A stretch of DNA of 64,000 bases from the NCBI GenBank assembly GCA_963765675.1, contig CAVXXK010000001.1, positions 800,001 through 864,000 of the forward strand, read 5' to 3'. A program made the translations under genes and the position numbers. Below the pieces are notes generated by a model. That model was not told the origin of the DNA and ran no database searches. It worked only from the letters and a program-made list of their open reading frames with translations. Positions 1 through 64,000 of the stretch are shown here, piece after piece. The first letter of the stretch is position 1. The number at the start of each line of letters is the position of its first letter. Source of the stretch: an uncultured delta proteobacterium (lineage in GTDB: Bacteria; Desulfobacterota; Binatia; Binatales; Binataceae).

Positions 1-639
1 CCCGACAACAAGCTGCGCGATTATATCGATAACGCTGGGAAGGCCCACGAAAAGCCCTTTTCGTATAGCACCATCGAAAAAACATTCTACTCCAAGTTTA
101 TTGGTTCCAGCATGTTAGAGACGCCATGGAATTATCGCAGCGAACAGGGAGAAAATCCCAGGACTATAGAAGTAGCCCAGGTCGTGCGGCTAATGAGTCT
201 CATTGCCGACAAAATCTGCGTGGGCAAATACGATGAGGAGATTGGCACATCGAAGCTTGAGAACAAAGTACAGAAGGGCGAAGATATACCGGAAAAGCAC
301 CTACGCGCGTTCCGTATGGCAAAAGAGGAAATTCTCTATTGTTGGATCAACTATATTGGAAAAATTATAGAGAACCATTTTCTGATGTTGGGCCGCGTTG
401 TTGATAATCAAAGGCTGTTTCAATATCCGTTCCCGGAGCAACTCTGGACTAATATTGGTAACTTCATCGATAATCTGGCCCGCTTGCCAATGTGGATAAA
501 TCGAGATGCCTCGCTAACGATCTTCGGCGGTAAGCAAACCTATAGCTTCTGGCAGACAATCTTTGAATCGGGCGTCAGTCCAACGGGCCATAAAGCAATG
601 CCAACGGGCATCAACATAATGGAAATGATCAAACCATGA
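1..639 (+). CDS. 3' part of a hypothetical protein (gene starts before the window); lower GC, possibly defence-related
   Basis: Frame 1 is open from position 1 (PDNKLRDYIDNAGKAHEKPFSYSTIEKTFY...) to TGA at 637-639; visibly more AT-rich than the downstream genes. Confidence 0.7.
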   Translation, partial: PDNKLRDYIDNAGKAHEKPFSYSTIEKTFYSKFIGSSMLETPWNYRSEQGENPRTIEVAQVVRLMSLIADKICVGKYDEEIGTSKLENKVQKGEDIPEKHLRAFRMAKEEILYCWINYIGKIIENHFLMLGRVVDNQRLFQYPFPEQLWTNIGNFIDNLARLPMWINRDASLTIFGGKQTYSFWQTIFESGVSPTGHKAMPTGINIMEMIKP

Positions 640-715
640 AGCTATATGATGCAGACATAGTTATCTTCTTCATTTACGAATTGACGTGATTCTCTTTAAC
701 AGACTGAATGGGGAA

Positions 716-3700
716 CTACGGCCGGAATTGCAGCGCTCTTGGAGTGAGCATCGATGGTTGGGAGATGATGCGATAGGCGTTCTCCGCCCATTCGCAGATC
801 CATCGGCGGGTGTCGCGCGGGTCGATCATCTCTTCCATCTGGAACCGGTTTAGCGGGCCTATCGGACCACGCGCGCTTTCGATGCGCGCATTGATCTCCG
901 CGCGCAAGGCGGCGGGGTCGGCGGCCTCGGCAAGCTGACGTTTGTAGGCGGCCTCGATGCCGCCCTCGGGCGGGATGCCGCCCACATCCGCAGCCGGCCA
1001 TACGACGCGAGCGCTGGCGCCGCTGCGCGGCGTTGCGTAGTTGTTGCCGGCCACTCCAAAGCTGCGGCGCATGATGACGGTGAAGATCGGGATTGCGACC
1101 TGCGCGAACGCGATCATCCATTCGCCGCCCTTGCGGATCGTGCCGGCGATTTCGTGCTCGAGGCCCACCGCGAAGCCCGGATTATCGATCAGGTTCAGCA
1201 CCGGCAGGTGGAACAAGTCGCATAGGTCGAGGTGGCGCTTGAGTTTGTCGCAGCCGTCGGCCGTCAGCGCGCCGCCATTGACGTGCCGGCAGTCGGATGC
1301 GATCACACCCATCGGATAGCCGCCAAAGCGAACGAAGCCAACGATCTGGTCGGTGCCCCAGAGCGGCCCGATCTCGAAGAACGAGCCCCGATCCGCCATC
1401 AACCGGATGGCCCGGCGCATATCGAACGTCATGATGCGCTTGCGGGGAATGATCGTGAACAGCTCTTCCTCCCGGCGATCGGCAGGATCGGCGGGGTCTG
1501 GCGCCAGGACCGGCGGTGCTTCGTAGACGCTCGAAGGAAGGTAGGAGAGGAACCGCTTCGTCATCGAAGTGGCCTCTTCCTCCGACTCCGCCAGATTGTC
1601 GACCGAGCCGTTCCGGCAATGAATCTGCCAGCCGCCTAATTCCTCCTTCGTGATGTCGTAACCCATCGCGTGGCTCACCACCGGCGGCCCCGCGACGAAG
1701 AGCTGCGCGATGTCGCGCACCATCACCGAGAAATGGCCGAGCACCGCCTTCGCGGCGCCGATACCCACCACGCTGCCGAGCAGCAGATTGACCACCGGCA
1801 CCTCGCTGAGTTGTTTTACGTACATGCTGCTGCCGAGATGGCCCGGCAGGAACGAGCCGCCTTCGCCGGATACGCGAGGACGTCCCGCCACTATCGCGCC
1901 GGAGCTCTCTCTCGCGCTGCTCTCCCCCGCCTTCTGCTGCTTCGGCACCATCGCGGCGATACTGCCGCCGCCCGAGGAGCCATCCAACAACCGTATCGAT
2001 GGGCAGCGAAAGTCGATCGACAGTCGATCGAGATGAGCGCTCTTCCCGCCGATCGCGCCGTCGGCATGCCCGCCGCGCGAGGTGAAATCGTCGGCACATA
2101 CCACGGCCGTTCGGCCGTCGATTTTGCCCCATCCTCCAACGTGGTTGGCGGGTGTGAAGCCCGAAACTCGTCCCTCATCGTCGTAGTCGGCGAAGCCCGC
2201 GAGGCTGCCGACCTCGCGAAAGCTGCCGGCGTCGAGCAGCAGGTCGATTCGTTCGCGGCAGGTCAGCTTGCCGCGATCACGCTGGCGGACTACTCCCGGA
2301 TCCTTCGAGCCGGGCGCGAAGCGGCGATGCGCGATCGCCAGCAACGCCTGCACATCGGCAAGCATCGGCGCCCAGGTGTCGTCGCCATAGCGGCGCGGCG
2401 AGGTTGCGTCACTGCCGCGCTCAGTTGGGGCGATAGTGGCGACAATCTGGCCCGCCGCGACGGCGGCGCCGACCTCCGCGGGACTGATACCTGTCACGAC
2501 GCCGGCGCAGGGCGCCGTGACCGCGGTTTCCATCTTCATGGCGCTGATGATCATGAGCGTCGCGCCCGCCCCGACCGTCGCGCCGCTCTCGACGGCAAGC
2601 TCGATTATGGAACCAGCCATAGGGCTCTCGACGCCCTCCTGACCGCTCGGAACCGGCAGGCCCGGCTGTGTGCCTGTCGGGATGACCGCGGCTTGGCCGC
2701 GATGGAGCGCCGTAGCCTGTTGTTCGAGCAGCACCAGAGGACGTGAGGCGGATGCCTGTGCGCCGATCGGGGTAGAGAGCTCAGGATACTCGGAGAACAG
2801 GGTGGTCCGAGCGTCGCCCGTCCGCAGCGCTGGATGCGAGAGCACCGTACGTAGCTGCTTAAGATTCGTCGTCAGACCGGCGACATGGAACTCATCGAGG
2901 GCGCGCACGGTGTGGTCAAGCGCCGAAGCGAACGAGTTCGTCGAGTTTGACTGGCAGATGAGCTTTGCGAACATCGGATCGAATTGCGGCGGCGGCGCAT
3001 AGCCCACATAGCCGCAGGAATCGACCCGCACTCCCGGGCCCGTCGGCTCTTTGTACGCGGTCAGCACGCCGGTGCCGCTCGCGACGATACGCGCCTCTAC
3101 GGCAAAGCCGAGGGGAGCTTTGATCGCGGCTTGATCCGCGAGGCCCAGCGCTTTCAGAGTCTCCCCGGCCGCGATACGGAACTGAGCCTCGACCAGATCA
3201 ATGTTCGTGACCTGCTCGGTCACGGTGTGCTCGACCTGGATGCGGGGATTGCACTCGATGAAAAAGTGTTCGCCACGCTCGGGGTTGACCAAAAACTCGA
3301 CCGTGCCCGCGTTCACATAACCGGCCGCACTGGCCAGACGGATTGCATCCTCAAGGATGCGTCGTCGAAGGCCGGCCTCCAAGCCAGGCGCCGGCGCGAT
3401 CTCGATGACCTTCTGGTTTCGGAGCTGCACAGAGCAATCGCGCTCGTAGAGGTGGACGATGTCGCCGTGGCTATCGGCCAGGACCTGGACCTCGATGTGA
3501 CGTGGCCGCGCGATCAGCTTCTCGACAAAGAGGGAGCCGTCGCCGAACGCCGCCATCGCTTCGCTCTGGCATCGGGTGAAGGCCGCCGACATCTCATCGG
3601 CGCCCGCAACTGCGCGCATGCCGCGGCCGCCGCCGCCCGCCACCGCTTTCAGCATGACCGGATAGCCAATCGTCTCGGCGACGGCCCTGGCGTCCTGAGC

Positions 3701-4183
3701 GCTCGCCAGGGACTGCGGGCTGCCCGGGATGATCGGGATGCGCAGTGAGCGGGCGAGATCGCGCGCTTTGGTCTTGTCGCCAAACAGCGCGAGCGTCTCG
3801 GGGCTCGGCCCGATGAAGGCGATGCCCTCTTCGCGGCATCGCTTTGCGAAGCCGCTATTCTCGGACAGGAACCCGTAACCAGGATGCACGCAATCGCAGC
3901 GGCTGGCCTTGGCGGCTTCGATCAACCCCTCGATGTCGAGATAGGCGCGCACGGGATCGCTCGACGACGCCCGCGACGTGCCGAGTGCGCGCGATTCAGT
4001 TGTGACGCGGGTATGAAGCGATAGCTTGTCCGCCGGAGCGTACACGCTGACTGACTCGACGCCGAGCGCCGACGCGGCGCGTGCGACACGGATAGCAATT
4101 TCACCTCGGTTGGCAATCAGTACTCGCTTGAACAAAGGTCCACTCCGGGAAGCTGAATAAGTCACAGACCCATCTTGTAGCAC
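716..4183 (-). CDS. Single-chain multidomain biotin-dependent acyl-CoA carboxylase (BC-BCCP-CT fusion)
   Basis: RVLIANRGEIA, GGGGRGM and ERDCSVQ (biotin carboxylase); SAMKMET biotinylation motif; C-terminal carboxyltransferase (GKLTCRERIDLLLD). Confidence 0.92.
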   Translation of the reverse strand: MLQDGSVTYSASRSGPLFKRVLIANRGEIAIRVARAASALGVESVSVYAPADKLSLHTRVTTESRALGTSRASSSDPVRAYLDIEGLIEAAKASRCDCVHPGYGFLSENSGFAKRCREEGIAFIGPSPETLALFGDKTKARDLARSLRIPIIPGSPQSLASAQDARAVAETIGYPVMLKAVAGGGGRGMRAVAGADEMSAAFTRCQSEAMAAFGDGSLFVEKLIARPRHIEVQVLADSHGDIVHLYERDCSVQLRNQKVIEIAPAPGLEAGLRRRILEDAIRLASAAGYVNAGTVEFLVNPERGEHFFIECNPRIQVEHTVTEQVTNIDLVEAQFRIAAGETLKALGLADQAAIKAPLGFAVEARIVASGTGVLTAYKEPTGPGVRVDSCGYVGYAPPPQFDPMFAKLICQSNSTNSFASALDHTVRALDEFHVAGLTTNLKQLRTVLSHPALRTGDARTTLFSEYPELSTPIGAQASASRPLVLLEQQATALHRGQAAVIPTGTQPGLPVPSGQEGVESPMAGSIIELAVESGATVGAGATLMIISAMKMETAVTAPCAGVVTGISPAEVGAAVAAGQIVATIAPTERGSDATSPRRYGDDTWAPMLADVQALLAIAHRRFAPGSKDPGVVRQRDRGKLTCRERIDLLLDAGSFREVGSLAGFADYDDEGRVSGFTPANHVGGWGKIDGRTAVVCADDFTSRGGHADGAIGGKSAHLDRLSIDFRCPSIRLLDGSSGGGSIAAMVPKQQKAGESSARESSGAIVAGRPRVSGEGGSFLPGHLGSSMYVKQLSEVPVVNLLLGSVVGIGAAKAVLGHFSVMVRDIAQLFVAGPPVVSHAMGYDITKEELGGWQIHCRNGSVDNLAESEEEATSMTKRFLSYLPSSVYEAPPVLAPDPADPADRREEELFTIIPRKRIMTFDMRRAIRLMADRGSFFEIGPLWGTDQIVGFVRFGGYPMGVIASDCRHVNGGALTADGCDKLKRHLDLCDLFHLPVLNLIDNPGFAVGLEHEIAGTIRKGGEWMIAFAQVAIPIFTVIMRRSFGVAGNNYATPRSGASARVVWPAADVGGIPPEGGIEAAYKRQLAEAADPAALRAEINARIESARGPIGPLNRFQMEEMIDPRDTRRWICEWAENAYRIISQPSMLTPRALQFRP

Positions 4184-4445
4184 GGCTTTCCTTATTTTTT
4201 GTTCTTAGCTTCGCATAGCAGGTTGATCGCGCTCGTGTCGACGATTTGCGCGCGCCCGTTGCGTTGCGAGCGTGGCTTGCGTGCGCGTTCGATAAAAAAC
4301 TGTTGACAACTACGCCACGATTGCTAATCCATATTTATCCAACCCCTCTGAATGTTCGCGGCGCGCCTGCGGCCGCACACGCTCTGCGTTTGATGGGAAA
4401 CTATCGAGCTTGGACGATCGGGATTTCTTTTCTGAGGAGGTTTTG

Positions 4446-5757
4446 ATGCGAACACACAAATTTTTGATGGTATCGGGGTGGGGAACCGTCGCAATGGCGA
4501 CAACCCTGGCGCTGGTCATGGGGCTGGCGCCCTCGGCGGCTGCCCAAGTCAAACCTGGGGACTTTATAACTCCAGCGAATGCATCCAAGGTCAAGGATCT
4601 GCTCTCGCCGGGCGAATACTGGCGGGTCGAGAATGGAATGTCGATGAAGATCGTGCCGACTGGACGAATCGATTGGCCTCCCCCGTACAAGGAAGCCACC
4701 GAAAAATATTCGTCGCAGGTGCGTCTGGCCAAAAATGGGTTATCAATGGTCGGATATGTTGCCGGGACAGCCGTTCCCGATCATCGATGACAACGATCCC
4801 AACGCCGCGATCAAAATCATGTGGAATATGGATTTCCGGCCGATGTGGACCGACGACTTCGACGCTCGCTATTTCGGCTGCGTCGAGGTCTATGAGAAAC
4901 TCCATAACCCCTACAACGAAATCGACTTCCAGCTCATAGGACACTACGGGGTCTACAACGAGGTCGGCCGGACCGAGGTCGAGCCGTTACCGACGGACCC
5001 GGACTATCTCAAGTCCAATATCATGTTCCGCTGGCGCGCCTTTCCGTGGTTATCACCGGCGGCGGTCCGCGGCAGTGGCATCGTCGGCTACCGCTACGGC
5101 GATCCGATGAGGGCCGACGACTCGTGGAGCTACAACCCCGACGCGCGGCGCGTGCGCCGGCTTGACGAGGCGATCCGCGGCGACGCAACCGGCACGCTTC
5201 AGTTCAATCAGGATGACGCCGAGGGTTACAACCCCAAGATCGAGGACTACACCTACCGCTTCCTGGGCGAGAAGATGATGCTGGGCGCGCTGCACGTAGT
5301 GCAGGACCCCGGCAACGTCTGTCCGACAGACGGCGGCGGCAGCGTGTGTCCGGCAGAGTGGGAGATGCGCCGGGTCTATGTGATAGAGACCAGGGCCAAC
5401 CCCAAACGTCTAACCGGAGACCTTTATTCCAAGCACCTCGTTTACATCGACACCGAGGCCGACGTGGTGCTCTCGCACGACCAGTACGATCGCCAGGGCG
5501 AGTTGATGCTGAACTTCACCAACTGGCTGACCTATCGCGACCGGCCGGTGCCCGATGCGAAAATCGCGATCTATCCCTTCAAGCGCGTCTTCCAGGTCAA
5601 TGGCACCAGCACCAACGTCCAGACGGGGCTCTCAAGCTTCTGCGACCTGCCCACGCCTAACGCGCCCGAGCACGAGTGTTGGTACATCAACATGGGTGCT
5701 GTGAGCCGCGACGACGTCACGCCCGACGCGATGGTCAAGAACACCGCCGGCCGCTGA
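4446..5757 (+). CDS. DUF1329 family exported protein, frameshifted at ~4764-4766
   Basis: RBS GAGGAGG, signal peptide, KPGDFITPAN...YKEATEKY...GYVAG; removing one G joins it to QPFP...IMWN and later WSYNPDARRVRR. Confidence 0.8.
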
Positions 5758-5796
5758 GCGGTCGATATCGGCGAGACTGCCCGCCGCCCAAAAATC

Positions 5797-5833
5797 AAGG
5801 TCGGGAGCCGTCGCTCCGACTCCCGACCTTTTT
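5797..5833 (+). terminator. Rho-independent terminator
   Basis: AAGGTCGGGAG...CTCCCGACCTT stem followed by a T run. Confidence 0.7.
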
Positions 5834-5996
5834 CCCGTGAATCCGACAACCTTGCCGCTGGCTGCGATTGCGCCTCCAAAGAGATCGACCATCCGCACAC
5901 TTTGGGCAATCGAGTCTGACGCATCGAAGTGTTTGTGATATTTTTCAAAAAGATACCGGGTGAAATGTTTGCTGTCTGAACGATCCGAGGAGAGCT

Positions 5997-6395
5997 ATGG
6001 CCGACAAAATCAAGAAGAGCAACGACGAATGGCGAAAAGAGCTGACGCCGCTCCAATTCGCCGTGACGCGCGAGAAAGCTACCGAGGCGCCGTTTTCCGG
6101 CGAATACGAAACGGTGACGACACCCGGTCTCTATCGATGCGTCTGCTGCGGCGAGACGTTGTTCGAGTCTGATACGAAGTTCGACGCCGGATGCGGCTGG
6201 CCCAGCTTTACCAAACCCGTGGCTGAAGACCGGATCGCCGAAGAAGCGGATCGAAGCCACGGTATGGTCCGCACGGAAGTTATGTGCGCCAAATGCGACG
6301 CACATTTAGGGCACGTGTTCGAAGACGGACCTGAGCCGACGGGACTTCGCTACTGCATCAACTCAGCCTCGCTGAAACTTGATCCAAAAAAATAA
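5997..6395 (+). CDS. msrB: Peptide methionine (R)-sulfoxide reductase (Zn-binding, Cys type)
   Basis: [27 protein letters not shown], two CxxC. Confidence 0.97.
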
Positions 6396-6431
6396 CCTCA
6401 CGAAACGAACCCAAACCGCAAAGAGTCTGCG

Positions 6432-7493
6432 ATGAGCAACGACCTGAAGGAACACCGCCTGGTTTCTGTCTCGCCTTCGCCGCGGAATATGCCCGCAGGA
6501 TGGACGCCGCCTGCGCCGGCGTGGGCGATGAGCTTCGCGCATCAAACGAAGCCAGTCGTCATGGCCTACTTCGGGACTCAGCTCGAATCGCGAGAACAGA
6601 ACCCGCTCGGCCCGCGAACGCATCAGTTCTTCGATTGCGCCGATGCGCCCGAGAACGTCGAGGACGCGAGGTTCCTCGATCGTGCGGGATGCCTAAATCT
6701 CATTACGGCTGCGTATTGGACTGATCCTGCCAGCTACGAAAGATGGGAAAAGAAATCTGGCTTCGTTTCCTGGTGGAGCGATCCGGCGCGGGTACGCGAT
6801 GGGCAAGGTCATTTTCGCGAGGTCCTCAGCGTTCCGCCCGATCGATTTGAGACGATCTTTTCGCACGGGATCGTTGTCGGGGTGGCGAAGACCGGCGGCG
6901 AGGTCGTGGGTCCAATCCGCGAGCATAACTACTGGGGCAGTATGCGCGACCGAATTCAGGCATCAGCCGAAGACGATTTGCGCAGCGGTTACGGCGATAG
7001 CCTTCCGCGGCTGGGCGCCACGGCAACTTTGGGCAGACGGCTTCGGGTCAAGGTCCCGGAGAATCTTGCCGTCATCAGGTCGGGTCAGGACTGGAACAAT
7101 TGCGCGGGCGCCGAATTGTCGGAATACGAAGGCTCTGTACAACCCGCGTTGGTCGAAGGAATGACTTTTCTGCGGGATAATCCCGACGCGACCGGCTGCT
7201 GCGATTTGCGCTTCGCTCAGGAGACGGATCGCGATGGCTCGCCGCTTAAGAAGACCTTCGGACTCGGCTACTTCCTGACCTTGGGCCATCTGGAAAAATG
7301 GGCGGCGAGTCATCCCACGCATCTTGCGATCTTTTCCAGATTCCTCACGATGGTGCGGCAGCACGGTGCGGACCTCAAACTGAGGCTCTGGCACGAGGTA
7401 TCCGTTCTGCCCGCGGCGGGTCAACTCTTCGAATACATCAATTGCCATCCCGGGACCGGCCTGCTGCCGTACTTCCCATCCGAAGAGTGCTAA
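6432..7493 (+). CDS. oxd: Heme-dependent aldoxime dehydratase (Oxd family)
   Basis: HNYWGSMRDRI, IRSGQDW, LEKWAASHPTHLAIF, LWHEVSV, EYINCHP. Confidence 0.9.
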   Translation: MSNDLKEHRLVSVSPSPRNMPAGWTPPAPAWAMSFAHQTKPVVMAYFGTQLESREQNPLGPRTHQFFDCADAPENVEDARFLDRAGCLNLITAAYWTDPASYERWEKKSGFVSWWSDPARVRDGQGHFREVLSVPPDRFETIFSHGIVVGVAKTGGEVVGPIREHNYWGSMRDRIQASAEDDLRSGYGDSLPRLGATATLGRRLRVKVPENLAVIRSGQDWNNCAGAELSEYEGSVQPALVEGMTFLRDNPDATGCCDLRFAQETDRDGSPLKKTFGLGYFLTLGHLEKWAASHPTHLAIFSRFLTMVRQHGADLKLRLWHEVSVLPAAGQLFEYINCHPGTGLLPYFPSEEC

Positions 7494-7516
7494 ATATTTG
7501 AGCCGCTCGGTGGTTG

Positions 7517-8522
7517 ATGAGCTCAACTGCAAACCTTCCGATCATCGATATTGCGCCGCTTCGCAGCGGCGCCTCCGACATAGCCCGTATCGGCGCGGCA
7601 CTGGATCGGGCCTGCTGCGAGTTCGGATTTTTTTACGTGACCGGTCATGGAATCCGACCTGACTTGTCTCCGGATGATGACGCTCGCGCGCGAGTTCTTC
7701 TCGCTTCCGCTGGCGGAGAAGATGGGGATCGCGATGACACGCGGCGGGCGGGCATGGCGCGGCTACTTTCCCGTGGACGGCGAGTTGACCTCGGGCCGGC
7801 CCGATCGCAAGGAAGGAATCTACCTGGGTACCGAGCTGGGTCCGGACGACGCGCGTGTTCGAGCCGGCCTGCCACTGCATGGCATGAATCTCTATCCAGC
7901 GCTGCCGGGATTCCGCGAGACGCTCCTGACCTACATGGATGAGGTCACTGCCACGGGGCAGCTACTACTCAGTGGAATTGCCGTCGGCCTCGGCCTGGAG
8001 AAGGATTACTTCCTCGAGCGTTACACTCGCGATCCGACCGTACTCTTTCGCATCTTCAACTACCCGCCCGCTCACACAAGCGCCAACGACGATAAGCTCG
8101 GCGTGGGAGAGCACACTGACTATGGACTGCTGACGCTGCTGCGCCAGGACGACGTCGGGGGTCTGCAGATTTGGCATCAGGACCGGTGGCTGGCGGCAAC
8201 GCCGGTGCCCGACTCCTTCGTCTGCAATGTCGGCGATATGCTTGAGCGACTGACCGCCGGACGTTACGTATCGGCGCTGCATCGCGTCCGCAACGTCTCG
8301 ACGCGGGACCGTATCTCGATGCCGCTCTTTCTCGACCCGAACTTCGATGCGGAGCTAGCGGCGATCGAGGTCCTCGCGCCGGATCCTACGGCCGCCGGCC
8401 GGCGGCGTCATGGGCGTCGATGGGACGGCACAGACCTCGCGACAGTTAGCGGAAGCTATGGTGACTATCTACTAAGTAAAGTCTCGAAAGTATTTCCGCA
8501 ATTGAGAGCGAAAGTGCTCTAA
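7517..8522 (+). CDS. Isopenicillin N synthase-like 2-oxoglutarate/Fe(II) oxygenase, frameshifted near 7655-7670
   Basis: N-terminal LPIIDI...ACCEFGFFYVTGHG in one frame; HTDYG, NVGDMLE, HRV and RIS motifs in the next. Confidence 0.85.
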
Positions 8523-8539
8523 GCGTTTGGCGGTACGGC

Positions 8540-10102
8540 ATGCGCGATTGGAGCAGGTGCCATAGCTACTTATTCGCCTTAATCCAGTTTCTCCTGCTCG
8601 GATCGGTTCTCGCAATCTCACTCGATGTACAGCGGAGTTATGCCGAAATGATCGCACCTGAAATCGCACGCCCAGGCCTTGAATGGTTCAACGTTGCCGC
8701 GCCGATCCCGATCGCGAGCTTGCGCGGCCGGGTGGTGGTTCTCGACTTCTGGACCGAGGGCTGCATCAATTGCATCCAGATAATCCCCACGTTGCGCCGA
8801 GTGGAAGAACGCTTCCCCGACAAAGTGGTGGTGATCGGGGTTCATTCGCCGAAATTCGCCAACGAGAAAAACGCGGCGAGCGTCAAGGACGCGATCCGCC
8901 GCTACGAGATCCGGCATCCGATCATTCACGATCCTCAGATGACGCTGTGGCGCGCGTATGGCGTGCAGGCGTGGCCGACGCTGGTCGTGATCGGAACCGA
9001 CGGCGACGTCGCCGGTTCGATTCCCGGCGAACCGGATCCGGATCGGTTGATCGCCGCGATCGACAACCTCGTCACAGCCTCGGCAAAAGCCGGCACGCTG
9101 AAGCCGGCGGCACTCGATCTGGAGCTGCTGCCGGAACCCAAGGGCCGTTTCCTGTTCCCGGGAAAACTGAAGCCGATGCCGGGACAGATCAAGCGATGGG
9201 CGTTGGCTGATGGTGGGCACAATCAGATCGTGCTGCTCGATGACAGCGGCAAGGAACTCGAGCGCTACGGCAGCGGCGAAGCGGGCCTGCTCGACGGCGC
9301 AAAGGACCAGGCGCGCTTCAATCATCCGCAGGGCCTGATTGCGTCGGCCGATGCGATTTTCGTCGCCGATACCGAGAGCCACGCGATTCGCCAAATCGAT
9401 CTCGCAAGCGGTGGCGTCACCACGCTGGCTGGGACCGGAAAACGCGGCATGCCGCTCGGCGCTCCCGAGCCCAGCCGAACGCGGGCGCTCGCTTCGCCCT
9501 GGGACCTCGAGAAGAAGGGCGACCAGCTATTTTTTGCGAACGCGGGAACTCATCAGATTGGCGTGCTCGACCTCAAGACTGGCACGGTCGCCGCGCTCGC
9601 GGGCACGGGCGAGGAAGGTTTGCGGGACGGGCCAGCCACGGCGGCATCACTGGCACAACCGAGCGGTCTCGCGCTCAGTGCAGATCAGAAAACGCTTTAT
9701 CTTGCCGACAGTGAAAGCTCATCCGTGCGGGCAATCACGCTCTCCGGCGATCCTCAGATACACACCCTCGTTGGCGCCGGACTATTCGATTTCGGCTGGG
9801 TCAACGGCGATTTCCACAACGCGCGTCTGCAGCATCCCCTCGGTCTCGCTATCGACGGCAAACAGCTATTGGTCGCGGATACTTACAACAGTGCAATCCG
9901 GGAACTGGAGTTGGCGACGCATCAGGTCGTGGACTTCGATGGTGGAAAATTCACCTGCGTTGATCCGGTATGCGTTCCCACGCGCGAGCCGGCCGGAATC
10001 GCAGTTGATACTCCGAATCGAATCCTGCTCGTCGATACCGGCAATCATCGAATAGATGAATACCTGCCCGAAGCGAAGACCTATCACACCTGGTCGAGAT
10101 AA
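8540..10102 (+). CDS. Exported thioredoxin-like domain + NHL-repeat protein
   Basis: LDFWTEGCINC, GVHSPKF, AWPT; NHL repeats FNHPQG, LAQPSG, LQHPLG. Confidence 0.9.
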   Translation: MRDWSRCHSYLFALIQFLLLGSVLAISLDVQRSYAEMIAPEIARPGLEWFNVAAPIPIASLRGRVVVLDFWTEGCINCIQIIPTLRRVEERFPDKVVVIGVHSPKFANEKNAASVKDAIRRYEIRHPIIHDPQMTLWRAYGVQAWPTLVVIGTDGDVAGSIPGEPDPDRLIAAIDNLVTASAKAGTLKPAALDLELLPEPKGRFLFPGKLKPMPGQIKRWALADGGHNQIVLLDDSGKELERYGSGEAGLLDGAKDQARFNHPQGLIASADAIFVADTESHAIRQIDLASGGVTTLAGTGKRGMPLGAPEPSRTRALASPWDLEKKGDQLFFANAGTHQIGVLDLKTGTVAALAGTGEEGLRDGPATAASLAQPSGLALSADQKTLYLADSESSSVRAITLSGDPQIHTLVGAGLFDFGWVNGDFHNARLQHPLGLAIDGKQLLVADTYNSAIRELELATHQVVDFDGGKFTCVDPVCVPTREPAGIAVDTPNRILLVDTGNHRIDEYLPEAKTYHTWSR

Positions 10103-10255
10103 CCTCTTGCAGCCTGATTCAAACGTCTTGCCCGACTTGGCCCCGACCCATTTTCCTTCGATGAGAAGTTTCTTCGGCGAGCTTTCGAAAAACTGATGGT
10201 TGCCGGCGTTCGTATTCCGGTAAATCTGTCTTTCAAATGATGGAACTGTCCCCAT
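10103..10255 (-). pseudogene. N-terminal remnant of an aldehyde dehydrogenase
   Basis: KKLLIEGKWVGAKSGKTFES matches the ALDH N-terminus; similarity ends at the 3' end of the NHL gene. Confidence 0.6.
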
Positions 10256-10356
10256 GATTCCGGATCCGGTCGCCCAATTCGTCGGAATTTTATTGAGCTT
10301 GCGCTTCGGTTGGAAATCAGCGACTACCTAATGCTGATCGTATCGGGAGGTGGCAT

Positions 10357-11613
10357 ATGGCCGAGCCGCGGCGCGCGTCGTCTTATCGATGGGTGATTGA
10401 AATCCTCCTGTTGCTCGCGCTCGCGAGCCAGACGCTTACCTGGCTCGCTCCCGCGCCGATTCTGAGCGCGATTATATCCGACCTTAAGATTCATCTTGGC
10501 GACGCTGGCCTGATTATCTCCGTCATCGCGCTGTGTATCGCGATCTTCGCTCTGCTGGGTGCGATGGTCGCACAGAAGTTCGGTGCTTTGCGATCGTTCA
10601 TCGGCGGCGTGTGGTTGCTCGCGATCGGAGGAATCTTGAGCGGCTATGCGCCGAGCTTCGGCGCGCTGCTCGCGTGCCGCGTGCTCGAGGGGATCGGTTT
10701 CGGCGTGATGATCGCGCCGCCCGCGACGCTCGTGATGCAGTGGTTCGACGAATCGCAGTGGCCATACATGAACATGCTGAACGCGGTTGCACCGTTCGCC
10801 GGACTTACGATGGCGTTCGCGGTGACCGGTCCGGTGTTCAACGCGCTCGGCGGCAGATGGCGCGCCGCGCTGCTCGCGTATGGCATTGCGGTCGCAGCGA
10901 TCGCGATCGCATGGACAATACTCGGCCGCAACGCTCCCGGGCATGAGCGCGCAGGCGGGCACGTTAGCGAGGCCGGCGCGACGGCGCGAGTGCTCAGGAT
11001 GCCCGAAATCTGGACCATCGCGATCGCGCTGTTCGCAGGCATGTGGGTGTTTCAGTTGTTCAGCGCGTTCCTGCCGGAGTTTTATGAGACCGTGCGCGCG
11101 ATGCCGATGGACCGGGCCGGCAGCCTGACCGCGCTGGTTCCGTTCGCCGGGATGTTCGCCGCGGCGGGAGCTGGAATCCTGACCGGAGTAATCGGCCTTC
11201 GCCGTCCCTTCACATGGCCGATGCAGGTGCTGTTCGTGCTCGGATGCGTCGGCTCGGTGACGCTCACCAGTCCCGGGGCGCTCAGGCTCTCGCTGATTCT
11301 TATCGGAGTCGGATCGGCGGCGTTGCTGCCGACGCTCAGCACGATCGTGATGGAGTTGCCGGGAATGACCCCGACCAGCGCCGGTTCTGGACTCGGAGTC
11401 GTATGGTGTGCGGGCTACGCGGGTGCATTTCTTTCACCAGTCATCTGCGGCGCGCTGGCGGGGAGATTTGGCCTCGAGAACGTGATGGTCGGATCTCTGG
11501 TGTTCGGATTAGTCGCGATCGGCGGATTCTTCCTGGTGCCGGAAACCGGCCGCGGCCGCGCCGGCTCGCGAGTTACCTCAGTCGATCTTCCGACGCCCGG
11601 AACCGTCGTCTGA
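10357..11613 (+). CDS. MFS transporter (CynX/NimT-like)
   Basis: About 12 hydrophobic segments; RVLEGIGFG motif. Confidence 0.88.
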   Translation: MAEPRRASSYRWVIEILLLLALASQTLTWLAPAPILSAIISDLKIHLGDAGLIISVIALCIAIFALLGAMVAQKFGALRSFIGGVWLLAIGGILSGYAPSFGALLACRVLEGIGFGVMIAPPATLVMQWFDESQWPYMNMLNAVAPFAGLTMAFAVTGPVFNALGGRWRAALLAYGIAVAAIAIAWTILGRNAPGHERAGGHVSEAGATARVLRMPEIWTIAIALFAGMWVFQLFSAFLPEFYETVRAMPMDRAGSLTALVPFAGMFAAAGAGILTGVIGLRRPFTWPMQVLFVLGCVGSVTLTSPGALRLSLILIGVGSAALLPTLSTIVMELPGMTPTSAGSGLGVVWCAGYAGAFLSPVICGALAGRFGLENVMVGSLVFGLVAIGGFFLVPETGRGRAGSRVTSVDLPTPGTVV

Positions 11614-12510
11614 CTTCAGCGGCCATAGCCATGCCGCGCCCCGGACACCGCTCGAGTCGCCGTGGACGGGCGGCACAATCGGAGTATCAAACGCGTCCGA
11701 GAATACGTGAATCGGGATCAGCCGCGGCAGAGTTCGGTACAGCCGCTCGATATTGGAGAGGCCGCCGCCCAGGACGATCAGGTCCGGATCGAAGATGTTG
11801 ACGACGTGCGCCAGAGCGCGCGCGAGGCGCTCCTCGAACTTTTCGATAACCACGCGCGCCTGCTCGTCTCCTGCTTCCGCGTCGCGGGCGATCTCTCTCG
11901 CGCTCAGCTCGCGCGCGGTTGCTGTGCGAAACTGCCGGGCGATCGCGGGCCCCGAGAGGAACGTCTCGATGCAACCGCTTTGTCCGCAGTAGCATCGGCG
12001 GCCCGGACTCTCGTCGGGCTCTGGCCACGGCATCGGATTGTGACCCCACTCGCCTGCGATCCGGTTGCGTCCCACGACCACGCGCCGACGAACGATCAAT
12101 CCTCCGCCGACTCCCGTACCAAGGATCACGCCGAACACCGACTCGGCACCCTTTGCCGCGCCGTCGATCGCCTCGGACAGGGCGAAGCAGTTGGCGTCGT
12201 TCTCAATTCGAATCGGCCGCTTCAGGATGCGCGAGATATCGCGGTCCAGCGCCTTGCCGTTTAGCGCCGTGCTGTTTGAATTCCTGATCAATCCCGTCTT
12301 GAGCGAAAGCGACCCGGGTGTCGCTATACCCACGGAGCCGGGCATCTTAATCTCGCGCTCGACCGCGAATACCAACTCGGCAATTGCGCTCAACGTGCCG
12401 TCGTAATCGCCGGCGGGCGTGGCGATCCGGCGCCGGCAGAGAATAGCGCCCCTATCGTCAAGCGCGACGGCTTCGATTTTGGTACCACCCAGATCAACGC
12501 CGATACGCAT
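11578..12510 (-). CDS. mak: ROK family sugar kinase (manno/fructokinase)
   Basis: GVDLGGTK, ENDANCFALSE, GTGVGGG, GEWGH, CYCGQSGCIE, GDSSGVRGAA. Confidence 0.88.
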   Translation of the reverse strand: MRIGVDLGGTKIEAVALDDRGAILCRRRIATPAGDYDGTLSAIAELVFAVEREIKMPGSVGIATPGSLSLKTGLIRNSNSTALNGKALDRDISRILKRPIRIENDANCFALSEAIDGAAKGAESVFGVILGTGVGGGLIVRRRVVVGRNRIAGEWGHNPMPWPEPDESPGRRCYCGQSGCIETFLSGPAIARQFRTATARELSAREIARDAEAGDEQARVVIEKFEERLARALAHVVNIFDPDLIVLGGGLSNIERLYRTLPRLIPIHVFSDAFDTPIVPPVHGDSSGVRGAAWLWPLKSDDGSGRRKID

Positions 12511-12649
12511 ACTTCACACTCAAATGTTTCCAAGCGGAGCACGCAACCATACGCGATCTTGTTCTCAAAACCTCTCGCGAGGCGCAACCGGTTGGTGATT
12601 CGCGGTGCTATAGAGGAGAGGTAATCCAACAGGTCGCTGGGAGCCGGTC

Positions 12650-13873
12650 ATGAGCCAGAAAAAGCCGCCGCGGATCCTCGAGGGATATAAGGTCGTCGAT
12701 TTCACGCAGATAGTCGCGGGACCCACCTGCACCTTGATGCTGGCGGAGATGGGAGCCGAGGTGATCAAGGTCGAGATGGCGCCGGCGGGCGACCCTTCGC
12801 GAGGCGCGCCGTTTCTGCAAAACGGACGCAGCGGCTACTTCGTCCAGCACAATCGCGGCAAGAAAGGCATTTGCGTTGACGTGAAAAGTCTTGCGGGGTA
12901 CGAAATCGTCGCGGAGCTGATTCGCCGCGCCGATGTCCTGGTTGAGAACTTCGCGCCGGGCGCGATCGGACGCCTGGGTTTCGGCTACGAGAGCGCGAAG
13001 CAACTGAATCCGAAAATCGTGATGTGTTCCATTTCCGCATTCGGGCAAAGTGGCCTGCTTGCGCACGAGCCCGGGTTCGATTACCTGGGCGCCGCGTATG
13101 CGGGAATCGTTTCGATGGGCGGAGAGCCGAACGGAGCGCCCTATGTGATCATGTCGGCGATCGGCGACGTCAGCACCGGCGTCCATGCGATGGGCGCGAT
13201 CTGCGCCGCGCTGCTCTATCGCGAAAGACACGGTCTCGGCCAATTCCTCGATATCTCACTGCTCGATAGCTACTTCCATTATCACGAGGCGGCGGTCGAA
13301 ACCTTCAGCCTGAGCAAAGGCGAGATTAGTCCGACCCGCTCGGGGCTGCACTCCTGGTATTCCGTTCCTGCCGGACTCTTCAAGGCGAAAGATCGCTACA
13401 TAATTATCATCGCGCCGCTGCTGCATCAGTTCACTGGGTTGTGCCGCGCGATGGGCCGGCCGGAACTCGCCGAAGATCCACGCTTCAAACCCGAGAACCG
13501 CCTCGCGAATTTGAAAGAGCTGGTCGCGATCGTGGAAGCATGGCTCGCGTCGATGCCGAGCGATGAAGCCTCGATGGCGGCGATGAAGGAGCATCGCGTG
13601 CCGCATGCTCCGGTTCTGTCAGTGGCCGAGGCGGTGAATCATCCGCATCTGCGCCAGCGCGGAACGGTCCGCACGGTTCATGATCGGATTCTCGGCGACT
13701 TCGATGTCCCCGGATTCGCGCTCAGATTCTCGGACTTTCCAGAGAACCTGGAACTCGCGGCGCCGATGCTCGGTGAGCATAACGAAGAAGTGCTGACCAG
13801 GCACCTCGGGTACGCTCCGGCGCGCGTCAGAGATCTGGAACGCGACGGCGTCCTTCGCTCCGGACCTGCATGA
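12650..13873 (+). CDS. Class III CoA transferase (CaiB/BaiF)
   Basis: AGPTCTLMLAEMGAEVIKVE, NRGKK, DVLVENF, IGDVSTG, APMLGEH. Confidence 0.93.
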   Translation: MSQKKPPRILEGYKVVDFTQIVAGPTCTLMLAEMGAEVIKVEMAPAGDPSRGAPFLQNGRSGYFVQHNRGKKGICVDVKSLAGYEIVAELIRRADVLVENFAPGAIGRLGFGYESAKQLNPKIVMCSISAFGQSGLLAHEPGFDYLGAAYAGIVSMGGEPNGAPYVIMSAIGDVSTGVHAMGAICAALLYRERHGLGQFLDISLLDSYFHYHEAAVETFSLSKGEISPTRSGLHSWYSVPAGLFKAKDRYIIIIAPLLHQFTGLCRAMGRPELAEDPRFKPENRLANLKELVAIVEAWLASMPSDEASMAAMKEHRVPHAPVLSVAEAVNHPHLRQRGTVRTVHDRILGDFDVPGFALRFSDFPENLELAAPMLGEHNEEVLTRHLGYAPARVRDLERDGVLRSGPA

Positions 13874-13883
13874 CGCAATCTTT

Positions 13884-14204
13884 ATGACGTTTACGAAGCG
13901 ACTGCGCGCGCCGATCGCACGCGGCGAGATCACATGCAGCATAAGGATTTGGCGCAGTCCGCATGTTCGAGTCGGCGGACATTACCGATTGGACCCTGGC
14001 TTTATCCTGGTGACGTCGGTCAGACAGATCACACTTGCGGAGATCACGCCGGAGCTTGCGAAACGCAGCGGGTTTTCAGGTGTCGTCGACCTTCTGAAGG
14101 TGGCCAAGCACGGACCGGGTGAAAATTTCTATCTGATCGAATTCGAATACCATGTATCGCCAGACCGTGCGGGAGGTTTGCATCTGGATCGTAGTCGAAG
14201 ATAG
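13884..14204 (+). CDS. ASCH/PUA-like small protein
   Basis: FTKRLRAPIARGEITCSIRIW...ITPELAKRSGF pattern. Confidence 0.65.
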   Translation: MTFTKRLRAPIARGEITCSIRIWRSPHVRVGGHYRLDPGFILVTSVRQITLAEITPELAKRSGFSGVVDLLKVAKHGPGENFYLIEFEYHVSPDRAGGLHLDRSRR

Positions 14205-14501
14205 AGCCGCGCTAAACGGCGCGCGCATCCGTCTTCGTCCCATCCTGATGACTTCGTTTGCGTTCATCTTCGATCTGATGCCGCTGTTGTATGCCCTCGG
14301 CGCCGGTGCGGTTCCCGCGGGCCCATCGGCACCATCACGATCATGGGCATGGTGTTTTCGAGCGGGATCGCGATTTTCCTGGTGCCGCCGCTCTTCGTTC
14401 TGGTCGAGCGGTTGTCGCATCGGGTTCGCGGCGACGAGCCCAAGCCTGCTCCCCGAGAGCGAGTGGAGCGGGAGCTAGCCAAAGGTGGGCGCACTGACTA
14501 G
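14203..14501 (+). pseudogene. C-terminal remnant of an RND efflux permease (AcrB-type), frameshifted
   Basis: RLRPILMTSFAFIF.LMPL..ALGAGA, then IGTITIMGMVFSSGIAIFLVPPLFVLVE in another frame; no upstream part. Confidence 0.75.
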
Positions 14502-14532
14502 CAGCACGCCCAACTCTCAGATTCGTGATCCG

Positions 14533-14937
14533 TCAATCAGCATCGCCGCCGTTCTGATTAACGTAGGCCTGAAACTTCTGCATCAAACTTGGGTCATTCT
14601 CCACGATCTGGATGACGTGGTTGTATTGATCAGGCTGCAAACCTGTCGAACGAACGGCGTCGAGTTTCTTTGATGCGTCGTGCTGCGGATTGCCTGCATT
14701 AGGATCGTTCGCAGTCTGCTTTTCATTGCGAACGATCTGCTTCACCTTGACGTAGGCCTTCGCGGCTTTCTGCAACGTCGCGTCGTCAACTGCGCCACCT
14801 GCCGCCGGCGCCGAAGTCGAATAACCGCCGTCACCGGTGGGACCGCTCTGAGCCATTACTGAGGAAATCGGTATCGCCAGGAGCATCGCCAAGGTTCCCG
14901 CGCCGGTCGCCGCCAATATTTTCCTCGATAGAGTCAT
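14533..14937 (-). CDS. Secreted DUF4168-like protein
   Basis: Signal peptide, VDDATLQKAAKAY...GLQPDQYNHVI...DPSL. Confidence 0.7.
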   Translation of the reverse strand: MTLSRKILAATGAGTLAMLLAIPISSVMAQSGPTGDGGYSTSAPAAGGAVDDATLQKAAKAYVKVKQIVRNEKQTANDPNAGNPQHDASKKLDAVRSTGLQPDQYNHVIQIVENDPSLMQKFQAYVNQNGGDAD

Positions 14938-15245
14938 GCTTTTGACCTCACTTCCAGAAATGGATGTGATATCGAACGCAGCAAGTACCTCGCCAAACAT
15001 TTTATGCTGATGATATGAGGATTTTCGTACTATGCTCGCCTTAACCCGCTGGCGGCATCTTGCAGAATTTTCAGACGACATTCATGGTTGCCGAAAATCG
15101 CAGAGCCTCGCGGGGAAAAATCACGGTCACAACTGAAAGGCTCTGCAGGCAGTTTTTGCAAAACGATCGAAGCAATAGACGTTTTTAATTGGCACCTGCG
15201 ATCGAACTAGGGTATGCATCCAACAGCGACGATGTGAGGTTAGCT

Positions 15246-16151
15246 ATGTCCGAAAGCTCCCAGTTGGACGAACAACGCCGATCACTCGACGAAGGTATAC
15301 GCATCGCTCCGAAGGGGCGCGCGAAGCTCGTAACCCTTGCGCCGGACGCGCCTATCGAGGACGCCGTCAAATTGGTCGAAAGCGATGGCGGCGTCATCAT
15401 CCGCGATTTTCTCTCCCGCGATCTTCTGGACCGCTTGCGAGCCGAGCTGCGCCCTTTCGTCGAAGCCGGCACGCCGGGCAGCAAGGAACCCAACCAGCTC
15501 TGGAACGTGTTTCACGGCGCACGAACCAAGCGATTCTGCGGATTGGCCGCGAAGTCGCAGGCGTTCGTCGAATTGCTGATGAACCCCGCGCTGAAAGCGT
15601 ACGCGGATTATTTTCTGCTCCCGCGATGCGGCAGCTATTGGCTGAACACCGGTCAGATGATGGTGATCGGTCCGGGCGAACCGGCGCAGATGCTTCATCG
15701 CGACTCCGCCAACTGGCCGCATTTTCCGTGGCCCGCGCCAGAAGTGACGGTAAGTTGCATGTTCGCGCTCAACAACTTCGATCTCGAAAACGGCGCAACC
15801 CAAGTCGCACCGGGAAGCCATCGATGGAACGAACCCAACCGCGTGCCGGACGCGTCCGAGGTCACGCAGGCGGTGATGTCTGCCGGATCGGTGCTTCTCT
15901 ATAGTGGCAACGTGATTCACGCGGCGGGTGAAAATCGCACTGCTGATCGCTGGCGCTGGGGGATGCACTTGAGCTGGGTGCTCGGATGGCTCCGGCCCGA
16001 GGAATGCCACTACCTCGCGGTTCCGATCGATGTTGCGCGCAAGCTGCCCGAGCGCGCCCAGCAGATGCTCGGGTACCATTCCTATCATCCGTCGGGGTAC
16101 GGCGGCCGTCTGGGCTTGGTAGATTTCGAGGAAGCGCGTCGCCTGCTGTAG
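15246..16151 (+). CDS. Phytanoyl-CoA dioxygenase (PhyH) family protein
   Basis: IGPGEPAQMLHRD, ENGATQVAPGSH, IHAAGEN, GWLRPEE. Confidence 0.92.
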   Translation: MSESSQLDEQRRSLDEGIRIAPKGRAKLVTLAPDAPIEDAVKLVESDGGVIIRDFLSRDLLDRLRAELRPFVEAGTPGSKEPNQLWNVFHGARTKRFCGLAAKSQAFVELLMNPALKAYADYFLLPRCGSYWLNTGQMMVIGPGEPAQMLHRDSANWPHFPWPAPEVTVSCMFALNNFDLENGATQVAPGSHRWNEPNRVPDASEVTQAVMSAGSVLLYSGNVIHAAGENRTADRWRWGMHLSWVLGWLRPEECHYLAVPIDVARKLPERAQQMLGYHSYHPSGYGGRLGLVDFEEARRLL

Positions 16152-16310
16152 CACGCGCCCGGCACCGGCGGACCGACTGTTCGCAACTGCAGAGCACGGC
16201 GCTTCCTCGCGGATGTTGCCGGTCATTCGCAGTCGGCCTCGTGCATGAGTGCTCAATCTTGATGGCTTTGTTTGTAGTTAAATGCATTGATGCACCGGGT
16301 TTGAAGGCCG

Positions 16311-17138
16311 TTGGCTAAAAGCAGTTCAGGGTCGAAGTCCGAGAGGTCGAGTGGCCAGCAGGAGGAAGCGACGACCGCCGACTCTGAGCAGACTGCTCGT
16401 AGCGGCGGCGCCGACAAACTCATCGAAGAGCTGCGGGAGGCGATCAAGGCCCGCGACGATTTCCTCGCTATCGCGACTCACGAACTCCGCAATCCACTGA
16501 CGCCAATCCTGCTCTGCCTGGAGCTCATTCGAGCTGCGGAAAAATCGAACGATCGCGCCAAGCTGCGCCATGAGATCGATCGCCTGGAGCGTCAGATTAA
16601 GCATTTTCTCGCCCGGATCAATGTCTTTCTCGAAGTCGCGCAAATTCGCTCGGGGAAGTCCAATCTCGATCTCTGCAAATTGAACTTGTCGCAGTTGATC
16701 TCGGGGATTGTGAACGACTACATGCCGCTGGTGGTGCGCAGCGGATCGGAGCTGACGATCAAGATCCAGAACGATGTTATGGCGTTCGTCGATCGGATGG
16801 CCGTATCGGAAATCGTAGAGAATTTACTTTCCAATGCGATCAAATATGGCCGGAGCAAACCGATCGAGATCGCTTTGACGGCTACAGCCGAAACCGCTCG
16901 GATAACCGTTCGCGACAACGGCATTGGCATTGACGAAAAAGATAAAGCACGCATATTTGAACGGTTTGAACGAGTGGCGAGCGGTCGGTTTCAATCCGGC
17001 TTTGGGATCGGACTGTGGCTCGCGCGGAATTTTGCAGAGTTGATGGGCGGCTCCATAACTGTATTCGGAAAATCGGGCGTCGGTTCACTTTTTACCGTGA
17101 CCTTGCCGACGGAAGAGGGGAGAATCCATGAGCAGTGA
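16311..17138 (+). CDS. Cytoplasmic histidine kinase lacking a sensor domain
   Basis: ATHELRNPL H-box, NLLSNAIKY, DNGIGI, FERF, GIGL; TTG start. Confidence 0.88.
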   Translation: MAKSSSGSKSERSSGQQEEATTADSEQTARSGGADKLIEELREAIKARDDFLAIATHELRNPLTPILLCLELIRAAEKSNDRAKLRHEIDRLERQIKHFLARINVFLEVAQIRSGKSNLDLCKLNLSQLISGIVNDYMPLVVRSGSELTIKIQNDVMAFVDRMAVSEIVENLLSNAIKYGRSKPIEIALTATAETARITVRDNGIGIDEKDKARIFERFERVASGRFQSGFGIGLWLARNFAELMGGSITVFGKSGVGSLFTVTLPTEEGRIHEQ

Positions 17139-18588
17139 CGTTCGACCGCTTACGCGCGTCCGCTCCGGCGTTAAAGGACTCGACGACATTCTCCGTGACG
17201 GCTTCTTCGGAGGTGGTCTGTATATCGTCGAGGGTCCGCCCGGGGTCGGCAAAACAATCCTGGGGAATCAAATTTGCTTCAATCAAGCAGCCGCCGGAAG
17301 CAGGGTTCTATACGTCACGCTGATCGCCGAAACGGTGGGTCGGATGCTGCTCAACATTAGAGGCCTGAGATTCTTTGACGAGGCCGTGGTCGGCAACGGC
17401 ATCTTCTATGTCAGCGGCTACAATGCGTTGAAGAAAGACGGCCTGTCGGGTTTGCTTCATTTACTGCGCAGAGAGGTCGCCGGCCGCAAAGCCACGACGC
17501 TGATCGTCGACGGCTTTGCTTCAACCTCCGATCACTCGCAATCGCGCGAGGAGTTGAAGCTGTTCGTGCAGCAGTTACAAACCCAGGCCGACGCCTCAGA
17601 CTGCACTGTCTTTTTGCTGACGAACCCAAGCGAGCAGAAGCCCTCGTCCGAAGAAACCATGGTTGACGGAATTATCAATCTCGGCACGACGGTCCACGAA
17701 TGGCGCTCGGCCCGCGAACTGTGCGTCCGAAAATTTCGCGGTAGTGCTTATCTTCAGGGTGTCCACTCGTATGACATCACCGAAGAAGGAATCACCGTCT
17801 ATCCGCGGCTCGAAACGCTGATCAGCTCGGGCACTGAGCTCAACGGGGAAACCAAGCGGGTTTTGTCCGGAAACCCGCGCCTGGATGCGATGCTCGGAGG
17901 CGGATTCCCCGCGCGCTCGTCGACTATGGTCATCGGGCCGTCCGGAACCGGGAAGAGCACTCTGGGTATGCAATTCCTGGCGCAATCAAACGCCGCAGAA
18001 CCGGGCCTGTTGTTCGGGTTTTACGAAAGACCCGAGCGAATCCGCGCCAAGGCAAAGACCATCTGTCCGCCGTTGCTGCAGCAACTCGATGCCGGCCACG
18101 TTCAGATTCTATGGCAACCGCCGACCGACCAGTTTCTCGACGAGCTCGCCGACCGGATGCTGCGCGATATCAAAAAGAGAAAGGTGAAGCGTCTGATGAT
18201 CGACGGTCTCGGCGGCTTCAAAAGAGCGCTCCGTTCGAGACCGATCGAGCCGTTTTTTTCCGCCCTGGTTCATGAATTGCGTGCGCAGGGAGTCACCTCG
18301 ATCTGTACGGCCGAAGTTATGGAGATCGTGGGACCGACTATCACCGTGCCGCTGCAGGGGTTGTCCGACGTGACCGACAATCACATCCTGCTGCGCTTTG
18401 TCGAATCAGGCGCGAGCCTGTACCGGGTGCTTTCGATACTCAAGGTGCGCGACAGCGCATTCGACTCTGATTTGCGGGAACTCCATTTCGCGGCTAGCGG
18501 ATTTGAACTCGCTGAAAACTCCGCGAGCGTCAAATCGATCCTGCCGCGGGTTGTTACGAAACCCCCAACCGAGGTGACTCAAGACTAA
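17128..18588 (+). CDS. KaiC-like tandem RecA-fold ATPase
   Basis: Two Walker A motifs (GPPGVGKT, GPSGTGKS), KFRGS and KVRDS motifs, SGNPRLDAMLGGG. Confidence 0.9.
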   Translation: MSSDVRPLTRVRSGVKGLDDILRDGFFGGGLYIVEGPPGVGKTILGNQICFNQAAAGSRVLYVTLIAETVGRMLLNIRGLRFFDEAVVGNGIFYVSGYNALKKDGLSGLLHLLRREVAGRKATTLIVDGFASTSDHSQSREELKLFVQQLQTQADASDCTVFLLTNPSEQKPSSEETMVDGIINLGTTVHEWRSARELCVRKFRGSAYLQGVHSYDITEEGITVYPRLETLISSGTELNGETKRVLSGNPRLDAMLGGGFPARSSTMVIGPSGTGKSTLGMQFLAQSNAAEPGLLFGFYERPERIRAKAKTICPPLLQQLDAGHVQILWQPPTDQFLDELADRMLRDIKKRKVKRLMIDGLGGFKRALRSRPIEPFFSALVHELRAQGVTSICTAEVMEIVGPTITVPLQGLSDVTDNHILLRFVESGASLYRVLSILKVRDSAFDSDLRELHFAASGFELAENSASVKSILPRVVTKPPTEVTQD

Positions 18589-18605
18589 GAAATGAGTGGC
18601 GGCGG

Positions 18606-19028
18606 ATGGAGAAGAGCCAAAAGACCAGCCCGGCTGGCAAGACCATACTGATCGCTGATGATGAATTCGGTGTCCTCGAGGTCCTCGAATTCATCCTCAG
18701 CGATGCCGGCTACACCGTCGTGTCCGCAGTCAACGGACAGGACGCGCTGGTTCGTCTTGAAGAAACCACGCCGGACTTGGTCATTGTCGATTTCATGATG
18801 CCGATACTCGACGGCAACGGGGTCATCAAGGCGATTCGCTCGGACGACAAGCTGCGTGACATCCCTATAATTCTGGCGAGCGCGCTGCCCGAACAAACGA
18901 TCAGACGGCGCTGCGACGGCTACGATACGTTTTTGCGCAAACCCTACCGGACCGAGCAGCTGATGGAAGAAATCTCAAAATTGATTGCTCAATCCGATGG
19001 GCGTCCACCAAAACCCGGTCCGCGTTAA
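18606..19028 (+). CDS. Single-domain response regulator (receiver)
   Basis: ILIADDE, DFMMPILDG, IPIILAS, FLRKP. Confidence 0.92.
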   Translation: MEKSQKTSPAGKTILIADDEFGVLEVLEFILSDAGYTVVSAVNGQDALVRLEETTPDLVIVDFMMPILDGNGVIKAIRSDDKLRDIPIILASALPEQTIRRRCDGYDTFLRKPYRTEQLMEEISKLIAQSDGRPPKPGPR

Positions 19029-19078
19029 CCCTGAAGTAAAGCGGTGGCCGGCCCGGATCCGCACCGTCTGGAACGAAG

Positions 19079-19113
19079 AAAAGGTGGCGCGAACAATCGT
19101 CGCGCCACCTTTT
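19079..19113. terminator. Bidirectional intrinsic terminator
   Basis: AAAAGGTGGCGCGA-loop-TCGCGCCACCTTTT between convergent genes. Confidence 0.8.
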
Positions 19114-19139
19114 AGGTTGAAGTAGTAAAGTTGGGTTTG

Positions 19140-19703
19140 TTATTGCGAAACGGTGGGAGTGACGGTAGTTGGCGTAATATTGATCGTTCCGCCCTTGTCT
19201 CCTTTGAACTGCTTGCCGCAATCTGCCCATCTGTAATTCCCCAGGATCTGGCCGCCGCCCGCGGTCGTGCTCCTGAACCTGATGTGGCAGCTCCTCTTGT
19301 TGAATTGACCGCTCGCCAATTGGAAGTTCACCCGCTTGGACGTGGACCGGCCTTTGAAATCACCCAGAAACTCGGGCAGTGAAGTGAAAGTCGCAGTCCA
19401 TCCGCCGTTTAGTTTGCGCCTATTCTGGCTAAACGTGATCGTGAAGTTTCCAGCGCCCATAACGTCGTCGGTGATGGTCCCGCTCCATGGGCCACCGACG
19501 CTGATCGGCAGAGCATCTGGGGAATCGGTGTCGGCTCCGTCGCTCGCGTCCATTGCCGATGAATCAGCGGACGTCGAATCCTGAGTGCTGATCTCTTGGG
19601 CGTGGGCAGAAATGACGATTGCGGGCAACGTCATTGTCCCTATCCATAGCACCGCGCCGAATAACGCACTGACCACGGATATTTTCTTTACCGTAGAACT
19701 CAT
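19140..19703 (-). CDS. Hypothetical secreted protein
   Basis: RBS GGAGGAGG, signal peptide (AHA-Q), acidic linker, beta-rich domain with 2 Cys. Confidence 0.7.
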   Translation of the reverse strand: MSSTVKKISVVSALFGAVLWIGTMTLPAIVISAHAQEISTQDSTSADSSAMDASDGADTDSPDALPISVGGPWSGTITDDVMGAGNFTITFSQNRRKLNGGWTATFTSLPEFLGDFKGRSTSKRVNFQLASGQFNKRSCHIRFRSTTAGGGQILGNYRWADCGKQFKGDKGGTINITPTTVTPTVSQ

Positions 19704-19952
19704 CGGAACATCCTCCTCCACCAAATAATGATGACTATCGATGCGGTCAGACCGAGCAAGCCGCGTGCCGGGAATCAGACCTTGCTAACGCGTTAAAAAA
19801 GGTACCTTTTGCGAACTGACGCTGCAATATCAAAGAGAAACCGTGAAGAAATTCCGATCCTCAGGTCCTTCCGGCAGGTGCGAGCAGGAGTGCTTGACTT
19901 TTTATCGGTGACCGGCGTGTGATCCGCTTCGGAACCAGGGAGGACCTCGCCC

Positions 19953-21068
19953 ATGCCGAAAGTAATCGACTCTGACGGCCACGTGGTCGAGCCGCGAGCC
20001 GTCTGGACCGAATATATTGAGCCGGAATTTCGCGATGGCGTCATCCAGATCCGCCGCAATGACGACGGACTCGATCAGCTCTGGATCAATGGCGAGAACC
20101 GCAGCCGCGCGTCGCTGCCGGTGGCCGCGTCGATGATTCCCGGCGGTCTCAGGGATCTCGAACACGCGCGAACTCTTACCTGGGACGACGTGCCTCCCGG
20201 CGGATGGAATCCGCGCGAGCGCCTGAAGGTGATGGACGCCGAGGGTATCGATATCGCGGTGCTGTATCCGTCACTGTGGCTTCTGTACGGAGATCTAATC
20301 GAACCCAAACTGGCGGCTGCCGCCTGCCGGGCTTACAACAACTGGATGGCCGACTTCTGCAAGGAGTCTCCGACGCGCTTATATGGGGTCGCGCCGATGC
20401 CGCTGCAGGATGTCGACGAGGCGATCCGCGAGATGCGGCGCGTCGTGCGCGAGCTCGGATTCAAGGCCGTCTTCGTCCGGCCGAATCCATTTGCCGGCCG
20501 GCGCCTCAACGATCCGGCCTACGAGCGGTTCTGGCAGACCGCGCAGGAACTGAACGTCGCGGTCGCGGTCCATTCGAGCTTCGGCACCAAGATGCCGACA
20601 ATGGGTGCCGATCGCTATCGCGATCCGTTCTTCTTCCACATGGTCTGCCATCCGTTCGAGCAGCAGGGCGCCTGCATGGACGTGATCTGCGGCGGCGTCT
20701 TGCAGAAGTACCCGAAGCTGCGAGTCGGCTTCCTCGAGTCGGGGGTTGGATGGCTCGGCTACTGGCTCGACCGCATGGACGAGCACTTCGAAGGCATGCA
20801 CAGCTATGTTCCGTGGCTGCGGGAGCTGCCGAGCGACCAGTTTCGCGAGCACTGTTTCGTCACGCTCGATCCGCACGAGACGATGCTTCGGGCGACCACA
20901 GTGGATATGCGCATGGAGCGTAGCATTCTGTGGGGATCTGATTTTCCGCACTTCGATTGCACCTATCCGGGAATTGTCGGCGAGATCAAACAGGCGTGCG
21001 CGAAACTTCCGGAATCCGCGCGCCACGCGATCATCACCGAGAACGCGCTGCGCTTCTACGATCTCTGA
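19953..21068 (+). CDS. Amidohydrolase family protein (Amidohydro_2)
   Basis: IDSDGHVVEP, MDAEGIDIAVLYP, AYNNW, LESGVGW, WGSDFPH. Confidence 0.93.
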   Translation: MPKVIDSDGHVVEPRAVWTEYIEPEFRDGVIQIRRNDDGLDQLWINGENRSRASLPVAASMIPGGLRDLEHARTLTWDDVPPGGWNPRERLKVMDAEGIDIAVLYPSLWLLYGDLIEPKLAAAACRAYNNWMADFCKESPTRLYGVAPMPLQDVDEAIREMRRVVRELGFKAVFVRPNPFAGRRLNDPAYERFWQTAQELNVAVAVHSSFGTKMPTMGADRYRDPFFFHMVCHPFEQQGACMDVICGGVLQKYPKLRVGFLESGVGWLGYWLDRMDEHFEGMHSYVPWLRELPSDQFREHCFVTLDPHETMLRATTVDMRMERSILWGSDFPHFDCTYPGIVGEIKQACAKLPESARHAIITENALRFYDL

Positions 21069-21176
21069 GCGCGAATCTCGCCGCGCCGGACAGCCGGTGC
21101 CGCTGCTTTGGCGCATCCCCCGCGGCGCACGCTCGCCGGACTTCTGCTATTCTCGGCGGGCGAGGGTACATACCTG

Positions 21177-22730
21177 ATGGCGGCAGGTGCATTACGTGTG
21201 AGCGCTCAGAACGCGCCGGCGCCGGAGCGCATATCGCTGGCGCGGTATTCTCCCGCGTTGCTGCTTCTTTCCACGGTGCTGATGATCGCGTACCGATGGC
21301 CCGATCCGGACCTTTGGTGGCACATCTTCTCGGGCCGCGCGATCCTGGCGACGCATCACCTGGTCTTTCCCGATCCATACTCGTACACCTCCGCAGGCGC
21401 GCTCTCGCACACGCAGGAGTGGCTATCGGACGTGATCATGGCCGTGGTGTACAACCACCTCGGCGTGCTCGGGCTCAGATGGCTCAACTTTGCGGTTGCC
21501 GCTGCAACGATTTTTTTCCTCGCGATGATCGCGGCCGAAACCGCCGCCGGCCCGACGCTGCAATTTGCGGTCGTACTCAGCGCGGCGATCGCAATGGGGC
21601 CGTTGATGCAAATTCGGCCGCAGATGTTCGACTATGCGATGCTGTCGGCGATCCTGTGGATGCTCACGCGCGACAATTTTGGGTGCCGTGCACCGCTATG
21701 GATCACGATCCCGATTCTCGCGCTGTGGGCAAATCTGCACGGCAGCTACTTCCTGCCGGTCGCGATCCTATCGCTATATGCAGGAGTCGCCGGGGTTGTT
21801 GGCGTCTGGACCGGTGCCGGATTGGGACGCGCGATTCGCGCCGGCGCCGTCGCGATCGGCGCAGCGATCGCGACGCTGGCCACGCCGTTCGGCGTGAACT
21901 CGTGGATCACGGTCGCGCATACGATGACCAATCCGCTCAACTCTCACCTGAGTGAGTGGCGCCCATTCGTGACCGTGATGGCCACGGAATGGAGTCACGG
22001 CGGCTTCGGGGACTTCAATTACCTGATCGTGCTCGCGATGATGGGGGCTACCGCTGCCGCGATCATCGTCCGGCCGCGCGGCCGTGACCTGCCGATGCTG
22101 GCGATCGCGGCTTTGACCTGCGCCGGAGCGTTCATGGCGATACGCGCGGTCGCTTACGCGGTGCTCGCGATGGTCGAGCCGCTGGCGAATCATTTCGGGC
22201 TATGGGCGGGAACACCGCGGGAACATCCGCGGCGGCAGGCGCTCGGGTTCCAAACAGCGATCGTCGCGCTGTCGATCGCGGTAGGCGCGGGGACCGGATT
22301 ATTTTCGCGCTCGCTCGATGCGGGTGACGTGCCCAATGGCGCGGTCGCGTTCATGGGCACGCACGATCTCCGCGGTAACGTGCTCGCGCGCTTTGACTGG
22401 GGCTTCTACCTGCTCTGGCACAGATGGCCAAACGCGCGGGTGTTTATCGATAGCCGCTACGACCTGCTGTACCCGAACCGCGTGGCAACGGAATACCTCG
22501 CATTCGACGGCGGCGGTCCGGCAGGGTCACGCGTACTCGATGAGTACCCAACTGACTATGTGCTGATCGCGCCGGACGCGGCAGCATTCGGGACGATGAT
22601 GCATCAACCTGGATGGGTACTTGTCTATCGCGACTCGAGTGCGGCGCTTTTCGCGCGCGCGGGATCGGCGGCGGCGCGGATTCCGGGCGTGCCGATTATC
22701 GCGAAGCGGCCGATCGCACTATTCCCTTGA
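21177..22730 (+). CDS. Polytopic membrane protein, possibly GT-C-like
   Basis: DPDLWWH..GR, EWL, RPQ, LWANLHG, EW.P, VFIDSRYDL motifs; many TM segments. Confidence 0.7.
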   Translation: MAAGALRVSAQNAPAPERISLARYSPALLLLSTVLMIAYRWPDPDLWWHIFSGRAILATHHLVFPDPYSYTSAGALSHTQEWLSDVIMAVVYNHLGVLGLRWLNFAVAAATIFFLAMIAAETAAGPTLQFAVVLSAAIAMGPLMQIRPQMFDYAMLSAILWMLTRDNFGCRAPLWITIPILALWANLHGSYFLPVAILSLYAGVAGVVGVWTGAGLGRAIRAGAVAIGAAIATLATPFGVNSWITVAHTMTNPLNSHLSEWRPFVTVMATEWSHGGFGDFNYLIVLAMMGATAAAIIVRPRGRDLPMLAIAALTCAGAFMAIRAVAYAVLAMVEPLANHFGLWAGTPREHPRRQALGFQTAIVALSIAVGAGTGLFSRSLDAGDVPNGAVAFMGTHDLRGNVLARFDWGFYLLWHRWPNARVFIDSRYDLLYPNRVATEYLAFDGGGPAGSRVLDEYPTDYVLIAPDAAAFGTMMHQPGWVLVYRDSSAALFARAGSAAARIPGVPIIAKRPIALFP

Positions 22731-22790
22731 AACCTTACGGCTCAAGTGCCGCGCACGGTTGGTGCAGCATTTGTCATCGGTGCCCGCGCG

Positions 22791-23074
22791 CTACCTCACA
22801 CCGACGATCTCAGCAGTCGAGCAGTGATACACCCATCGTGGGCGCCCCGAAGCACCAGATCAAACCGACTGTCCTTCTGCGTGCGATATAGCGGCAGCTT
22901 GCCTTCCGCGTTCGTGCACAGGCAGTGGCCGCACGGCGTCTTTCCGCGGCAGTCTCGATAGCAGACGATATAATCTTTGCCGTCGCCCGGATGCTTGTAT
23001 GTCCCAACCCATGAAGGCGACGCTCCAGGCGGGCAATCGTGCGAACCGCCGCAGCACGAACAGAGCCATCCGAT
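22791..23074 (-). pseudogene. Decayed duplicate of the 3' half of the amine dehydrogenase light-chain gene
   Basis: Aligns by eye to 37183-37480 (CSCCGG.HDCPPGAS, KHPGDGKDYIV.YRDC, LPLYRTQKD, LIWCFGAPTM, YHCSTAEIVG) with indels and Cys losses. Confidence 0.85.
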
Positions 23075-23642
23075 TCTCAGTTGTGATCATCATGGTGGCG
23101 GCTGGATCCGCCGGGACGCGCCTGGGTTTCTCGCCGGTCCATCGACGCCACAACCGTTTCAGCCCGCGCGCCAAGCGACGGAGCATTCGAGTCGAGGAGC
23201 CAGGCGATTGGAGCTCTGCGGGCGGCTCGCTGATCCTCGGACCAAACGCAGGGCACGGTCCTGCAGCGAAGGTCGCCGCGCGCAGCGAGCTTTCTGGCTC
23301 TGGCAGCGGGCGGCCGACATAATCGAGTGTAACGATCGAGCCCGGACGATCATTCACACGAAAGCACCACTTGCAGCGCACACATGTGTATAGATACGGC
23401 CGCGATTTCAAGCTTCCGGATCTCGGCACAGCCTCGATTGCAAAGCTGTGCCGAGCCTCGCGTGGTGCGAACGCATCGCGCGTCTTACGCGCGGCCGGCT
23501 TTTCGGATCTCTCCGTTCGCGGTTCGCTCTGATATTGGAATGGAGTGGGGACAAACTCGGTCAGTGGATAGACCCAAGAAAGCGGAATATCGCCCGCTTT
23601 CGTAACCGGCCACACGGCTCGAACTTCCCGACGCGGCTTCAT
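23075..23642 (-). CDS. Hypothetical protein with a CxxC...C motif; the frame runs on into the mauA remnant (ORF stop at 22860)
   Basis: RBS GAGAAGG, ATG at 23642, YTCVRCKW...GPCPAF; sigma54-type promoter upstream. Confidence 0.55.
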
Positions 23643-23698
23643 TTTTGCGCCTTCTCGTTGGTGAGGGACGTGACGGCCGGCACCACACCCGACTTAAA

Positions 23699-23714
23699 CG
23701 CAAATACTGCGCCG
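23699..23714 (-). promoter_or_regulatory. Putative sigma54 (-24/-12) promoter
   Basis: Minus strand CGGCGC-AGTAT-TTGCG. Confidence 0.5.
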
Positions 23715-23889
23715 GATGTCGGTCAGTATTCGCCGGCCACAGACCGGCATAAGCTTCGGCGGAAAATCTTCAATCAAATTGCGAGAATTACTTCCGACCC
23801 TGTCACCGGCGCCGGCTAATGCGGTTCTCCTGATTGGCAACCTTTTTCGGTTGAGCTGGGCGCGCAGCGCAGAATGAATTGCCGTGACG

Positions 23890-23971
23890 TTTCAGCTTGA
23901 ACGACTATGCGTGCTTCATCGCCAGGAAAGTCAGACAACTCCAGAGAAATCCGCCCGGCACAGGCGATGCT
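23890..23971 (+). promoter_or_regulatory. Putative activator site plus sigma54 promoter of the P-II-like gene
   Basis: TTTCA-GCT-TGAAC at 23890; CGGCAC-AGGCG-ATGCT at 23956. Confidence 0.55.
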
Positions 23972-24076
23972 CTAGTCTCTTTTCATCGGCTGCTTTCCTC
24001 CGACTGGGGCCGATTTGAATTGGTCAGTTTGCAGAATACTCATACTCTTTTGTGCAGAAGGCTCGGTGATCATCAA

Positions 24077-24463
24077 ATGAAGAAAGTAGAAGCGATTCTG
24101 AGCCCGGACATTTTTGAAACGATCAGGGATATTCTCATCAGCCGCGGCTGCCGCGATTTCGTGGTCTCCGAGGTTAGAGGCGCGCCGGGCAATGGAGCGC
24201 AGCCAAAGCGTTTTCGCGGCATCGACTATACTCCTGATGAACCGAGACTGAAGCTCGAGACTGTTGTCGCCGACGAAGATGCGATGGCCACGGCGCACGT
24301 TATCCTGGCCGCATCGCATAGCGTCGAGGTATCAGGGCAAATGGTTACGGTGTGTGCGCTCGAGCGCGTCATTTCGATAGGTATATTAAATCTGGATGAC
24401 CAACCTATTGATTCTCGCGCCAGCTTCCGCAGAGAGTTACTGAGTAATGGAAGCCGTTCATAG
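24077..24463 (+). CDS. Non-canonical P-II-like protein
   Basis: MKKVEAIL.P...VSEVRG...FRGIDY...PRLKLETVVADE resembles GlnB; GFGRQ and GDGKIF are absent. Confidence 0.75.
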   Translation: MKKVEAILSPDIFETIRDILISRGCRDFVVSEVRGAPGNGAQPKRFRGIDYTPDEPRLKLETVVADEDAMATAHVILAASHSVEVSGQMVTVCALERVISIGILNLDDQPIDSRASFRRELLSNGSRS

Positions 24464-24677
24464 TGAAATACGCTTAATCAGCTTCTGCTGAAGCCATCAG
24501 CGCGTGCTCGCAAACGCCGCAGCACATCAGTCTCCATAGCCCGTAGATTTCCTGTAAGTACAACGACTTTTCGCGAAGCACCGGTCTTGCAATCCGGTTT
24601 GGGTTCGCAACGCGTCGGCCCCCGTGGTCACCGCGTCTGCGTAGGCGACCCAAAACGGATTTAGAGGAATCAAGACT

Positions 24678-26489
24678 ATGTGGCTGCTTCCGATCTCGAT
24701 GCTTGTAACTACGACCCTGCTGGCCATTCCATTGAGCCGTTATCTCGCCTGGATCATGAATGGCGAATATCGTCCGCCGCGGTGGTTGCAATCGATCGAG
24801 ACTCGGCTTGATCTCGGTCAGCAGGACTGGAAGCAGTACACAGTCGCGTTGCTGATCTTCAACTTCCTGCTGTTCGTGTACACCTACGTGGTTTTGGCAG
24901 TGCAACCGCTGATGCCGTTGAACCAGCTCCATCGCGGAATGCTGGCGCCGACCACGATCGTCCATGCGGCGATCTCGTTGTGTACCAACACTGATCTGCA
25001 ACACTGGTCCGGAGATTCGCAGTTTTCCAATTTCAGCCAGATCTTCGCGATGATCGCGAATTTCTTCTTCTCCGCGTCAATAGGGTTTTGCGCGCTCACC
25101 GCGATCATTCGTGCGCTTCGTGATGGTCCTCGCAAGGTTGGCAGCTTTTTCCTGGATATGTGGCGGGTCATGATTTACATGTTCCTGCCGATCGGTTTCG
25201 TTCTCTCCATCGCCTTCCTGCAACAGGGCTCTCCTATGACTTTCCGGGCGGCTCAGATGGTGTCCACCGTTGAGCCGGCCTCGATGGGCACCACTGATAA
25301 CGGGCAGGCGAAGCAGCAGACGGTCGTGCTAGGTCCTCTCGCCGCATTCGTGCCGATGAAACAGCGCGGCACCAACGGCGGAGGGTTCTACGGCGCCAAC
25401 TCGGCGCATCCTTTCGAAAACCCCACGGCGTTCACAAATTTCCTGTCGAGCGTCGGAATGATGCTGTTCCCGTTCGCATTGGTGCTGATGTACGGCCGCA
25501 TGCTGCACAAGCAGCGCCATGCGTGGGTGATTTTCTCGGTGATGATGGTGTTGATGATCGGTACCGTCATCTGGTCCGTGTACTTCGATACCCATAAACC
25601 GAACCCCGGCCTCACCGCACACCCAGTCGAGCGGAAATTCGAGTTGGACACGGCAGGCGGAAAGAAAGCGATCGTTCTGCCTGCTGTCGCGGGACTGCCG
25701 GTCGATCAGCATCTGGGAAATCTGGAAAGCAAAGAGCTTCGTTTTGGAACTTCCGCCGGCGCAACTTTCGCGGCGATGACGGTCGACGTCACGTGCGGAG
25801 CGGTAAACTGCGCTCACGATAGTCTGAATCCTATTGCCGCGTTGTCCCCGATGGCTGGAATGTGGGTGAACTGCATATACGGCGGCAAGGGCGTGGGCAT
25901 GATCAACCTGCTCGTGTTCCTGATTATCGGAGTATTCGTAGCCGGCCAGATGGTCGGTCGAACACCCGAATATCTGGGCAAGAAGATCGGCGGACGCGAA
26001 ATGAAGCTGGCGATGATCGGTCTCCTGATTCACCCGATCATGATTCTCGGGCCTACCGGACTTTTCGCTGCAACTAGTTGGGGCCAAAAGGCCGAGTTCA
26101 ACCCGGGTGCTCACGGCTTCTCGGAAGTCATGTACGAGTTCTCCTCGGCGTCGGCCAATAACGGATCCGGTTTCGAGGGGTTGGGGGACACGTGGGGTCT
26201 CAACGACAACCCGAGTCCTGCGCCAACCAGCAGGGCGTGGGATTTCGCAACCGTCATCGTAATAACTATCAGTCGATTTATCCCGATAATCGCTCCCATC
26301 GCTCTAGCTGCAGGCATGGGTGCGAAGAAGACCGCCCCGTTCGGACTGGGTACGATGCGCGACGATACGGTTACATTCGCCCTACTGCTGATCGGAACGA
26401 TCGTGATTATCGGCGCGCTGCTGTTTCTTCCCGTAGCGGCTCTTGGACCGATTGCGGAGCATCTGGGGCCAATCCCCTTTGGCGGGTAG
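24678..26489 (+). CDS. kdpA: Potassium-transporting ATPase subunit A, divergent paralogue 1
   Basis: TNTD, GTNGGG, ANSAHPFENP, KELRFG, TCGAV, GRTPEYLGKK, NNGSGF, LGPIAEHL. Confidence 0.92.
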   Translation: MWLLPISMLVTTTLLAIPLSRYLAWIMNGEYRPPRWLQSIETRLDLGQQDWKQYTVALLIFNFLLFVYTYVVLAVQPLMPLNQLHRGMLAPTTIVHAAISLCTNTDLQHWSGDSQFSNFSQIFAMIANFFFSASIGFCALTAIIRALRDGPRKVGSFFLDMWRVMIYMFLPIGFVLSIAFLQQGSPMTFRAAQMVSTVEPASMGTTDNGQAKQQTVVLGPLAAFVPMKQRGTNGGGFYGANSAHPFENPTAFTNFLSSVGMMLFPFALVLMYGRMLHKQRHAWVIFSVMMVLMIGTVIWSVYFDTHKPNPGLTAHPVERKFELDTAGGKKAIVLPAVAGLPVDQHLGNLESKELRFGTSAGATFAAMTVDVTCGAVNCAHDSLNPIAALSPMAGMWVNCIYGGKGVGMINLLVFLIIGVFVAGQMVGRTPEYLGKKIGGREMKLAMIGLLIHPIMILGPTGLFAATSWGQKAEFNPGAHGFSEVMYEFSSASANNGSGFEGLGDTWGLNDNPSPAPTSRAWDFATVIVITISRFIPIIAPIALAAGMGAKKTAPFGLGTMRDDTVTFALLLIGTIVIIGALLFLPVAALGPIAEHLGPIPFGG

Positions 26490-26520
26490 GCTGCCGAGAA
26501 CGAGTAATGTTGCATACACC

Positions 26521-26624
26521 TTTCAAAATGAAATGTTCACGAGTGCAGAACTCATCGAGGGCAAGAGTCCAGAGGCGATTTTACCGACAATCCGTGGTTG
26601 CGGCTCAGTGGCATCGCTGTTGCT
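26521..26624 (+). promoter_or_regulatory. Activator inverted repeat plus sigma54 promoter of the kdpFABC operon
   Basis: TTTCA-AAA-TGAAA at 26521; TGGCAT-CGCTG-TTGCT at 26609-26624. Confidence 0.7.
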
Positions 26625-26699
26625 CAATTAGAATTTCTGAGGGTCTCTTCAAAACTGAATCCCTAAGAAAACAGATAGCGGCTCTGGAGAAATAGGACG

Positions 26700-26795
26700 A
26701 TGGACTTAATGATTTGGATCCCGATCACATTTTTTCTGGGCGTAGGAACGATGGTGCTCTGTTATGCCTTCCTGATCGCCTGCGAGAAAATCTGA
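26700..26795 (+). CDS. 31-aa single-TM peptide upstream of kdpF
   Basis: MDLMIWIPITFFLGVGTMVLCYAFLIACEKI*, AGGA RBS; too short for the ORF track. Confidence 0.7.
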   Translation: MDLMIWIPITFFLGVGTMVLCYAFLIACEKI

Positions 26796-26806
26796 GGAAC
26801 CGCACC

Positions 26807-26887
26807 ATGATCTATCTTACCGCAATAGTCTGTGTGTTGTTATTTGTGTATCTGACTGTCGCGTTGGTTCGCCCCGAATGGTTCTAG
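26807..26887 (+). CDS. kdpF: Kdp ATPase subunit F
   Basis: MIYLTAIVCVLLFVYLTVALVRPEWF*, typical YL..AL.RPE.F ending, RBS GAGGA. Confidence 0.9.
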   Translation: MIYLTAIVCVLLFVYLTVALVRPEWF

Positions 26888-26906
26888 GCGTCCGGCTTTT
26901 GAGGTA

Positions 26907-28736
26907 ATGACGATGACTCAATATTGGCTTCTTCCGGCCGCGTTAATCGTGGTGGCCATCGCGGTTTCCATTCCATTGAGCAAATACGCAGCGTGGATAA
27001 TGGAAGGCCATTACCATCCGCCGCGGCTGTTCGCCTGGTTTGAGAAAAAGCTCGACAGCGGACCGCAGGGCTGGAAACAGTACACTGCGGCGCTGCTGAT
27101 CTTTAATCTCGTGCTGTTCGTCTGGGGTTACCTGGTGCTTGCGCTACAGCCATTCACGCCGCTCAACCCTCGGGGTTTGGGCATGTTGGCGCCAACAACC
27201 ATCTTCAATACCGTCACGTCATTCATGACGAATACCAACCTGCAGGATTATGCAGGCGATGTTAATTTCTCAAACTTTACCCAGATATTTTTTACAATCT
27301 CTAATCAGTATATTTCGGCGGCAGTCGGGTTTTGTGCACTTGCGGCGATAATCAGGGCTTTTCGCGGTGAATCGAAAGTCGGGAATTTCTTCGTCGATAT
27401 GTGGCGCGTCCTGATCTACATGTTCGTCCCCGCCGCGATTCTGGTGGGCGTGCTCTTCATTCAGCAAGGGATGCCGATGACATTTCAGAGCACTGTGCAG
27501 GCGACCACGGTCGAACCTGGAGCGATGGGTACCGACGACAAGGGAGCGGCGAAGCAGCAGACCATCGTAATGGGGCCGGTCGCCGCGATGATACCGATCA
27601 AACAGCTCGGCACCAATGGTGGCGGGTTTTTCGGCGCCAATTCCGCTCAGCCATATGAAAATCCCAGCGCATGGACGAACTTCCTCACCTGCCTAGCGAT
27701 GATGATTTTTCCGTTCACGCTGGTGCTGATGTTCGGCCGAATGCTCAGAAAAATGCTGCACGCTATCGTTATCTACGCGGTGATGTTGACCCTGATGGTG
27801 GGGATGATCGTGTGGGCGATTTACTTCGAGCTGAAGCCAAACCCAGGCCTGACAGCTCATCCGACCAGCGTGACTTATAAGATTCCCAGCGCTACCGCGG
27901 CTGGCGGATTCCGGGAGATCAAGATTCCAACCGTTGCCGGACTGCCGGTTGATCAGCACAGCGGGAACCTGGAGGGCAAGGAACTGCGTTTCGGTACTGT
28001 CGCAGGACCAACCTTTGCGGCGTTAACCACTGCGGTTACCTGCGGCGCCGTCGACTGCGCGCACGATAGCTTGAACCCGCTGACGGGACTCTCGCCGATG
28101 GTGGGCATGTGGCTGAACTGCGTATTCGGCGGCAAGGGTGTCGGAATGATTAATCTCCTGCTCTTCCTGATCATCGGCGTATTTATTGCGGGCCAGATGG
28201 TGGGGAGATCGCCCGAATACCTGGGCCGGAAAGTCGGCGCACGCGAGGTCAAGCTGGCGGTTATCGCGCTCTTGGTTCATCCACTGATGATCCTCGGGCC
28301 CACCGGAGTGTTCGCCGCTACCAACTGGGGAATCAAAGCGGAATTAAATCCCGCCGCGCATGGCTTCTCGGAGGTTATGTATCAATTCAGCTCGGCATCG
28401 GCGAACAACGGTTCGGGTTTCGAGGGACTTGGCGACACCTGGGGATTTAACGCCAACCCCAATCCAGCTCCGACCAGCCAGGCTTTGGACATAGCGGCAG
28501 GATTGGTCATGCTGTTCAGCCGATATCTACCCATCGTCGCGCCGATTGCGATGGCGGCTTTCCTCGGGATCAAGAAGGAGGCGCCGTATGGGCTCGGGAC
28601 CATGCGCGACGACACGTTGACATTTTATTTCCTGTTGCTCGGCACCATCGTGATTATCGGAGCGCTGCTGTTTCTGCCGGTCGCAGCGCTTGGTCCGTTA
28701 GCGGACCACCTGGGTCCGATACCGTTTGGTGGATGA
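26907..28736 (+). CDS. kdpA: Potassium-transporting ATPase subunit A, canonical paralogue 2
   Basis: SFMTNTNLQ, KQLGTNGGG, TTAVTCGAV, NNGSGF. Confidence 0.95.
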   Translation: MTMTQYWLLPAALIVVAIAVSIPLSKYAAWIMEGHYHPPRLFAWFEKKLDSGPQGWKQYTAALLIFNLVLFVWGYLVLALQPFTPLNPRGLGMLAPTTIFNTVTSFMTNTNLQDYAGDVNFSNFTQIFFTISNQYISAAVGFCALAAIIRAFRGESKVGNFFVDMWRVLIYMFVPAAILVGVLFIQQGMPMTFQSTVQATTVEPGAMGTDDKGAAKQQTIVMGPVAAMIPIKQLGTNGGGFFGANSAQPYENPSAWTNFLTCLAMMIFPFTLVLMFGRMLRKMLHAIVIYAVMLTLMVGMIVWAIYFELKPNPGLTAHPTSVTYKIPSATAAGGFREIKIPTVAGLPVDQHSGNLEGKELRFGTVAGPTFAALTTAVTCGAVDCAHDSLNPLTGLSPMVGMWLNCVFGGKGVGMINLLLFLIIGVFIAGQMVGRSPEYLGRKVGAREVKLAVIALLVHPLMILGPTGVFAATNWGIKAELNPAAHGFSEVMYQFSSASANNGSGFEGLGDTWGFNANPNPAPTSQALDIAAGLVMLFSRYLPIVAPIAMAAFLGIKKEAPYGLGTMRDDTLTFYFLLLGTIVIIGALLFLPVAALGPLADHLGPIPFGG

Positions 28737-28786
28737 GTAACTAAGTAACGAAGAGCCACAGGACTTTTTCGACGGAGCAATCGAAA

Positions 28787-30950
28787 ATGGAAGCACTTAA
28801 AGACGCGCCGATACCGGAACTGAACATCGATCCGCCGCTACCTGCACCACCGCGACGCTCGCGTGCGCAGGCGCTGTTCGCGCCGGAGCTCGTGCGCCCG
28901 GCGATCAAGGAAGCATTCTTGATGCTTCGTCCCGAGGTTCAATGGCGCAACCCGGTGATGTTCGTGGTCGAAATTGGCGCCGTGCTCACGGCTCTGTTTA
29001 TCATCCAGGCGGCGCTGGGGGCCTCATCCAGCCAGGTATCAGTCAACTATTTCATTGCCCTCGATTTCTGGTTGTGGCTGACAGTACTATTCGCGAACTT
29101 TGCGACCGCGCTGGCGGAGGCCCGCGGCCGCGCGCAAACTGAATCGCTGCGCCGGGCCCGCACCGATACGCCGGCGTACCGTCTCAAGGGCGCGGACATC
29201 ATCGAAGAGATTCTGGCTTCCGACCTTCATCCGGGCGACCGGGTGGTCGTGAAGGCTGGCCAGGTAATTCCGGGTGACGGCGAAATCATCGAGGGGATCG
29301 CTTCGGTGGACGAGTCGGCAATCACCGGCGAATCCGCTCCAGTGATCCGCGAGTCGGGGGGTGATCGGTCAGGAGTGACAGGGGGCACTCGAGTGATCTC
29401 AGACAGTATAGTTGTGAGAATCACCGCGGCGGCCGGGGAATCATTTCTCGATCGAATGATCGCGCTGGTCGAGGGCGCGGTTCGTCAGCGCACGCCTAAT
29501 GAAATTGCGCTCAGCCTGGTGCTGACGGCGTTCACGCTCATCTTTCTGATCGTCGTCGTTCCGCTGTGGCCGATGGCGTTGAATGCGGAAATATACATGA
29601 TGAGCTATCTCGGCATCACCGAGCCGCTCAAGAGTCTCGGAACCGATGTTCCAACCCTTGTCGCACTTCTAGTCTGTCTGATTCCTACTACAATTGGCGC
29701 CTTGCTCGCGGCGATCGGCATCGCGGGCATGGATCGAGCCCTGCAGGCCAATATCCTCGCTAAGAGCGGCAAGGCGGTCGAGACGGCGGGCGATATCGAC
29801 ACCGTGTTACTCGACAAGACTGGCACGATCACGATGGGCAATAGGCATGCGACTGAGTTTGTTCCAGTTGGAAGGTATACTGCGCTCGAGCTCGGCCGGC
29901 TGGCTGCGATGGCTTCGATCGCGGATGAGACGCCCGAAGGCAAAACTATAGTCAAACTCTATTTCGAACGAGGCGGCGGAGCCGGCGATCTCAACGTTCC
30001 GAAAGGAGCAGAGTTCGTTCCGTTTTCCGCGCAAACGCGGATGAGTGGAGTCGACCTCCCGGGCGGCAGGACGATTCGCAAAGGCGCACCTGACGCTGTG
30101 CTTCGCTTTGTTGAACGTCAGTCGATGGCGGTGCCCGCAGATCTGCAGCCGACCGTGAACTCGATCGCATCACTGGGCGCGACGCCGCTGGTAGTTGCCG
30201 ACGGTGCGAGCATCGCGGGCGTTGTGGTGCTCTCAGACGTCCTCAAAGCCGGAATCAGCGAGCGCCTCGAGCGCCTGCGCAAGATGGGCGTGACGGAGCG
30301 TGATGATCACCGGAGACAACCCGCTTACCGCCGCGACGATCGCGAAACAGGCCGGGGTTGATGATTTCGTTGCCCAGTGCACGCCGGAGTCGAAGCTCGC
30401 CTACATCAGGAACGAACAGGCGGCGGGCAAGCTGGTTGCGATGGTCGGTGACGGCACCAACGACGCGCCCGCGCTCGCACAGGCCGATGTGGGCCTCGCA
30501 ATGAACTCGGGCACACAAGCCGCCAAGGAAGCAGGCAACATGGTGGACCTGGACAGCAATCCCACCAAGTTGCTCGAGGTCGTCGAGATTGGAAAGCAGC
30601 TACTCATGACGCGCGGCTCGTTGACCACGTTTTCGATTGCAAACGACGTTGCCAAATATTTCGCGATCGTGCCGGCGCTGTTCGCAGGGACGCTACCCTG
30701 GCTGAAGGCGATGGACGTGATGCATCTGCATTCGCCGATCTCGGCCATACTCTCGGCCGTGATCTTCAATGCGGTAATCATTCCATTACTCATTCCGATC
30801 GCTTTGCGTGGCGTTCAGTATCGCCCGCTGGGCGCCGATGCGTTGCTCAGGCGAAACCTGCTGGTCTGGGGGCTCGGCGGCGTTCTTCTGCCGTTCGTAG
30901 GAATAAAGCTGATCGACATGATCATGGTGGCCGGGCACTTGGTTGCCTGA
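28787..30950 (+). CDS. kdpB: Potassium-transporting ATPase subunit B, one frameshift at ~30293
   Basis: [49 protein letters not shown]; removing A30293 restores [12 protein letters not shown]. Confidence 0.93.
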
Positions 30951-30978
30951 CGAAGACAGAATCCAGAGGAGCATTTCT

Positions 30979-31995
30979 ATGGGACGCTATTTTTCGAAGA
31001 GTTTTCTTCTCTTTCTCTTCGTGATTCCGACTGTCTGTATCGCATACCCGCTGTTTCTGTGGGTGATTGGCCAGGTATTCTTCCCATTCCAGGCCAACGG
31101 CAGCATCCTGCGGGACGCCCATGGCAATGCAATTGGCTCACTACTGATCGCTCAACCGTTCACCAAGGACGAGTACTTCCAGCCGCGTCCATCGGCGGCG
31201 TCCTACGACGCTTCGGCCTCGGCTCCCTCGAATCTCTCGGCCTCCAACTATGCGCTGCGGGATCGGGTCGCGCGCTCGCTCGGGCCAATCGTCAAATACG
31301 CCGACGGACCAAAGAAGGGTCAGCTCGTCGCACCTGACGTTGAAGCGTGGTTCCAGCAGGACAAGTTCGGCGGACAGCCGCACATCGTTGCCCAGTGGGC
31401 CGACGCTCACAACGAGCTCGCGACGGGTTGGGTGAACGCGGATCCGTCGCATGGCGCGTATGTGGACGATTGGTCCAAAAAACATCCAGGCGTCGTCGCA
31501 CAGTTCAAGAAAGACAATCCTGGAACGCCGGATCCAAAAGCTCCGGATCTCGCGGTGGTGTTTTTCGAGACTTTTTCGAAGGAAAATCCGGGCAAGTTTC
31601 CGTCTTCTGTTTCGCATCAGGGTGCAGACGGCAAGACTACGACTGCGATCGAGCCGGTGGCTGATGGCTCGGACATACAATCGATCTTCTTCGATATGTG
31701 GCGCCAGGAGCACGCTGACGTCCAGCTCGAGGATGTTCCCGGAGATATGGTTACGGCGTCAGGCTCCGGCCTTGATCCTGATATCAGCATGCAAAACGCT
31801 GAGTATCAGATCGACCGTGTTGCGCAGAAGTGGGCTTCGGACACCAAGCGTGATCCCAAACAGGTGCATGACGAGATCGAGCAGATATTGCGGGCGAACG
31901 CGCAGGCGCCATTTGGCGGATTGGCCGGCGAACAGTTCGTGAACGTGCTTCAGGTAAACCTGGGCTTGAAAGAGCGTTACGGCGAACCCAAGTGA
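30979..31995 (+). CDS. kdpC: Potassium-transporting ATPase subunit C with a long insertion
   Basis: FPFQANGS, GSLLIAQPF, YFQPRPSA, DMVTASGSGLDPDIS, VNVLQVN. Confidence 0.9.
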   Translation: MGRYFSKSFLLFLFVIPTVCIAYPLFLWVIGQVFFPFQANGSILRDAHGNAIGSLLIAQPFTKDEYFQPRPSAASYDASASAPSNLSASNYALRDRVARSLGPIVKYADGPKKGQLVAPDVEAWFQQDKFGGQPHIVAQWADAHNELATGWVNADPSHGAYVDDWSKKHPGVVAQFKKDNPGTPDPKAPDLAVVFFETFSKENPGKFPSSVSHQGADGKTTTAIEPVADGSDIQSIFFDMWRQEHADVQLEDVPGDMVTASGSGLDPDISMQNAEYQIDRVAQKWASDTKRDPKQVHDEIEQILRANAQAPFGGLAGEQFVNVLQVNLGLKERYGEPK

Positions 31996-32065
31996 CTCGG
32001 CAGCCTTGTACACCTGCGGGTGTGCTTCAGGAGCCTCCGTTGTGCCTCGAACGAGGTCGTCACAG

Positions 32066-33130
32066 ATGGATGCATTGGTCTCCAATGACGAGAACCGCAG
32101 GACTGCCGCGATCATCGAAAGTCTAGAAGTAGGAGCAATCCTGCTCGACCGCAATGGAATTGTCGTCCATATAAACGAATTGGCCGCACTCATCCTGGGT
32201 ATTGAGCGGGAAGGAGTCATTGATCATCCTTTTGAAAGGCTCGAGGTTGATAGCCATCATTACCTCCGAGTTCGCGCCGCGCTGCAACGGATCAGCGACT
32301 ATCCAGCCGGTGAAAAACAGATCGAGGTGAGTCTTCATGTGCGCGGCCGCGAACACAACTATCTGCTGAAACTCGGAGAGTTGCGGCTCCCGGACGGTAC
32401 TCTGTTTGGAAACATAATTGCGTTTCACGACCTTACCTATATCCGCGACAAGGATCGCGCACGCTCGAACCTGGTGGCCTCTCTCTCGCATGAGCTCAAA
32501 ACTCCTCTGACTTCGCTCTCGCTTGCAGTTGAGCTTCTCCAGCGGACGGCCATCGATCCCAGACAGCGCGAAACCATCGAAACCATTGGCGAAGATTTGG
32601 CTCGAATCCGTGATTTGTCCGATAGCTTGCTCAATATTGCGCGTGACGAAAGCGCTTCAATTGCAGTCCTGACTGTAAACTTCGACTTCGCGAAAATGGT
32701 GACTTCCGTAGTCAAGAAATTCGCCTTGCAGGCTGCGCAAAGAAGCGTATTCCTTCGCGTACATGCAGGCGCTGAGCTCGAGACCTATGGCGATCCCGCC
32801 AAGTTGTCATGGGTTTTGTCTAATCTTATCGCTAACGCACTGCGCTACATTCCTGACGGCGGGACCATTGAAGTGTCCGCTGCGCGAGTGGGGCAATTGT
32901 TGCGGCTGTCGGTCTCGGACACCGGCCCAGGCATACCCTTGGAAATTCGCGATGTGATTTTTGAACGTCACACGCCGTGGCTTGCGGATAGCTTCGAGAG
33001 GGGACCCACTGGCCTCGGTCTGGAGATCACCAAGGAGATTGTCGAAGCGCACGGTGGGCGAATATTCCTCGAGGTCTCCGGGGAAGGGAGCACGTTTACG
33101 GTCGATCTTCCACAGTCGTGGCAGAAATAG
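32066..33130 (+). CDS. Cytoplasmic PAS-domain histidine kinase
   Basis: PAS-like N-terminus, SHELKTPLTS, NLIANALRY, DTGPGIP, TGLGL; no TM helices. Confidence 0.88.
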   Translation: MDALVSNDENRRTAAIIESLEVGAILLDRNGIVVHINELAALILGIEREGVIDHPFERLEVDSHHYLRVRAALQRISDYPAGEKQIEVSLHVRGREHNYLLKLGELRLPDGTLFGNIIAFHDLTYIRDKDRARSNLVASLSHELKTPLTSLSLAVELLQRTAIDPRQRETIETIGEDLARIRDLSDSLLNIARDESASIAVLTVNFDFAKMVTSVVKKFALQAAQRSVFLRVHAGAELETYGDPAKLSWVLSNLIANALRYIPDGGTIEVSAARVGQLLRLSVSDTGPGIPLEIRDVIFERHTPWLADSFERGPTGLGLEITKEIVEAHGGRIFLEVSGEGSTFTVDLPQSWQK

Positions 33131-34465
33131 ATGGCGAAACTTCTCGTCGTAGACGACGAAAAAAATATTCGACATGCCGTAGGAGAGTTCTTGCAATCCT
33201 GCGATCTCGAGACCTGTACGGCTGACAGTGGCCGTGAAGCTCTCGCCCTCATGGACCGCAGAGGCGCCTTCGACCTCGTCTTGACCGATTGGCGGATGGC
33301 CGAAATGAACGGCCTCGAACTGCTCAAGGCAATCAAGGAGAAATATCCAGACACTATAGTAATTCTGATGACGGCATACGGCACGGTCGGCAACGCCGTT
33401 GCCGCCATGAAGGCGGGGGCACACGACTATCTAACCAAACCCTTTACGCTCGATCAGATCCAACACACTATTGAACGCGCACTCGAGGTCAGAGAATTAC
33501 GCTCGCAGAATCGGGCACTTCGAAACTCAATGGAGGGTCTCCCGCTTCTCACCTCAAGCAGCCCGGTCTTTCGTTCGCTCATCGCAACGGCCCATGCGGC
33601 GGCTTCAAGCGATGCGACCATCTTGTTCACGGGAGAGAGCGGAACCGGAAAGAATGTTCTCGCGAGGCAGATACACGAATGGAGTTCGCGCCGCGAGCAT
33701 CCCTTCGTAATCGTCAACTGTACTACGCTTTCGGAGCATCTCCTGGAGAGTGAACTCTTCGGCCACGTAAAGGGCTCGTTCACCGGAGCGATCAAGGACA
33801 AACCCGGGCGCCTCGAAGCTGCAAATGGCGGTACGGTTTTTCTCGATGAAATCGCGGAATTGGCGCCCTCGCTGCAGATAAAGTTCTTACGTTTCTTACA
33901 GGAACAGCGATTTGAGCGGGTTGGCGGCGAGAAGACGATTGAGGTTGACGCACGCATCATCGCAGCGACCAACCGCAATCTTGAACAGGAGACCAGCTCG
34001 GGCCGTTTTCGCAACGATCTCTACTACCGATTGAACGTTATATCCGTGCGTGTTCCGGCATTGCGGGAGCGTCCGGAGGACATTTTGGTGCTGGCAGACA
34101 AACTGCTGACGGAAGCCGCAGCACGCAATCAGCGCTCCGGGTTACGCTTTTCGGAAGAGGCGCAGAAATCGCTCATCGCCTATGCATGGCCGGGTAATGT
34201 CCGCGAGCTGCGCAACGCGGTTGAACGCGCAGTCGCTTTGAGCCGCGGCACGGTCATACGCAAGGAGGATCTGCCTGACACCATTTTTCATGGCCACGGC
34301 ACAGGTGCCGGAGTACCCCCGGAAAACGCTAGCCTGGAACAAGTGGAGGAACAGCATATCAGGCGCGTGCTCTCGATTGCTCCGACCCTCGAGGACGCCG
34401 CCGCAACGCTAGGCATCGGGGTCGCCACCCTTTGGCGCAAGCGAAAGCGCTTTCAGATTGATTAA
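33131..34465 (+). CDS. Sigma54-dependent response regulator (NtrC/AtoC family)
   Basis: REC domain, GESGTGK, ESELFGHVKGSFTGA, FLDEI, WPGNVREL, C-terminal HTH. Confidence 0.95.
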   Translation: MAKLLVVDDEKNIRHAVGEFLQSCDLETCTADSGREALALMDRRGAFDLVLTDWRMAEMNGLELLKAIKEKYPDTIVILMTAYGTVGNAVAAMKAGAHDYLTKPFTLDQIQHTIERALEVRELRSQNRALRNSMEGLPLLTSSSPVFRSLIATAHAAASSDATILFTGESGTGKNVLARQIHEWSSRREHPFVIVNCTTLSEHLLESELFGHVKGSFTGAIKDKPGRLEAANGGTVFLDEIAELAPSLQIKFLRFLQEQRFERVGGEKTIEVDARIIAATNRNLEQETSSGRFRNDLYYRLNVISVRVPALRERPEDILVLADKLLTEAAARNQRSGLRFSEEAQKSLIAYAWPGNVRELRNAVERAVALSRGTVIRKEDLPDTIFHGHGTGAGVPPENASLEQVEEQHIRRVLSIAPTLEDAAATLGIGVATLWRKRKRFQID

Positions 34466-34535
34466 CTGCGCTTGGTCGATCGGCACCTGGACCCATCTGG
34501 TTAATTCCTGAACCTGCAACTTGCAAACTCCGACT

Positions 34536-34617
34536 TTTCAAAATGAAGTACTCGGACGAATTGTTCTGAAAGATTGGCTTGGTTCTGCCACAGGCAGTTC
34601 GCGGCATGCCACGTGCT
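34536..34617 (+). promoter_or_regulatory. Putative activator site plus sigma54 promoter
   Basis: TTTCA-AAA-TGAAG at 34536; CGGCAT-GCCAC-GTGCT at 34602. Confidence 0.5.
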
Positions 34618-34667
34618 GCTAGCAATCTGGATGGCTTCAATGCCATCGCGCAGAGGAGCGCGGGACC

Positions 34668-35069
34668 ATGGGTGTATACCAGCTTGCGGCAGTGATTCTT
34701 GATTCGGTCAAGCAAACGTCGCAATGGATGCAAGGAGCGGCGATAGTCGTCAGTCGATCCGCCCTTGCCACGAACATTCTGGGCGGCTCGTCGGTCAGCG
34801 CGGCGGCACGCGGGCCCTCTGCTCACGATCTTTTTCTGACTGCGGTGGCATTGACGATTGAGATCGCTCTGTTTATTTCTATCCCGATTTATTTGCGCGC
34901 ACGGCGGCGTGACAAGATCCGCTCACGAATACACATTGTTTATGACAGCCGACGCGATCGATTAGTGCGGCCAAAGACAAGTCTCCTCGACTCGCAGGCG
35001 GGATGGCAGCACCATTTTTACTCAATGAAACCGCCAATCTCTCTCCGGCGCAACGCTCCACGTTCTTGA
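34668..35069 (+). CDS. Hypothetical membrane protein
   Basis: RBS GAGGAG, one strong TM segment followed by a basic stretch (RARRR). Confidence 0.5.
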   Translation: MGVYQLAAVILDSVKQTSQWMQGAAIVVSRSALATNILGGSSVSAAARGPSAHDLFLTAVALTIEIALFISIPIYLRARRRDKIRSRIHIVYDSRRDRLVRPKTSLLDSQAGWQHHFYSMKPPISLRRNAPRS

Positions 35070-35478
35070 GATCCGGCAGCCACGAACGCCCGTAGTGAAC
35101 CAGGTGCGGATGGATATTGTCCGCCTTGGTTGAAAGCGGATCATGGTCGGCGACGCTCCGGAGCTCGCGGGGATGAAGCGCTTTTTCTTCCATGACCACT
35201 GGAAACAGCTCCCTTTCTGCCGGAAGACTAGACGTTCGGTAAGACTCAATCGCACGGGGCTCAGGCAGTGGCTGGAAACGGAAGGCGCTTGGATTCAGCG
35301 CTGGGGATTTCGCGCTCTGTCGCGATGGCACCGCTAGGGGCACAAGACCGACATCATGTTCCGCAGGTGCAACAACTCGCCAACGATAAAATCGAGGGCA
35401 GAACGGACACAATTCCGTAGCAGAGCGCCTGAGAGTGCAATGCCCAATCCAAAAAAAGTTTAGTTAAATCAAGGACTT

Positions 35479-35574
35479 GGAGGAGGAAGGGGCCCGGTGG
35501 TCCCACCGGTCTTCAAAACCGGCTTGGCGGCTAATATTGTTGCCGGAGGGTTCGACTCCCTCCCCCCTCCGCCA
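35479..35574 (+). tRNA. selC: tRNA-Sec (anticodon UCA)
   Basis: 8-nt acceptor strands, 6-bp D stem GGGGCC/GGTCCC, CCGGT-CTTCAAA-ACCGG, long variable arm, GAGGG-TTCGACT-CCCTC, GCCA end. Confidence 0.95.
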
Positions 35575-35653
35575 TCGGACGGGTTCCTGCGCTAGGTCCC
35601 ATTTCTTCCGTGACCGAAGACGAATCGCGGACGAAAACAACAGCGCGTGCGGA

Positions 35654-36165
35654 TTACGTGAAGCGGGGGTCGAAGGCTTCGGCAGTGCGGTACTCGAGGT
35701 CTGATTCGCGAGTAACCGGGAAAATCGGCGACGTCGAACAGCGGCTCAGCGCCGTTGAACGCCCAGATAAGGCCCCACTTTTCGGCGGTCGGAAATTTGA
35801 ACAGCTTCGCGGCCTTCGGAATTTTTTCCGATGCGGGAATTTTAGTGCATACCCCGGCGGCATCCGTACTGCCAATGATGAAACGCGCAGCGGATATCGT
35901 CGCCGATTACTTTGCCCAAGCTGAGATCGGCGCCTAGATGGCGGCAATACGCGGACATTACCGAGGCGCGCCCGCTCTCGCCGCGGTAAACGATCGCGCG
36001 GCCTTCCAGAAAATCGCGGCCGAGCACCTGGCCAGCCGCGACTTCGTCGCTCCGTGCGATTGCGTACCAGCTTTGATGGAATCCTCCAGAGGATTTGCGC
36101 GCCCGCGCGCCCGATTCGGCCGGCGGCGTGCGGCGCGACGCGGGACGAGTTGATCCTGAAGCCAT
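35654..36165 (-). pseudogene. Truncated, frameshifted Rieske oxygenase (Rieske domain only)
   Basis: FHQSWYAI, YCRHLGADL, RCAFHHWQY, continuing in another frame as GVCTKIP...FPTAEKWGLIWAFNG; no catalytic domain. Confidence 0.75.
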
Positions 36166-36198
36166 CGAAACCTCCTCAGATATTGCTCTGGTGCCGGG

Positions 36199-37039
36199 TT
36201 AGGCGAATGCGGGGAGGCGCACGGCGAAAATCTCGGCGTCGTCGGTGACCTCGAAGCGCTCGCCCGGGCTGAATGAATCCGTTCGCCACGCGCTGTGCGC
36301 ATCGAGAATCTCGCCGCTGGAAGTAGCTATTGAACCATGCAACAGAAACCTCAGTTCACCCGGCGTCGCGCCATCTCCGGTATGCGCCGCGCCGCGCGGC
36401 GCACGAATCATGGAAATCCCGATCCCGCGCTCGCCGAATACGCCGAGCCGTTTCACCTCGAAGCCTCCTGCGGCCGGCTGCCAGGTGAAATTATCAACGT
36501 TCATTATTTACCGGCTCTTCGAAACGCGGCGGCGGGTATTCGACCGGGCGTCCATTCACGTACTCCCAAATGGCCTCGTAGCCGTCGGCTCGCGCCGCAC
36601 GGCCGTCGCTGCTGGTACGCGTGAACACGCCTGCGTCAAACTGGCCGAGGTCGCACATTTTCTCGTAGCCGGAATTGAGCTGCTGATAGCTCATGAAGCC
36701 GTAACCGGACGCGCCGCCGATCTGCAGCACCAGCACGATCGATCCGGTCGTGTCCTTTTGCGGGCCGTAATAGGTTCCTTCGGGAAAATACCCGACCATC
36801 TGCGGCAGTAGATTTTTTCCCGGCGCAAAGTTCATCGAGCCTTCCAGGCACAGGCGAACCTGATCGAAGTTATGGCGATGCCGCGGCGTGTAGTAGTCGC
36901 CGACAGTACGCACGAGGCTCAATTCAAAATTATCCGACTCGCCCGCCGTCCCTTGGAGCAGACGCTTGAAATCGATTGCTCCCGAGCGATGACCAGAAAC
37001 CGGACCGTAGGTGAGCTGTTGGCCGTGCGCAATCAGCAT
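36199..37039 (-). CDS. Cupin-like hypothetical protein, frameshifted at ~36507
   Basis: YYTPRHRHNFDQVR, YFPEGTYYGPQ; removing one A joins EEPV-I-MNVDNF. Confidence 0.7.
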
Positions 37040-37182
37040 AGCGGCGGATTATCGCGACCGGCCACGACATGTCAAATGGCCAAACATTCATTCGCTCTGC
37101 CGTGGCGCGATCTCGATACGCCGACGCGGATCAGGCTTTTCCGTCGCGATAGCTGCTGGTTGTTAGTGCGCGGAACCGCGCG

Positions 37183-37749
37183 CTACTTAACGCCGACAAT
37201 CTCGGCGGTCGAGCAATGGTAGACCATCGTCGGTGCGCCGAAGCACCAGATGAGATCGCTATCCTTCTGCGTGCGATACAGCGGCAGCTCGCCTTCGGTG
37301 TTGGTGCAGAGGCATCGGCCGCACGGCGTCTTTCCGCAGCAGTCTCGATAGCTGACGATATAGTCCTTGCCGTCGCCCGGATGCTTGCACGTCCCGACCC
37401 ACGAGGTTGGCGAAGGCGACGCGCCTGGCGGGCAATCGTGCGAGCCGCCACCGCAGCACGAGCACAGGTAGCCGTCGATCGCGCAGTATTTCCAGTAGTC
37501 GCAGGCCGAGTCGTCGTTCGGATTACCGTGCTTCGCCATCGCTTCCATTCCGGCAGGTGCCGGAGCGCCGGGCGGCAGGGTGGGAAGAATTTGCGCGCGC
37601 GCCGACGCCGTCACGCGATCGACGGGAAGCAGCGGAATGATCATCCCACCGACCGCCAGCTTGCCCAGGCGCGCAAGAAAACTGCGGCGCGAGGTTCGCT
37701 GCGCAATCGCGCGGGTGAGATGCTCGAAGAGTTGGTCGATTTTATCCAC
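37183..37749 (-). CDS. mauA: Methylamine/aralkylamine dehydrogenase light (TTQ) chain
   Basis: Tat signal SRRSFL, CDYWKYCAIDG and LIWCFG (two TTQ Trp), many conserved Cys. Confidence 0.93.
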   Translation of the reverse strand: MDKIDQLFEHLTRAIAQRTSRRSFLARLGKLAVGGMIIPLLPVDRVTASARAQILPTLPPGAPAPAGMEAMAKHGNPNDDSACDYWKYCAIDGYLCSCCGGGSHDCPPGASPSPTSWVGTCKHPGDGKDYIVSYRDCCGKTPCGRCLCTNTEGELPLYRTQKDSDLIWCFGAPTMVYHCSTAEIVGVK

Positions 37750-37788
37750 TGCGGTCTTCGCCTATCTTCGTATAGATTCGCTCGCGCC

Positions 37789-38925
37789 TCAGGGTCCGTA
37801 AATCAGAAACGGGACGCCAAGGTTGCGATATACGCCAATATACTTGCCGTCGGGAAGACTGTAGGTCTCGAGCTGGCTCTGGATTATCGCGAGCGCCTCG
37901 AGGATCGGCTTGGGTCCCGCGCTTGCGCGAATCGAGTAGGCTTCGGTTTTGAGCGCAATTCGTGCGACGCGGATTTTCTTGGCCGCATCGAAAACCCAGA
38001 CTTCCTTGCCGGTCTGCTTGTGAGTCCATTCGCCGCCCTGATGCATCAGCAGATAGACAGTTCCATCAGTGGTGGCCGAGATTGTCTGCCATCCGCCGGG
38101 CCGCCACTTGGCTTTGTTATCTTCATCGGAAAGCGCGGACCATCCGGGTTCGGCAACCGCTTCGTCGCCGGAGAGATCAACCTTGTAGATCATGCCGTGG
38201 TAGGAATCGAAGTACGCGGTCGTCCCGGTGATCGCGGGTTGATCGAAGACCGGATCTTTCGAAGGATCGAAAAATGGCTTCGATTGTTTACGGCTCTTGA
38301 GCTTGCCTGTGTCGTCGAGATTGACGGTCAGGATCGATCCGTCCGCGCACATCGAGGAAAATTTGCGCGCGCCGGAAACCAGCACTTGCACGCATCCGGG
38401 CGTCTCGATCTCGCCGACGAACTTTTGCGACTTCAAATCGACCACGCTGACCGATGTCGCCGGCGTCATATTTGCGACCAGCATGAAACGTCCGTCGGTG
38501 GTCACGGCAGCGGAGTTGTTCTTTGGAACGATCAGCAGGCGTTTGGGCGGAATTTTAACTTCGCTTTTAAATTCGAGCGTGTGCGCGTCAAAGATCTCGA
38601 CCGCATCGGTGCGCGTGCCGTGCCAGGCGCGGGAATAAAACGTCCCGACCATGTAGAACTCGCTCGCGTCGGGCGCCGCGACAAAGCTCGCCAGGTAGCC
38701 ACCGTTCAGTTGGCCAAGCATCTTCTGAGCGTCGGTATCGAGGATATAGACCTTGCTGACCTGGGGAACCGAACTCGGGCTGTCGAAAATATAGGCCCAG
38801 TGAGGGGCCGGCGCGTCGAGCTTGTACGAGGTCATCTGGTCGGGCGGTAGCTGCGCGCGCGCGGAAGTCGACGCGACGACCAGCGCAAACAGTGCTGCAA
38901 CAACGATTGCGATACGGCTCTGCAT
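37789..38925 (-). CDS. mauB: Methylamine/aralkylamine dehydrogenase heavy chain
   Basis: Signal peptide, FYSRAWHGTRTD, NMTPATSVSVVD, WRPGGWQ, VYLLMH. Confidence 0.9.
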   Translation of the reverse strand: MQSRIAIVVAALFALVVASTSARAQLPPDQMTSYKLDAPAPHWAYIFDSPSSVPQVSKVYILDTDAQKMLGQLNGGYLASFVAAPDASEFYMVGTFYSRAWHGTRTDAVEIFDAHTLEFKSEVKIPPKRLLIVPKNNSAAVTTDGRFMLVANMTPATSVSVVDLKSQKFVGEIETPGCVQVLVSGARKFSSMCADGSILTVNLDDTGKLKSRKQSKPFFDPSKDPVFDQPAITGTTAYFDSYHGMIYKVDLSGDEAVAEPGWSALSDEDNKAKWRPGGWQTISATTDGTVYLLMHQGGEWTHKQTGKEVWVFDAAKKIRVARIALKTEAYSIRASAGPKPILEALAIIQSQLETYSLPDGKYIGVYRNLGVPFLIYGP

Positions 38926-39027
38926 CGGCCCTCGAATCAAGCCTGATTAGTACAGCCCATCCGGTTTCGTCAACCCTGACTATTTTCTTTTTGTCTGATT
39001 CCTCCCCTGTTCTTCCACGGGGGAGGA

Positions 39028-39468
39028 TTAAAGGAGGGGGTGCAGCTTTTTTCGCGCGGGCTTGGCCTTGACCGACGCAGGCACCGTGCGCGGGCGGGCG
39101 GCAGCGAGACGTTTTGGCGCCGACATCAGGTAGCCGTCGTTCAGGATCGCCGCCAACTCGTCCCAGCGGACTTTCACGTCGAGGCGCACGCCAACCCATC
39201 CTTTGGGCCCGACATAGGGCGGCTTGAAAAATCGCTTGGGATCGGAGCCAACCAGGATCTCCTGCACCATCGCAGGTGCTTTGATCCACACGGCGACGTG
39301 TCCGCTGTTGTGATGATTGTTGTCCGTCATCGCGAACATCTTGCCGCCAACTCTGAAGGTGCATTCGCCCCACGCTTCCTTCTCAGTCGCCTCGGGAAGC
39401 GCGAGGCAGATCTCGCGCAAACGCTTTATCGCAGGATTGGAATCGTCGTATTTGCGAGGATGCGCCAT
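39028..39468 (-). CDS. MmcQ/YjbR family protein
   Basis: CLALPEATE, FRVGGKMFA, PPYVGPKGWVG. Confidence 0.88.
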   Translation of the reverse strand: MAHPRKYDDSNPAIKRLREICLALPEATEKEAWGECTFRVGGKMFAMTDNNHHNSGHVAVWIKAPAMVQEILVGSDPKRFFKPPYVGPKGWVGVRLDVKVRWDELAAILNDGYLMSAPKRLAAARPRTVPASVKAKPARKKLHPLL

Positions 39469-39485
39469 CTGTCACGCCTGCGCGA

Positions 39486-39962
39486 TCACGCCTGTTTGCT
39501 CATCGCGGCCATCCGCTTTTTCATCTCGTCGGGCGAGACGTCTTCGATATGGCTCGAGATATCCCATGCATGGCCGGATGGATCCTTCACCTGCGCGTTG
39601 CGGTCGCCATAGAACTGGTTAGCAGGCTCTCTCAGCGAGGTAGCGCCGGCAGCGAGCGCCGCTTTGTAAACCGCGTCACAATCTTCGACATAAATATGAA
39701 TCGCGACCGGAGAGCGGCCCGTGCCGAGCGCGATCGGGCTTAAGAATCCCATATCGGGAAATTCATCGGAAAGCATTATTCCGGCCCCGCCGATCGCGAG
39801 ATCCGCGTGGCCGATCCGGCCGTCGGGCATATCCAGACGCACGGTCTCGGTCGCGCCAAAGACTTTCTTGTAGAAATCGATCATCCGGCGAGCGTCGCGC
39901 ACTATGAGATAGGGCGTGATGCTGCGCGCCGGGTTGGGAATGGAATTTACCTTCGATGCCAT
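39486..39962 (-). CDS. VOC/glyoxalase (PhnB-like) protein
   Basis: ITPYLIV, IDFYKKVFGA, QFYGDR, DPSGH. Confidence 0.9.
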   Translation of the reverse strand: MASKVNSIPNPARSITPYLIVRDARRMIDFYKKVFGATETVRLDMPDGRIGHADLAIGGAGIMLSDEFPDMGFLSPIALGTGRSPVAIHIYVEDCDAVYKAALAAGATSLREPANQFYGDRNAQVKDPSGHAWDISSHIEDVSPDEMKKRMAAMSKQA

Positions 39963-40135
39963 CGGAGATCTCCTCGGCTTGGACTTGAGCATCACCCGCG
40001 CGATCGCTGCCACTGTCGTTTACATTGCCGCTATTACGTAAACCTTCGTAACGCAAGAAAGTTACGGGGCGCGCCGCAAATCGCAGCGCGCCCGATACGC
40101 AACAGATTCTCTTGCGTTCAACTCATACCGTTGCT

Positions 40136-41149
40136 TCAGCTCGGCTTTGGATGCGGCGTCCCCAGGTACGGGAATACCTTGAGCACATCGGTGTGCGGCT
40201 TGAGGCCGTCGGGAGGGCATTCGCCTTTGGTGAGGAAGGCGAGGCGATGATCGATGACGTCGTCGGTGAAAACGCGGCCATTGGGATACTTCGCGGGCTT
40301 CGACGGATTGAAGCAAAGCATGTCGGGCAGAAGGCGGTCGGCGTCGATCGCGGCAATAGCTTCTTCGCGCGTGTAGTTGCCGGTATGCCCCATCAGGTGG
40401 ACGAACTGATCGGTCCAGCGCTTGCGATCATTAACCGGCTCGCTGGCGTTGTATTCCAGTTTAGTCTCGTCAGTGTTGAAGAAGCTGCTCACGCTCGGGT
40501 GACCGGCCCGATCGACATGAAGGAGATTGCCGTCTTTGCGCACGCTGCATCGCCCCCAGATGCGGATTTCGGGCTTGGCGCCCAGCTCACTGGTCGGCAG
40601 CTCGATCACCGTCGAAAACACATTGGCTTGCGTATTCGAATCCACGCCGGTCCACGGAGACTTGCCGCCCAGGTGAGGTGCGGTAAAGTTTCTGCCGCCC
40701 TTGGTGTCGAACAGGGCTTTGATTCCGTCGAAATCGAAAAAGAAAGCGTCGCTGCGAGCACCAGCGAAGAACGTGTAGGCGCCGGCCTTCACGATGTTGG
40801 GTTTGGCGCCGAAGGAAACCTCGGCGTCGGCGATGATCTTCGTCCCGACCGCTTCGACCGAGCGCGATTCCGCGCCTTTTGCCACAAAGACGTTCACGGT
40901 CTGCTTACCGTTTCGCGGCGGCGAGAAGACATAGCTGATCGCGATGTCCGCCAGACAATCTCCATCGTTGTCGATGTTGAGGCGGTAGATGGCGTCGGGA
41001 TGGAGCGCGTCGGCAGTGGGATTTGCATTGAGGATGATCACGGTCCGCGCTGGGTCCGCGGGCGACTGGAACGCGTAGAGGTCGCAGAGGTCAAGACGTT
41101 GGTCGCCAAGCGGAGGGCCGAGGTTCAAGCCGGTAAAATGATTCGACAT
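40136..41149 (-). CDS. DUF4331 family protein
   Basis: MSNHF, LDLCDLYAF, AGARSDAFFFD, DRAGHP, NGR..TDDV, FPYL. Confidence 0.82.
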   Translation of the reverse strand: MSNHFTGLNLGPPLGDQRLDLCDLYAFQSPADPARTVIILNANPTADALHPDAIYRLNIDNDGDCLADIAISYVFSPPRNGKQTVNVFVAKGAESRSVEAVGTKIIADAEVSFGAKPNIVKAGAYTFFAGARSDAFFFDFDGIKALFDTKGGRNFTAPHLGGKSPWTGVDSNTQANVFSTVIELPTSELGAKPEIRIWGRCSVRKDGNLLHVDRAGHPSVSSFFNTDETKLEYNASEPVNDRKRWTDQFVHLMGHTGNYTREEAIAAIDADRLLPDMLCFNPSKPAKYPNGRVFTDDVIDHRLAFLTKGECPPDGLKPHTDVLKVFPYLGTPHPKPS

Positions 41150-41174
41150 TTGAATCTCCTTTTCCTGTTCGAGA

Positions 41175-41666
41175 CTATTGGTACCGCAAGAGCGGCGGAG
41201 CCAAGAGAGCGATCTTCCACGGATGCGCCGCGTACTGATTATGACGTCGGATTTCGATCTTTCTCAAGGACAATCCCGACCGGTTTGCGCTTCCCGCGAT
41301 GACGAAAAAATAGCGGACGGCCGCGCAATCTGACCGAGTCCGGAGCGCTGCAAGTACGGCGGCTGCACCGGGCATCGCGCGGATGGATTCAGGGTTTGTC
41401 AGTGCGGCGGCTTCGAGAAGCTCGACCAGACGGCGCTTTAACAAATCTGTCTCGGCCGCGGTAATGTCGCGCCCGAATGCTGCCTTACAATGTTGCGAGG
41501 CCATTCCGAGATCCGTGTAGTGCTCCACCTGTTCAAGCCATTGGGAATGCTCGTTTGGCAGGCTCAGAACTTCCCGCGTGGCGCGCCAGAAACCTTCGGC
41601 GCCCACCGCATTGGTGTCGGTCAATGTTCCGTCAACGTCGAACACCACCAGATGCTTGCCGCTCAT
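41175..41666 (-). pseudogene. HAD-family hydrolase, apparently truncated at the C-terminus
   Basis: VVFDVDGTL motif I and MPGA; no motif III/IV after ~41320; ATG overlaps the upstream stop. Confidence 0.6.
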
Positions 41667-43489
41667 TTCCGCCTGACCCACGGCGCGAGTATATCTCCGG
41701 AACGCAGTGCCACCGCCATGATCGTACCAATCGGATGCGCCGGTACGATCGTCGGAATCAAAGAGGCATCGACCACCGCCACATTGCTCGTGCCGCGCAG
41801 GATCAGGGTCTTGGGATTGACGCCGCCGGGACCGGTGCTCAGCGGCGCCGTGCCGCCGAAGTGGTTGATTGTGAGCTTGTTGAAATAAATGTTATCAACC
41901 GGCGCCGGTCCGTAACATACTTTTGTACATCGGCGATGCTGTTCGGGTTCAAGTTTGGATGACTCAGTCCGCCCGGACCAAATACTATTTCCAGACCTGG
42001 ATCCTGCGCAAACAGTTGAATCATATTGTAGACCGCTTGCGCCATCAAAGCCTTGTCGGCGTTTCCGGCAGGCGTGTTCGGCAAATATATATTTGGATAG
42101 TTGACATTGCCCGCGGTATCCAGCGTTATCATCCCGCGCGCCTGCGGATTGAGCAACATCAAAAATGCCGACATGCTATTCGAAGAATAGTAAGGTCCGC
42201 CCGGAGTTCCCGCCCCGTTGGGGTTGAGAAAAATCTCGACGTTGGGGATCGCGCCTCCGCCTAATGCATAGTTCAAAATCGTCACTGGCTGATACTGCGC
42301 GTATGGTCCGCTGCCATTGCCGAGATATGTATCCAGGTCGGCGGCGTTGCCGCTGTAGTTGCCATAGTTGTAGGCCTGATACGGCACTGAGCCGGTGTAG
42401 TTGTACGTGATCATCGTCATCACGTGGTCAAACACGCCAACCCCGATCAGCGGATTATCGATCATGAACGGAGGTCGCGACTGCCCCGGAAAAATCTCGT
42501 GCTCGAGTCCTCTTGGACCAATTCCACTCAATAGCAGCAGCCGCGGCGTGACCAGCGCTCCCGCCGCCATCACCAGCAGTCCGCCAGGCGTCAGCCGCGC
42601 TATTCCAGGACTGCCGGGCTGCGTCTGATCCAGGCTCTCGCGCTTCGAGTAATGCACGGCGAGGGCAGTGCCTGCGTCATCGAACTCGATTCGCTCAGCC
42701 TTCGAGAACAGCAGCATCTCGAGGCCGGCGATTGGTACGCCGCCCGGATCCACCTCCGCGAAATATCCGCTGATCGGACCGGCGCGCCGGCCCTCGGTAA
42801 CGGCCAAATAGGGAGCACTATAGATACCGGTCCCGGCGAACGGCTGGCTGGTGTCGCCGTCGATCCATCCTTCACCCGCATAGAGCGGGTTTACTATCCG
42901 CGCGGGGCCGGTGTTGTACCCAAGGCCATCGGTGGAAGGAGTATTGGTCACTGGGACATTCGCACGTACGCCGGCGAAATAGGGTTGCATGTCCGTCCAC
43001 TGCCAAGGCGCGGGCCAGCTCTGATCGAACACCTCGGCCGGGTTGGTCTGAAACAGCATCCCGTTTGAACTGTGAATTTCCACCGAGTCCGATACCCTGA
43101 TAGGTAAACATGGTCTCGGTGAGCTGATATGGCTTCCCCAACTCCATCCAGGCCATTTGCGAATACTCACCCGGCACGTCGAAGATAGTCAGATCCGTAC
43201 GGCCGGGAGGAAGCCACGGCGGATATGCGGTTCCTCCGATCGCGGCGGCGGTCGGACCGCCCGCTTCAATGATCAAAATACGCTTATGCCCACGCATCGC
43301 TGCGAGCAATCGGGCCGCGACGATCGTTCCCGCGCTTCCGCCCCCCACGATTATTACATCGTATTCGCCTTTAGATTGAGTAATCGAGCTCGACCCGCCG
43401 CCGCACGCGGTGAGCACTCCAAGTTGCGAACCGATAGCAAGTGTCAAAGCGGCTTGACGCAGAAACTCACGACGGTCGATGACTGACAT
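41663..43489 (-). CDS. Tat-exported GMC flavin oxidoreductase similar to the cellobiose dehydrogenase flavin domain; frameshifts at ~43065 and ~41910
   Basis: DRREFL plus LTAC lipobox, GGGSAG, LTIFDVPG, GLGGNS.FNG, TPRLLLLSGIGP, NHFGGT, VVDAS, AHP. Confidence 0.82.
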
Positions 43490-43556
43490 ATTCGCTGGAT
43501 TGTAGGCTTTCAAAAACAGAAGTCAATCGAGACTGCGAATCGAGCCAAATAGTCAT

Positions 43557-44310
43557 TCACTGCGGAACATTCGTGAAGTCCGCGTGCCAGGTCATTGTGC
43601 TCCACGGACGATTGTTCCACTGCGCGTACACGCTCGCCTCGACGTGCATCACGCCGCCCTCGATCCGGCAGGTCATGTTGGTCAGCTCATCGACCGAGCC
43701 GCGTCCCGCGAACATCCCGAACAGGCTTCCGGCCGGTTCATCGAAATGCAGCAATGCGCGCATCTGCGCGGTCGTGCGCCCGTCGGTCGAGATCACTTTC
43801 ATGATCGCTTTCACGTTGGTGAGGTCGCGATTTCGTCCTGCAAGTCCGGCCTCGCTCAGGGTGAGCCTGAAAGGTCCGCTACCGGTTTGCTCGTAACAGA
43901 TGCGATAGGTCTTCGGAATCCACTTCGAAACTCCGGGACCGCCCAGCATCCGGATCGAGTCCAGCCGCGGAACCACGCCGCTCCAGCATCCCCGAAACTG
44001 CTTGGGCAGGGGAATCTCGAGCGTGCTCGCGCCCGGGCCCTGCCGCCCCGGCAAGGTCTGCGGACCAGCCGGCGGCGATTGCTGCTGGATCGACGGAATT
44101 GTCTCGGTCTGCGAGTTGTTCTTGGACGGCGGCGGCGATTGCGCCTGCGGAATCGGGATCTTCGAGCTCGCTACCGGCGCCTTGCTGCGAATTCTGGCCC
44201 GAATTTGGCAATAGGTTTTGCGGGTGAATGACAGGCGGTATCGGACCGGCGAGAATCGCAACCGCGACTATCGACCCGCAAACCACGCGGACCGCCGTCC
44301 GCCAATTGCG
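43557..44310 (-). CDS. Hypothetical exported Pro/Gln-rich protein, frameshifted at ~44162; start uncertain
   Basis: Hydrophobic leader (VVCGSIVAVAILAG) in one frame joins IPIPQAQ...LPKQFRGCWSG in the next. Confidence 0.55.
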
Positions 44311-44522
44311 CTCCAAGACCCACACCCGATCAAAATTAGCACGCCGCCCGCGCGATAGCGGCACACTTCGCGCCTCGATGCGCGCGGCGGTGGATCAAGC
44401 GGTTCCAGACCCGGTGATGTTGGATTTCCTTACGTGAACAATCCGGTTACCCGGTAACATACCGGTTAGATGGTTGACATTATTTCGAATGAGATATAAA
44501 TTTAGGCTCCGGAGGTTCGGGA

Positions 44523-45158
44523 ATGGGACGTCTTCAAGATGAACGCAGCGCAGAGACCCGCAAGCGCCTGCTCGACGCTACCGTCGAATGCCTGTTCGAG
44601 CGCGGTTACGCCGGCACCACCACCGCCGAGATCGCCGCCCGCGCCGGAGTTTCGAAGGGCGCCCAGATGCATCATTTCCCAACCAAGCACGACTTGGTCG
44701 TGAGCGCGCTCGAATATCTGTTCGAGCTGCGATTGGCGGCTTCGACCGATCCTGAAGCGATTCGGAAGCTGCCGACGGAGCGAATCGCGAGGCTCGGGGC
44801 GATCATCGAGATGCTCATTCCTGTTTATCAGGGAAAGGTTTTCTACGCGTGGCTCGAACTGGCGGTCGCAAGCCGCACCGATGTCGCGCTGCGCGATGCC
44901 GTGCGGCGCCTGAGCGAGAGCTTTTCGAACAAGATCGCGGGGGTCTGGAAAGACCTTTTCGGGTCACCCGGAGACGATCCCGCTCAGTTTCGGGCGCTCG
45001 ACCGCCTGGTCAACGGACAGTTCGCAGCGACCGCACTGGGTCTAATCCTGCTTGGCGACCAGGCGGGCGCCGCTGAAATCGAGGAAAACGCAAAGCTTCT
45101 GAATGAAGTCGGAGCGTTTCTGCTCCATCGCAAACATTCGAGAAGGAGTACGCCATGA
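44523..45158 (+). CDS. TetR/AcrR family regulator
   Basis: TRKRLLDATVECLFERGYAGTTTAEIAARAGVSKGAQMHHFPTK. Confidence 0.93.
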   Translation: MGRLQDERSAETRKRLLDATVECLFERGYAGTTTAEIAARAGVSKGAQMHHFPTKHDLVVSALEYLFELRLAASTDPEAIRKLPTERIARLGAIIEMLIPVYQGKVFYAWLELAVASRTDVALRDAVRRLSESFSNKIAGVWKDLFGSPGDDPAQFRALDRLVNGQFAATALGLILLGDQAGAAEIEENAKLLNEVGAFLLHRKHSRRSTP

Positions 45159-46420
45159 AAACGATCATTCTGGCGGTTTCACTGGTATGGCTGATTGGAA
45201 CGGCCGGGACTGCGCGCGCCGGCTTGATAGTGCGGCTGCCCTCGGCCAGCGGCGCGGCACCGATGCCGCCCCCGGTCGGCACCGTGATCGATCGAAACAA
45301 CGCAAAGCAGTACGCCCCCCTTATCCCGGGCGCTCTGACGTTTGCGATCCGCCATGGACTTGAGGTGCGCGTGATTCCCACCGCACGTATCGATTGGCCC
45401 TCGCAGTATCACGAGCAGACCGAAAAGTACTCGTCTCAGGTCACGCTTGACGCTGGTGATACAGTTCACAACTACGTCGCCGGACTTCCATTTCCGATAG
45501 TCAGTTCGAGCGATCCGCAAGCGGGGGTGAAGATTGCCTATGACTGGCGCTGGGGTCCGTTTGTTCCCGCGCAAGTCTCGCTGGTCACGGACCAGAAAAC
45601 CCGCGCATGGACAATAGATTCCGGAAATCCAACCCTCTTACGCGCCGATGACGGGCGCCGCGATTTCCGCAATGAAAACGAATGCGATCAGATTACCTTT
45701 CTGCATTCATCGCGCGCTCCGAATACTTCTGAGAATGATCCAGTGGACTTTGAAGAGCGCGGTGATCATTGTGGACCCGAGAATGCCGCCATGATTGGAA
45801 CTGAATTCCTCGATCCAACTCGAGGAGACGAGGTCTGGTTTTACATCCCCAGCTTTCGCAAATGGCGGCGGATGGAAAATTCGGGCGGCTATCCGAATCA
45901 GTCGTGCACTTATTCCTGCGTCCAGTTCGGCTTGGAGTACGCGCCGCCGAAAACCGAGCTCTACACGTTCCGCCTGCTAGGAGAGCAACCGATTCTCGCG
46001 TGTCTGAACGCAAGCGTACCGGGCGCCGGAATCGAAGCCTCGCGCGGCTCCGGAAGGTTCAGCATGCTGGATTGCGAGGTCCGAAGCGCCTACGTGCTCG
46101 ATATGCGCCCGCGCGATCCGACTTCCGATGTGCTGATGCCCGCGAAGGTGCTCGTCGATAGCGAGACTTATCTATATCTTGGGGCCGAATTCGCACGCGG
46201 CTCCGCTCCCGACTTCGATGTTCCAGTCTGGAGCCGCCGCAAAGACGACGACGCAAGCACTGTCATGTTCCTCGCGAACGACTTCTATACTCCAGGCGAC
46301 CAGACCGATCTGATCCTCTCATTAAACCTGTCGCCCAATAGCGAACAGATCGATCACGGCGACGCCGCTCCGGCTCTGTTCGATCCGAGGTCGGATATTG
46401 TCTCCGACGGGCGCATGTGA
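45155..46420 (+). CDS. DUF1329 family exported protein (divergent paralogue)
   Basis: Signal peptide, RIDWP..Y.EQTEKYSSQV, NYVAGLPFP, WFYIPSFRKWRR. Confidence 0.78.
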   Translation: MKTIILAVSLVWLIGTAGTARAGLIVRLPSASGAAPMPPPVGTVIDRNNAKQYAPLIPGALTFAIRHGLEVRVIPTARIDWPSQYHEQTEKYSSQVTLDAGDTVHNYVAGLPFPIVSSSDPQAGVKIAYDWRWGPFVPAQVSLVTDQKTRAWTIDSGNPTLLRADDGRRDFRNENECDQITFLHSSRAPNTSENDPVDFEERGDHCGPENAAMIGTEFLDPTRGDEVWFYIPSFRKWRRMENSGGYPNQSCTYSCVQFGLEYAPPKTELYTFRLLGEQPILACLNASVPGAGIEASRGSGRFSMLDCEVRSAYVLDMRPRDPTSDVLMPAKVLVDSETYLYLGAEFARGSAPDFDVPVWSRRKDDDASTVMFLANDFYTPGDQTDLILSLNLSPNSEQIDHGDAAPALFDPRSDIVSDGRM

Positions 46421-46438
46421 CGCCGCAGGCAGCGCGCT

Positions 46439-47983
46439 CTAGCTGCTCGCTTGGCCGCCTTCGGCTTCCTTCAGGGCCGCGATCATTTCGTCGGCCTCTT
46501 CGGGTTCGATCTCGCCGGCCTTGACCGCTCGCAGGATCTTCATGATGTCGCCCTGAAAGGCCGCCGGATCGAGCGGGCGCGTGTCGCTGGCATGCGTCGC
46601 TCCCGGCGCGGTTTCGGAATGCTGCGGCGGAGAATCTGGTGCAGCGGGAGAAGGCTGCTCAGCACTGGTGGACCGGCTCGAGGAATGGCGCGCCGCGCGC
46701 CTGGCTTCACGAATCGCGGCGCTCATCCTGCGGGCTGCGTCGTGGATCGAGTCGCGCATCTGGCGGCGCTGGTCGCGAGTTTGGCAGCATCCGGGCTGAG
46801 CCGAACGGCGCAGCTCTTCGCTGAGCTTGCGGCTGAATTCCTCGACAGCGTGCGCGACCTCTGCGGAGGCCTCGCCGCCGGCGTCACGCATCACGTCGCT
46901 GGAGAATTTTCCCCCGCGCGCGACGATACGTCCGGCGGCGCCGAGAATCGAGTTTACGAATCCGGGTATCTCGCCGCCGAATTCCGCGCTCAGGATATCG
47001 CCCAGCTCGTCGAATGCGCCGGGAAATCGCCTTCCTGATCGCCAGTAGTCGCTCTCACGTGCGCCCGCGCGGGCGATAATGATGTCGGCGTTGCGCGTCT
47101 CGAGATTAAGGAGCGTGCGCTGGTCCGCTGCACGCTCGACGCCGACCGAGCCGGTCACGCTGCTGCCACCCGCGCGATGGAGTCCGCCCTCGTCGATTCC
47201 GTAGAGCCTGATTCGACCCCATCCCGCAGACGCGGCCACGTTCAGCGAGGCGTCGGTGTCGAGTTCAACTTCGATTCGCCCGCCGCTCGACGCGTGCCAG
47301 ATCTTGCCGGCTGGAAACGGCCCGTGCAGGTCTACTGCGCCGCCAACGCGCCCCAGCTCCAGGTTTCCGCGCACGCCCGAGACCGAGCCATGTCCGCCGA
47401 CGCGGTCGATCGCGGTGTCGCCGGCGACGTTCTCGAGCCGCAGGCGGCCGCCCACACGCCGAATCGATACCGAGCCCGAGGAACCGCGCACGACCGCCTT
47501 TGCACCGACGGAATCGACCTCGATCGGTCCGGTCGCCTCGGCTTCGAGTTTGCCGCCGATCTGGCGCGTGCGTACAAACGCATGCGCGTGATCGATCGCG
47601 AGCGAGCCGCTCACCTGTTCGCACTCAAAGCCACCGGAGGTTTCGACGGTCGCGTTGCCGCCGATTCGCTCGCGAATCACGATAGCGCCGGTACGTCGCG
47701 TGCGTAGATTCCCGCCGACACGACCGAGCACGATTGGAGCGGCGACGTCTTCGATATCGAGATTGCCGTGGCAGTCCAGGATCTCGAGCGCGACTCCGGT
47801 CGGGATTCGCAGCTCGGCGTTCGAGCGCAGGGTGATTTCCGCGCGCGAGCCTTCGCGATTAACACGAGGCTCGACCGAGCACAGGATCGCCGCGGGCGGC
47901 TCGCTCGCGCGGGTCACGCGGAGATTTCCATGCGCGCTAATGATTCGCATCGATTCGACGCCATCCAGGTTAAGCTCGTTCAT
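46439..47983 (-). CDS. DUF4097-like beta-strand repeat protein with a C-terminal SHOCT-like motif
   Basis: Repeated VGG-x-L-x motifs; IMKILRAVKAGEIEPEEADEMIAAL. Confidence 0.72.
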   Translation of the reverse strand: MNELNLDGVESMRIISAHGNLRVTRASEPPAAILCSVEPRVNREGSRAEITLRSNAELRIPTGVALEILDCHGNLDIEDVAAPIVLGRVGGNLRTRRTGAIVIRERIGGNATVETSGGFECEQVSGSLAIDHAHAFVRTRQIGGKLEAEATGPIEVDSVGAKAVVRGSSGSVSIRRVGGRLRLENVAGDTAIDRVGGHGSVSGVRGNLELGRVGGAVDLHGPFPAGKIWHASSGGRIEVELDTDASLNVAASAGWGRIRLYGIDEGGLHRAGGSSVTGSVGVERAADQRTLLNLETRNADIIIARAGARESDYWRSGRRFPGAFDELGDILSAEFGGEIPGFVNSILGAAGRIVARGGKFSSDVMRDAGGEASAEVAHAVEEFSRKLSEELRRSAQPGCCQTRDQRRQMRDSIHDAARRMSAAIREARRAARHSSSRSTSAEQPSPAAPDSPPQHSETAPGATHASDTRPLDPAAFQGDIMKILRAVKAGEIEPEEADEMIAALKEAEGGQASS

Positions 47984-48022
47984 CGCCGCCTCCGTCTTTC
48001 AAAAAAAATTCGGAATAAACTT

Positions 48023-48442
48023 TCAATCGCGCGATTTGCGCGTTTGTCCTGATCCGGTGGCGCTGATCGCCGCCATCGCGTCTTCGGGCGAGATCTTTCC
48101 CGCCTTGAGATCGGCCAGGATCGCCCTTCGGCGCGTCGCCGGAGTTTCCGCTTCGTCGCCATCCGCTGACGGCGGCCGGACCTGGTAGCCAAGCGCCGCG
48201 ATCAGATCGTCCAGGCGCGCGCGCACGGTCGGGTACGAGACTCCGAGCTCGCGCTCGACGTCGCGAATCACGCCGCGGTTCTTGAGAAAGACCTCGGCGA
48301 AATCGAGCTGCGCCGGCGCAAGGCGCAGCAGCGCGGGCATCGCAAACTCTCCTTCGAGCGCGATATCACACTTCGGGCAATGGATCTTCGCGACAGTCAG
48401 GTCGCCTTGGCAGGATGGGCACTTGAGAATGATCGGCCGCAT
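48023..48442 (-). CDS. DUF2089 family protein (Zn ribbon + HTH + SHOCT-like)
   Basis: CPSC, CPKC, ELGVSYPTVRARLD, ILADLKAGKISPEDA. Confidence 0.9.
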   Translation of the reverse strand: MRPIILKCPSCQGDLTVAKIHCPKCDIALEGEFAMPALLRLAPAQLDFAEVFLKNRGVIRDVERELGVSYPTVRARLDDLIAALGYQVRPPSADGDEAETPATRRRAILADLKAGKISPEDAMAAISATGSGQTRKSRD

Positions 48443-48545
48443 GGAAAGAATATCGCCGAGCCGATTAATTGAGTCAAGTCAGAACTTAAGATTCTTAATA
48501 ATTATGTAAATCTAATGGCTACAGCCAGACAGAAACGATGAAATA

Positions 48546-49630
48546 TCAAGCATTCGCAGGATGCTGCTGTGTGAGACAATGAATCGCGCCGAGACCCCAT
48601 ACGAGATCGATCGAAGGAATTCCGATCACGCGGCGGCCGGGGAATAGCCGCGTCAAGGGTCGGCTGCGGCTACGGCGTCGGCAGGGCAATCGAAGATCGG
48701 CATCACGATGCCCTGATTCGCAATATAGAAATTCGCGTACGACGCGGGCAGGCGCGTGCCGTCATAAACGACCGGCGGCGGCATCGGCAGCCGCTCGATC
48801 TTAAGCGGCGCGCCGCGCTCGTCACGCATCGCAGACAGCCGCGCCAGATTATCGCGCAGGATTTTGTAATTCGCGTCGGCGGGATCGTCCTCGACGACGG
48901 TGACGACCGTGTCGCGCGCGAGAAACCGCGCGAGGTCGTCGATATGGCCGTCGGTGTCGTCACCAACAATTCCGTCGCCCAGCCACAGGACATTGGTCAC
49001 GCCTAGGTAGGTGCGAAGGTAGTCTTCGATCTCGGCGCGCGACAGATGCGGATTGCGATTGCGATTCAGCAGGCAAGACTCGGTGGTGAGGAGCGAGCCC
49101 GCGCCGTTGGGATCGATCGAGCCGCCTTCGAGCACGATTCCGGGTTCGGCGACCTCAAAGCCGAAGCGCGCGCCCAATCGCCGCGGCACAACGTCATCGA
49201 GGTCGTAGCGGCCGTACTTTTCGCCCCACGAGTTGAATTTCCAATCGAGCGCGATCTGCGCCGGACCGTCGCCGGCGGGATCAATTTTATTGACGAAGAT
49301 CGGGCCGTGGTCGCGAATCCACGAATCGTTGGTTTCGAGCTGAAAGATCTCGACGCGACGCATCACCACGCCGTCGCCGCGCGCCGCGTCATGAACCATC
49401 GCGCGCACCGCCTCGATTTCGGTGGCGTCGTTCACGAGGAGCCGCAAAGGCTCGAACGACGCGATCGCGGCGGCGATTTTGGCGAACGCCTGCGGGATCG
49501 GTTCGAACTTGCCGGGCCAGGTCTCCAGGTTATGCGGCCAAACGAGATACGTCGCCTGATGTGGAGCCCACTCGGGCGGCATCCGGTAGGCGCGAAAGCG
49601 CGTCCGGTCGCGTTCGGTAATCGGGGGCAT
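48546..49630 (-). CDS. aguA: Agmatine deiminase, frameshifted near 48655-48665
   Basis: MPPEWAPH, WIRDHGP, EGGSI, DTDGHID, ASYANFY; C-terminal GLGAIHCLTQQ in a shifted frame. Confidence 0.9.
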
Positions 49631-49635
49631 TGGCT

Positions 49636-50511
49636 TCAGGAGCGGAAACGGCGGACGAGGTCGCCGTACGCGTCGATCCGGCGATCGCGCAGGAACGGCC
49701 AGTTACGCCGCGTCGCCTCGATTCGCGCAAGATCGCATTCGGCGATGAGAATTTCTTCTGCGCTCGGGCTTGCGTGTGCGATCACTTCACCCATCGGATC
49801 GCAGACGAAGGACTCGCCCCAAAACTCGATCTCGCCTTCAACGCCGACCCGGTTCGTGACCGCGACAAAGACCCCGTTGGCGATCGCGTGCGCGCGCTGA
49901 ATTGTTTTCCACGCGTCGAGCATCCGCGCGCGGTCGGCGGCGGTCTCGCCGTGCCACCATCCAATTGCGGTCGGATAGAAAACGATCTCCGCCCCCGCCA
50001 TCGCGGTCAGCCGCGCGGCCTCGGGATACCACTGGTCCCAGCACACCAGCACGCCGAGCTTGCCGCGCGCGGTCTGATGCGCGGTGAAGTCGAGATCGCC
50101 GGGAGTGAAATAATATTTTTCGTAGAAGCGCGGATCGTCGGGAATATGCATCTTGCGGTAGCGCCCGACGATCTCGCCGCTGGCATCAATCACGACGGCG
50201 GTGTTGTGATAAACGCCAGCCGCGCGCCGCTCGAAGAGCGGCGCGACAACGACGACCTTGCGCGCCCGCGCGATCTTGCCCAGAGCATCGGTGGAAGGGC
50301 CCGGAATCGATTCGGCCAGATCGAAGCGCGCAGGATCCTCGGTCTGGCAGGGATAGTGCGAGCGAAATAGCTCCTGCAGGCAAACAACTTGCGCTCCGCG
50401 TCCGGCCGCTTCGTCGATTCGAGCGATCGCCTTGTCGATATTGGCCGCGGGCTCGGCCGCACACGACATCTGCACCAACCCCACAACAATCTTATCGCGC
50501 GCCGAAGCCAT
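49636..50511 (-). CDS. aguB: N-carbamoylputrescine amidase (nitrilase superfamily)
   Basis: CLQELF, YRKMHIPDDP.FYEKYYF, CWDQWYPE, YPTAIGW, WPFLRDRR. Confidence 0.93.
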   Translation of the reverse strand: MASARDKIVVGLVQMSCAAEPAANIDKAIARIDEAAGRGAQVVCLQELFRSHYPCQTEDPARFDLAESIPGPSTDALGKIARARKVVVVAPLFERRAAGVYHNTAVVIDASGEIVGRYRKMHIPDDPRFYEKYYFTPGDLDFTAHQTARGKLGVLVCWDQWYPEAARLTAMAGAEIVFYPTAIGWWHGETAADRARMLDAWKTIQRAHAIANGVFVAVTNRVGVEGEIEFWGESFVCDPMGEVIAHASPSAEEILIAECDLARIEATRRNWPFLRDRRIDAYGDLVRRFRS

Positions 50512-50682
50512 CGTGTGATCTTGATAGCAGCACCGGGCCGCGGGTGCCATCTCGCCAATGCAATGTTTCTCAGACGTTCTCCTTGTGGCCAGGTTCCCGA
50601 CATGAAAAGTCTGTGTTACTTGATTGCTCTGTGTCGCCCGAAGGCGTACGTCATGGACTTGGCATTTGAAGAAGGGGCGTGA

Positions 50683-51624
50683 GTGAGAAATTCGAGCGCT
50701 TTCATCGTTCCCGAGGATTCGGCCGAGGTCCTACAAGGCGACGCCTACGACCTAGCACGGATGTTAGCGTCTAATACTGTTGATTTGGTCATAACCAGCC
50801 CACCTTATTGGGGACAGCGTACCTACGATCTCGATCACAACTGGGAGGTGTCAGTCGAATGGAAGAAATCCGGTCACAGCAGCGATGAGATCCCGAGCTA
50901 TGATTGGTATCGGTCTCATGGCGGCTTGCTGGGTATGGAGCCACGCCCGGAGTGGTTCGTCTCTCACTTGGCAGAGATTTTCGATTTACTCTCGGAGGTA
51001 TTGAGGCCATGCGGAAACATCTGGGTCAATATCGGAGACACTTACTTCGCCCGTTGGTCGAGCATCCGCGATTCGGGACGCCAAGGCTTGGGCGATAACA
51101 CCCGCAAACGCCGCCGCGCACCGATGGGTGGTTTCCGGCAAGAGAAGCAATTGCTTTTGATTCCCGCTCGGTTTGCGATCGCCATGCAAGAACGCGGCTG
51201 GATACTCCGTAACGATTTGGTATGGTTTAAGCCAAACGTGCCGCCGAGGCCCGAGAAAGATCGTCTCCGACTCAGCCACGAGCATTTCTTTCATTTCGTA
51301 AAGCGCCCCAAAGAAGGTCGCGCGAAGTACTACTACGATCACTCAAAGGTGGAACCCGGAGCCAATGACGTTGTGGTATCGCCGTGTCGACGAGGTCAAT
51401 CAGGTCATTCTGCAACATTTCCGGTAGAGTTAATCAAACCAAGAATCTTGTCCTCCTGTCCCCCCGGAGGATTAGTGCTTGATCCATTCTGCGGCACAGG
51501 TCGAAGCTTGGCAGTTGCGCTGGCAGCCGGACGGCGCGCCATCGGCTTCGACGCGTCGGCAACTTTTGCAAGCGCAGCCCGCAAGATGATCGCATCACGC
51601 GATTTGTTTTCGACACATGCCTAA
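50683..51624 (+). CDS. Beta-class amino DNA methyltransferase (probably N4-cytosine)
   Basis: TSPPYW near the N-terminus; HSATFP and DPFCGTG near the C-terminus. Confidence 0.92.
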   Translation: MRNSSAFIVPEDSAEVLQGDAYDLARMLASNTVDLVITSPPYWGQRTYDLDHNWEVSVEWKKSGHSSDEIPSYDWYRSHGGLLGMEPRPEWFVSHLAEIFDLLSEVLRPCGNIWVNIGDTYFARWSSIRDSGRQGLGDNTRKRRRAPMGGFRQEKQLLLIPARFAIAMQERGWILRNDLVWFKPNVPPRPEKDRLRLSHEHFFHFVKRPKEGRAKYYYDHSKVEPGANDVVVSPCRRGQSGHSATFPVELIKPRILSSCPPGGLVLDPFCGTGRSLAVALAAGRRAIGFDASATFASAARKMIASRDLFSTHA

Positions 51625-52732
51625 AGCGCGCGGATCTGCGATCGAGACGCGCGGCAATTTCATCAGTGAATGGTACGGCCATCGCGTCTACCCCGCCATT
51701 GTACGAGATGCACGCGCCCTAAACGATCAAAAGACTAGCAGGTGCCCGTTCCTTTCAGCGGCTACCTCGGAAGAGAGAAGCTGCGTGAAACCGCCAACGT
51801 CCAGCGGGGTATGTACTATAAGCAGTGCGAGCAACGGCCCGCGGCAGGACTGGCTGGTTTGTCCATATCGCGCGCTGGATGGATCTCTGATGGACGCGGC
51901 AGCGCGACGGATATTCCGGATTGCGCCAGATCGCAGCTTAGTTATCGCAGCCGCGCCTGCTCTGGCTAAAGAGGCAGCACGAAAATCGCTCCATCAGGCA
52001 TTGCGGGCCGGACAAGCCGTTCTCGTCTATCTGCAAGACAAGCTCGGCGGAGAAATCTCGGTTCCCTCCACTCCGCGCTCACCGGAGTTGGCGTTCGATA
52101 TCACCTTCGCGGAGCTTAGGAACACCAACTCACAAATCAGTGTTGCGCGTTATGGAGTGCTCGAGGTCCAAACGATGGACTTCCATGGTTCATACAAGTC
52201 TGCGGTGAACAATCTGAAAGATGCGCTACGTTTGCATGGGCGCCAATTTGCCCGCGTCGTGCGCGAAAATCCCGCGTGGCTGTCAGATCGAATTGAGGGT
52301 CCGAATATCGCAAACGTCTTCAAACGGACCTTTTACCAAATCATGCTCAAATTTCAGATCGGAAATCACGGTGCTTGTGCAGGAACTGTACTGGCCCTTC
52401 CGGCCGCGGTCTGGGACAGCTGGCAACGCCATCTCGGCGGACCCGAGTTGAGGCTAGCCGACGATGGCACCTATGTTCTTGGAATCGATGGAGATTCGGG
52501 CAAGACTGAGCCGTCGGCATGGATCATAGTTTTTGACGTGGAGGCTGCGGGTTCACCAACCCCCAATTCACTTAGAATCGACAAGATCATCGCGACCGAC
52601 GCTCAAAGCTTAGCCTACCAAGCCCTCACGGTCGTTCCTGCGGCGGCGATCGCCGAGGGAGGCTCCGCAGATCGAATTCTTCTCACGATCAATCGCCGCC
52701 TTCGATTGTGGTGGCCCGAAATCGAAGCATGA
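51617..52732 (+). CDS. NotI-family restriction endonuclease
   Basis: EWYG, CPF, C.K, GVC, CPYR four-Cys motif; FD...EVQ.MDFHGSY; overlaps the MTase stop. Confidence 0.75.
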   Translation: MPKARGSAIETRGNFISEWYGHRVYPAIVRDARALNDQKTSRCPFLSAATSEERSCVKPPTSSGVCTISSASNGPRQDWLVCPYRALDGSLMDAAARRIFRIAPDRSLVIAAAPALAKEAARKSLHQALRAGQAVLVYLQDKLGGEISVPSTPRSPELAFDITFAELRNTNSQISVARYGVLEVQTMDFHGSYKSAVNNLKDALRLHGRQFARVVRENPAWLSDRIEGPNIANVFKRTFYQIMLKFQIGNHGACAGTVLALPAAVWDSWQRHLGGPELRLADDGTYVLGIDGDSGKTEPSAWIIVFDVEAAGSPTPNSLRIDKIIATDAQSLAYQALTVVPAAAIAEGGSADRILLTINRRLRLWWPEIEA

Positions 52733-52851
52733 ACGCCAAACTGCAATTGCGCAATTCATAAGAACATAGATCTCGGTTGCATCCTCCGTGATGTGGTATT
52801 CTAATGATGCGGCGTTTGGGAAAACGCTGCGACAGTTGTATTCGGATCCTC

Positions 52852-52980
52852 GCTGCCCGCCGCTGATAGCCGGGTCCTGCGCAAGGGAAGGCCGCGAACC
52901 CCGCCAGGTCCGGAAGGAAGCAACGGTACCGGCTGTCTCCCTGTGCCGCAGGGGTGCCTGGCTATCATTCGGCGGGCAGC
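52852..52980 (+). ncRNA. ffs: Signal recognition particle RNA (4.5S)
   Basis: CAGGTCCGGAAGGAAGCAAC domain IV within a long hairpin closed by GCTGCCCGCCG/CGGCGGGCAGC; directly upstream of dnaX. Confidence 0.93.
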
Positions 52981-52998
52981 TTCACTATTGATCGCACG

Positions 52999-54939
52999 AT
53001 GGCTCAAGCTCCGCATCTGGTGCTCGCACGCAAATGGCGCCCCGATCGCTTCGGCGACCTGGTCGGCCAGGAACACGTTACGCGCACGCTGTCCGAGGCA
53101 CTCAGGCGCGGCCGGATCGCGCACGCTTTCCTGTTCACCGGAATCCGCGGCGTCGGCAAGACCACCGCCGCGAGGATTCTTGCGCGATGCCTCAATTGCG
53201 AACGCGGCCCCACCGCCGATCCATGCGGAGAGTGCGCCGCGTGCGTCGAGATTCGCGCGGGCCGCTCGCTCGACGTGACCGAGATCGACGGCGCGACCTA
53301 CCGCAAGATCGACGACGCGCGCGCGATTATCGAAAACCTGAGCTACCGCCCCGCGCGCGACCGCTTCAAGATCTACATTATCGACGAGGCCCATCAGCTA
53401 ACCGACCAGGCCTTCAACGCGCTGCTCAAGACCCTCGAGGAGCCGCCCGCTCACGTAAAGTTCATCCTGGCGACGACCGAGCCGCAGAAGATGCCCGAGA
53501 CGATCCTGTCGCGGCTGCAGCGCTACGACTTCCGCCGGATCCCGTTCGCGACGATCTACGAACGCCTGCACGACCTCGCCTCGCGCGAGAAAATCGACGC
53601 CGAAGAGACTGCGCTGCGCCTGCTCGCGCGCGAGGCCGGCGGCTCGATGCGCGACGCCGAGCGGATGCTCGAAACCGCAATCGCGTCGGCGCCCGAAGGC
53701 CGCGTTAGCGAGGCCGAGGTGGCATCGTCGCTGGGCGTCGCCTCGCGCACGATCGTGTTCGGGATCGTCGAATCGATCCTCGAACGCAAGGCCGCACCCG
53801 CTCTGCGCGCGATGCGCGAGCTGTCGTCGCGCGGCGCGAACCTGGAGTCGCTCGGCCGCGACCTGCTCGAAACGCTGCGCAATCTCGCCGTCGCCAAGCT
53901 TCCAGCCGACGGCGGCCAGAGCCCGCTCGACGATCTTCCCGACAACGAGGCGCAGGAACTCAGGCGCCTCGCTGCAATCACCTCGAACCGCGACCTGATG
54001 CGCCTGTTCCGCCTGATGGCCACGACGCAGGAAGAGATCATCCAGTCGCCGTATCCGGATTTGCTGCTCGAGATGGCACTTGTGCGGATGGCTTCGCTCG
54101 CGCCGGTCGTCGACATGGACGAACTCCTCGGCACAATCGCGGCGCGCGGCGGCGGAGCGCCGTCGGGATCTTCTTCATCGTCATCCAGTTCATCGGGTAG
54201 CGCGGCACGAACTCCAGTTGCGCCTGATCCGGGACAGGCTGCGGGTTCGCGCAAGCTGCGAGTCGAGGGCGAGGTCAAAGCTTCGGCACCAATCCGCGCC
54301 GCGCAGCCGAGCGCCGGGATCACGCCGCTGCCCGGAGAGCCGGCCGCGCCGGCGGCCGCGCGAGAGATGCCGGAGCTGCGCGAGCATATCAAGTCGCGAC
54401 GCGCGGCGTTGGCAGGATTCATCGAGCAGGGCGCCGCGCTCTCGCTTGCGGGCGATGTGCTCTCGATCGCGCCAAAGAGCGATATCTACGTTCGTTATCT
54501 CGCAGATAACCGCGCTGTGATTGCGGAGCTCGCGTCGGATTTTTTTGGCCGCCCGATCCGCGCCGAAATCGTCGCGGCAAACGTCGCGCCGGTATCGGCG
54601 GCACCCGCTGTGGCTCCGATTGCTGCTTCGCCGAAAGCCGATAACGGGAATGCCGAAACCCGTATTGCTGAGGCCGCCCCGCGAGAGACCGCGCGACCGG
54701 TCACGAACTCTGGCGTGAATGGTGCCGCGGCGACGCGCCGCGTCGCGACCTCACCAGAGGAACGCGCCGCACTTTTCGCCGACCCTGTGGTCGAGCGGAT
54801 CTTCGATACGCTCGAAGCGCGGCTGGTCGAAGTTCGCGCGCCCGTTGCCGCAGCGCCGATCGCAGCGGCCGAAGTGATCGGCGCGTACGAGGATTCTCCC
54901 GACGAAATTCCAAATGACGACGCGGAGCCGCGCGATTGA
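52999..54939 (+). CDS. dnaX: DNA polymerase III subunit gamma/tau
   Basis: LARKWRP, GQEHV, GIRGVGKT, CGECAAC, IIDEAH, FNALLKTLEEPP. Confidence 0.96.
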   Translation: MAQAPHLVLARKWRPDRFGDLVGQEHVTRTLSEALRRGRIAHAFLFTGIRGVGKTTAARILARCLNCERGPTADPCGECAACVEIRAGRSLDVTEIDGATYRKIDDARAIIENLSYRPARDRFKIYIIDEAHQLTDQAFNALLKTLEEPPAHVKFILATTEPQKMPETILSRLQRYDFRRIPFATIYERLHDLASREKIDAEETALRLLAREAGGSMRDAERMLETAIASAPEGRVSEAEVASSLGVASRTIVFGIVESILERKAAPALRAMRELSSRGANLESLGRDLLETLRNLAVAKLPADGGQSPLDDLPDNEAQELRRLAAITSNRDLMRLFRLMATTQEEIIQSPYPDLLLEMALVRMASLAPVVDMDELLGTIAARGGGAPSGSSSSSSSSSGSAARTPVAPDPGQAAGSRKLRVEGEVKASAPIRAAQPSAGITPLPGEPAAPAAAREMPELREHIKSRRAALAGFIEQGAALSLAGDVLSIAPKSDIYVRYLADNRAVIAELASDFFGRPIRAEIVAANVAPVSAAPAVAPIAASPKADNGNAETRIAEAAPRETARPVTNSGVNGAAATRRVATSPEERAALFADPVVERIFDTLEARLVEVRAPVAAAPIAAAEVIGAYEDSPDEIPNDDAEPRD

Positions 54940-54986
54940 GCGCCGTTTGTATCGATTCGATCAATCGCGGCCGAGGAGCAAGTAAA

Positions 54987-55316
54987 TTGGCGGAACTCGA
55001 TCTATCAGCATTGATGAAGCAGGCCGCGGCTCTGCAGGACAAGCTCAAAGACATGCAGGCCGAGGCCGCCGAGCGTGTCGTCACCGCGGAGTCGGGCGGC
55101 GGGATGATCCGTGCGACTGTGGACGGCGCGATGCGCGTGCGCAAAATCGAAATCGATGCGGCGCTGCTCGCCGACAACGATAAGGTGATGCTCGAGGACC
55201 TGATCGTCGTCGCGGTCAACGAAGGACTAAGGCGCGCGCAAGAGATGGTCGCCGAGGAGATGGCCAAGCTCGGCCCTGTAGGCGGGCTGAAGTTTCCGGG
55301 GTTCGGAAACGACTGA
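54987..55316 (+). CDS. ybaB: YbaB/EbfC nucleoid-associated protein
   Basis: RBS GAGGAG plus TTG start, LMKQA, ESGGG, MLEDLIVVAVN; lies between dnaX and recR. Confidence 0.94.
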   Translation: MAELDLSALMKQAAALQDKLKDMQAEAAERVVTAESGGGMIRATVDGAMRVRKIEIDAALLADNDKVMLEDLIVVAVNEGLRRAQEMVAEEMAKLGPVGGLKFPGFGND

Positions 55317-55326
55317 TCGACGAGCG

Positions 55327-55953
55327 ATGGCGACCGACAATCTCAAACGCGGCGACGGACTTCCGCCCGCGATGACGCGGCTGGTGAAGGAGCTCTCGCG
55401 GCTGCCGGGAATCGGCGAAAAGACCGCCTCGCGCCTGGCCTTCAACCTGCTCAACCGGCCCCGCGACCAGGTGATCGCGCTGGCCGAGTCGCTGCTCGAA
55501 ATGAAAGAGCGCGTGGGACTCTGCGACCAGTGCTACGGGCTGTCGGATAATCCGCGATGCCAGATCTGCAACGATCCGGCGCGCGAGCGCGACATGATTT
55601 GCGTGGTCGAAGGCCCCGCCGACCTGATGGCGATTGAGCGCGCCCGCAGCTTTAGCGGTGTCTATCACGTGCTGCACGGCGCGATCGCGCCGCTTGACGG
55701 AATAGGACCCGACGACGTGAAGCTCAAGGAGCTGATTGCGCGCGTGAGTCCGCCGGCCTCTGTGCGCGAAGTAATTATCGCGACCAACGCAACCGTCGAG
55801 GGCGAAGCGACCGCGCTCTATATCGCCAAAACGCTCCGCCCGCTCGGGGTCAAAACAACGCGCCTCGCCCGCGGCCTGCCAGCAGGCGGCGACCTCGAAT
55901 ACAGCGACTCCGCGACGCTGACCAGCGCGCTCTCCGGCCGCCGCGAACTATAG
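55327..55953 (+). CDS. recR: Recombination mediator RecR
   Basis: LPGIGEKTA, C4 zinc finger, ATNATVEGEATA. Confidence 0.97.
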   Translation: MATDNLKRGDGLPPAMTRLVKELSRLPGIGEKTASRLAFNLLNRPRDQVIALAESLLEMKERVGLCDQCYGLSDNPRCQICNDPARERDMICVVEGPADLMAIERARSFSGVYHVLHGAIAPLDGIGPDDVKLKELIARVSPPASVREVIIATNATVEGEATALYIAKTLRPLGVKTTRLARGLPAGGDLEYSDSATLTSALSGRREL

Positions 55954-56001
55954 AGTTTTTCGGCCCAGACCGAGAGTCTTCACTCGTCCGCGCGTTCGCA
56001 G

Positions 56002-57240
56002 TTAGTTTCCGAAATCCCAGCTCTCTCCATTGTGATACCGCGAGAGAATGTTTTTCGCGATCAGGATCCGGTGGACCTCATCCGGACCGTCCGCGAGCCG
56101 GAGGGTTCTGGCTCCCTGGTACATGGCGGCGAGCGGCAGATCGCCTGAAACGCCCGCCGCACCCCACACCTGGATCGCCCGATCTACCACCCGCTCGTAG
56201 GCGGCCGGGACGAAGACCTTGATCGCCGAGATGTCCGTGCGCGGGTCGGCGCCGCTGTCCATTCGCTCGGCGCAATGGATGGTCATCAAGCGGGCAGCCT
56301 GGATGTCGATGTAGGAGTCGGCGATGAACCCTTGAATGAACTGCTTGGTCTCGAGCTTGCCGCCGTGCACTTCGCGCGTCGTGGCGCGCTCGACCATCAG
56401 GTCGAACGCCCGCCACATCTGCCCGATCGAGTTCATGCAGTGATAAACGCGCCCCGCCCCGAGGCGATCCTGCGCGGCCTGATGGCCCGAGCCCGTCTGG
56501 CCGAGCTGGTTGCTCAGCGGCACATGCACGTCGTCATAAACGATCTCACAATGGTCGCTCGCATGGCCCCAGACCTCGACGCCGCGGACGATGCGAAGGC
56601 CGGGAGTATTCTTTGGCACGATGATCTGGGTCATGCGGCCGTTGTCCGCGCCTTTCCCTTCGGTGCGGCACATCACGATCAGGAAGTCGGCGCGGAACCC
56701 GTTTGAGGTGAACCATTTGTGCCCGTTGATCACCCACTGGTCGCCCTCGCGACGCGCCGTGGTCTTGATCGACCGCGGATCCGAGCCGGCCGAATCGGGC
56801 TCGGTCATCGAGAAGCCGGACTCCATCTTGCCCTCGGTCAGCGGCACCAGCCACTTCTTCTTTTGCTCCTCGGTCCCGTACTTGAGCAGGATCTGCTGGT
56901 TGCCCGAGTTGGGCGCGACCACGCCGAACAGCGCCGCCGCTCCCATACTGTAAGCCAGCACCTCATTCATGTACGCGTGCTCAAGGAAGCCGAGCCCGGC
57001 GCCGCCGTATTCGGGAGGAAGATGCGGCGCCCACAAGCCCGCCTGCTTGACCTTCGCCTTGATCGACTCGCGCAATTCCCGGGCGTTTCGGCGTTCCTCA
57101 TCCGTCGCGCGGTCGCGGTATCCCGCCCAGAGCTTGCGTTCGTTGGGCAGGATGTCACGGTTGATGATCTGCGCCGTGAGCGCGCGGATTTCGTTGATCC
57201 GGGCGTCGAGAGACGGGATGGGTTTCACATTCATATTCAT
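56002..57240 (-). CDS. Acyl-CoA dehydrogenase family protein
   Basis: FSMTEP, GSDP, INGHKWFTS, RLADGPDEVH. Confidence 0.94.
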   Translation of the reverse strand: MNMNVKPIPSLDARINEIRALTAQIINRDILPNERKLWAGYRDRATDEERRNARELRESIKAKVKQAGLWAPHLPPEYGGAGLGFLEHAYMNEVLAYSMGAAALFGVVAPNSGNQQILLKYGTEEQKKKWLVPLTEGKMESGFSMTEPDSAGSDPRSIKTTARREGDQWVINGHKWFTSNGFRADFLIVMCRTEGKGADNGRMTQIIVPKNTPGLRIVRGVEVWGHASDHCEIVYDDVHVPLSNQLGQTGSGHQAAQDRLGAGRVYHCMNSIGQMWRAFDLMVERATTREVHGGKLETKQFIQGFIADSYIDIQAARLMTIHCAERMDSGADPRTDISAIKVFVPAAYERVVDRAIQVWGAAGVSGDLPLAAMYQGARTLRLADGPDEVHRILIAKNILSRYHNGESWDFGN

Positions 57241-57310
57241 GTGGCTTCCTCTTGGGGCCAAAGCGTAGCACGGCCGAGTCGCGGTCAAAAACTTGTTCTT
57301 GCGAAGTCGT

Positions 57311-58000
57311 TCACCAAATTAGTGGTGCGAGGCGACAGGTCACCTTGTTTCGGTATTCCGAATAGCCCGGCAGGCTTTCGGCCAGAAATTTTTCCTCCTC
57401 CAAGAGCCTCCAAATAATCACGATCGTGATCGGCATCACCATCAGTAATCCCCACCACGAACCGAGCGCGAGGGGAACGCCGAACAGCATTATCAGGGCG
57501 CCTGAGTACATCGGATGACGCACGACGGAATATGGTCCGGTCGAAACCACCTTCTGCCCGGTATCCACTTCGATAGTCGCCGACGCGAACGTGTTTTCCT
57601 TGAACACGAAGAACACGATCAGAAACCCGAAGGCGACCAGCGCATCCCCGAGCAGCGCAATATACGCTGGTACCGCTGACCATCCGAAGCGGTGATCGAA
57701 CGCGGGAAAGAGGAGGATCGCGAAAAACGATATGAAGGCGACGAACTGTATGATCTGCTGTCGCGTCTGCTTTTCCGAGCGCGGACCCGCATAAATCCGC
57801 CGCTCCAGAAGCTCGGGATCGTGCTTCATCAGGTACGCGGTGATCGCGAGCGACGAGCCGCCGAATATCGCGAGAAAAATCCACGCTTGCCAATAGTCCA
57901 CCGTCCAGGCCGCAAGAAACACCGCGATCGCGAGCACCGGCAGGAAGCTTCCGAGCTTGCCCAGCGCTTTGCGATTGAGCGCATTCATGGTGATTGACAT
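57311..58000 (-). CDS. Isoprenylcysteine carboxylmethyltransferase family membrane protein
   Basis: GPYSVVRHPMYSG, EEKFL...LPGYSEY. Confidence 0.88.
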   Translation of the reverse strand: MSITMNALNRKALGKLGSFLPVLAIAVFLAAWTVDYWQAWIFLAIFGGSSLAITAYLMKHDPELLERRIYAGPRSEKQTRQQIIQFVAFISFFAILLFPAFDHRFGWSAVPAYIALLGDALVAFGFLIVFFVFKENTFASATIEVDTGQKVVSTGPYSVVRHPMYSGALIMLFGVPLALGSWWGLLMVMPITIVIIWRLLEEEKFLAESLPGYSEYRNKVTCRLAPLIW

Positions 58001-58020
58001 GTTTCGTAAGCTACACTATT

Positions 58021-58036
58021 TTCACAATATTGTGAA
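58021..58036. promoter_or_regulatory. Perfect 16-bp palindrome, putative operator
   Basis: TTCACAATATTGTGAA between divergent genes, overlapping the regulator's GTG. Confidence 0.65.
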
Positions 58037-58523
58037 GATTACGAAATATGATCGCGAGGCTCGCTCCCGGTTTGTCGAACGCTTCGCCTCGGTGCTGGCC
58101 GAGTCCGGCTTCCCGCGGATGCCGGCGCGGATGTTCGCCGCCCTGCTCGCGTCGGAGTCCGGACGCATGACCGCGGCCGAGCTGACCGCCGCGCTCCACG
58201 TGAGTCCCGCCGCGATTTCAGGCGCGATGCGCTATCTGGTGCAGGTCAACCTCGCGAGCCGCGAAGCCGCACCCGGCTCGCGCCGCGAGCACTACCGCGT
58301 CCACAGCGAGGTCTGGTACGAGGCGATCGCGCGAAAGGACCGGGTGCTCGACCGCGTCGAGGTCAGCCTGCGCGATGGCGTCGAGATCGTGGGCCGCAAC
58401 ACCGCGGCCGGCGCGCGAATTGCCGAGACGCTCGAGTTCTTCGAGTTCATGCAGCAGGAGCTGCCGGCGATGCTCGAGAAATGGCGCGCGCGCAAGGCAG
58501 CCAGATCGCGCAGGCGCGGATGA
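58032..58523 (+). CDS. GbsR/MarR family transcriptional regulator
   Basis: FVERF...GFPRMPAR, VSPAAISGA, GSRREHY. Confidence 0.88.
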   Translation: MKITKYDREARSRFVERFASVLAESGFPRMPARMFAALLASESGRMTAAELTAALHVSPAAISGAMRYLVQVNLASREAAPGSRREHYRVHSEVWYEAIARKDRVLDRVEVSLRDGVEIVGRNTAAGARIAETLEFFEFMQQELPAMLEKWRARKAARSRRRG

Positions 58524-58861
58524 TTCGAATTTTATCGATCGCAATCGCTGCGATATTGGCGATGCTGGCACTCGCTGCGTGCGGCAAGACGCGGACGCCC
58601 GACGCGGTCGAACGCGGACGCCTGGTATACGTCACCCACTGCATCATCTGCCACAACTCGAATCCAAACCTCGACGGCGCGCAGGGTCCGGCAATCGCGG
58701 GCTCTCCGCGCGAGCTCGTCGCCGACCGCGTGCTGCATCTGACTTATCCGCCCGGCTATGCTCCCAAGCGTACGACGCACAACATGCGCGCGATGACCGA
58801 TCTGACGCCCGCGCAGATCGACGATCTCACGGCCTACCTGCGCGCCGCCGCAAAGCCTTAG
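58520..58861 (+). CDS. Monoheme cytochrome c lipoprotein
   Basis: LAAC lipobox, CIICH, distal Met (HNM). Confidence 0.85.
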   Translation: MIRILSIAIAAILAMLALAACGKTRTPDAVERGRLVYVTHCIICHNSNPNLDGAQGPAIAGSPRELVADRVLHLTYPPGYAPKRTTHNMRAMTDLTPAQIDDLTAYLRAAAKP

Positions 58862-59021
58862 GCTCGCCGCATTGGCAAAAATTGGTTGCAAGCCGAAAAC
58901 TTCGGGCGGTAGAATGATTCGAGGAAAGTCGTGGTTTCCCGCGGCTTTTGCGCTAAAAATTCTTCTTCAGACCTCATGGCCGATCGATTCGATCCGGGCC
59001 AGGAAAGGACGGTGTCGTAAA

Positions 59022-59603
59022 ATGGCTTTCGAACTTCCCAAACTGCCATACGCGATGGACGCGCTTAAGCCGAATATCTCGGCCGAGACGCTCGAGTACC
59101 ATTACGGAAAGCATCACGCGGCCTACGTGACCAACCTGAACAACCTGGTCAAAGGAACGCCGAACGAGCACAAGTCGGTCGAAGAGATTATCAAGAGCGC
59201 GCCGGCCGGCGGCCTGTTCAACAACGCGGCCCAGCATTTCAACCATAGCTTCTACTGGAAGTCGCTCGCACCGCACGCGGGTGGAGAAGCCAAAGGCCCG
59301 GTGGCCGACGCGATCAAGAAAGCCTTTGGCAGCTTCGACGACTTCAAGAAAAAGTTCAGCGAGACTGCGACCACCCATTTCGGCAGCGGGTGGGCCTGGC
59401 TGGTGAAGAGCGCCGACGGCGGAGTCGCGATCGAGGCGACCCACGATGCCGGCTGCCCAATCAAAGAAGGCAAAAAGCCGATTCTCACCTGCGACGTATG
59501 GGAGCACGCGTACTACATCGACTATCGCAACGCGCGCGCGAAGTACGTCGAGGCATTCTGGAATCTCGTCAACTGGGAATTCGCAAACGAAAATCTGAAA
59601 TAG
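59022..59603 (+). CDS. sodB: Superoxide dismutase [Fe]
   Basis: HYGKHH, FNNAAQ, FGSGWAW, DVWEHAYY. Confidence 0.95.
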   Translation: MAFELPKLPYAMDALKPNISAETLEYHYGKHHAAYVTNLNNLVKGTPNEHKSVEEIIKSAPAGGLFNNAAQHFNHSFYWKSLAPHAGGEAKGPVADAIKKAFGSFDDFKKKFSETATTHFGSGWAWLVKSADGGVAIEATHDAGCPIKEGKKPILTCDVWEHAYYIDYRNARAKYVEAFWNLVNWEFANENLK

Positions 59604-59633
59604 CGCGCCAGGCGAGTCGCGCGTTCTATATGT

Positions 59634-59671
59634 GAGCGCCGGATCCTCGAATCGGGTCCGGCGTTTCTTTT
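59634..59671 (+). terminator. Intrinsic terminator after sodB
   Basis: GAGCGCCGGATCC...GGGTCCGGCGTTT-CTTTT. Confidence 0.7.
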
Positions 59672-59678
59672 GTGGATT

Positions 59679-60515
59679 TCAGATTACGGCTTCGGCGCCT
59701 GGATGCAGATGCAGACGCGAACGCTCGTGCTCCTCGGACTCGGGGACCAGCAGCCGCGCCGCTATGATCTTGTATACGTCCGCACTCACCGCCATCCCGA
59801 CGTGCGAGCAGTGCACCTCGACATTCTCGACCAGCGGCGAGCCGCTGCGATCGATGCAACTGTCCCAGTGCACGATTCCGTCAGTGCGCGAGTATATGAC
59901 GGTGGTCGGCACGAGAGTCTGCGCTATTTCCGAGATCGAAAGCCCGCACGAACAATTCTCGGAGAGACATCCCGGCGCGCGCCCGCGCAGCCGAGCCATC
60001 GATGATGCGACCGCCTGCACCGCGCGATTGGCCGCGTCGCGCGGCCGCCTTATCGGCGACCCCATCGTGATTACGCGCTCGATCAGTTCGGGATAGCGAT
60101 GGCCGAGTTCGCGCGCGTAGATTCCGCCCAGGCTGTGGCCGATCACTACGACCGGCCCGCCGTGACGCTCGGCCACGCGCTCGATTCGCGCGCCGACCAG
60201 CTCGAGCACCTCACGCGGGCAATTCGAATTCGACCAGATTCCGGACATCACAGACCGATGACCCAGAAAGCGGCAGAAATTCGCCAGTGGCGCGAGCGTA
60301 ATGTCGCCGGCCATGAAGCCGGGAATGAACATGATCGTCTTGCCATGCCCCGGTATCGCATGGGGCCATGAGTAGGTGAGCGCGTGCAGCCACAGCATCG
60401 TGGCTTCCAGCGGGACGCGGAATTCGCCGAGCGCATCAAGCATCGACGGCCGGCGGATATCCGGATGAATATCGAGATTGTCAGTCGGAGCCGCAGCCGC
60501 TGGATTCATCTTCAT
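59679..60515 (-). CDS. Alpha/beta hydrolase (lipase/PGAP1-like)
   Basis: IPGF, GHSLGG, YSRTDGIV, SHVG. Confidence 0.9.
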   Translation of the reverse strand: MKMNPAAAAPTDNLDIHPDIRRPSMLDALGEFRVPLEATMLWLHALTYSWPHAIPGHGKTIMFIPGFMAGDITLAPLANFCRFLGHRSVMSGIWSNSNCPREVLELVGARIERVAERHGGPVVVIGHSLGGIYARELGHRYPELIERVITMGSPIRRPRDAANRAVQAVASSMARLRGRAPGCLSENCSCGLSISEIAQTLVPTTVIYSRTDGIVHWDSCIDRSGSPLVENVEVHCSHVGMAVSADVYKIIAARLLVPESEEHERSRLHLHPGAEAVI

Positions 60516-60647
60516 AGAGTGTCGCTCACCCGTCTCACCATCACCTGCGCCATCGTCACGCCCATTGTATTAGACGCAAGTAAGCAAATGTTCAATCCAA
60601 CGTAACATATGCGAAATGGATGCCGCCGGAGATAAATTAGCGCGCGG

Positions 60648-61085
60648 CTAAATGCTGAATGAAATGGCCTTCTTTCTGTTCTCCGCCAATGACTGAAGCG
60701 TGGTCCGGCGCAGGATATTGTTCACGCTTTCGCGCACCTCACGCCAAACGTCGCGCATCGGGCAGGGCTGATCCTTTGGGCAGATAGTGGCGCCGGTTTC
60801 CTCCAGGCATTCGACGGGGCAGTAGTCGCCCTCGATAATCTCGACGACGTCAGCCATCGTGATTCGCGCCGGACTCTTGGCGAGCAGGTACCCGCCACTT
60901 GGACCCTTCTGGCTCGCAACCAAGCCGCCGCGTTTGAGCTCGATCAGCAGACGGCGCAGATAGTTCTCGGGCACGCCCTGAGTGTCGGCAATCTCCTCGA
61001 CTCGGGTCGGCTGCGAGCTGGGATATCTCTCCGCGAGCATGAGGAGAGCCTTCAGAGAATAGTCTACGCCGACGCCGAATTTCAT
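60648..61085 (-). CDS. Rrf2 family regulator with Cys residues (IscR/CymR-like)
   Basis: VPENYL, GPSGGYLL, ITMADVV, CPVEC...C...C. Confidence 0.93.
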   Translation of the reverse strand: MKFGVGVDYSLKALLMLAERYPSSQPTRVEEIADTQGVPENYLRRLLIELKRGGLVASQKGPSGGYLLAKSPARITMADVVEIIEGDYCPVECLEETGATICPKDQPCPMRDVWREVRESVNNILRRTTLQSLAENRKKAISFSI

Positions 61086-61128
61086 AGAATCTAAGAGATG
61101 TTTTTAGCATATTCCGATGATTCAGGGA

Positions 61129-61178
61129 ATAGTTGACCTGTTAAGTCATCTAATTAGTTGACTAACTTGGTGATCATA
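61129..61178. promoter_or_regulatory. Two tandem IscR-type Rrf2 boxes
   Basis: ATAGTTGAC-N7-GTCATCTAA followed immediately by TTAGTTGAC-N7-GTGATCATA. Confidence 0.6.
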
Positions 61179-61209
61179 GTTACTTTTTGATCTCTGGAAG
61201 TGTCTCCAA

Positions 61210-62835
61210 GTGCCGAAACGTGAAGCTCCATCGTGGGATTTAGTCCTCAAGCGCAACTCCGTAGAGCGCTTGAAGCACGACATGTTTCCCACCGAGCTTG
61301 CCGACAATTGGCAACGCCTGGTCGATACCTCCTACGAAGCCCTGCCCGAGGAGGACATCGTCCGCCTGCAGTGGTTCGGGATGTATCACGACAAACCGAA
61401 GATCGGCACCTTCATGATGCGGGTGAAGATCCCGAGCGGGATTCTTTCGCCGAAGGGTCTGCGCACGATCGGCGAAATCTCCGAGCAGTACGGCCGCGAC
61501 CAGGGCGAACTGACGACGCGCCAGAATATCCAGCTTCATTACATCACGCTCGATAAATTTCCTGAGATTCTCGAGCAACTGAAATCCGCCGGGCTGACCA
61601 CGATGGGCGGATGCGGCGACGTGGTGCGAAATATCACCGGCTGCCCGGTTGCGGGCGTCGATCATGACGAGCTGTTCGACGTGACCGGCCTGGTCGCCGA
61701 GGCGGCGAATTTTTTCTACGGCAATCGCGATTATTCCGATCTGCCGCGCAAGCACAAAATCACGATCTCGGCGTGCCGCTACCAGTGCAACGCGCCGGAG
61801 ATCAACTGCGTCGCACTCGTGGCGACGCTCAAAGACGGACGCGAGGGTTTCGCGGTGCGCGTCGGCGGTGGACAATCGTCAACCCCGCGCCTGTCGCGTC
61901 ATCTGGGCGTGTTCATCACGCGCGAGCAGGCGATGCCGATGATGCGCGCGATTATCGACACCTGGCGCTCGACCACCGAGTACCGCATCTCGCGGGTCAA
62001 GGCGCGGCTCAAGTTCATGATCGACGATTACGGGCCTGAGGAATTCCGCAAACTGGTGCAGACGCGGCTCGATTTCCCGCTCGAGGATCTGGCTGAAATG
62101 CCGCTGGCCGAAGAAGAAAGCGATCACATGGGCGTCCACGATCAGAAAGAGGACGGCCGGTGCTACGCAGGCTTTCCGGTTTACTTGGGCACGATGACCG
62201 GCAAGCAGATGCGCGCGGTCGCGGATGTCGCGGAGGAGATCGGCGGCGATATCCGACTCACTCGGCGGCAGAATTTTATCCTGACTGGAATTCCGAAAGA
62301 TCGGCTCGAAGACATTGCCGACCGCGTCAGCGAGATCGGTTTTCCGCTCGATGCGAACGGACTGTATGCGTCGTCGATCGGATGTATCGGCGATCCGCAT
62401 TGCAACTACGCCGTCACACCGACCAAGACCAAGCTCGCGACGATTATCGAGCGCCTGGTCACCGACTTCGGCAACGACGTCGCGGGACTGAAGCTCAATC
62501 TCGACGGATGCCCTCATGCGTGCGCGCAGCACTGGACCGGAGATATAGGACTTCAGGGCACGACGGGGCGCGGACCCAACGGTGAGCCGCTCGAAGCGTT
62601 CGATATCATCCTGCGCGGAGGACTCGGACGCGACGCAGCCATCGGCAAGCCGCTCCTGCGACGAATTCCGTCGGCCAATGTCGAAGACTACGTGTCGCGC
62701 CTGTTCGCGGGCTACCTGGCGCGCCGCACCGACGGCGAATCCTTCACCCGTTTTTGCGTCCGCACCACCGACGCGGACCTGACCGCGATTGCACAGGGAA
62801 CCAATCAACCCGGCGCCGCCGAAGCCGCCGCCTGA
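61210..62835 (+). CDS. Ferredoxin-type nitrite/sulfite reductase (siroheme); sulfite reductase by context
   Basis: TTRQNIQ, DLPRKHK, CIGDPHC, GCPHAC. Confidence 0.92.
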   Translation: MPKREAPSWDLVLKRNSVERLKHDMFPTELADNWQRLVDTSYEALPEEDIVRLQWFGMYHDKPKIGTFMMRVKIPSGILSPKGLRTIGEISEQYGRDQGELTTRQNIQLHYITLDKFPEILEQLKSAGLTTMGGCGDVVRNITGCPVAGVDHDELFDVTGLVAEAANFFYGNRDYSDLPRKHKITISACRYQCNAPEINCVALVATLKDGREGFAVRVGGGQSSTPRLSRHLGVFITREQAMPMMRAIIDTWRSTTEYRISRVKARLKFMIDDYGPEEFRKLVQTRLDFPLEDLAEMPLAEEESDHMGVHDQKEDGRCYAGFPVYLGTMTGKQMRAVADVAEEIGGDIRLTRRQNFILTGIPKDRLEDIADRVSEIGFPLDANGLYASSIGCIGDPHCNYAVTPTKTKLATIIERLVTDFGNDVAGLKLNLDGCPHACAQHWTGDIGLQGTTGRGPNGEPLEAFDIILRGGLGRDAAIGKPLLRRIPSANVEDYVSRLFAGYLARRTDGESFTRFCVRTTDADLTAIAQGTNQPGAAEAAA

Positions 62836-62841
62836 ACCCAC

Positions 62842-63693
62842 ATGTCTCAACCAGAAGCGAGCACAGCCGTGGAACACGAAATCGAATTTCCCAAGCCGAC
62901 CATCGTGATGGACGAACTCGAGGCGGGCGAAGTCGCCGTCGATCTCGACGACCGCGAGCCGCAGGAAGTGCTCGCATGGACCATCGAGCGCTTCGGACGC
63001 GAAATCGCGATCTGCTCGAGCTTTCAGGCCGAAGGCTGCGTCCTGATCGACATGGCGCATCGCATCGATCCGGGGATCCGCGTGTTCACGATCGATACCG
63101 GCCGCACTCCGCAGGAAACCTACGACCTGATCGACAAAGTGCGCGAGCGCTACGGGATCAAGGTCGAGACCTTCATGCCCGACACCAGCGTCGCGCAGCA
63201 GATGGTCACGAAGCACGGCAACAATCTTTTTTATCGCGACGTAAATCTGCGCCTGCTCTGCTGCCAGGTGCGCAAGGTGCTGCCGCTGCGCAAAGCCTTG
63301 ATGAATTACAGCGGATGGATTACCGGACTGCGCCGCGACCAATGGGCCACGCGCTCGAATATCCGCAAGCTCGAAATCGATCATGACCACGGCGGGATCG
63401 TGAAAGTCGCGCCACTGGCCGATTGGACCGAAGAAGAGGTCTGGGACTATATCCGCGCCCACGACGTTCCCTACAACGCCCTCTACGACAAGGGCTTCAA
63501 GTCGATCGGATGCGCTCCGTGCACCCGCGCGGTCGGCGAGGGACAGGACCCGCGCGCCGGGCGCTGGTGGTGGGAAACGGGCGCGCCCAAGGAATGCGGG
63601 ATGCACTGCTCAATCGAGACCGGCGGCTTCGAGCATGAGCTCGCGGCCCTGCTGGGTCATCGCGAGATGACCGGCGACGGCGACGGAGTCTGA
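62842..63693 (+). CDS. cysH: APS/PAPS reductase with Fe-S ligands
   Basis: IDTG, CCQVRK, TGLRRDQ, SIGCAPCT, GRW, ECGMH. Confidence 0.94.
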   Translation: MSQPEASTAVEHEIEFPKPTIVMDELEAGEVAVDLDDREPQEVLAWTIERFGREIAICSSFQAEGCVLIDMAHRIDPGIRVFTIDTGRTPQETYDLIDKVRERYGIKVETFMPDTSVAQQMVTKHGNNLFYRDVNLRLLCCQVRKVLPLRKALMNYSGWITGLRRDQWATRSNIRKLEIDHDHGGIVKVAPLADWTEEEVWDYIRAHDVPYNALYDKGFKSIGCAPCTRAVGEGQDPRAGRWWWETGAPKECGMHCSIETGGFEHELAALLGHREMTGDGDGV

Positions 63694-64000
63694 TGACGCC
63701 AGGCGACGACGCGCCGTCTTGCGGCGGCGAACCGCTTGCGCTCGACGCGCTGCAGCGCGACATCCTGCTCCCGCAAATCCAGGCATTTATCGACGCCACG
63801 GCAGATCCCAGCGCGCGCGAGGTCTATGTCACACTCAAAGCCGCGGTCGAGGCGATGGAGATCGCGCCGGCCGATTTGCAGGCGCGTCTCGGCGCGATCG
63901 TCGAGGTAGCGCTCCAGAGCGGGCGCATAAGAAGGCTGTTCGGTCCGGGCGCCGAGCTATCGCTAAATGCGCTCTTCCAAAAAACTCCGCGCGGCCGTGA
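63693..64000 (+). CDS. Hypothetical protein, runs off the window end
   Basis: ATG overlaps the cysH stop (TGATG); frame stays open: MTPGDDAP...LPQIQAFIDAT...LFQKTPRGR. Confidence 0.65.
   Translation, partial: MTPGDDAPSCGGEPLALDALQRDILLPQIQAFIDATADPSAREVYVTLKAAVEAMEIAPADLQARLGAIVEVALQSGRIRRLFGPGAELSLNALFQKTPRGR

Follow-up and report, generated by a model that had tools for sequence, protein, structure and literature searches.

A two-KdpA locus in Candidatus Binataceae: a candidate second K+ pump from a distinct branch of the Kdp family

The locus beside described Kdp systems

The reference Kdp system is the KdpFABC pump of E. coli with KdpD/KdpE (PDB 5MRW, 6HRA and others). A sigma-54-dependent Kdp with a split KdpD is encoded by DVU3334-DVU3339.1 of Desulfovibrio vulgaris Hildenborough, as described in two papers (PMC3333781, PMC4641369). 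The locus considered here belongs to the genome of Candidatus Binataceae, a soil bacterium, and lies within a stretch of 64,000 nt that was analysed as a whole (the window). Like E. coli KdpFABC it encodes KdpAs that have four filter strands and belong to the K+-transporter superfamily, both matching E. coli KdpA over their full length (E 5.5e-91), a P-type ATPase, KdpB, in which DKTGT, TGES and the membrane Asp/Lys pair are present, and single-pass KdpC and KdpF. Unlike E. coli it has two KdpA genes, a gene for a 31-residue peptide (pep31) and a KdpC that is longer by about 140 aa; its KdpAs carry His or Asp at position 117, and sigma-54 promoters stand in place of KdpD/KdpE. The resemblance to D. 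vulgaris lies in an NtrC-type sigma-54 regulator encoded with the kdp genes, which it controls in D. vulgaris, and in a kinase that is not joined to the KdpD sensor domain. The window locus differs in lacking a KdpD sensor+Usp gene, its kinase being a short soluble PAS kinase, and in having several internal promoters, two KdpAs, a P-II-like gene and pep31. The exact D. vulgaris layout is found elsewhere in this genome, at a canonical kdpABC locus ~240 kb off, where a split KdpD (a sensor+Usp gene, then a PAS kinase) accompanies a sigma-54 regulator.

Profile searches and open reading frames recover every gene of the preliminary description in the order given there, all on the plus strand except the first, and the Kdp parts all have Pfam and NCBIfam matches. 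No KdpD or KdpE domain was found within the locus; the absence of kdpD is a property of the locus only and not of the genome, because the canonical locus carries the split KdpD. The arrangement was also considered as an assembly artefact, which we reject, as a contig from an independent run covers positions 23804-27133, from the P-II-like gene into kdpA2. Gene order is identical in three other genomes, and the nearest relative among the loci compared is a MAG whose KdpA1 is 98% identical. The locus is flanked by two genes that match no family. The first (22860..23642, minus strand), divergent from the P-II-like gene, encodes an Arg-rich protein of 260 aa; its relatives, found by tblastn, lie upstream of the P-II-like gene, with 74% identity for L005 and 39-43% for L006, L007, L009 and L048. 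The last (34668..35069, plus strand) is a 133-aa ORF with one hydrophobic stretch; L005 (75%) and L047 (65%) have a relative of it after kdpC or the regulator.

A distinct branch of the Kdp family

By sequence comparison the window operon falls in a branch of the Kdp family that is distinct and has so far not been described, a membership that the preliminary description had missed. In the KdpA tree 43 branch KdpAs group together, with the 12 canonical KdpAs outside (100% SH-aLRT), the KdpB tree separates the branch from canonical Kdp in the same way, and members of the branch occur in at least eight phyla. The branch is marked by the 31-residue peptide before kdpF, a KdpA of ~605 aa with three loop inserts, in which the equivalent of E. 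coli Glu370 is missing and Arg493 is retained, and a KdpC with an insert of ~140 aa. The pep31 gene (26700..26795, plus strand) encodes a membrane peptide ending in ACEKI that matches no Pfam or NCBIfam family; the length is exactly 31 aa in all 39 listed copies, and M1, L3, G14 and C28 are invariant among 31 aligned. Public records label it "hypothetical" or "unknown function", and the canonical kdpF of the same genome is preceded by a 27-aa look-alike. KdpF itself (26807..26887, plus strand; 26 aa, ending in RPEWF) scores 26.2 bits against TIGR02115, whose cut-off is 26.85, and is conserved across 35 listed copies. The 338-aa KdpC (30979..31995, plus strand) matches PF02669 in two stretches, and when it is aligned with the other KdpC of this genome, which at 196 aa is ~140 aa shorter, the insert falls at about residues 105-255. 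The predicted KdpC model has a pLDDT of 88-97 in the insert, and the fold finds only E. coli KdpC chains as matches in the PDB.

Two KdpAs with one KdpB

KdpA1 (24678..26489, plus strand; 603 aa) and KdpA2 (26907..28736, plus strand; 609 aa) are 66% identical and score 588.5 and 602.9 bits against PF03814 and 477.1 and 478.4 bits against TIGR00680 (cut-off 387.7). Each retains 280 of 296 conserved subfamily columns, with 145 and 147, respectively, of the 149 invariant ones. The dN/dS of kdpA1 is 0.03-0.05 between species and 0.17 against L005, that of kdpA2 is 0.04-0.05, and kdpB and kdpC give comparable values. Judged from these sequences both genes are intact and under strong purifying selection, and therefore the strain-specific decaying duplicate that the preliminary description had named against its own reading is not what this genome holds. 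Nor are KdpA1 and KdpA2 recent duplicates on the AU test, where a tree that holds them together as a clade is worse by 82 lnL units (p-AU 0.029, for a group named only after the tree was seen).

Among 11 loci with an orthologous KdpB, four have both A1 and A2, two have A1 only (L007, L009) and five have A2 only, the latter either without remnant (L046, L048, L049) or with A1 deletion remnants of 210 nt and 152 nt (L047, L050). The KdpB clade has support of 100/99 on a tree of nine rows, to which the frameshifted kdpB genes of the window and L009 were joined by tblastn identity. As single-KdpA relatives share this KdpB, either KdpA would assemble with the same KdpB/KdpC, much as the preliminary description had supposed, and the pair is dispensable. 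Indeed A1 is deleted in five of the 11 loci, two genomes of the same genus included, and the two-KdpA state occurs in 4 of 151 sampled Binataceae genomes; any benefit of keeping both is thus weak or conditional. Because of recombination between strains, the order in which copies were gained and lost is blurred.

The two proteins differ at the filter mouth, where the residues at E. coli positions 114/117 are Asp/His in A1 (filter strand 1 TNTDLQHW) and Asn/Asp in A2 (TNTNLQDY, present in 8/9 A2 orthologues). Asp and Asn types coexist in all nine further Binataceae genomes with at least two copies, and the same split is found in sister paralogues of Nitrospirota and Myxococcota, three phyla in all; at least four changes on the tree are required for it, and the exception is a Terriglobia pair (L025) with Asp in both copies. 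In E. coli KdpA the charge at Gln116 sets Km, and Q116H gives a pH-dependent Km, according to one report (PMC12629597); neither of the two Kdp papers searched for position 114 discusses it. The different ion properties proposed for the two KdpAs in the preliminary description are accordingly hinted at by the filter-mouth residues and the recurrent Asp/Asn split, and that interpretation as a whole is borne out in part.

Some P-II family signal proteins adjoin and regulate transporters, for example GlnK with AmtB, and the window likewise has a P-II-fold gene that follows a sigma-54-type promoter and is immediately succeeded by a gene for a channel-like membrane protein. The 128-aa product (24077..24463, plus strand) scores 35.2 bits against PF00543 (cut-off 25), its structure matches P-II clusters in the Atlas (TM 0.76/0.85), and it is identical in L005; a glycine-rich nucleotide loop is not visible by eye. 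Other Binataceae loci have diverse P-II-like genes (27-43% identity) upstream of the same Kdp branch. The protein may well act as a regulator, although, unlike GlnK, this type of gene is not bound to one KdpA and its relatives are very diverse.

The loss of one or other KdpA could be taken to mean that the pair is neutral redundancy, a transient state left by gene transfer or by the fusion of neighbouring operons of this branch, the two copies doing the same job and drifting back to one. We regard this as possible but doubtful. The independent losses described above, with deletion remnants in two loci, fit it well, as does the double state in each of the three KdpB subclades, from which loss must be frequent; Binataceae often have two full branch operons side by side (L013; pairs ~5.6 kb apart), which could fuse through deletion, and A1 and A2 are equal in the conserved columns kept. 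Where both are retained, however, a dN/dS of ~0.05 at a synonymous distance above 1.5 is long for a neutral duplicate, the filter split is seen in every one of the nine further two-copy Binataceae genomes and also evolved between sister paralogues of two further phyla, and the clade-specific changes of A1 and A2 cluster around filter strand 1.

A locus already dead in this strain, with a real frameshift in kdpB and an operon heading for decay, is quite unlikely. The gene (28787..30950, plus strand) does stand in two frames in the assembly (28787-30292 and 30294-30950), broken by a single extra A at 30293 that the preliminary description overlooked; the two ORFs cover positions 3-464 and 466-674 of TIGR01497, with the split at position 465 of 675, and the motifs DKTGT, TGES and NDVAKY are all found. 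Since three relatives (L005, L006, L008) do not have the extra A, and contigs from all four public runs have one letter less at 30293/30294, it is probably an assembly error; one of these contigs, from run X2, has the window's own allele at 30362, and its listed pieces are 0-3 letters off the window. The 12-kb locus has no other stop or shift, and the contigs of the genome, 16 in all and one of them 2.44 Mb, are very long, similar single shifts being present in other long-contig MAGs (L009, L046). More improbable still is a role for KdpA1 outside the pump, as an independent channel-like transporter of K+ (or NH4+) that the P-II-like protein would gate, as in other transporter/P-II pairs. The promoter-like element that kdpA1 has to itself, the P-II-like gene just upstream and the KdpB-less extra KdpA genes beside operons in L025 and L033 would suit such a role, but L007 and L009 each have an A1-pep31-kdpF-kdpB-kdpC operon whose sole KdpA is the A1 orthologue (85% identity), 65 nt ahead of pep31, P-II-like genes persist without A1 (L048, L050) or precede a single-KdpA operon (L016), and all four A1 filter strands are of the K+ type.

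Sigma-54-type promoters and a model for the pump

The P-II-like gene, kdpA1, the pump operon and the small downstream gene each have a sigma-54-type promoter in front of them, four in all, and every one of these promoters has a TTCA-N3-TGAA palindrome upstream. The window holds five palindrome matches where 0.6 are expected, a number reached in none of 100 shuffles. At the P-II-like gene the palindrome TTCAGCTTGAA (23891..23901), a candidate enhancer, lies 65 nt before a -24/-12-like element CGGCACAGGCGATGCT (23956..23971, plus strand), which is itself 121 nt before the start codon; the same module is present in L005, a similar element precedes 7 of 13 scanned P-II-like genes (pattern background 0.12 per 300 nt), and a minus-strand sigma-54-like element lies at 23714, on the side of the divergent gene. 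At kdpA1 the palindrome TTCATAGTGAA (24457..24467) is 119 nt before the element, a spacing kept in L005 and L008; the element AAGCAC-N5-TTGCA (24576..24591, plus strand), 102 nt before kdpA1, has a non-canonical -24 with AG in place of the GG of sigma-54 promoters, and its block AGCAC-N5-CTTGC is invariant in 6/6 aligned relatives, although the rest of the spacer is poorly conserved. A sigma-54 promoter had been placed ahead of the whole cluster; the best one is found instead between kdpA1 and the pep31 gene. This main promoter TGGCATCGCTGTTGCT (26609..26624, plus strand; one mismatch to consensus) is 91 nt before pep31 and 87 nt after the palindrome TTCAAAATGAA (26522..26532), and the spacing is 87-88 nt in L005, L006, L008, L046 and L050. 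A similar element stands 87-91 nt upstream of pep31 in all four two-KdpA loci (background 0.067 per 500 nt), and the promoter is also present in L046 and L047. Finally, a second TTCAAAATGAA (34537..34547) lies 65 nt before the element CGGCATGCCACGTGCT (34602..34617, plus strand) of the 133-aa ORF, a module shared with L005, which has CGGCATGTCCCTTGCT at that place, and L047.

Domain profiles identify the two regulatory genes as a soluble PAS-HisKA-HATPase histidine kinase (32006..33130, plus strand; probable start ATG 32066) and an intact sigma-54-dependent response regulator (33131..34465, plus strand) with receiver, AAA+ with GSFTGA loop, and HTH_8. The kinase matches the canonical kdp locus's 595-aa kinase over the C-terminal part of the latter (52% identity), and the regulator is 60% identical to its counterpart there, with a near-identical HTH. 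The genome has rpoN, and a promoter of this kind, together with a near-identical palindrome, also belongs to its canonical kdp operon. The regulon is thus not the dedicated one of the preliminary description, and sigma-54 control of Kdp is already known and is not new here.

We propose, as somewhat the more probable account of the locus, a second ATP-driven K+ pump from an undescribed Kdp branch, with two alternative KdpAs and under sigma-54 control. The pump would comprise pep31, the probable additional subunit, KdpF, a ~605-aa KdpA, KdpB and a KdpC with an extra domain of ~140 aa. KdpA2 would be co-transcribed with the pump from the promoter at 26609, and kdpA1 and the P-II-like gene would each have their own sigma-54-type promoter. 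The adjacent kinase and regulator probably switch on all units, which the shared enhancer-like palindrome would serve, and the paralogous regulator of the canonical operon probably cross-talks. The charges at the filter mouths of A1 and A2 probably lead to pumps that differ in apparent K+ affinity or pH dependence, a difference that would be useful in acid soils.

The two-KdpA locus and its gene content

ORF listing and profile scans confirm, with corrections, the gene order that was read from the sequence in the preliminary description. A hypothetical gene of 260 aa on the minus strand (22860-23642) stands before a series of plus-strand genes: a P-II-like gene (24077-24463; PF00543, 35.2 bits against a cut-off of 25), kdpA1 (24678-26489; PF03814 588.5 bits, TIGR00680 477.1 bits), the 31-codon gene pep31 for a membrane peptide (26700-26795, from the ORF listing), kdpF with 26 aa (26807-26887), kdpA2 (26907-28736; PF03814 602.9 bits, TIGR00680 478.4 bits), kdpB (28787-30950), kdpC (30979-31995; PF02669 179.4 bits in two stretches, cut-off 24.1), a soluble PAS histidine kinase (32006-33130), a sigma-54-dependent response regulator (33131-34465; PF00158 225.5 bits) and an ORF of 133 codons (34668-35069), the hypothetical gene, the kinase and this last ORF being assigned by ORF listing and profile scan. 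KdpA1 and KdpA2, 66% identical (401/605), both exceed the curated cut-offs for KdpA (22.6 bits for PF03814, 387.7 bits for TIGR00680). KdpF lies just under its own (TIGR02115, 26.2 against 26.85 bits), and its position, 26-aa length and RPEWF end are kept in 35 listed copies; KdpC falls below two NCBIfam equivalog cut-offs (164.1 against 178 and 142.2 against 152.55) because of an insert. The E. coli type of control by KdpD and KdpE is absent from the locus, in which the profile scan found neither KdpD (PF02702) nor an OmpR-type regulator, whereas a KdpD sensor gene sits at the canonical kdpA-kdpB-kdpC locus about 240 kb away in the same genome. There a third KdpA, of canonical type, is encoded, and kdpC is followed by a gene joining the KdpD sensor and Usp domains, a 595-aa PAS kinase and a sigma-54 regulator. 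Elsewhere in the window (16311-18588) a histidine kinase gene directly precedes one for a KaiC-like double ATPase (PF06745, 182.7 bits).

As assembled, kdpB lies in two frames, the first ORF covering positions 3-464 of the 675 in TIGR01497 and the second 466-674, with the break at 30293; the DKTGT phosphorylation site, TGES and the membrane Asp/Lys pair are all present. In an alignment with three relatives (L005, L006 and L008) the extra A at 30293 occurs in the window only, and contigs from four of four public sequencing runs, belonging to three studies, are one letter shorter at 30293/30294. In run X2, one of these, the contig carries the window's allele at 30362, and between 0 and 3 letters separate the run's listed pieces from the window. 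Since neither relatives nor runs have the extra A, the shift is very probably an assembly error; contigs could miss a rare variant. A programmed frameshift was considered and ruled out, since the extra base is absent from every relative and the sequence offers no slippery run. The stretch 23804-27133 is covered by one contig from a mine-drainage run, and thus the two-KdpA order is present in independent data.

A separate branch of Kdp

A search with KdpA1 over one genome per species returned 41 loci, which were mapped by tblastn with the window's proteins and which reveal, in multiple phyla, an operon type of pep31-kdpF-kdpA-kdpB-kdpC with a KdpA of about 605 aa and a KdpC of about 340 aa. The records are labelled as Binataceae or 'Deltaproteobacteria', Terriglobia / Acidobacteria, Thermoguttaceae and Pirellulales, Fibrobacterota / Chitinivibrionales, Nitrospirota, Myxococcota, an alphaproteobacterium, and Burkholderia multivorans, Paraburkholderia oxyphila and a Cupriavidus; the closest relative among the fetched loci is L005, from a Candidatus Binataceae MAG, with a KdpA1 98% identical to that of the window. 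In a tree of 55 KdpAs, from which four rows shorter than 540 aa were removed and copies not 90% covered by a single tblastn segment were left out, 43 rows form one clade separate from 12 canonical KdpAs (100% SH-aLRT), and a KdpB tree of 42 rows divides branch from canonical members identically. By hand count, a full-length branch KdpA (rows with a best E of <=1e-200) is found in 59 of 151 sampled Binataceae genomes, six genomes flagged as unpublished entering the denominator only.

Each component of the operon has features of its own. The pep31 product has exactly 31 residues in 39 of 39 listed copies, with Trp6, Gly14 and a CEKI-like C-terminal end conserved; profile scans matched it to no Pfam or NCBIfam family, and in public records it is annotated as 'hypothetical protein' or 'protein of unknown function'. 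The KdpC insert of about 140 residues is well conserved across phyla and modelled at a pLDDT of 88-97 over about residues 105-255. The KdpC model matches E. coli KdpC chains only (seven at E <=0.001), and for the insert no fold relative in the PDB besides KdpC was found, the next best match having an E of 0.21. Used alone as a query, the insert retrieves 287 of 1.84 billion cluster representatives at E <=0.001, and in full-length matches it lies at about residues 105-255, so that it is confined to long KdpCs. Branch KdpAs have three loop inserts and a His at E. coli position 117, and at the column of E. coli Glu370, where E. coli and canonical KdpAs have Gly-Glu370, all displayed branch rows have a one-residue gap and then Asn, with Arg493 retained. 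The buried Glu370/Arg493 pair belongs to the conduction path of the E. coli complex (PMC12629597); it does not define the family.

Some loci stand beside this division. The KdpAs of two Mucilaginibacter loci (L043, L045) group with the canonical ones by identity (36%) and share some traits with the branch: a gap and Asn replace Gly-Glu370, strand 1 contains NLQHY, and GFEGLGD follows strand 4. A 27-codon ORF ending in GC(E/Q)(K/R)L and resembling pep31 precedes kdpF-kdpA in canonical Binataceae kdp operons (L004:10864-10947, minus strand, on contig 1 of the window's own genome, G000; L012:19613-19696; L036:4289-4372); a pep31-like pattern matches 40 times in 1.58 Mb of loci, 36 times at tblastn-mapped pep31 genes, once at a truncated read of pep31 in L019 and three times at these canonical-operon ORFs. 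Two Nitrospirota MAGs carry, in addition to a normal pep31-kdpF-kdpA-kdpB-kdpC operon, a second set of pep31-kdpA-kdpC(-kdpB) without kdpF (L030:5-2967, minus strand, and L032:9793-14971), in the latter with kdpB in many pieces.

Two KdpAs for one KdpB/KdpC lineage

KdpA1 falls in a mainly Binataceae clade of 15 rows (support 98), consistent with the KdpB tree, and KdpA2 of the window, L005, L006 and L008 lies outside it, beside a Myxococcota pair (86). Forcing the two into a single clade costs 82 log-likelihood units, with a p-AU of 0.029 for a group that was named after the tree had been seen, and tree and AU test together rule out a recent tandem duplication of kdpA. The possibility raised at the outset that kdpA1 is a strain-specific decaying duplicate with relaxed dN/dS is not borne out in this genome either, as both copies are constrained where both are kept: pairwise dN/dS is 0.03-0.05 for KdpA1 (0.17 against L005, on few changes) and 0.04-0.05 for KdpA2, with kdpB and kdpC alike. 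Of 296 columns conserved to 85% or more in the 33 other branch members, each KdpA of the window keeps 280; of the 149 invariant ones, KdpA1 keeps 145 and KdpA2 147.

Orthologues of KdpA2 (at least 85% identity) occur in nine of 151 Binataceae genomes; seven of these were fetched as named loci, and two of the seven proved to be the contigs of L006 and L008. The comparison covers the 11 loci that have an orthologous KdpB (clade support 100/99), the frameshifted kdpB of the window and of L009 being placed in the clade by identity. Both KdpAs are encoded in the window, L005, L006 and L008, KdpA1 only in L007 and L009, where it lies 65 nt before pep31, and KdpA2 only in L046, L048 and L049, while L047 and L050 have KdpA2 with remnants of kdpA1 (the last ~210 nt and 152 nt, respectively). 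All three subclades of the KdpB tree include loci with both, so the simplest course of events is descent from an ancestor carrying both KdpAs, with repeated loss of one, mostly KdpA1. The best evidence for one KdpB/KdpC lineage working with either KdpA, as had been proposed for the window, comes from the single-KdpA derivatives among these 11 loci; interchangeability of the two is thus well supported by the comparison, and on the same comparative grounds the single-KdpA loci show equally that keeping both is not essential. Two of these loci, L046 (genome G074) and L047 (G084), are of the window's genus, with KdpA2 95-96% and KdpB 96-100% identical to the window's; they have neither kdpA1 nor the kinase/regulator pair after kdpC and retain the sigma-54 promoter and palindrome before pep31. 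Measured against L005, the P-II-like gene, kdpA1 and kdpA2 (24077-28736) have synonymous distances of about 0.06, and those of the genes in 28787-34465 are 0.29 (kdpB), 0.63 (kdpC), 0.26 (regulator) and 0.32 (kinase), an unevenness that marks the locus as a recombination mosaic between strains.

The further suggestion that the two channel-like subunits differ in ion properties is plausible and can now be tied to named residues at the mouth of the filter. Aligned with canonical and E. coli KdpAs, both copies have four K+-type filter strands, TNT(D/N)LQ, GTNGGGF, TCGAV and ANNGSGF, of which strands 2-4 are identical between them and strand 1 reads TNTDLQHW in KdpA1 versus TNTNLQDY in KdpA2. Most of the branch has TNT(D/N)LQHY here and canonical KdpAs TNTNWQ(S/A/G)Y, and the differing residues correspond to E. 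coli positions 114, 117 and 118, flanking Gln116. At columns otherwise conserved, the KdpA1 clade has eight changes of its own, three of them no more than 13 residues from strand 1; the KdpA2 clade has nine, among them the His-to-Asp change at 117, which eight of nine KdpA2 orthologues carry. For E. coli KdpA, one study (PMC12629597, eLife 2025) reports that net charge at the filter entrance sets apparent affinity, with a Km of about 21 mM for Q116R, wild-type-like behaviour for Q116E and a pH-dependent Km for Q116H. Both Asp and Asn types at 114 occur in nine of nine additional Binataceae genomes that carry two or three copies of full length, and sister paralogues in the Nitrospirota loci L030 and L032 and in a Myxococcota MAG (L033) have one of each, whereas both members of a Terriglobia pair (L025) are of the Asp type. 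At least four changes of state are needed on the tree of 43 rows (23 Asp, 20 Asn). Kin are not independent, and we take this recurrent split as a lead, not proof, that KdpA1 and KdpA2 may differ in function.

Control of the pump and its wider meaning

The preliminary description also placed the locus under a dedicated sigma-54 regulon, and here predicted sigma-54 control stands, in the form of promoter and palindrome modules, while its being dedicated or novel does not. Of the sigma-54 promoter matches in the locus, the best is TGGCATCGCTGTTGCT at 26609, between kdpA1 and pep31; it has the -24 GG and -12 GC at the fixed spacing, and in four of four two-KdpA loci a similar element lies 87-91 nt before pep31 (background 0.067 per 500 nt). 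Weaker sigma-54-like elements lie at 23956, before the P-II-like gene, and at 34602, before the 133-codon ORF. The element upstream of kdpA1, AAGCAC-N5-TTGCA at 24576, has AG for the usual GG and thus departs from the canonical -24; its AGCAC-N5-CTTGC core is nonetheless invariant in six of six relatives within an otherwise poorly conserved spacer, and the whole operon of L007 and L009 has no such element directly ahead of it other than the AG form. At 99-113 nt, single-KdpA relatives carry GGCAT-N5-TTGC. The palindrome TTCA-N3-TGAA occurs five times in the window against 0.6 expected, a count that none of 100 shuffles reaches, and four of these palindromes precede the elements at 23956, 24576, 26609 and 34602 by 65, 119, 87 and 65 nt, respectively. 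In L005, L006 and L008, 11 of 12 palindromes have a sigma-54-like element 64-119 nt downstream, mostly at 87-88 nt. The fifth palindrome of the window (44533-44543) is remote from the kdp locus and falls where an ORF (44523-45158) begins.

The regulator, which has its receiver Asp, Walker A, GSFTGA loop and HTH (HTH_8), is intact, and the genome encodes RpoN (Sigma54_DBD match at C1:1595180); the GSFTGA loop is also listed for a D. vulgaris regulator (PMC3333781 / PMC4641369). The canonical kdp operon of the genome has TGCAAAATGAA 65 nt before TGGCAC-N5-GTGCA and a regulator 60% identical to that of the window, with a near-identical HTH. With promoter, palindrome and regulator so similar, the two kdp systems probably share signals, and sigma-54 control is probably a trait of the lineage, not special to the two-KdpA locus. 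For D. vulgaris, two papers describe kdp under sigma-54 control together with a split KdpD (PMC3333781, PMC4641369). Other searches gave one chance-level match to an RNA family, riboswitches included, in 22500-35500 (17.9 bits against a gathering score of 100), numbers of sigma-70 promoters (2 against 5.7) and terminators (14 against 11.5) in 23600-35400 that are not above those in shuffles, no inverted repeats upstream of two promoters by a repeat search for whose seed the palindrome half-sites are too short, and no exact 9-mer common to seven upstream regions.

P-II proteins have a glycine-rich loop motif. None was seen by eye in the alignment of the P-II-like protein, which is a member of PF00543 by profile, has a T-loop-like stretch, RFRGIDY, and in its Atlas model aligns to P-II clusters (TM 0.76/0.85). 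Very diverse P-II-like genes, sometimes two in tandem, precede branch operons in many Binataceae loci, whether the operon opens with kdpA or with pep31, and are retained where kdpA1 is deleted; this independence of the first gene and of KdpA1 speaks for a role of the protein with the pump or its regulation generally, and not with KdpA1 in particular. In L012 (7556-9301) the region upstream of the kdpA-first operon encodes an HPr-like product (GLHMRP motif) and, from two genes in tandem, P-II-like proteins of 116 and about 200 aa; L013 has a short and a long P-II-like gene in tandem.

In the literature searched, most subscription journals lying outside its coverage, we found no description of two kdpA genes in one operon, of a P-II-like gene with kdp or of this Kdp branch. 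As a speculative picture, which we think possible and rather unlikely, the branch would be an acid-soil-associated Kdp with a rebuilt outer face (three KdpA loop inserts, a KdpC domain of ~140 aa and a fifth subunit of 31 residues), swappable KdpA isoforms of Asp and Asn type that would set K+ affinity or pH dependence, and a P-II-like post-translational switch on the pump.

For the coupling of a channel-like subunit to a P-type pump, Kdp serves as the model, and nearly all mechanistic work has been done on the E. coli complex. The locus and its single-KdpA derivatives amount to a natural subunit-swap experiment, in which the same KdpB/KdpC lineage is paired with KdpAs only 66% identical, and which points to the contacts needed for coupling. 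The branch alters features stressed in recent E. coli work, the charge at the filter mouth and the Glu370/Arg493 pair, and adds to Kdp a conserved peptide and an extra KdpC domain, while the recurrent Asp/Asn split offers a single residue to probe for effects on affinity and pH. Its hosts belong to the Binataceae, Acidobacteriota, Planctomycetota, Nitrospirota, Fibrobacterota, Myxococcota and Burkholderiaceae and the sample descriptions name peat, bog, soil and mine drainage, and the branch may therefore bear on potassium supply in acid soils.

Follow-up and report, generated by a model that had tools for sequence, protein, structure and literature searches.

The kdp locus and the assignment of KdpA1

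Two kdpA genes, called here kdpA1 and kdpA2, lie in tandem in the window, i.e. the whole stretch of 64 000 nucleotides of Binataceae DNA that was analysed; the features of the locus are collected in Table 1. The upstream gene, kdpA1, is a stop-free reading frame and is encoded together with kdpF, kdpB and kdpC, being located 210 nt ahead of a block of genes for a small peptide, KdpF, KdpA2, KdpB and KdpC. This arrangement differs from that of E. coli in that KdpA1 is an extra copy placed upstream of a complete operon, and in that the control genes found at the locus are of the sigma-54 and NtrC-like type instead of KdpD/KdpE.

Table 1. Features of the kdp locus, with positions numbered from the first nucleotide of the window
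Feature	Position	Strand	Remarks
Weak sigma-54-like -24/-12 box	23956..23971	+	About 105 nt upstream of P-II-like gene; 2 mismatches, GG and GC kept
P-II-like gene, 128 aa	24077..24463	+	Directly upstream of kdpA1; Pfam P-II PF00543, E 1.7e-8
kdpA1	24678..26489	+	Full-length KdpA, 603 aa, H96/D106/V369/D370 subfamily; from sequence, profiles and AlphaFold model
Pore helix 1 end and filter loop 1	24963..24995	+	H96 codon 24963-24965; T103-N104-T105-D106 24984-24995; model helix 91-102
Arg230 codon CGC	25365..25367	+	Last residue of pore helix 2 (E. coli L228); private to assembly
V369-D370 and V371-T372-C373	25782..25796	+	End of pore helix 3 (model helix 358-370), then filter loop 3
Filter loop 4, N494-N495-G496-S497	26157..26168	+	Same as KdpA2
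Sigma-54-type -24/-12 box, TGGCAT-N5-TTGCT	26609..26624	+	Between kdpA1 stop and downstream operon; one mismatch to consensus
31-aa hydrophobic peptide gene	26700..26795	+	Next to kdpF, conserved in this KdpA clade; tblastn 48-97% identity in related loci
kdpF, 26 aa	26807..26887	+	TIGR02115 26.2 bits (cutoff 26.85); NF011342 E 2.4e-6
kdpA2, 609 aa	26907..28736	+	Conventional filter motifs; own clade in tree
kdpB	28787..30950	+	Two frames, split by one extra A at 30293
kdpC, 350 aa	30943..31995	+	Insert of about 140 aa between two conserved halves
PAS histidine kinase and sigma-54-dependent response regulator	32006..34465	+	NtrB/NtrC-like architecture

Besides its Pfam match, the protein encoded in front of kdpA1 matches P-II clusters by structure (ESM Atlas, TM 0.76/0.85), and its NCBIfam P-II matches are far under the cutoff. 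In 10 out of 13 loci, the A1-clade gene is preceded by a P-II-like match. The box preceding it is a tentative candidate for the promoter of the P-II-like gene and kdpA1: similar boxes are found upstream of the P-II-like gene in three related loci (L034, L039 and L074), and in a fourth (L076) a box precedes kdpA1, no P-II-like gene having been found there. The box located between kdpA1 and the downstream operon recurs 82-91 nt upstream of the peptide gene in 6 of the 15 regions scanned (the window, L032, L035, L076, L073 and L075). Over the whole window, boxes with at most two mismatches were not above chance (19 found for 23.8 expected), and a scan for sigma-70 promoters and terminators between 23400 and 27000 gave nothing above chance. 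The 31-aa peptide has no NCBIfam family match. In KdpC, profile positions 3-103 and 99-184 match residues 15-113 and 251-344, on either side of the insert, and the kinase/regulator pair is kept downstream of kdpC in four other loci (L032, L033, L035 and L076).

KdpA1 is a full-length member of the KdpA family, above the curated cutoffs: it matches Pfam PF03814 over residues 8-596 (E 1.2e-176, 588.5 bits for a cutoff of 22.6), NCBIfam TIGR00680 (477.1 bits for a cutoff of 387.7) and the KdpA sequence of the PDB (E 5.5e-91). Its AlphaFold model (pLDDT 88.1, pTM 0.89) was aligned by Foldseek with chain 5mrw_A at TM 0.88/0.95, rmsd 1.8 Å and 34% identity, and has pore helices at residues 91-102, 221-230, 358-370 and 478-492. 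KdpA1 thus shares with E. coli KdpA (5MRW, 6HRA, 7NNP) the fold, the four pore-helix/filter repeats, the filter glycines, the entrance glutamine and the GRTPEYLGKK motif, which aligns with E. coli residues 399-408, but it is about 46 residues longer and has in the model an extra hairpin region at about 305-350. Arginine 428 within this motif (E. coli R400) is nearly invariant in an alignment of 70 sequences, A1 among them; in a 2017 structure paper, this coupling-helix arginine motif is said to contact KdpB. A stand-alone SKT channel of the TrkH/KtrB type was considered as well and discarded, the KtrB and TrkH chains reaching only TM 0.41-0.51 by query. No TrkA/KtrA-type domain was found in the scanned ORFs neighbouring kdpA1. 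According to the accessible part of one study (PMC6255902), KdpA by itself is insufficient for K+ uptake.

Filter residues of KdpA1 and their frequency among KdpA proteins

The two paralogues are identical at 401 of 605 positions (66%). KdpA2 and its Binataceae orthologues belong to the same length class as A1 and have the same operon partners, but differ from it by conventional N...TNTN and TTA motifs, by forming a separate clade and by the location of their gene directly after kdpF. An initial sequence-only reading had described A1 as an intact ORF with substitutions at or beside three of the four selectivity-filter motifs, and every string that it quoted is indeed present. Filter loop 1 reads IVHAAISLCTNTD in A1 and IFNTVTSFMTNTN in A2, nucleotides 24984-24995 encoding exactly TNTD (T103 to D106); KQLGTNGGG of A2 is KQRGTNGGG in A1 at loop 2, TTAVTCGAV is TVDVTCGAV at loop 3, and at loop 4 ANNGSGF is the same in both, the NNGS having been correctly described as unchanged. 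Alignment to 6hra_A gives as E. coli equivalents N104 for H96, N114 for D106, L228 for R230, T340 for V369, A341 for D370 and C344 for C373, so that at four of these positions A1 has H96, D106, V369 and D370 where E. coli KdpA has N104, N114, T340 and A341. The filter glycines are intact: G234, G374 and G496 (E. coli G232, G345 and G468) are invariant in the 70-sequence alignment, as are N495 and S497, and A1 keeps N104 as well as Q108, the equivalent of E. coli Q116 at the filter entrance. In a register deduced from the DSSP helix ends of the predicted model, D106 would occupy the loop-1 position where the other three loops carry the invariant glycine.

Since the differences between A1 and A2 are deterministic sequence differences, chance is not at issue, and the question is rather whether they are unusual for a KdpA. 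Among the 119 closest database homologues of A1, H96 is found in 116, D106 in 114 and V369 in all 119, and position 370 is occupied by Asp in 105 and by Asn in 14. The four residues H96, D106, V369 and [D/N]370 occur together in 114 of the 119 sequences, the combinations at positions 96, 106, 369, 370 and 373 being HDVDD (66), HDVDC (34), HDVND (12) and HDVNC (2); in 78 of the 119 there is a third Asp, at the position of C373 inside loop 3. In the tree, A1 falls in a clade of 17 rows with 99% SH-aLRT support, all 17 carrying H96 and TNTD, and A2 in a separate clade of 6 rows with 100% support; these values come from a quick LG+G4 search on 60 rows with SH-aLRT as sole support and long outgroup branches, from which KdpAs at or below 55% identity, four outgroup rows excepted, and two duplicate rows had been omitted. 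The check suggested by the sequence-only reading, whether the TNTD and TVDVTCG motifs go together in a subfamily, is therefore positive: TNTD and TVD-V-T-[C/D]-G do so, in a clade apart from A2. The H96/D106/V369/D370 group is a conserved KdpA subfamily, occurring chiefly in Binataceae and Acidobacteriota of soil and peat metagenomes. In the record titles and run labels of the relatives, the terms met are peat, bog, soil and mine drainage.

Taken one at a time, the signature residues are much more widespread. When 89 full-length sequences representing diverse KdpA clusters are considered, D106 is present in 22 of them, H96 in 13, D370 in 6 and V369 in 2, which makes V369 the only rare one of the four. 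D370 is also present in 13 of 28 distant KdpAs from the loci compared, including the third KdpA of this genome and copies from Burkholderia and Paraburkholderia. By these frequencies, most of the A1 motif differences look ordinary for KdpA, and its two new aspartates appear to be ordinary natural variants.

Arg230 and the frameshift in kdpB

The conservation just described does not extend to the change from Leu to Arg at position 230. As had been noticed from the sequence, this change is a single nucleotide, G at 25366, where a 98%-identical orthologue (L032) has T and encodes Leu. Residue 230 is Leu in 115 and Ile in 4 of the 119 closest homologues, and Arg is absent from all 292 other KdpAs compared (0/119, 0/84 and 0/89), where the residue is always one of L, I, F, V, M, S and A. 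The contigs of close strains covering 25366, from four runs and four studies, all have T. On this comparison Arg230 is private to the assembly and no trait of the subfamily, and a role as a family feature is not supported. Either it is a base-call error or it is a mutation private to the strain, and then probably a damaging one. The suspicion of an error voiced at the outset is compatible with these data, strain-specific damage being the other reading. (A mutation named L228R in the accessible text of PMC8385062 was taken up as a possible KdpA mutant and rejected; it is in KdpB.) The frameshift of kdpB seems open to the same two readings, a real strain-specific change or an error: the extra A at 30293 is lacking in L032 and L073 and in all covering contigs of three runs (X1, X3 and X7). 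For both sites the contigs compared are from related strains, the best run containing 41% of the sampled words. The most striking change of A1 and the broken kdpB are thus both private to the assembly, and their interpretation calls for caution.

One explanation, to which we give serious though still tentative weight, is that Arg230 and the kdpB frameshift are both artefacts of assembly or base calling, in which case the true A1 would be a standard member of the subfamily with Leu230. Every covering contig from four independent studies has Leu and lacks the extra base, as would then be expected, but these contigs come from related strains and not from the source strain. Comparison with two other genomes (G003 and G009) revealed another gene-breaking single-base insertion in the assembly, at 36507, in a gene which is one ORF of 282 aa in G009; two further frameshift candidates, at 39470 and 48001, were rejected, both being gene boundaries. 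The A2 protein, however, is 100% identical to its L032 orthologue over 609 codons, so that substitution errors must be rare here.

Another possibility, unlikely in our opinion, is a decay of kdpA1 in this strain, which might extend to the entire kdpF-A2-B-C locus and leave K+ pumping to a third, conventional kdp locus; a third KdpA gene with an adjacent kdpB does exist at G000:C1:1069041-1070708. Arg230 would then be real and inactivating, at a pore-helix position which is always hydrophobic, and the kdpB frameshift would be real too. That R230 is found in none of the 292 other KdpAs is in keeping with this, as is the context of the kdpB insertion, GTG[A]CGG, which is not a homopolymer, but the further insertion at 36507 makes indel errors plausible in this assembly. 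Decay of A1 has apparent parallels in relatives, where remnants only are left in L074 and L075 and the gene is gone from L073; here, the ORF is of full length. Comparison of the window with L032 revealed 15 nonsynonymous and 28 synonymous codon differences in A1, and 0 and 25 in A2 (Fisher p 0.0005), so that A1 differs at 15 residues whereas the A2 protein is unchanged. Six of the nonsynonymous changes of A1 are derived in the lineage of the window, and A2 has none in either lineage, a pattern that speaks against their being random base-call errors. The comparison shows A1 to be recently faster-evolving than A2, under relaxed constraint in this lineage, but its recent dN/dS of 0.17 remains well below 1; over the long term the ratio is 0.03-0.07 for A1 and A2 alike.

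Proposed role of KdpA1

The gene orders of relatives bear on function. An A1-type gene is the sole KdpA gene of several kdp operons in other genomes: seven loci have the order A1-peptide-kdpF-kdpB-kdpC without A2 (L076, L034, L036, L037, L039, L044 and the first operon of L040) and two have peptide-kdpF-A1-kdpB-kdpC (L043 and L041). From these A1-only operons we infer that A1 is a working subunit, compatible with KdpB and KdpC. Loss was reciprocal, relatives having retained both copies, A1 alone, or A2 alone with remnants of A1 (L074 and L075; the A2-only locus L073 has no remnants). This comparison shows redundancy between the two copies, with A1 under relaxed constraint in the lineage of the window.

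As a whole, the data are best explained by KdpA1 being a genuine K+-binding channel-like subunit of the Kdp P-type ATPase from a conserved subfamily, and we consider this explanation, drawn from sequence comparison and a predicted model, to be probably correct. Our conclusion is that A1 is a paralogous K+ subunit, and we see no evidence of a new ion. The signature of the subfamily consists of a His in pore helix 1 (H96), an Asp in place of Asn in filter loop 1 (D106) and V369-D370 at the end of pore helix 3. Because all glycines and T/N positions are kept, the backbone-carbonyl filter should be unchanged, and the replacement of Asn by Asp is isosteric; both point to a likely electrostatic tuning of the apparent K+ affinity rather than to a new ion, and this tuning would be likely to act at both the entrance of the filter and its inner end. 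A1, which appears to have no kdpB or kdpC of its own, would be transcribed with the P-II-like gene, and a separate sigma-54 promoter downstream of it would drive peptide-kdpF-kdpA2-kdpB-kdpC; this is suggested by the box at 26609-26624, which is conserved and keeps its distance in 6 loci, and by the sigma-54 activator encoded downstream. Most likely, A1 would compete with A2 for one set of KdpF, KdpB and KdpC, giving one pump engine with two alternative filter subunits. The gene order in relatives is what suggests that A1 co-assembles here with the KdpB and KdpC encoded downstream. Both paralogues have been retained, under strong long-term purifying selection, in genomes about 15% apart in the A1 protein, which argues that they are not simply redundant, and the difference in their properties may go beyond what charge tuning would imply.

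Precedents for such tuning come from E. coli mutants in which, as in A1, the charge is altered in the selectivity filter or next to it; in the accessible text of two papers (PMC12629597 and PMC6255902), the charge at the entrance sets the apparent affinity, and Rb+ and NH4+ can get through when one of the filter loops carries an Asp. Q116R lowers the apparent affinity, Q116E is wild-type-like and Q116H is pH-dependent, and G232D is the only mutant there that loosens selectivity, to Rb+ and NH4+ (PMC12629597, same portion). According to the accessible text of PMC6255902, the mutations found so far for KdpFABC add Rb+ and NH4+ transport and no other. Unlike these mutants, the A1 changes are natural, are at other positions and leave all the glycines intact.

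It is conceivable, but in our view very unlikely, that the A1-type filter alters the ion taken, accepting for instance NH4+ or Rb+ besides K+, or shifts the working range to low pH, in which case the tandem locus would equip a single KdpB engine with two filters of different function. One hint is that D106 stands, in the model register, at the equivalent of the glycine whose G232D mutant transports Rb+ and NH4+ (PMC12629597, as far as its accessible text goes); no mutation at an A1 position is named in the available parts of this paper or of PMC6255902. Loci with an A1-clade gene also have a P-II-family gene in 10 of 13 cases and the regulators are NtrB/NtrC-like, but in L034 and L036 a kinase gene of the same type follows a conventional second kdp operon located directly behind the A1-type operon, which indicates that the regulators are not A1-specific. 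Moreover, the E. coli equivalent of D106 is natively Asn and not Gly, and the exchange is the isosteric one. The long-term purifying selection on both paralogues in genomes keeping both, and the peat, bog, soil and mine-drainage labels of the relatives, would also suit an altered ion or pH range, as would the induction of kdpABC by low pH reported for an acidophile (bioRxiv 10.1101/2025.11.06.686915, accessible part). The sequence-only reading had proposed altered affinity or selectivity from these residues; its selectivity part is not supported, given that D106 (22/89), H96 (13/89) and D370 (6/89, and 13/28 distant KdpAs) are so widespread, that every filter glycine and NNGS are kept, and that A1-type proteins serve as sole KdpA of kdpB-kdpC operons. 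Nothing speaks for its other proposal, a regulatory subunit.

A more specific version would make the pump with A1 an ATP-driven importer of NH4+ (or NH4+/K+) for acidic, nitrogen-poor soils, A2 keeping it a pump for K+, so that one KdpB/KdpC engine would have two interchangeable filter subunits with different substrates at its service. We regard this as extremely improbable. It supposes that A1, which travels with a P-II-family gene, is subject to NtrB/NtrC-like sigma-54 control.

No paper dealing with kdpA genes in tandem or in paralogous copies, or with the natural variants of the filter described here, came up in our search of the literature, in which apparent mentions of a second copy proved typographic, for instance a reference number set behind 'KdpA'. 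Mutants at these positions may be listed in older mutagenesis papers (Buurman 1995, Dorus 2001, van der Laan 2002 and Bertrand 2004). The mechanistic work found on KdpFABC is on the E. coli complex and a few laboratory mutants. Natural material for questions about the filter is offered by a large subfamily with an Asp at the non-glycine filter position, another ending pore helix 3 and often a third inside loop 3, and by genomes with two different KdpA subunits ahead of a single KdpB and KdpC. Should A1 and A2 indeed exchange on a single engine, this would show how a pump is retuned, without being duplicated, by bacteria living in acidic soils poor in K+, and the pair would provide a clean natural test of how affinity is set by filter electrostatics. 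The TrkG/TrkH pair of E. coli offers a partial parallel, since a single cell has both of these paralogous, channel-like subunits of K+ transporters, for which distinct transport properties are reported in the accessible text of PMC9898762; unlike A1 and A2, these are TrkA-regulated Trk channels which share no P-type ATPase and whose genes are not adjacent.

Filter residues of KdpA1

KdpA1 (A1) is encoded by an uninterrupted ORF of 603 residues that matches Pfam PF03814 over its full length (E 1.2e-176), NCBIfam TIGR00680 with 477 bits (cutoff 387.7) and the PDB chains of E. coli KdpA (E 5.5e-91); it is 66% identical to the second KdpA of the locus, KdpA2 (A2). The sequence-only reading had listed changes at or next to three of the four selectivity-filter motifs, and all of these differences were found in A1. 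Their supposed co-occurrence as a subfamily was checked on two sets of homologues: the 119 closest database sequences, 70-98% identical to A1 (those with a named source come from Binataceae, Binatus, Acidiferrales or Terriglobales), and a diverse set of 747 clusters (50%-identity representatives, E <= 1e-30), from the best 150 of which the 89 that are full-length were tabulated. On the residue counts, the test supports a subfamily trait in H96, V369 and both Asp, and speaks against one in the Arg.

Residues at six A1 positions, their E. coli equivalents (6hra_A alignment) and counts in homologues
A1 residue	E. coli	119 closest	89 cluster representatives
H96	N104	H 116	N 68, H 13
D106	N114	D 114	N 59, D 22
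R230	L228	L 115, I 4, R 0	L 69, I 7, F 5, V 4, S 1, M 1, A 1, R 0
V369	T340	V 119	T 81, V 2
D370	A341	D 105, N 14	A 43, G 12, S 9, D 6
C373	C344	D 78, C 41	N 34, T 25, S 13, C 8, D 1

D370 also occurs in 13 of 28 distant KdpAs from the loci fetched for comparison, among them the third KdpA of the source genome, a protein of conventional short type that is 39% identical to A1 and whose gene adjoins a kdpB. The KdpAs of Burkholderia multivorans and Paraburkholderia oxyphila, members of the wider clade of ~605-aa proteins that contains A1, have Asp at 370 and keep Thr at 369. Given the counts of D370 and D106 in diverse KdpAs, the two 'new' Asp are therefore common natural alternatives. The motif changes are real, but the case built on them was overstated, and for a KdpA the changes are mostly not unusual. 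What is specific to the subfamily is V369 alone, plus the four-residue combination; Arg at 230 is without precedent among the KdpAs compared.

An AlphaFold model of A1 (input alignment of 70 sequences; pLDDT 88.1, pTM 0.89) fits E. coli KdpA (5mrw_A) with TM scores of 0.88/0.95 and an rmsd of 1.8 A. Its pore helices span residues 91-102, 221-230, 358-370 and 478-492; H96 lies within the first, the second ends with R230 and the third with D370, the last two residues holding matching places in neighbouring repeats. D106 would be the loop-1 counterpart of the invariant glycines of the other three loops (G234, G374 and G496), by a count from DSSP helix ends that is possibly off by one. Across the 70-sequence alignment there is little or no variation at the three filter glycines, at N104 and Q108 or in the NNGS loop.

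Arg230 and the interrupted kdpB

As had been pointed out, the Leu-to-Arg change is a matter of one nucleotide, the codon being CGC in the window and CTC in a 98%-identical orthologue. A second anomaly is an extra A at 30293, which splits kdpB into two frames and is absent from the homologous loci L032 and L073. We compared both sites with Logan metagenome contigs drawn from four runs, each of a different study, which represent related strains (41% of sampled words in the best run). Position 25366 is T in all four covering contigs, and the base at 30293/30294 is missing from every covering contig in three runs, the fourth having no coverage there. Either both peculiarities are assembly errors, or they are real mutations, kdpB then being a strain-specific pseudogene. 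The former is favoured by a further single-base insertion, at 36507, which breaks a gene present as a single 282-aa ORF in a relative's genome (L081 of G009); this suggests indel errors in the assembly. In favour of the latter, substitution errors are rare in the assembly, since the A2 protein is identical to that of the L032 orthologue over all 609 codons; moreover, derived nonsynonymous changes in A1 number six in the window lineage and six in that of L032.

Two KdpA paralogues and their proposed roles

In a quick maximum-likelihood tree A1 falls in a 17-row clade (SH-aLRT 99%), all 17 rows of which have H96 and TNTD, and A2 in a distinct six-row Binataceae clade (100% support) beside a Myxococcota pair. 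The two are old paralogues, and a recent tandem duplication is rejected. The tandem order, A1 then A2, is shared with L032, L033 and L035. Other loci have A1-peptide-kdpF-kdpB-kdpC without A2 (L076, L034, L036, L037, L039, L044 and the first operon of L040) or peptide-kdpF-A1-kdpB-kdpC (L043, L041), and operons in three loci have A2 only (L073, L074, L075), with short A1 remnants 5' of the operon in L074 and L075. In some loci the A1 type is therefore the sole same-locus KdpA of an otherwise complete pump, and loss is possible for either of the two paralogues. A complete operon is also accompanied by extra kdpA genes at a locus of Terriglobia (L052) and one of Myxococcota (L060), in each case through a lineage-specific duplication. 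In Nitrospirota (L057, L059) the extra kdpA forms a kdpA-kdpC unit apart from a kdpF-A-B(-C) operon; this unit lacks kdpB in L057 and is followed by frameshifted kdpB pieces in L059.

Over the long term, dN/dS lies at 0.03-0.07 in A1 and A2 alike, with dS saturated in many pairs; two unsaturated pairs give 0.049 (A1) and 0.061 (A2). Between the window and L032, A1 differs by 15 nonsynonymous and 28 synonymous codons and A2 by 0 and 25 (Fisher p 0.0005); constraint on A1 is thus relaxed, or changed, in this genus, which fits the loss of A1 in congeners. Synonymous differences from L032 are far fewer in the P-II-A1-kdpF-A2 block (24077-28736; P-II-like gene 5/128, A1 28/603, A2 25/609 codons) than in kdpB and the response regulator gene (28787-34465; 90/501 and 69/444), a pattern that suggests recent recombination of the block.

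We take A1 to be a K+-selective KdpA, on the grounds of family, fold and motifs; going by gene order in relatives, it would join KdpF, KdpB and KdpC as the K+-selective subunit. The acidic substitutions would tune the electrostatics of the filter at its outer and inner ends, the filter being standard in other respects. The E. coli Q116 mutants offer a precedent for such charge tuning: in that work (PMC12629597), entrance charge governs apparent affinity, which is lower in Q116R, wild-type-like in Q116E and pH-dependent in Q116H, and loss of selectivity needed a disrupted glycine, e.g. G232D. In the source genome A1 and A2 may be alternative subunits of one engine under separate promoters. Habitat labels of the relatives (peat, bog, soil, mine drainage), together with induction of kdpABC by low pH in an acidophile (bioRxiv 10.1101/2025.11.06.686915), make an acid-soil adaptation plausible. 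A search for papers on this KdpA subfamily, or on two kdpA before one kdpB, found none, the older mutagenesis literature lying outside its coverage. We regard the finding as of moderate interest, a variation on a known KdpA theme.

Layout of the locus

Features of the locus and its surroundings (window positions unless marked)
Feature	Position	Strand	Remark
P-II-like gene, 128 aa	24077-24463	+	5' of kdpA1
kdpA1	24678-26489	+	after P-II-like gene
sigma-54-type box	26609-26624	+	between kdpA1 and peptide gene
31-aa hydrophobic peptide gene	26700-26795	+	directly 5' of kdpF
kdpF		+	after peptide gene
kdpA2	26907-28736	+	after kdpF
kdpB	28787-30950	+	after kdpA2
kdpC, 350 aa	30943-31995	+	~140-aa insert between two conserved halves
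PAS histidine kinase, then sigma-54-dependent response regulator	32006-34465	+	after kdpC
Split gene	36202-37048	-	insertion at 36507
Repeat, ~55 bp	~38993-39047		
Third kdpA	G000:C1:1069041-1070708		source genome, outside window

A sigma-54 box lies 82-91 nt 5' of the peptide gene in six of the 15 related regions scanned, with perfect consensus in two. The peptide, which matched no known family, is kept beside kdpF across the whole ~605-aa KdpA clade and may represent a small fifth subunit of the pump. The kdpC product has nearly twice the usual length, and KdpC homologues are of similar aligned length throughout the clade, Burkholderia and Paraburkholderia included. L032 encodes an identical P-II-family protein, and in 10 of 13 loci a P-II-like match precedes the A1-clade gene. 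The kinase/response regulator pair occupies the place expected for KdpD/KdpE; L034 and L036 have a kinase gene of this type downstream of a second kdp operon, which is conventional. The ~55 bp repeat has many matches on several G009 contigs (84-94% identity) and is probably a small dispersed repeat element.
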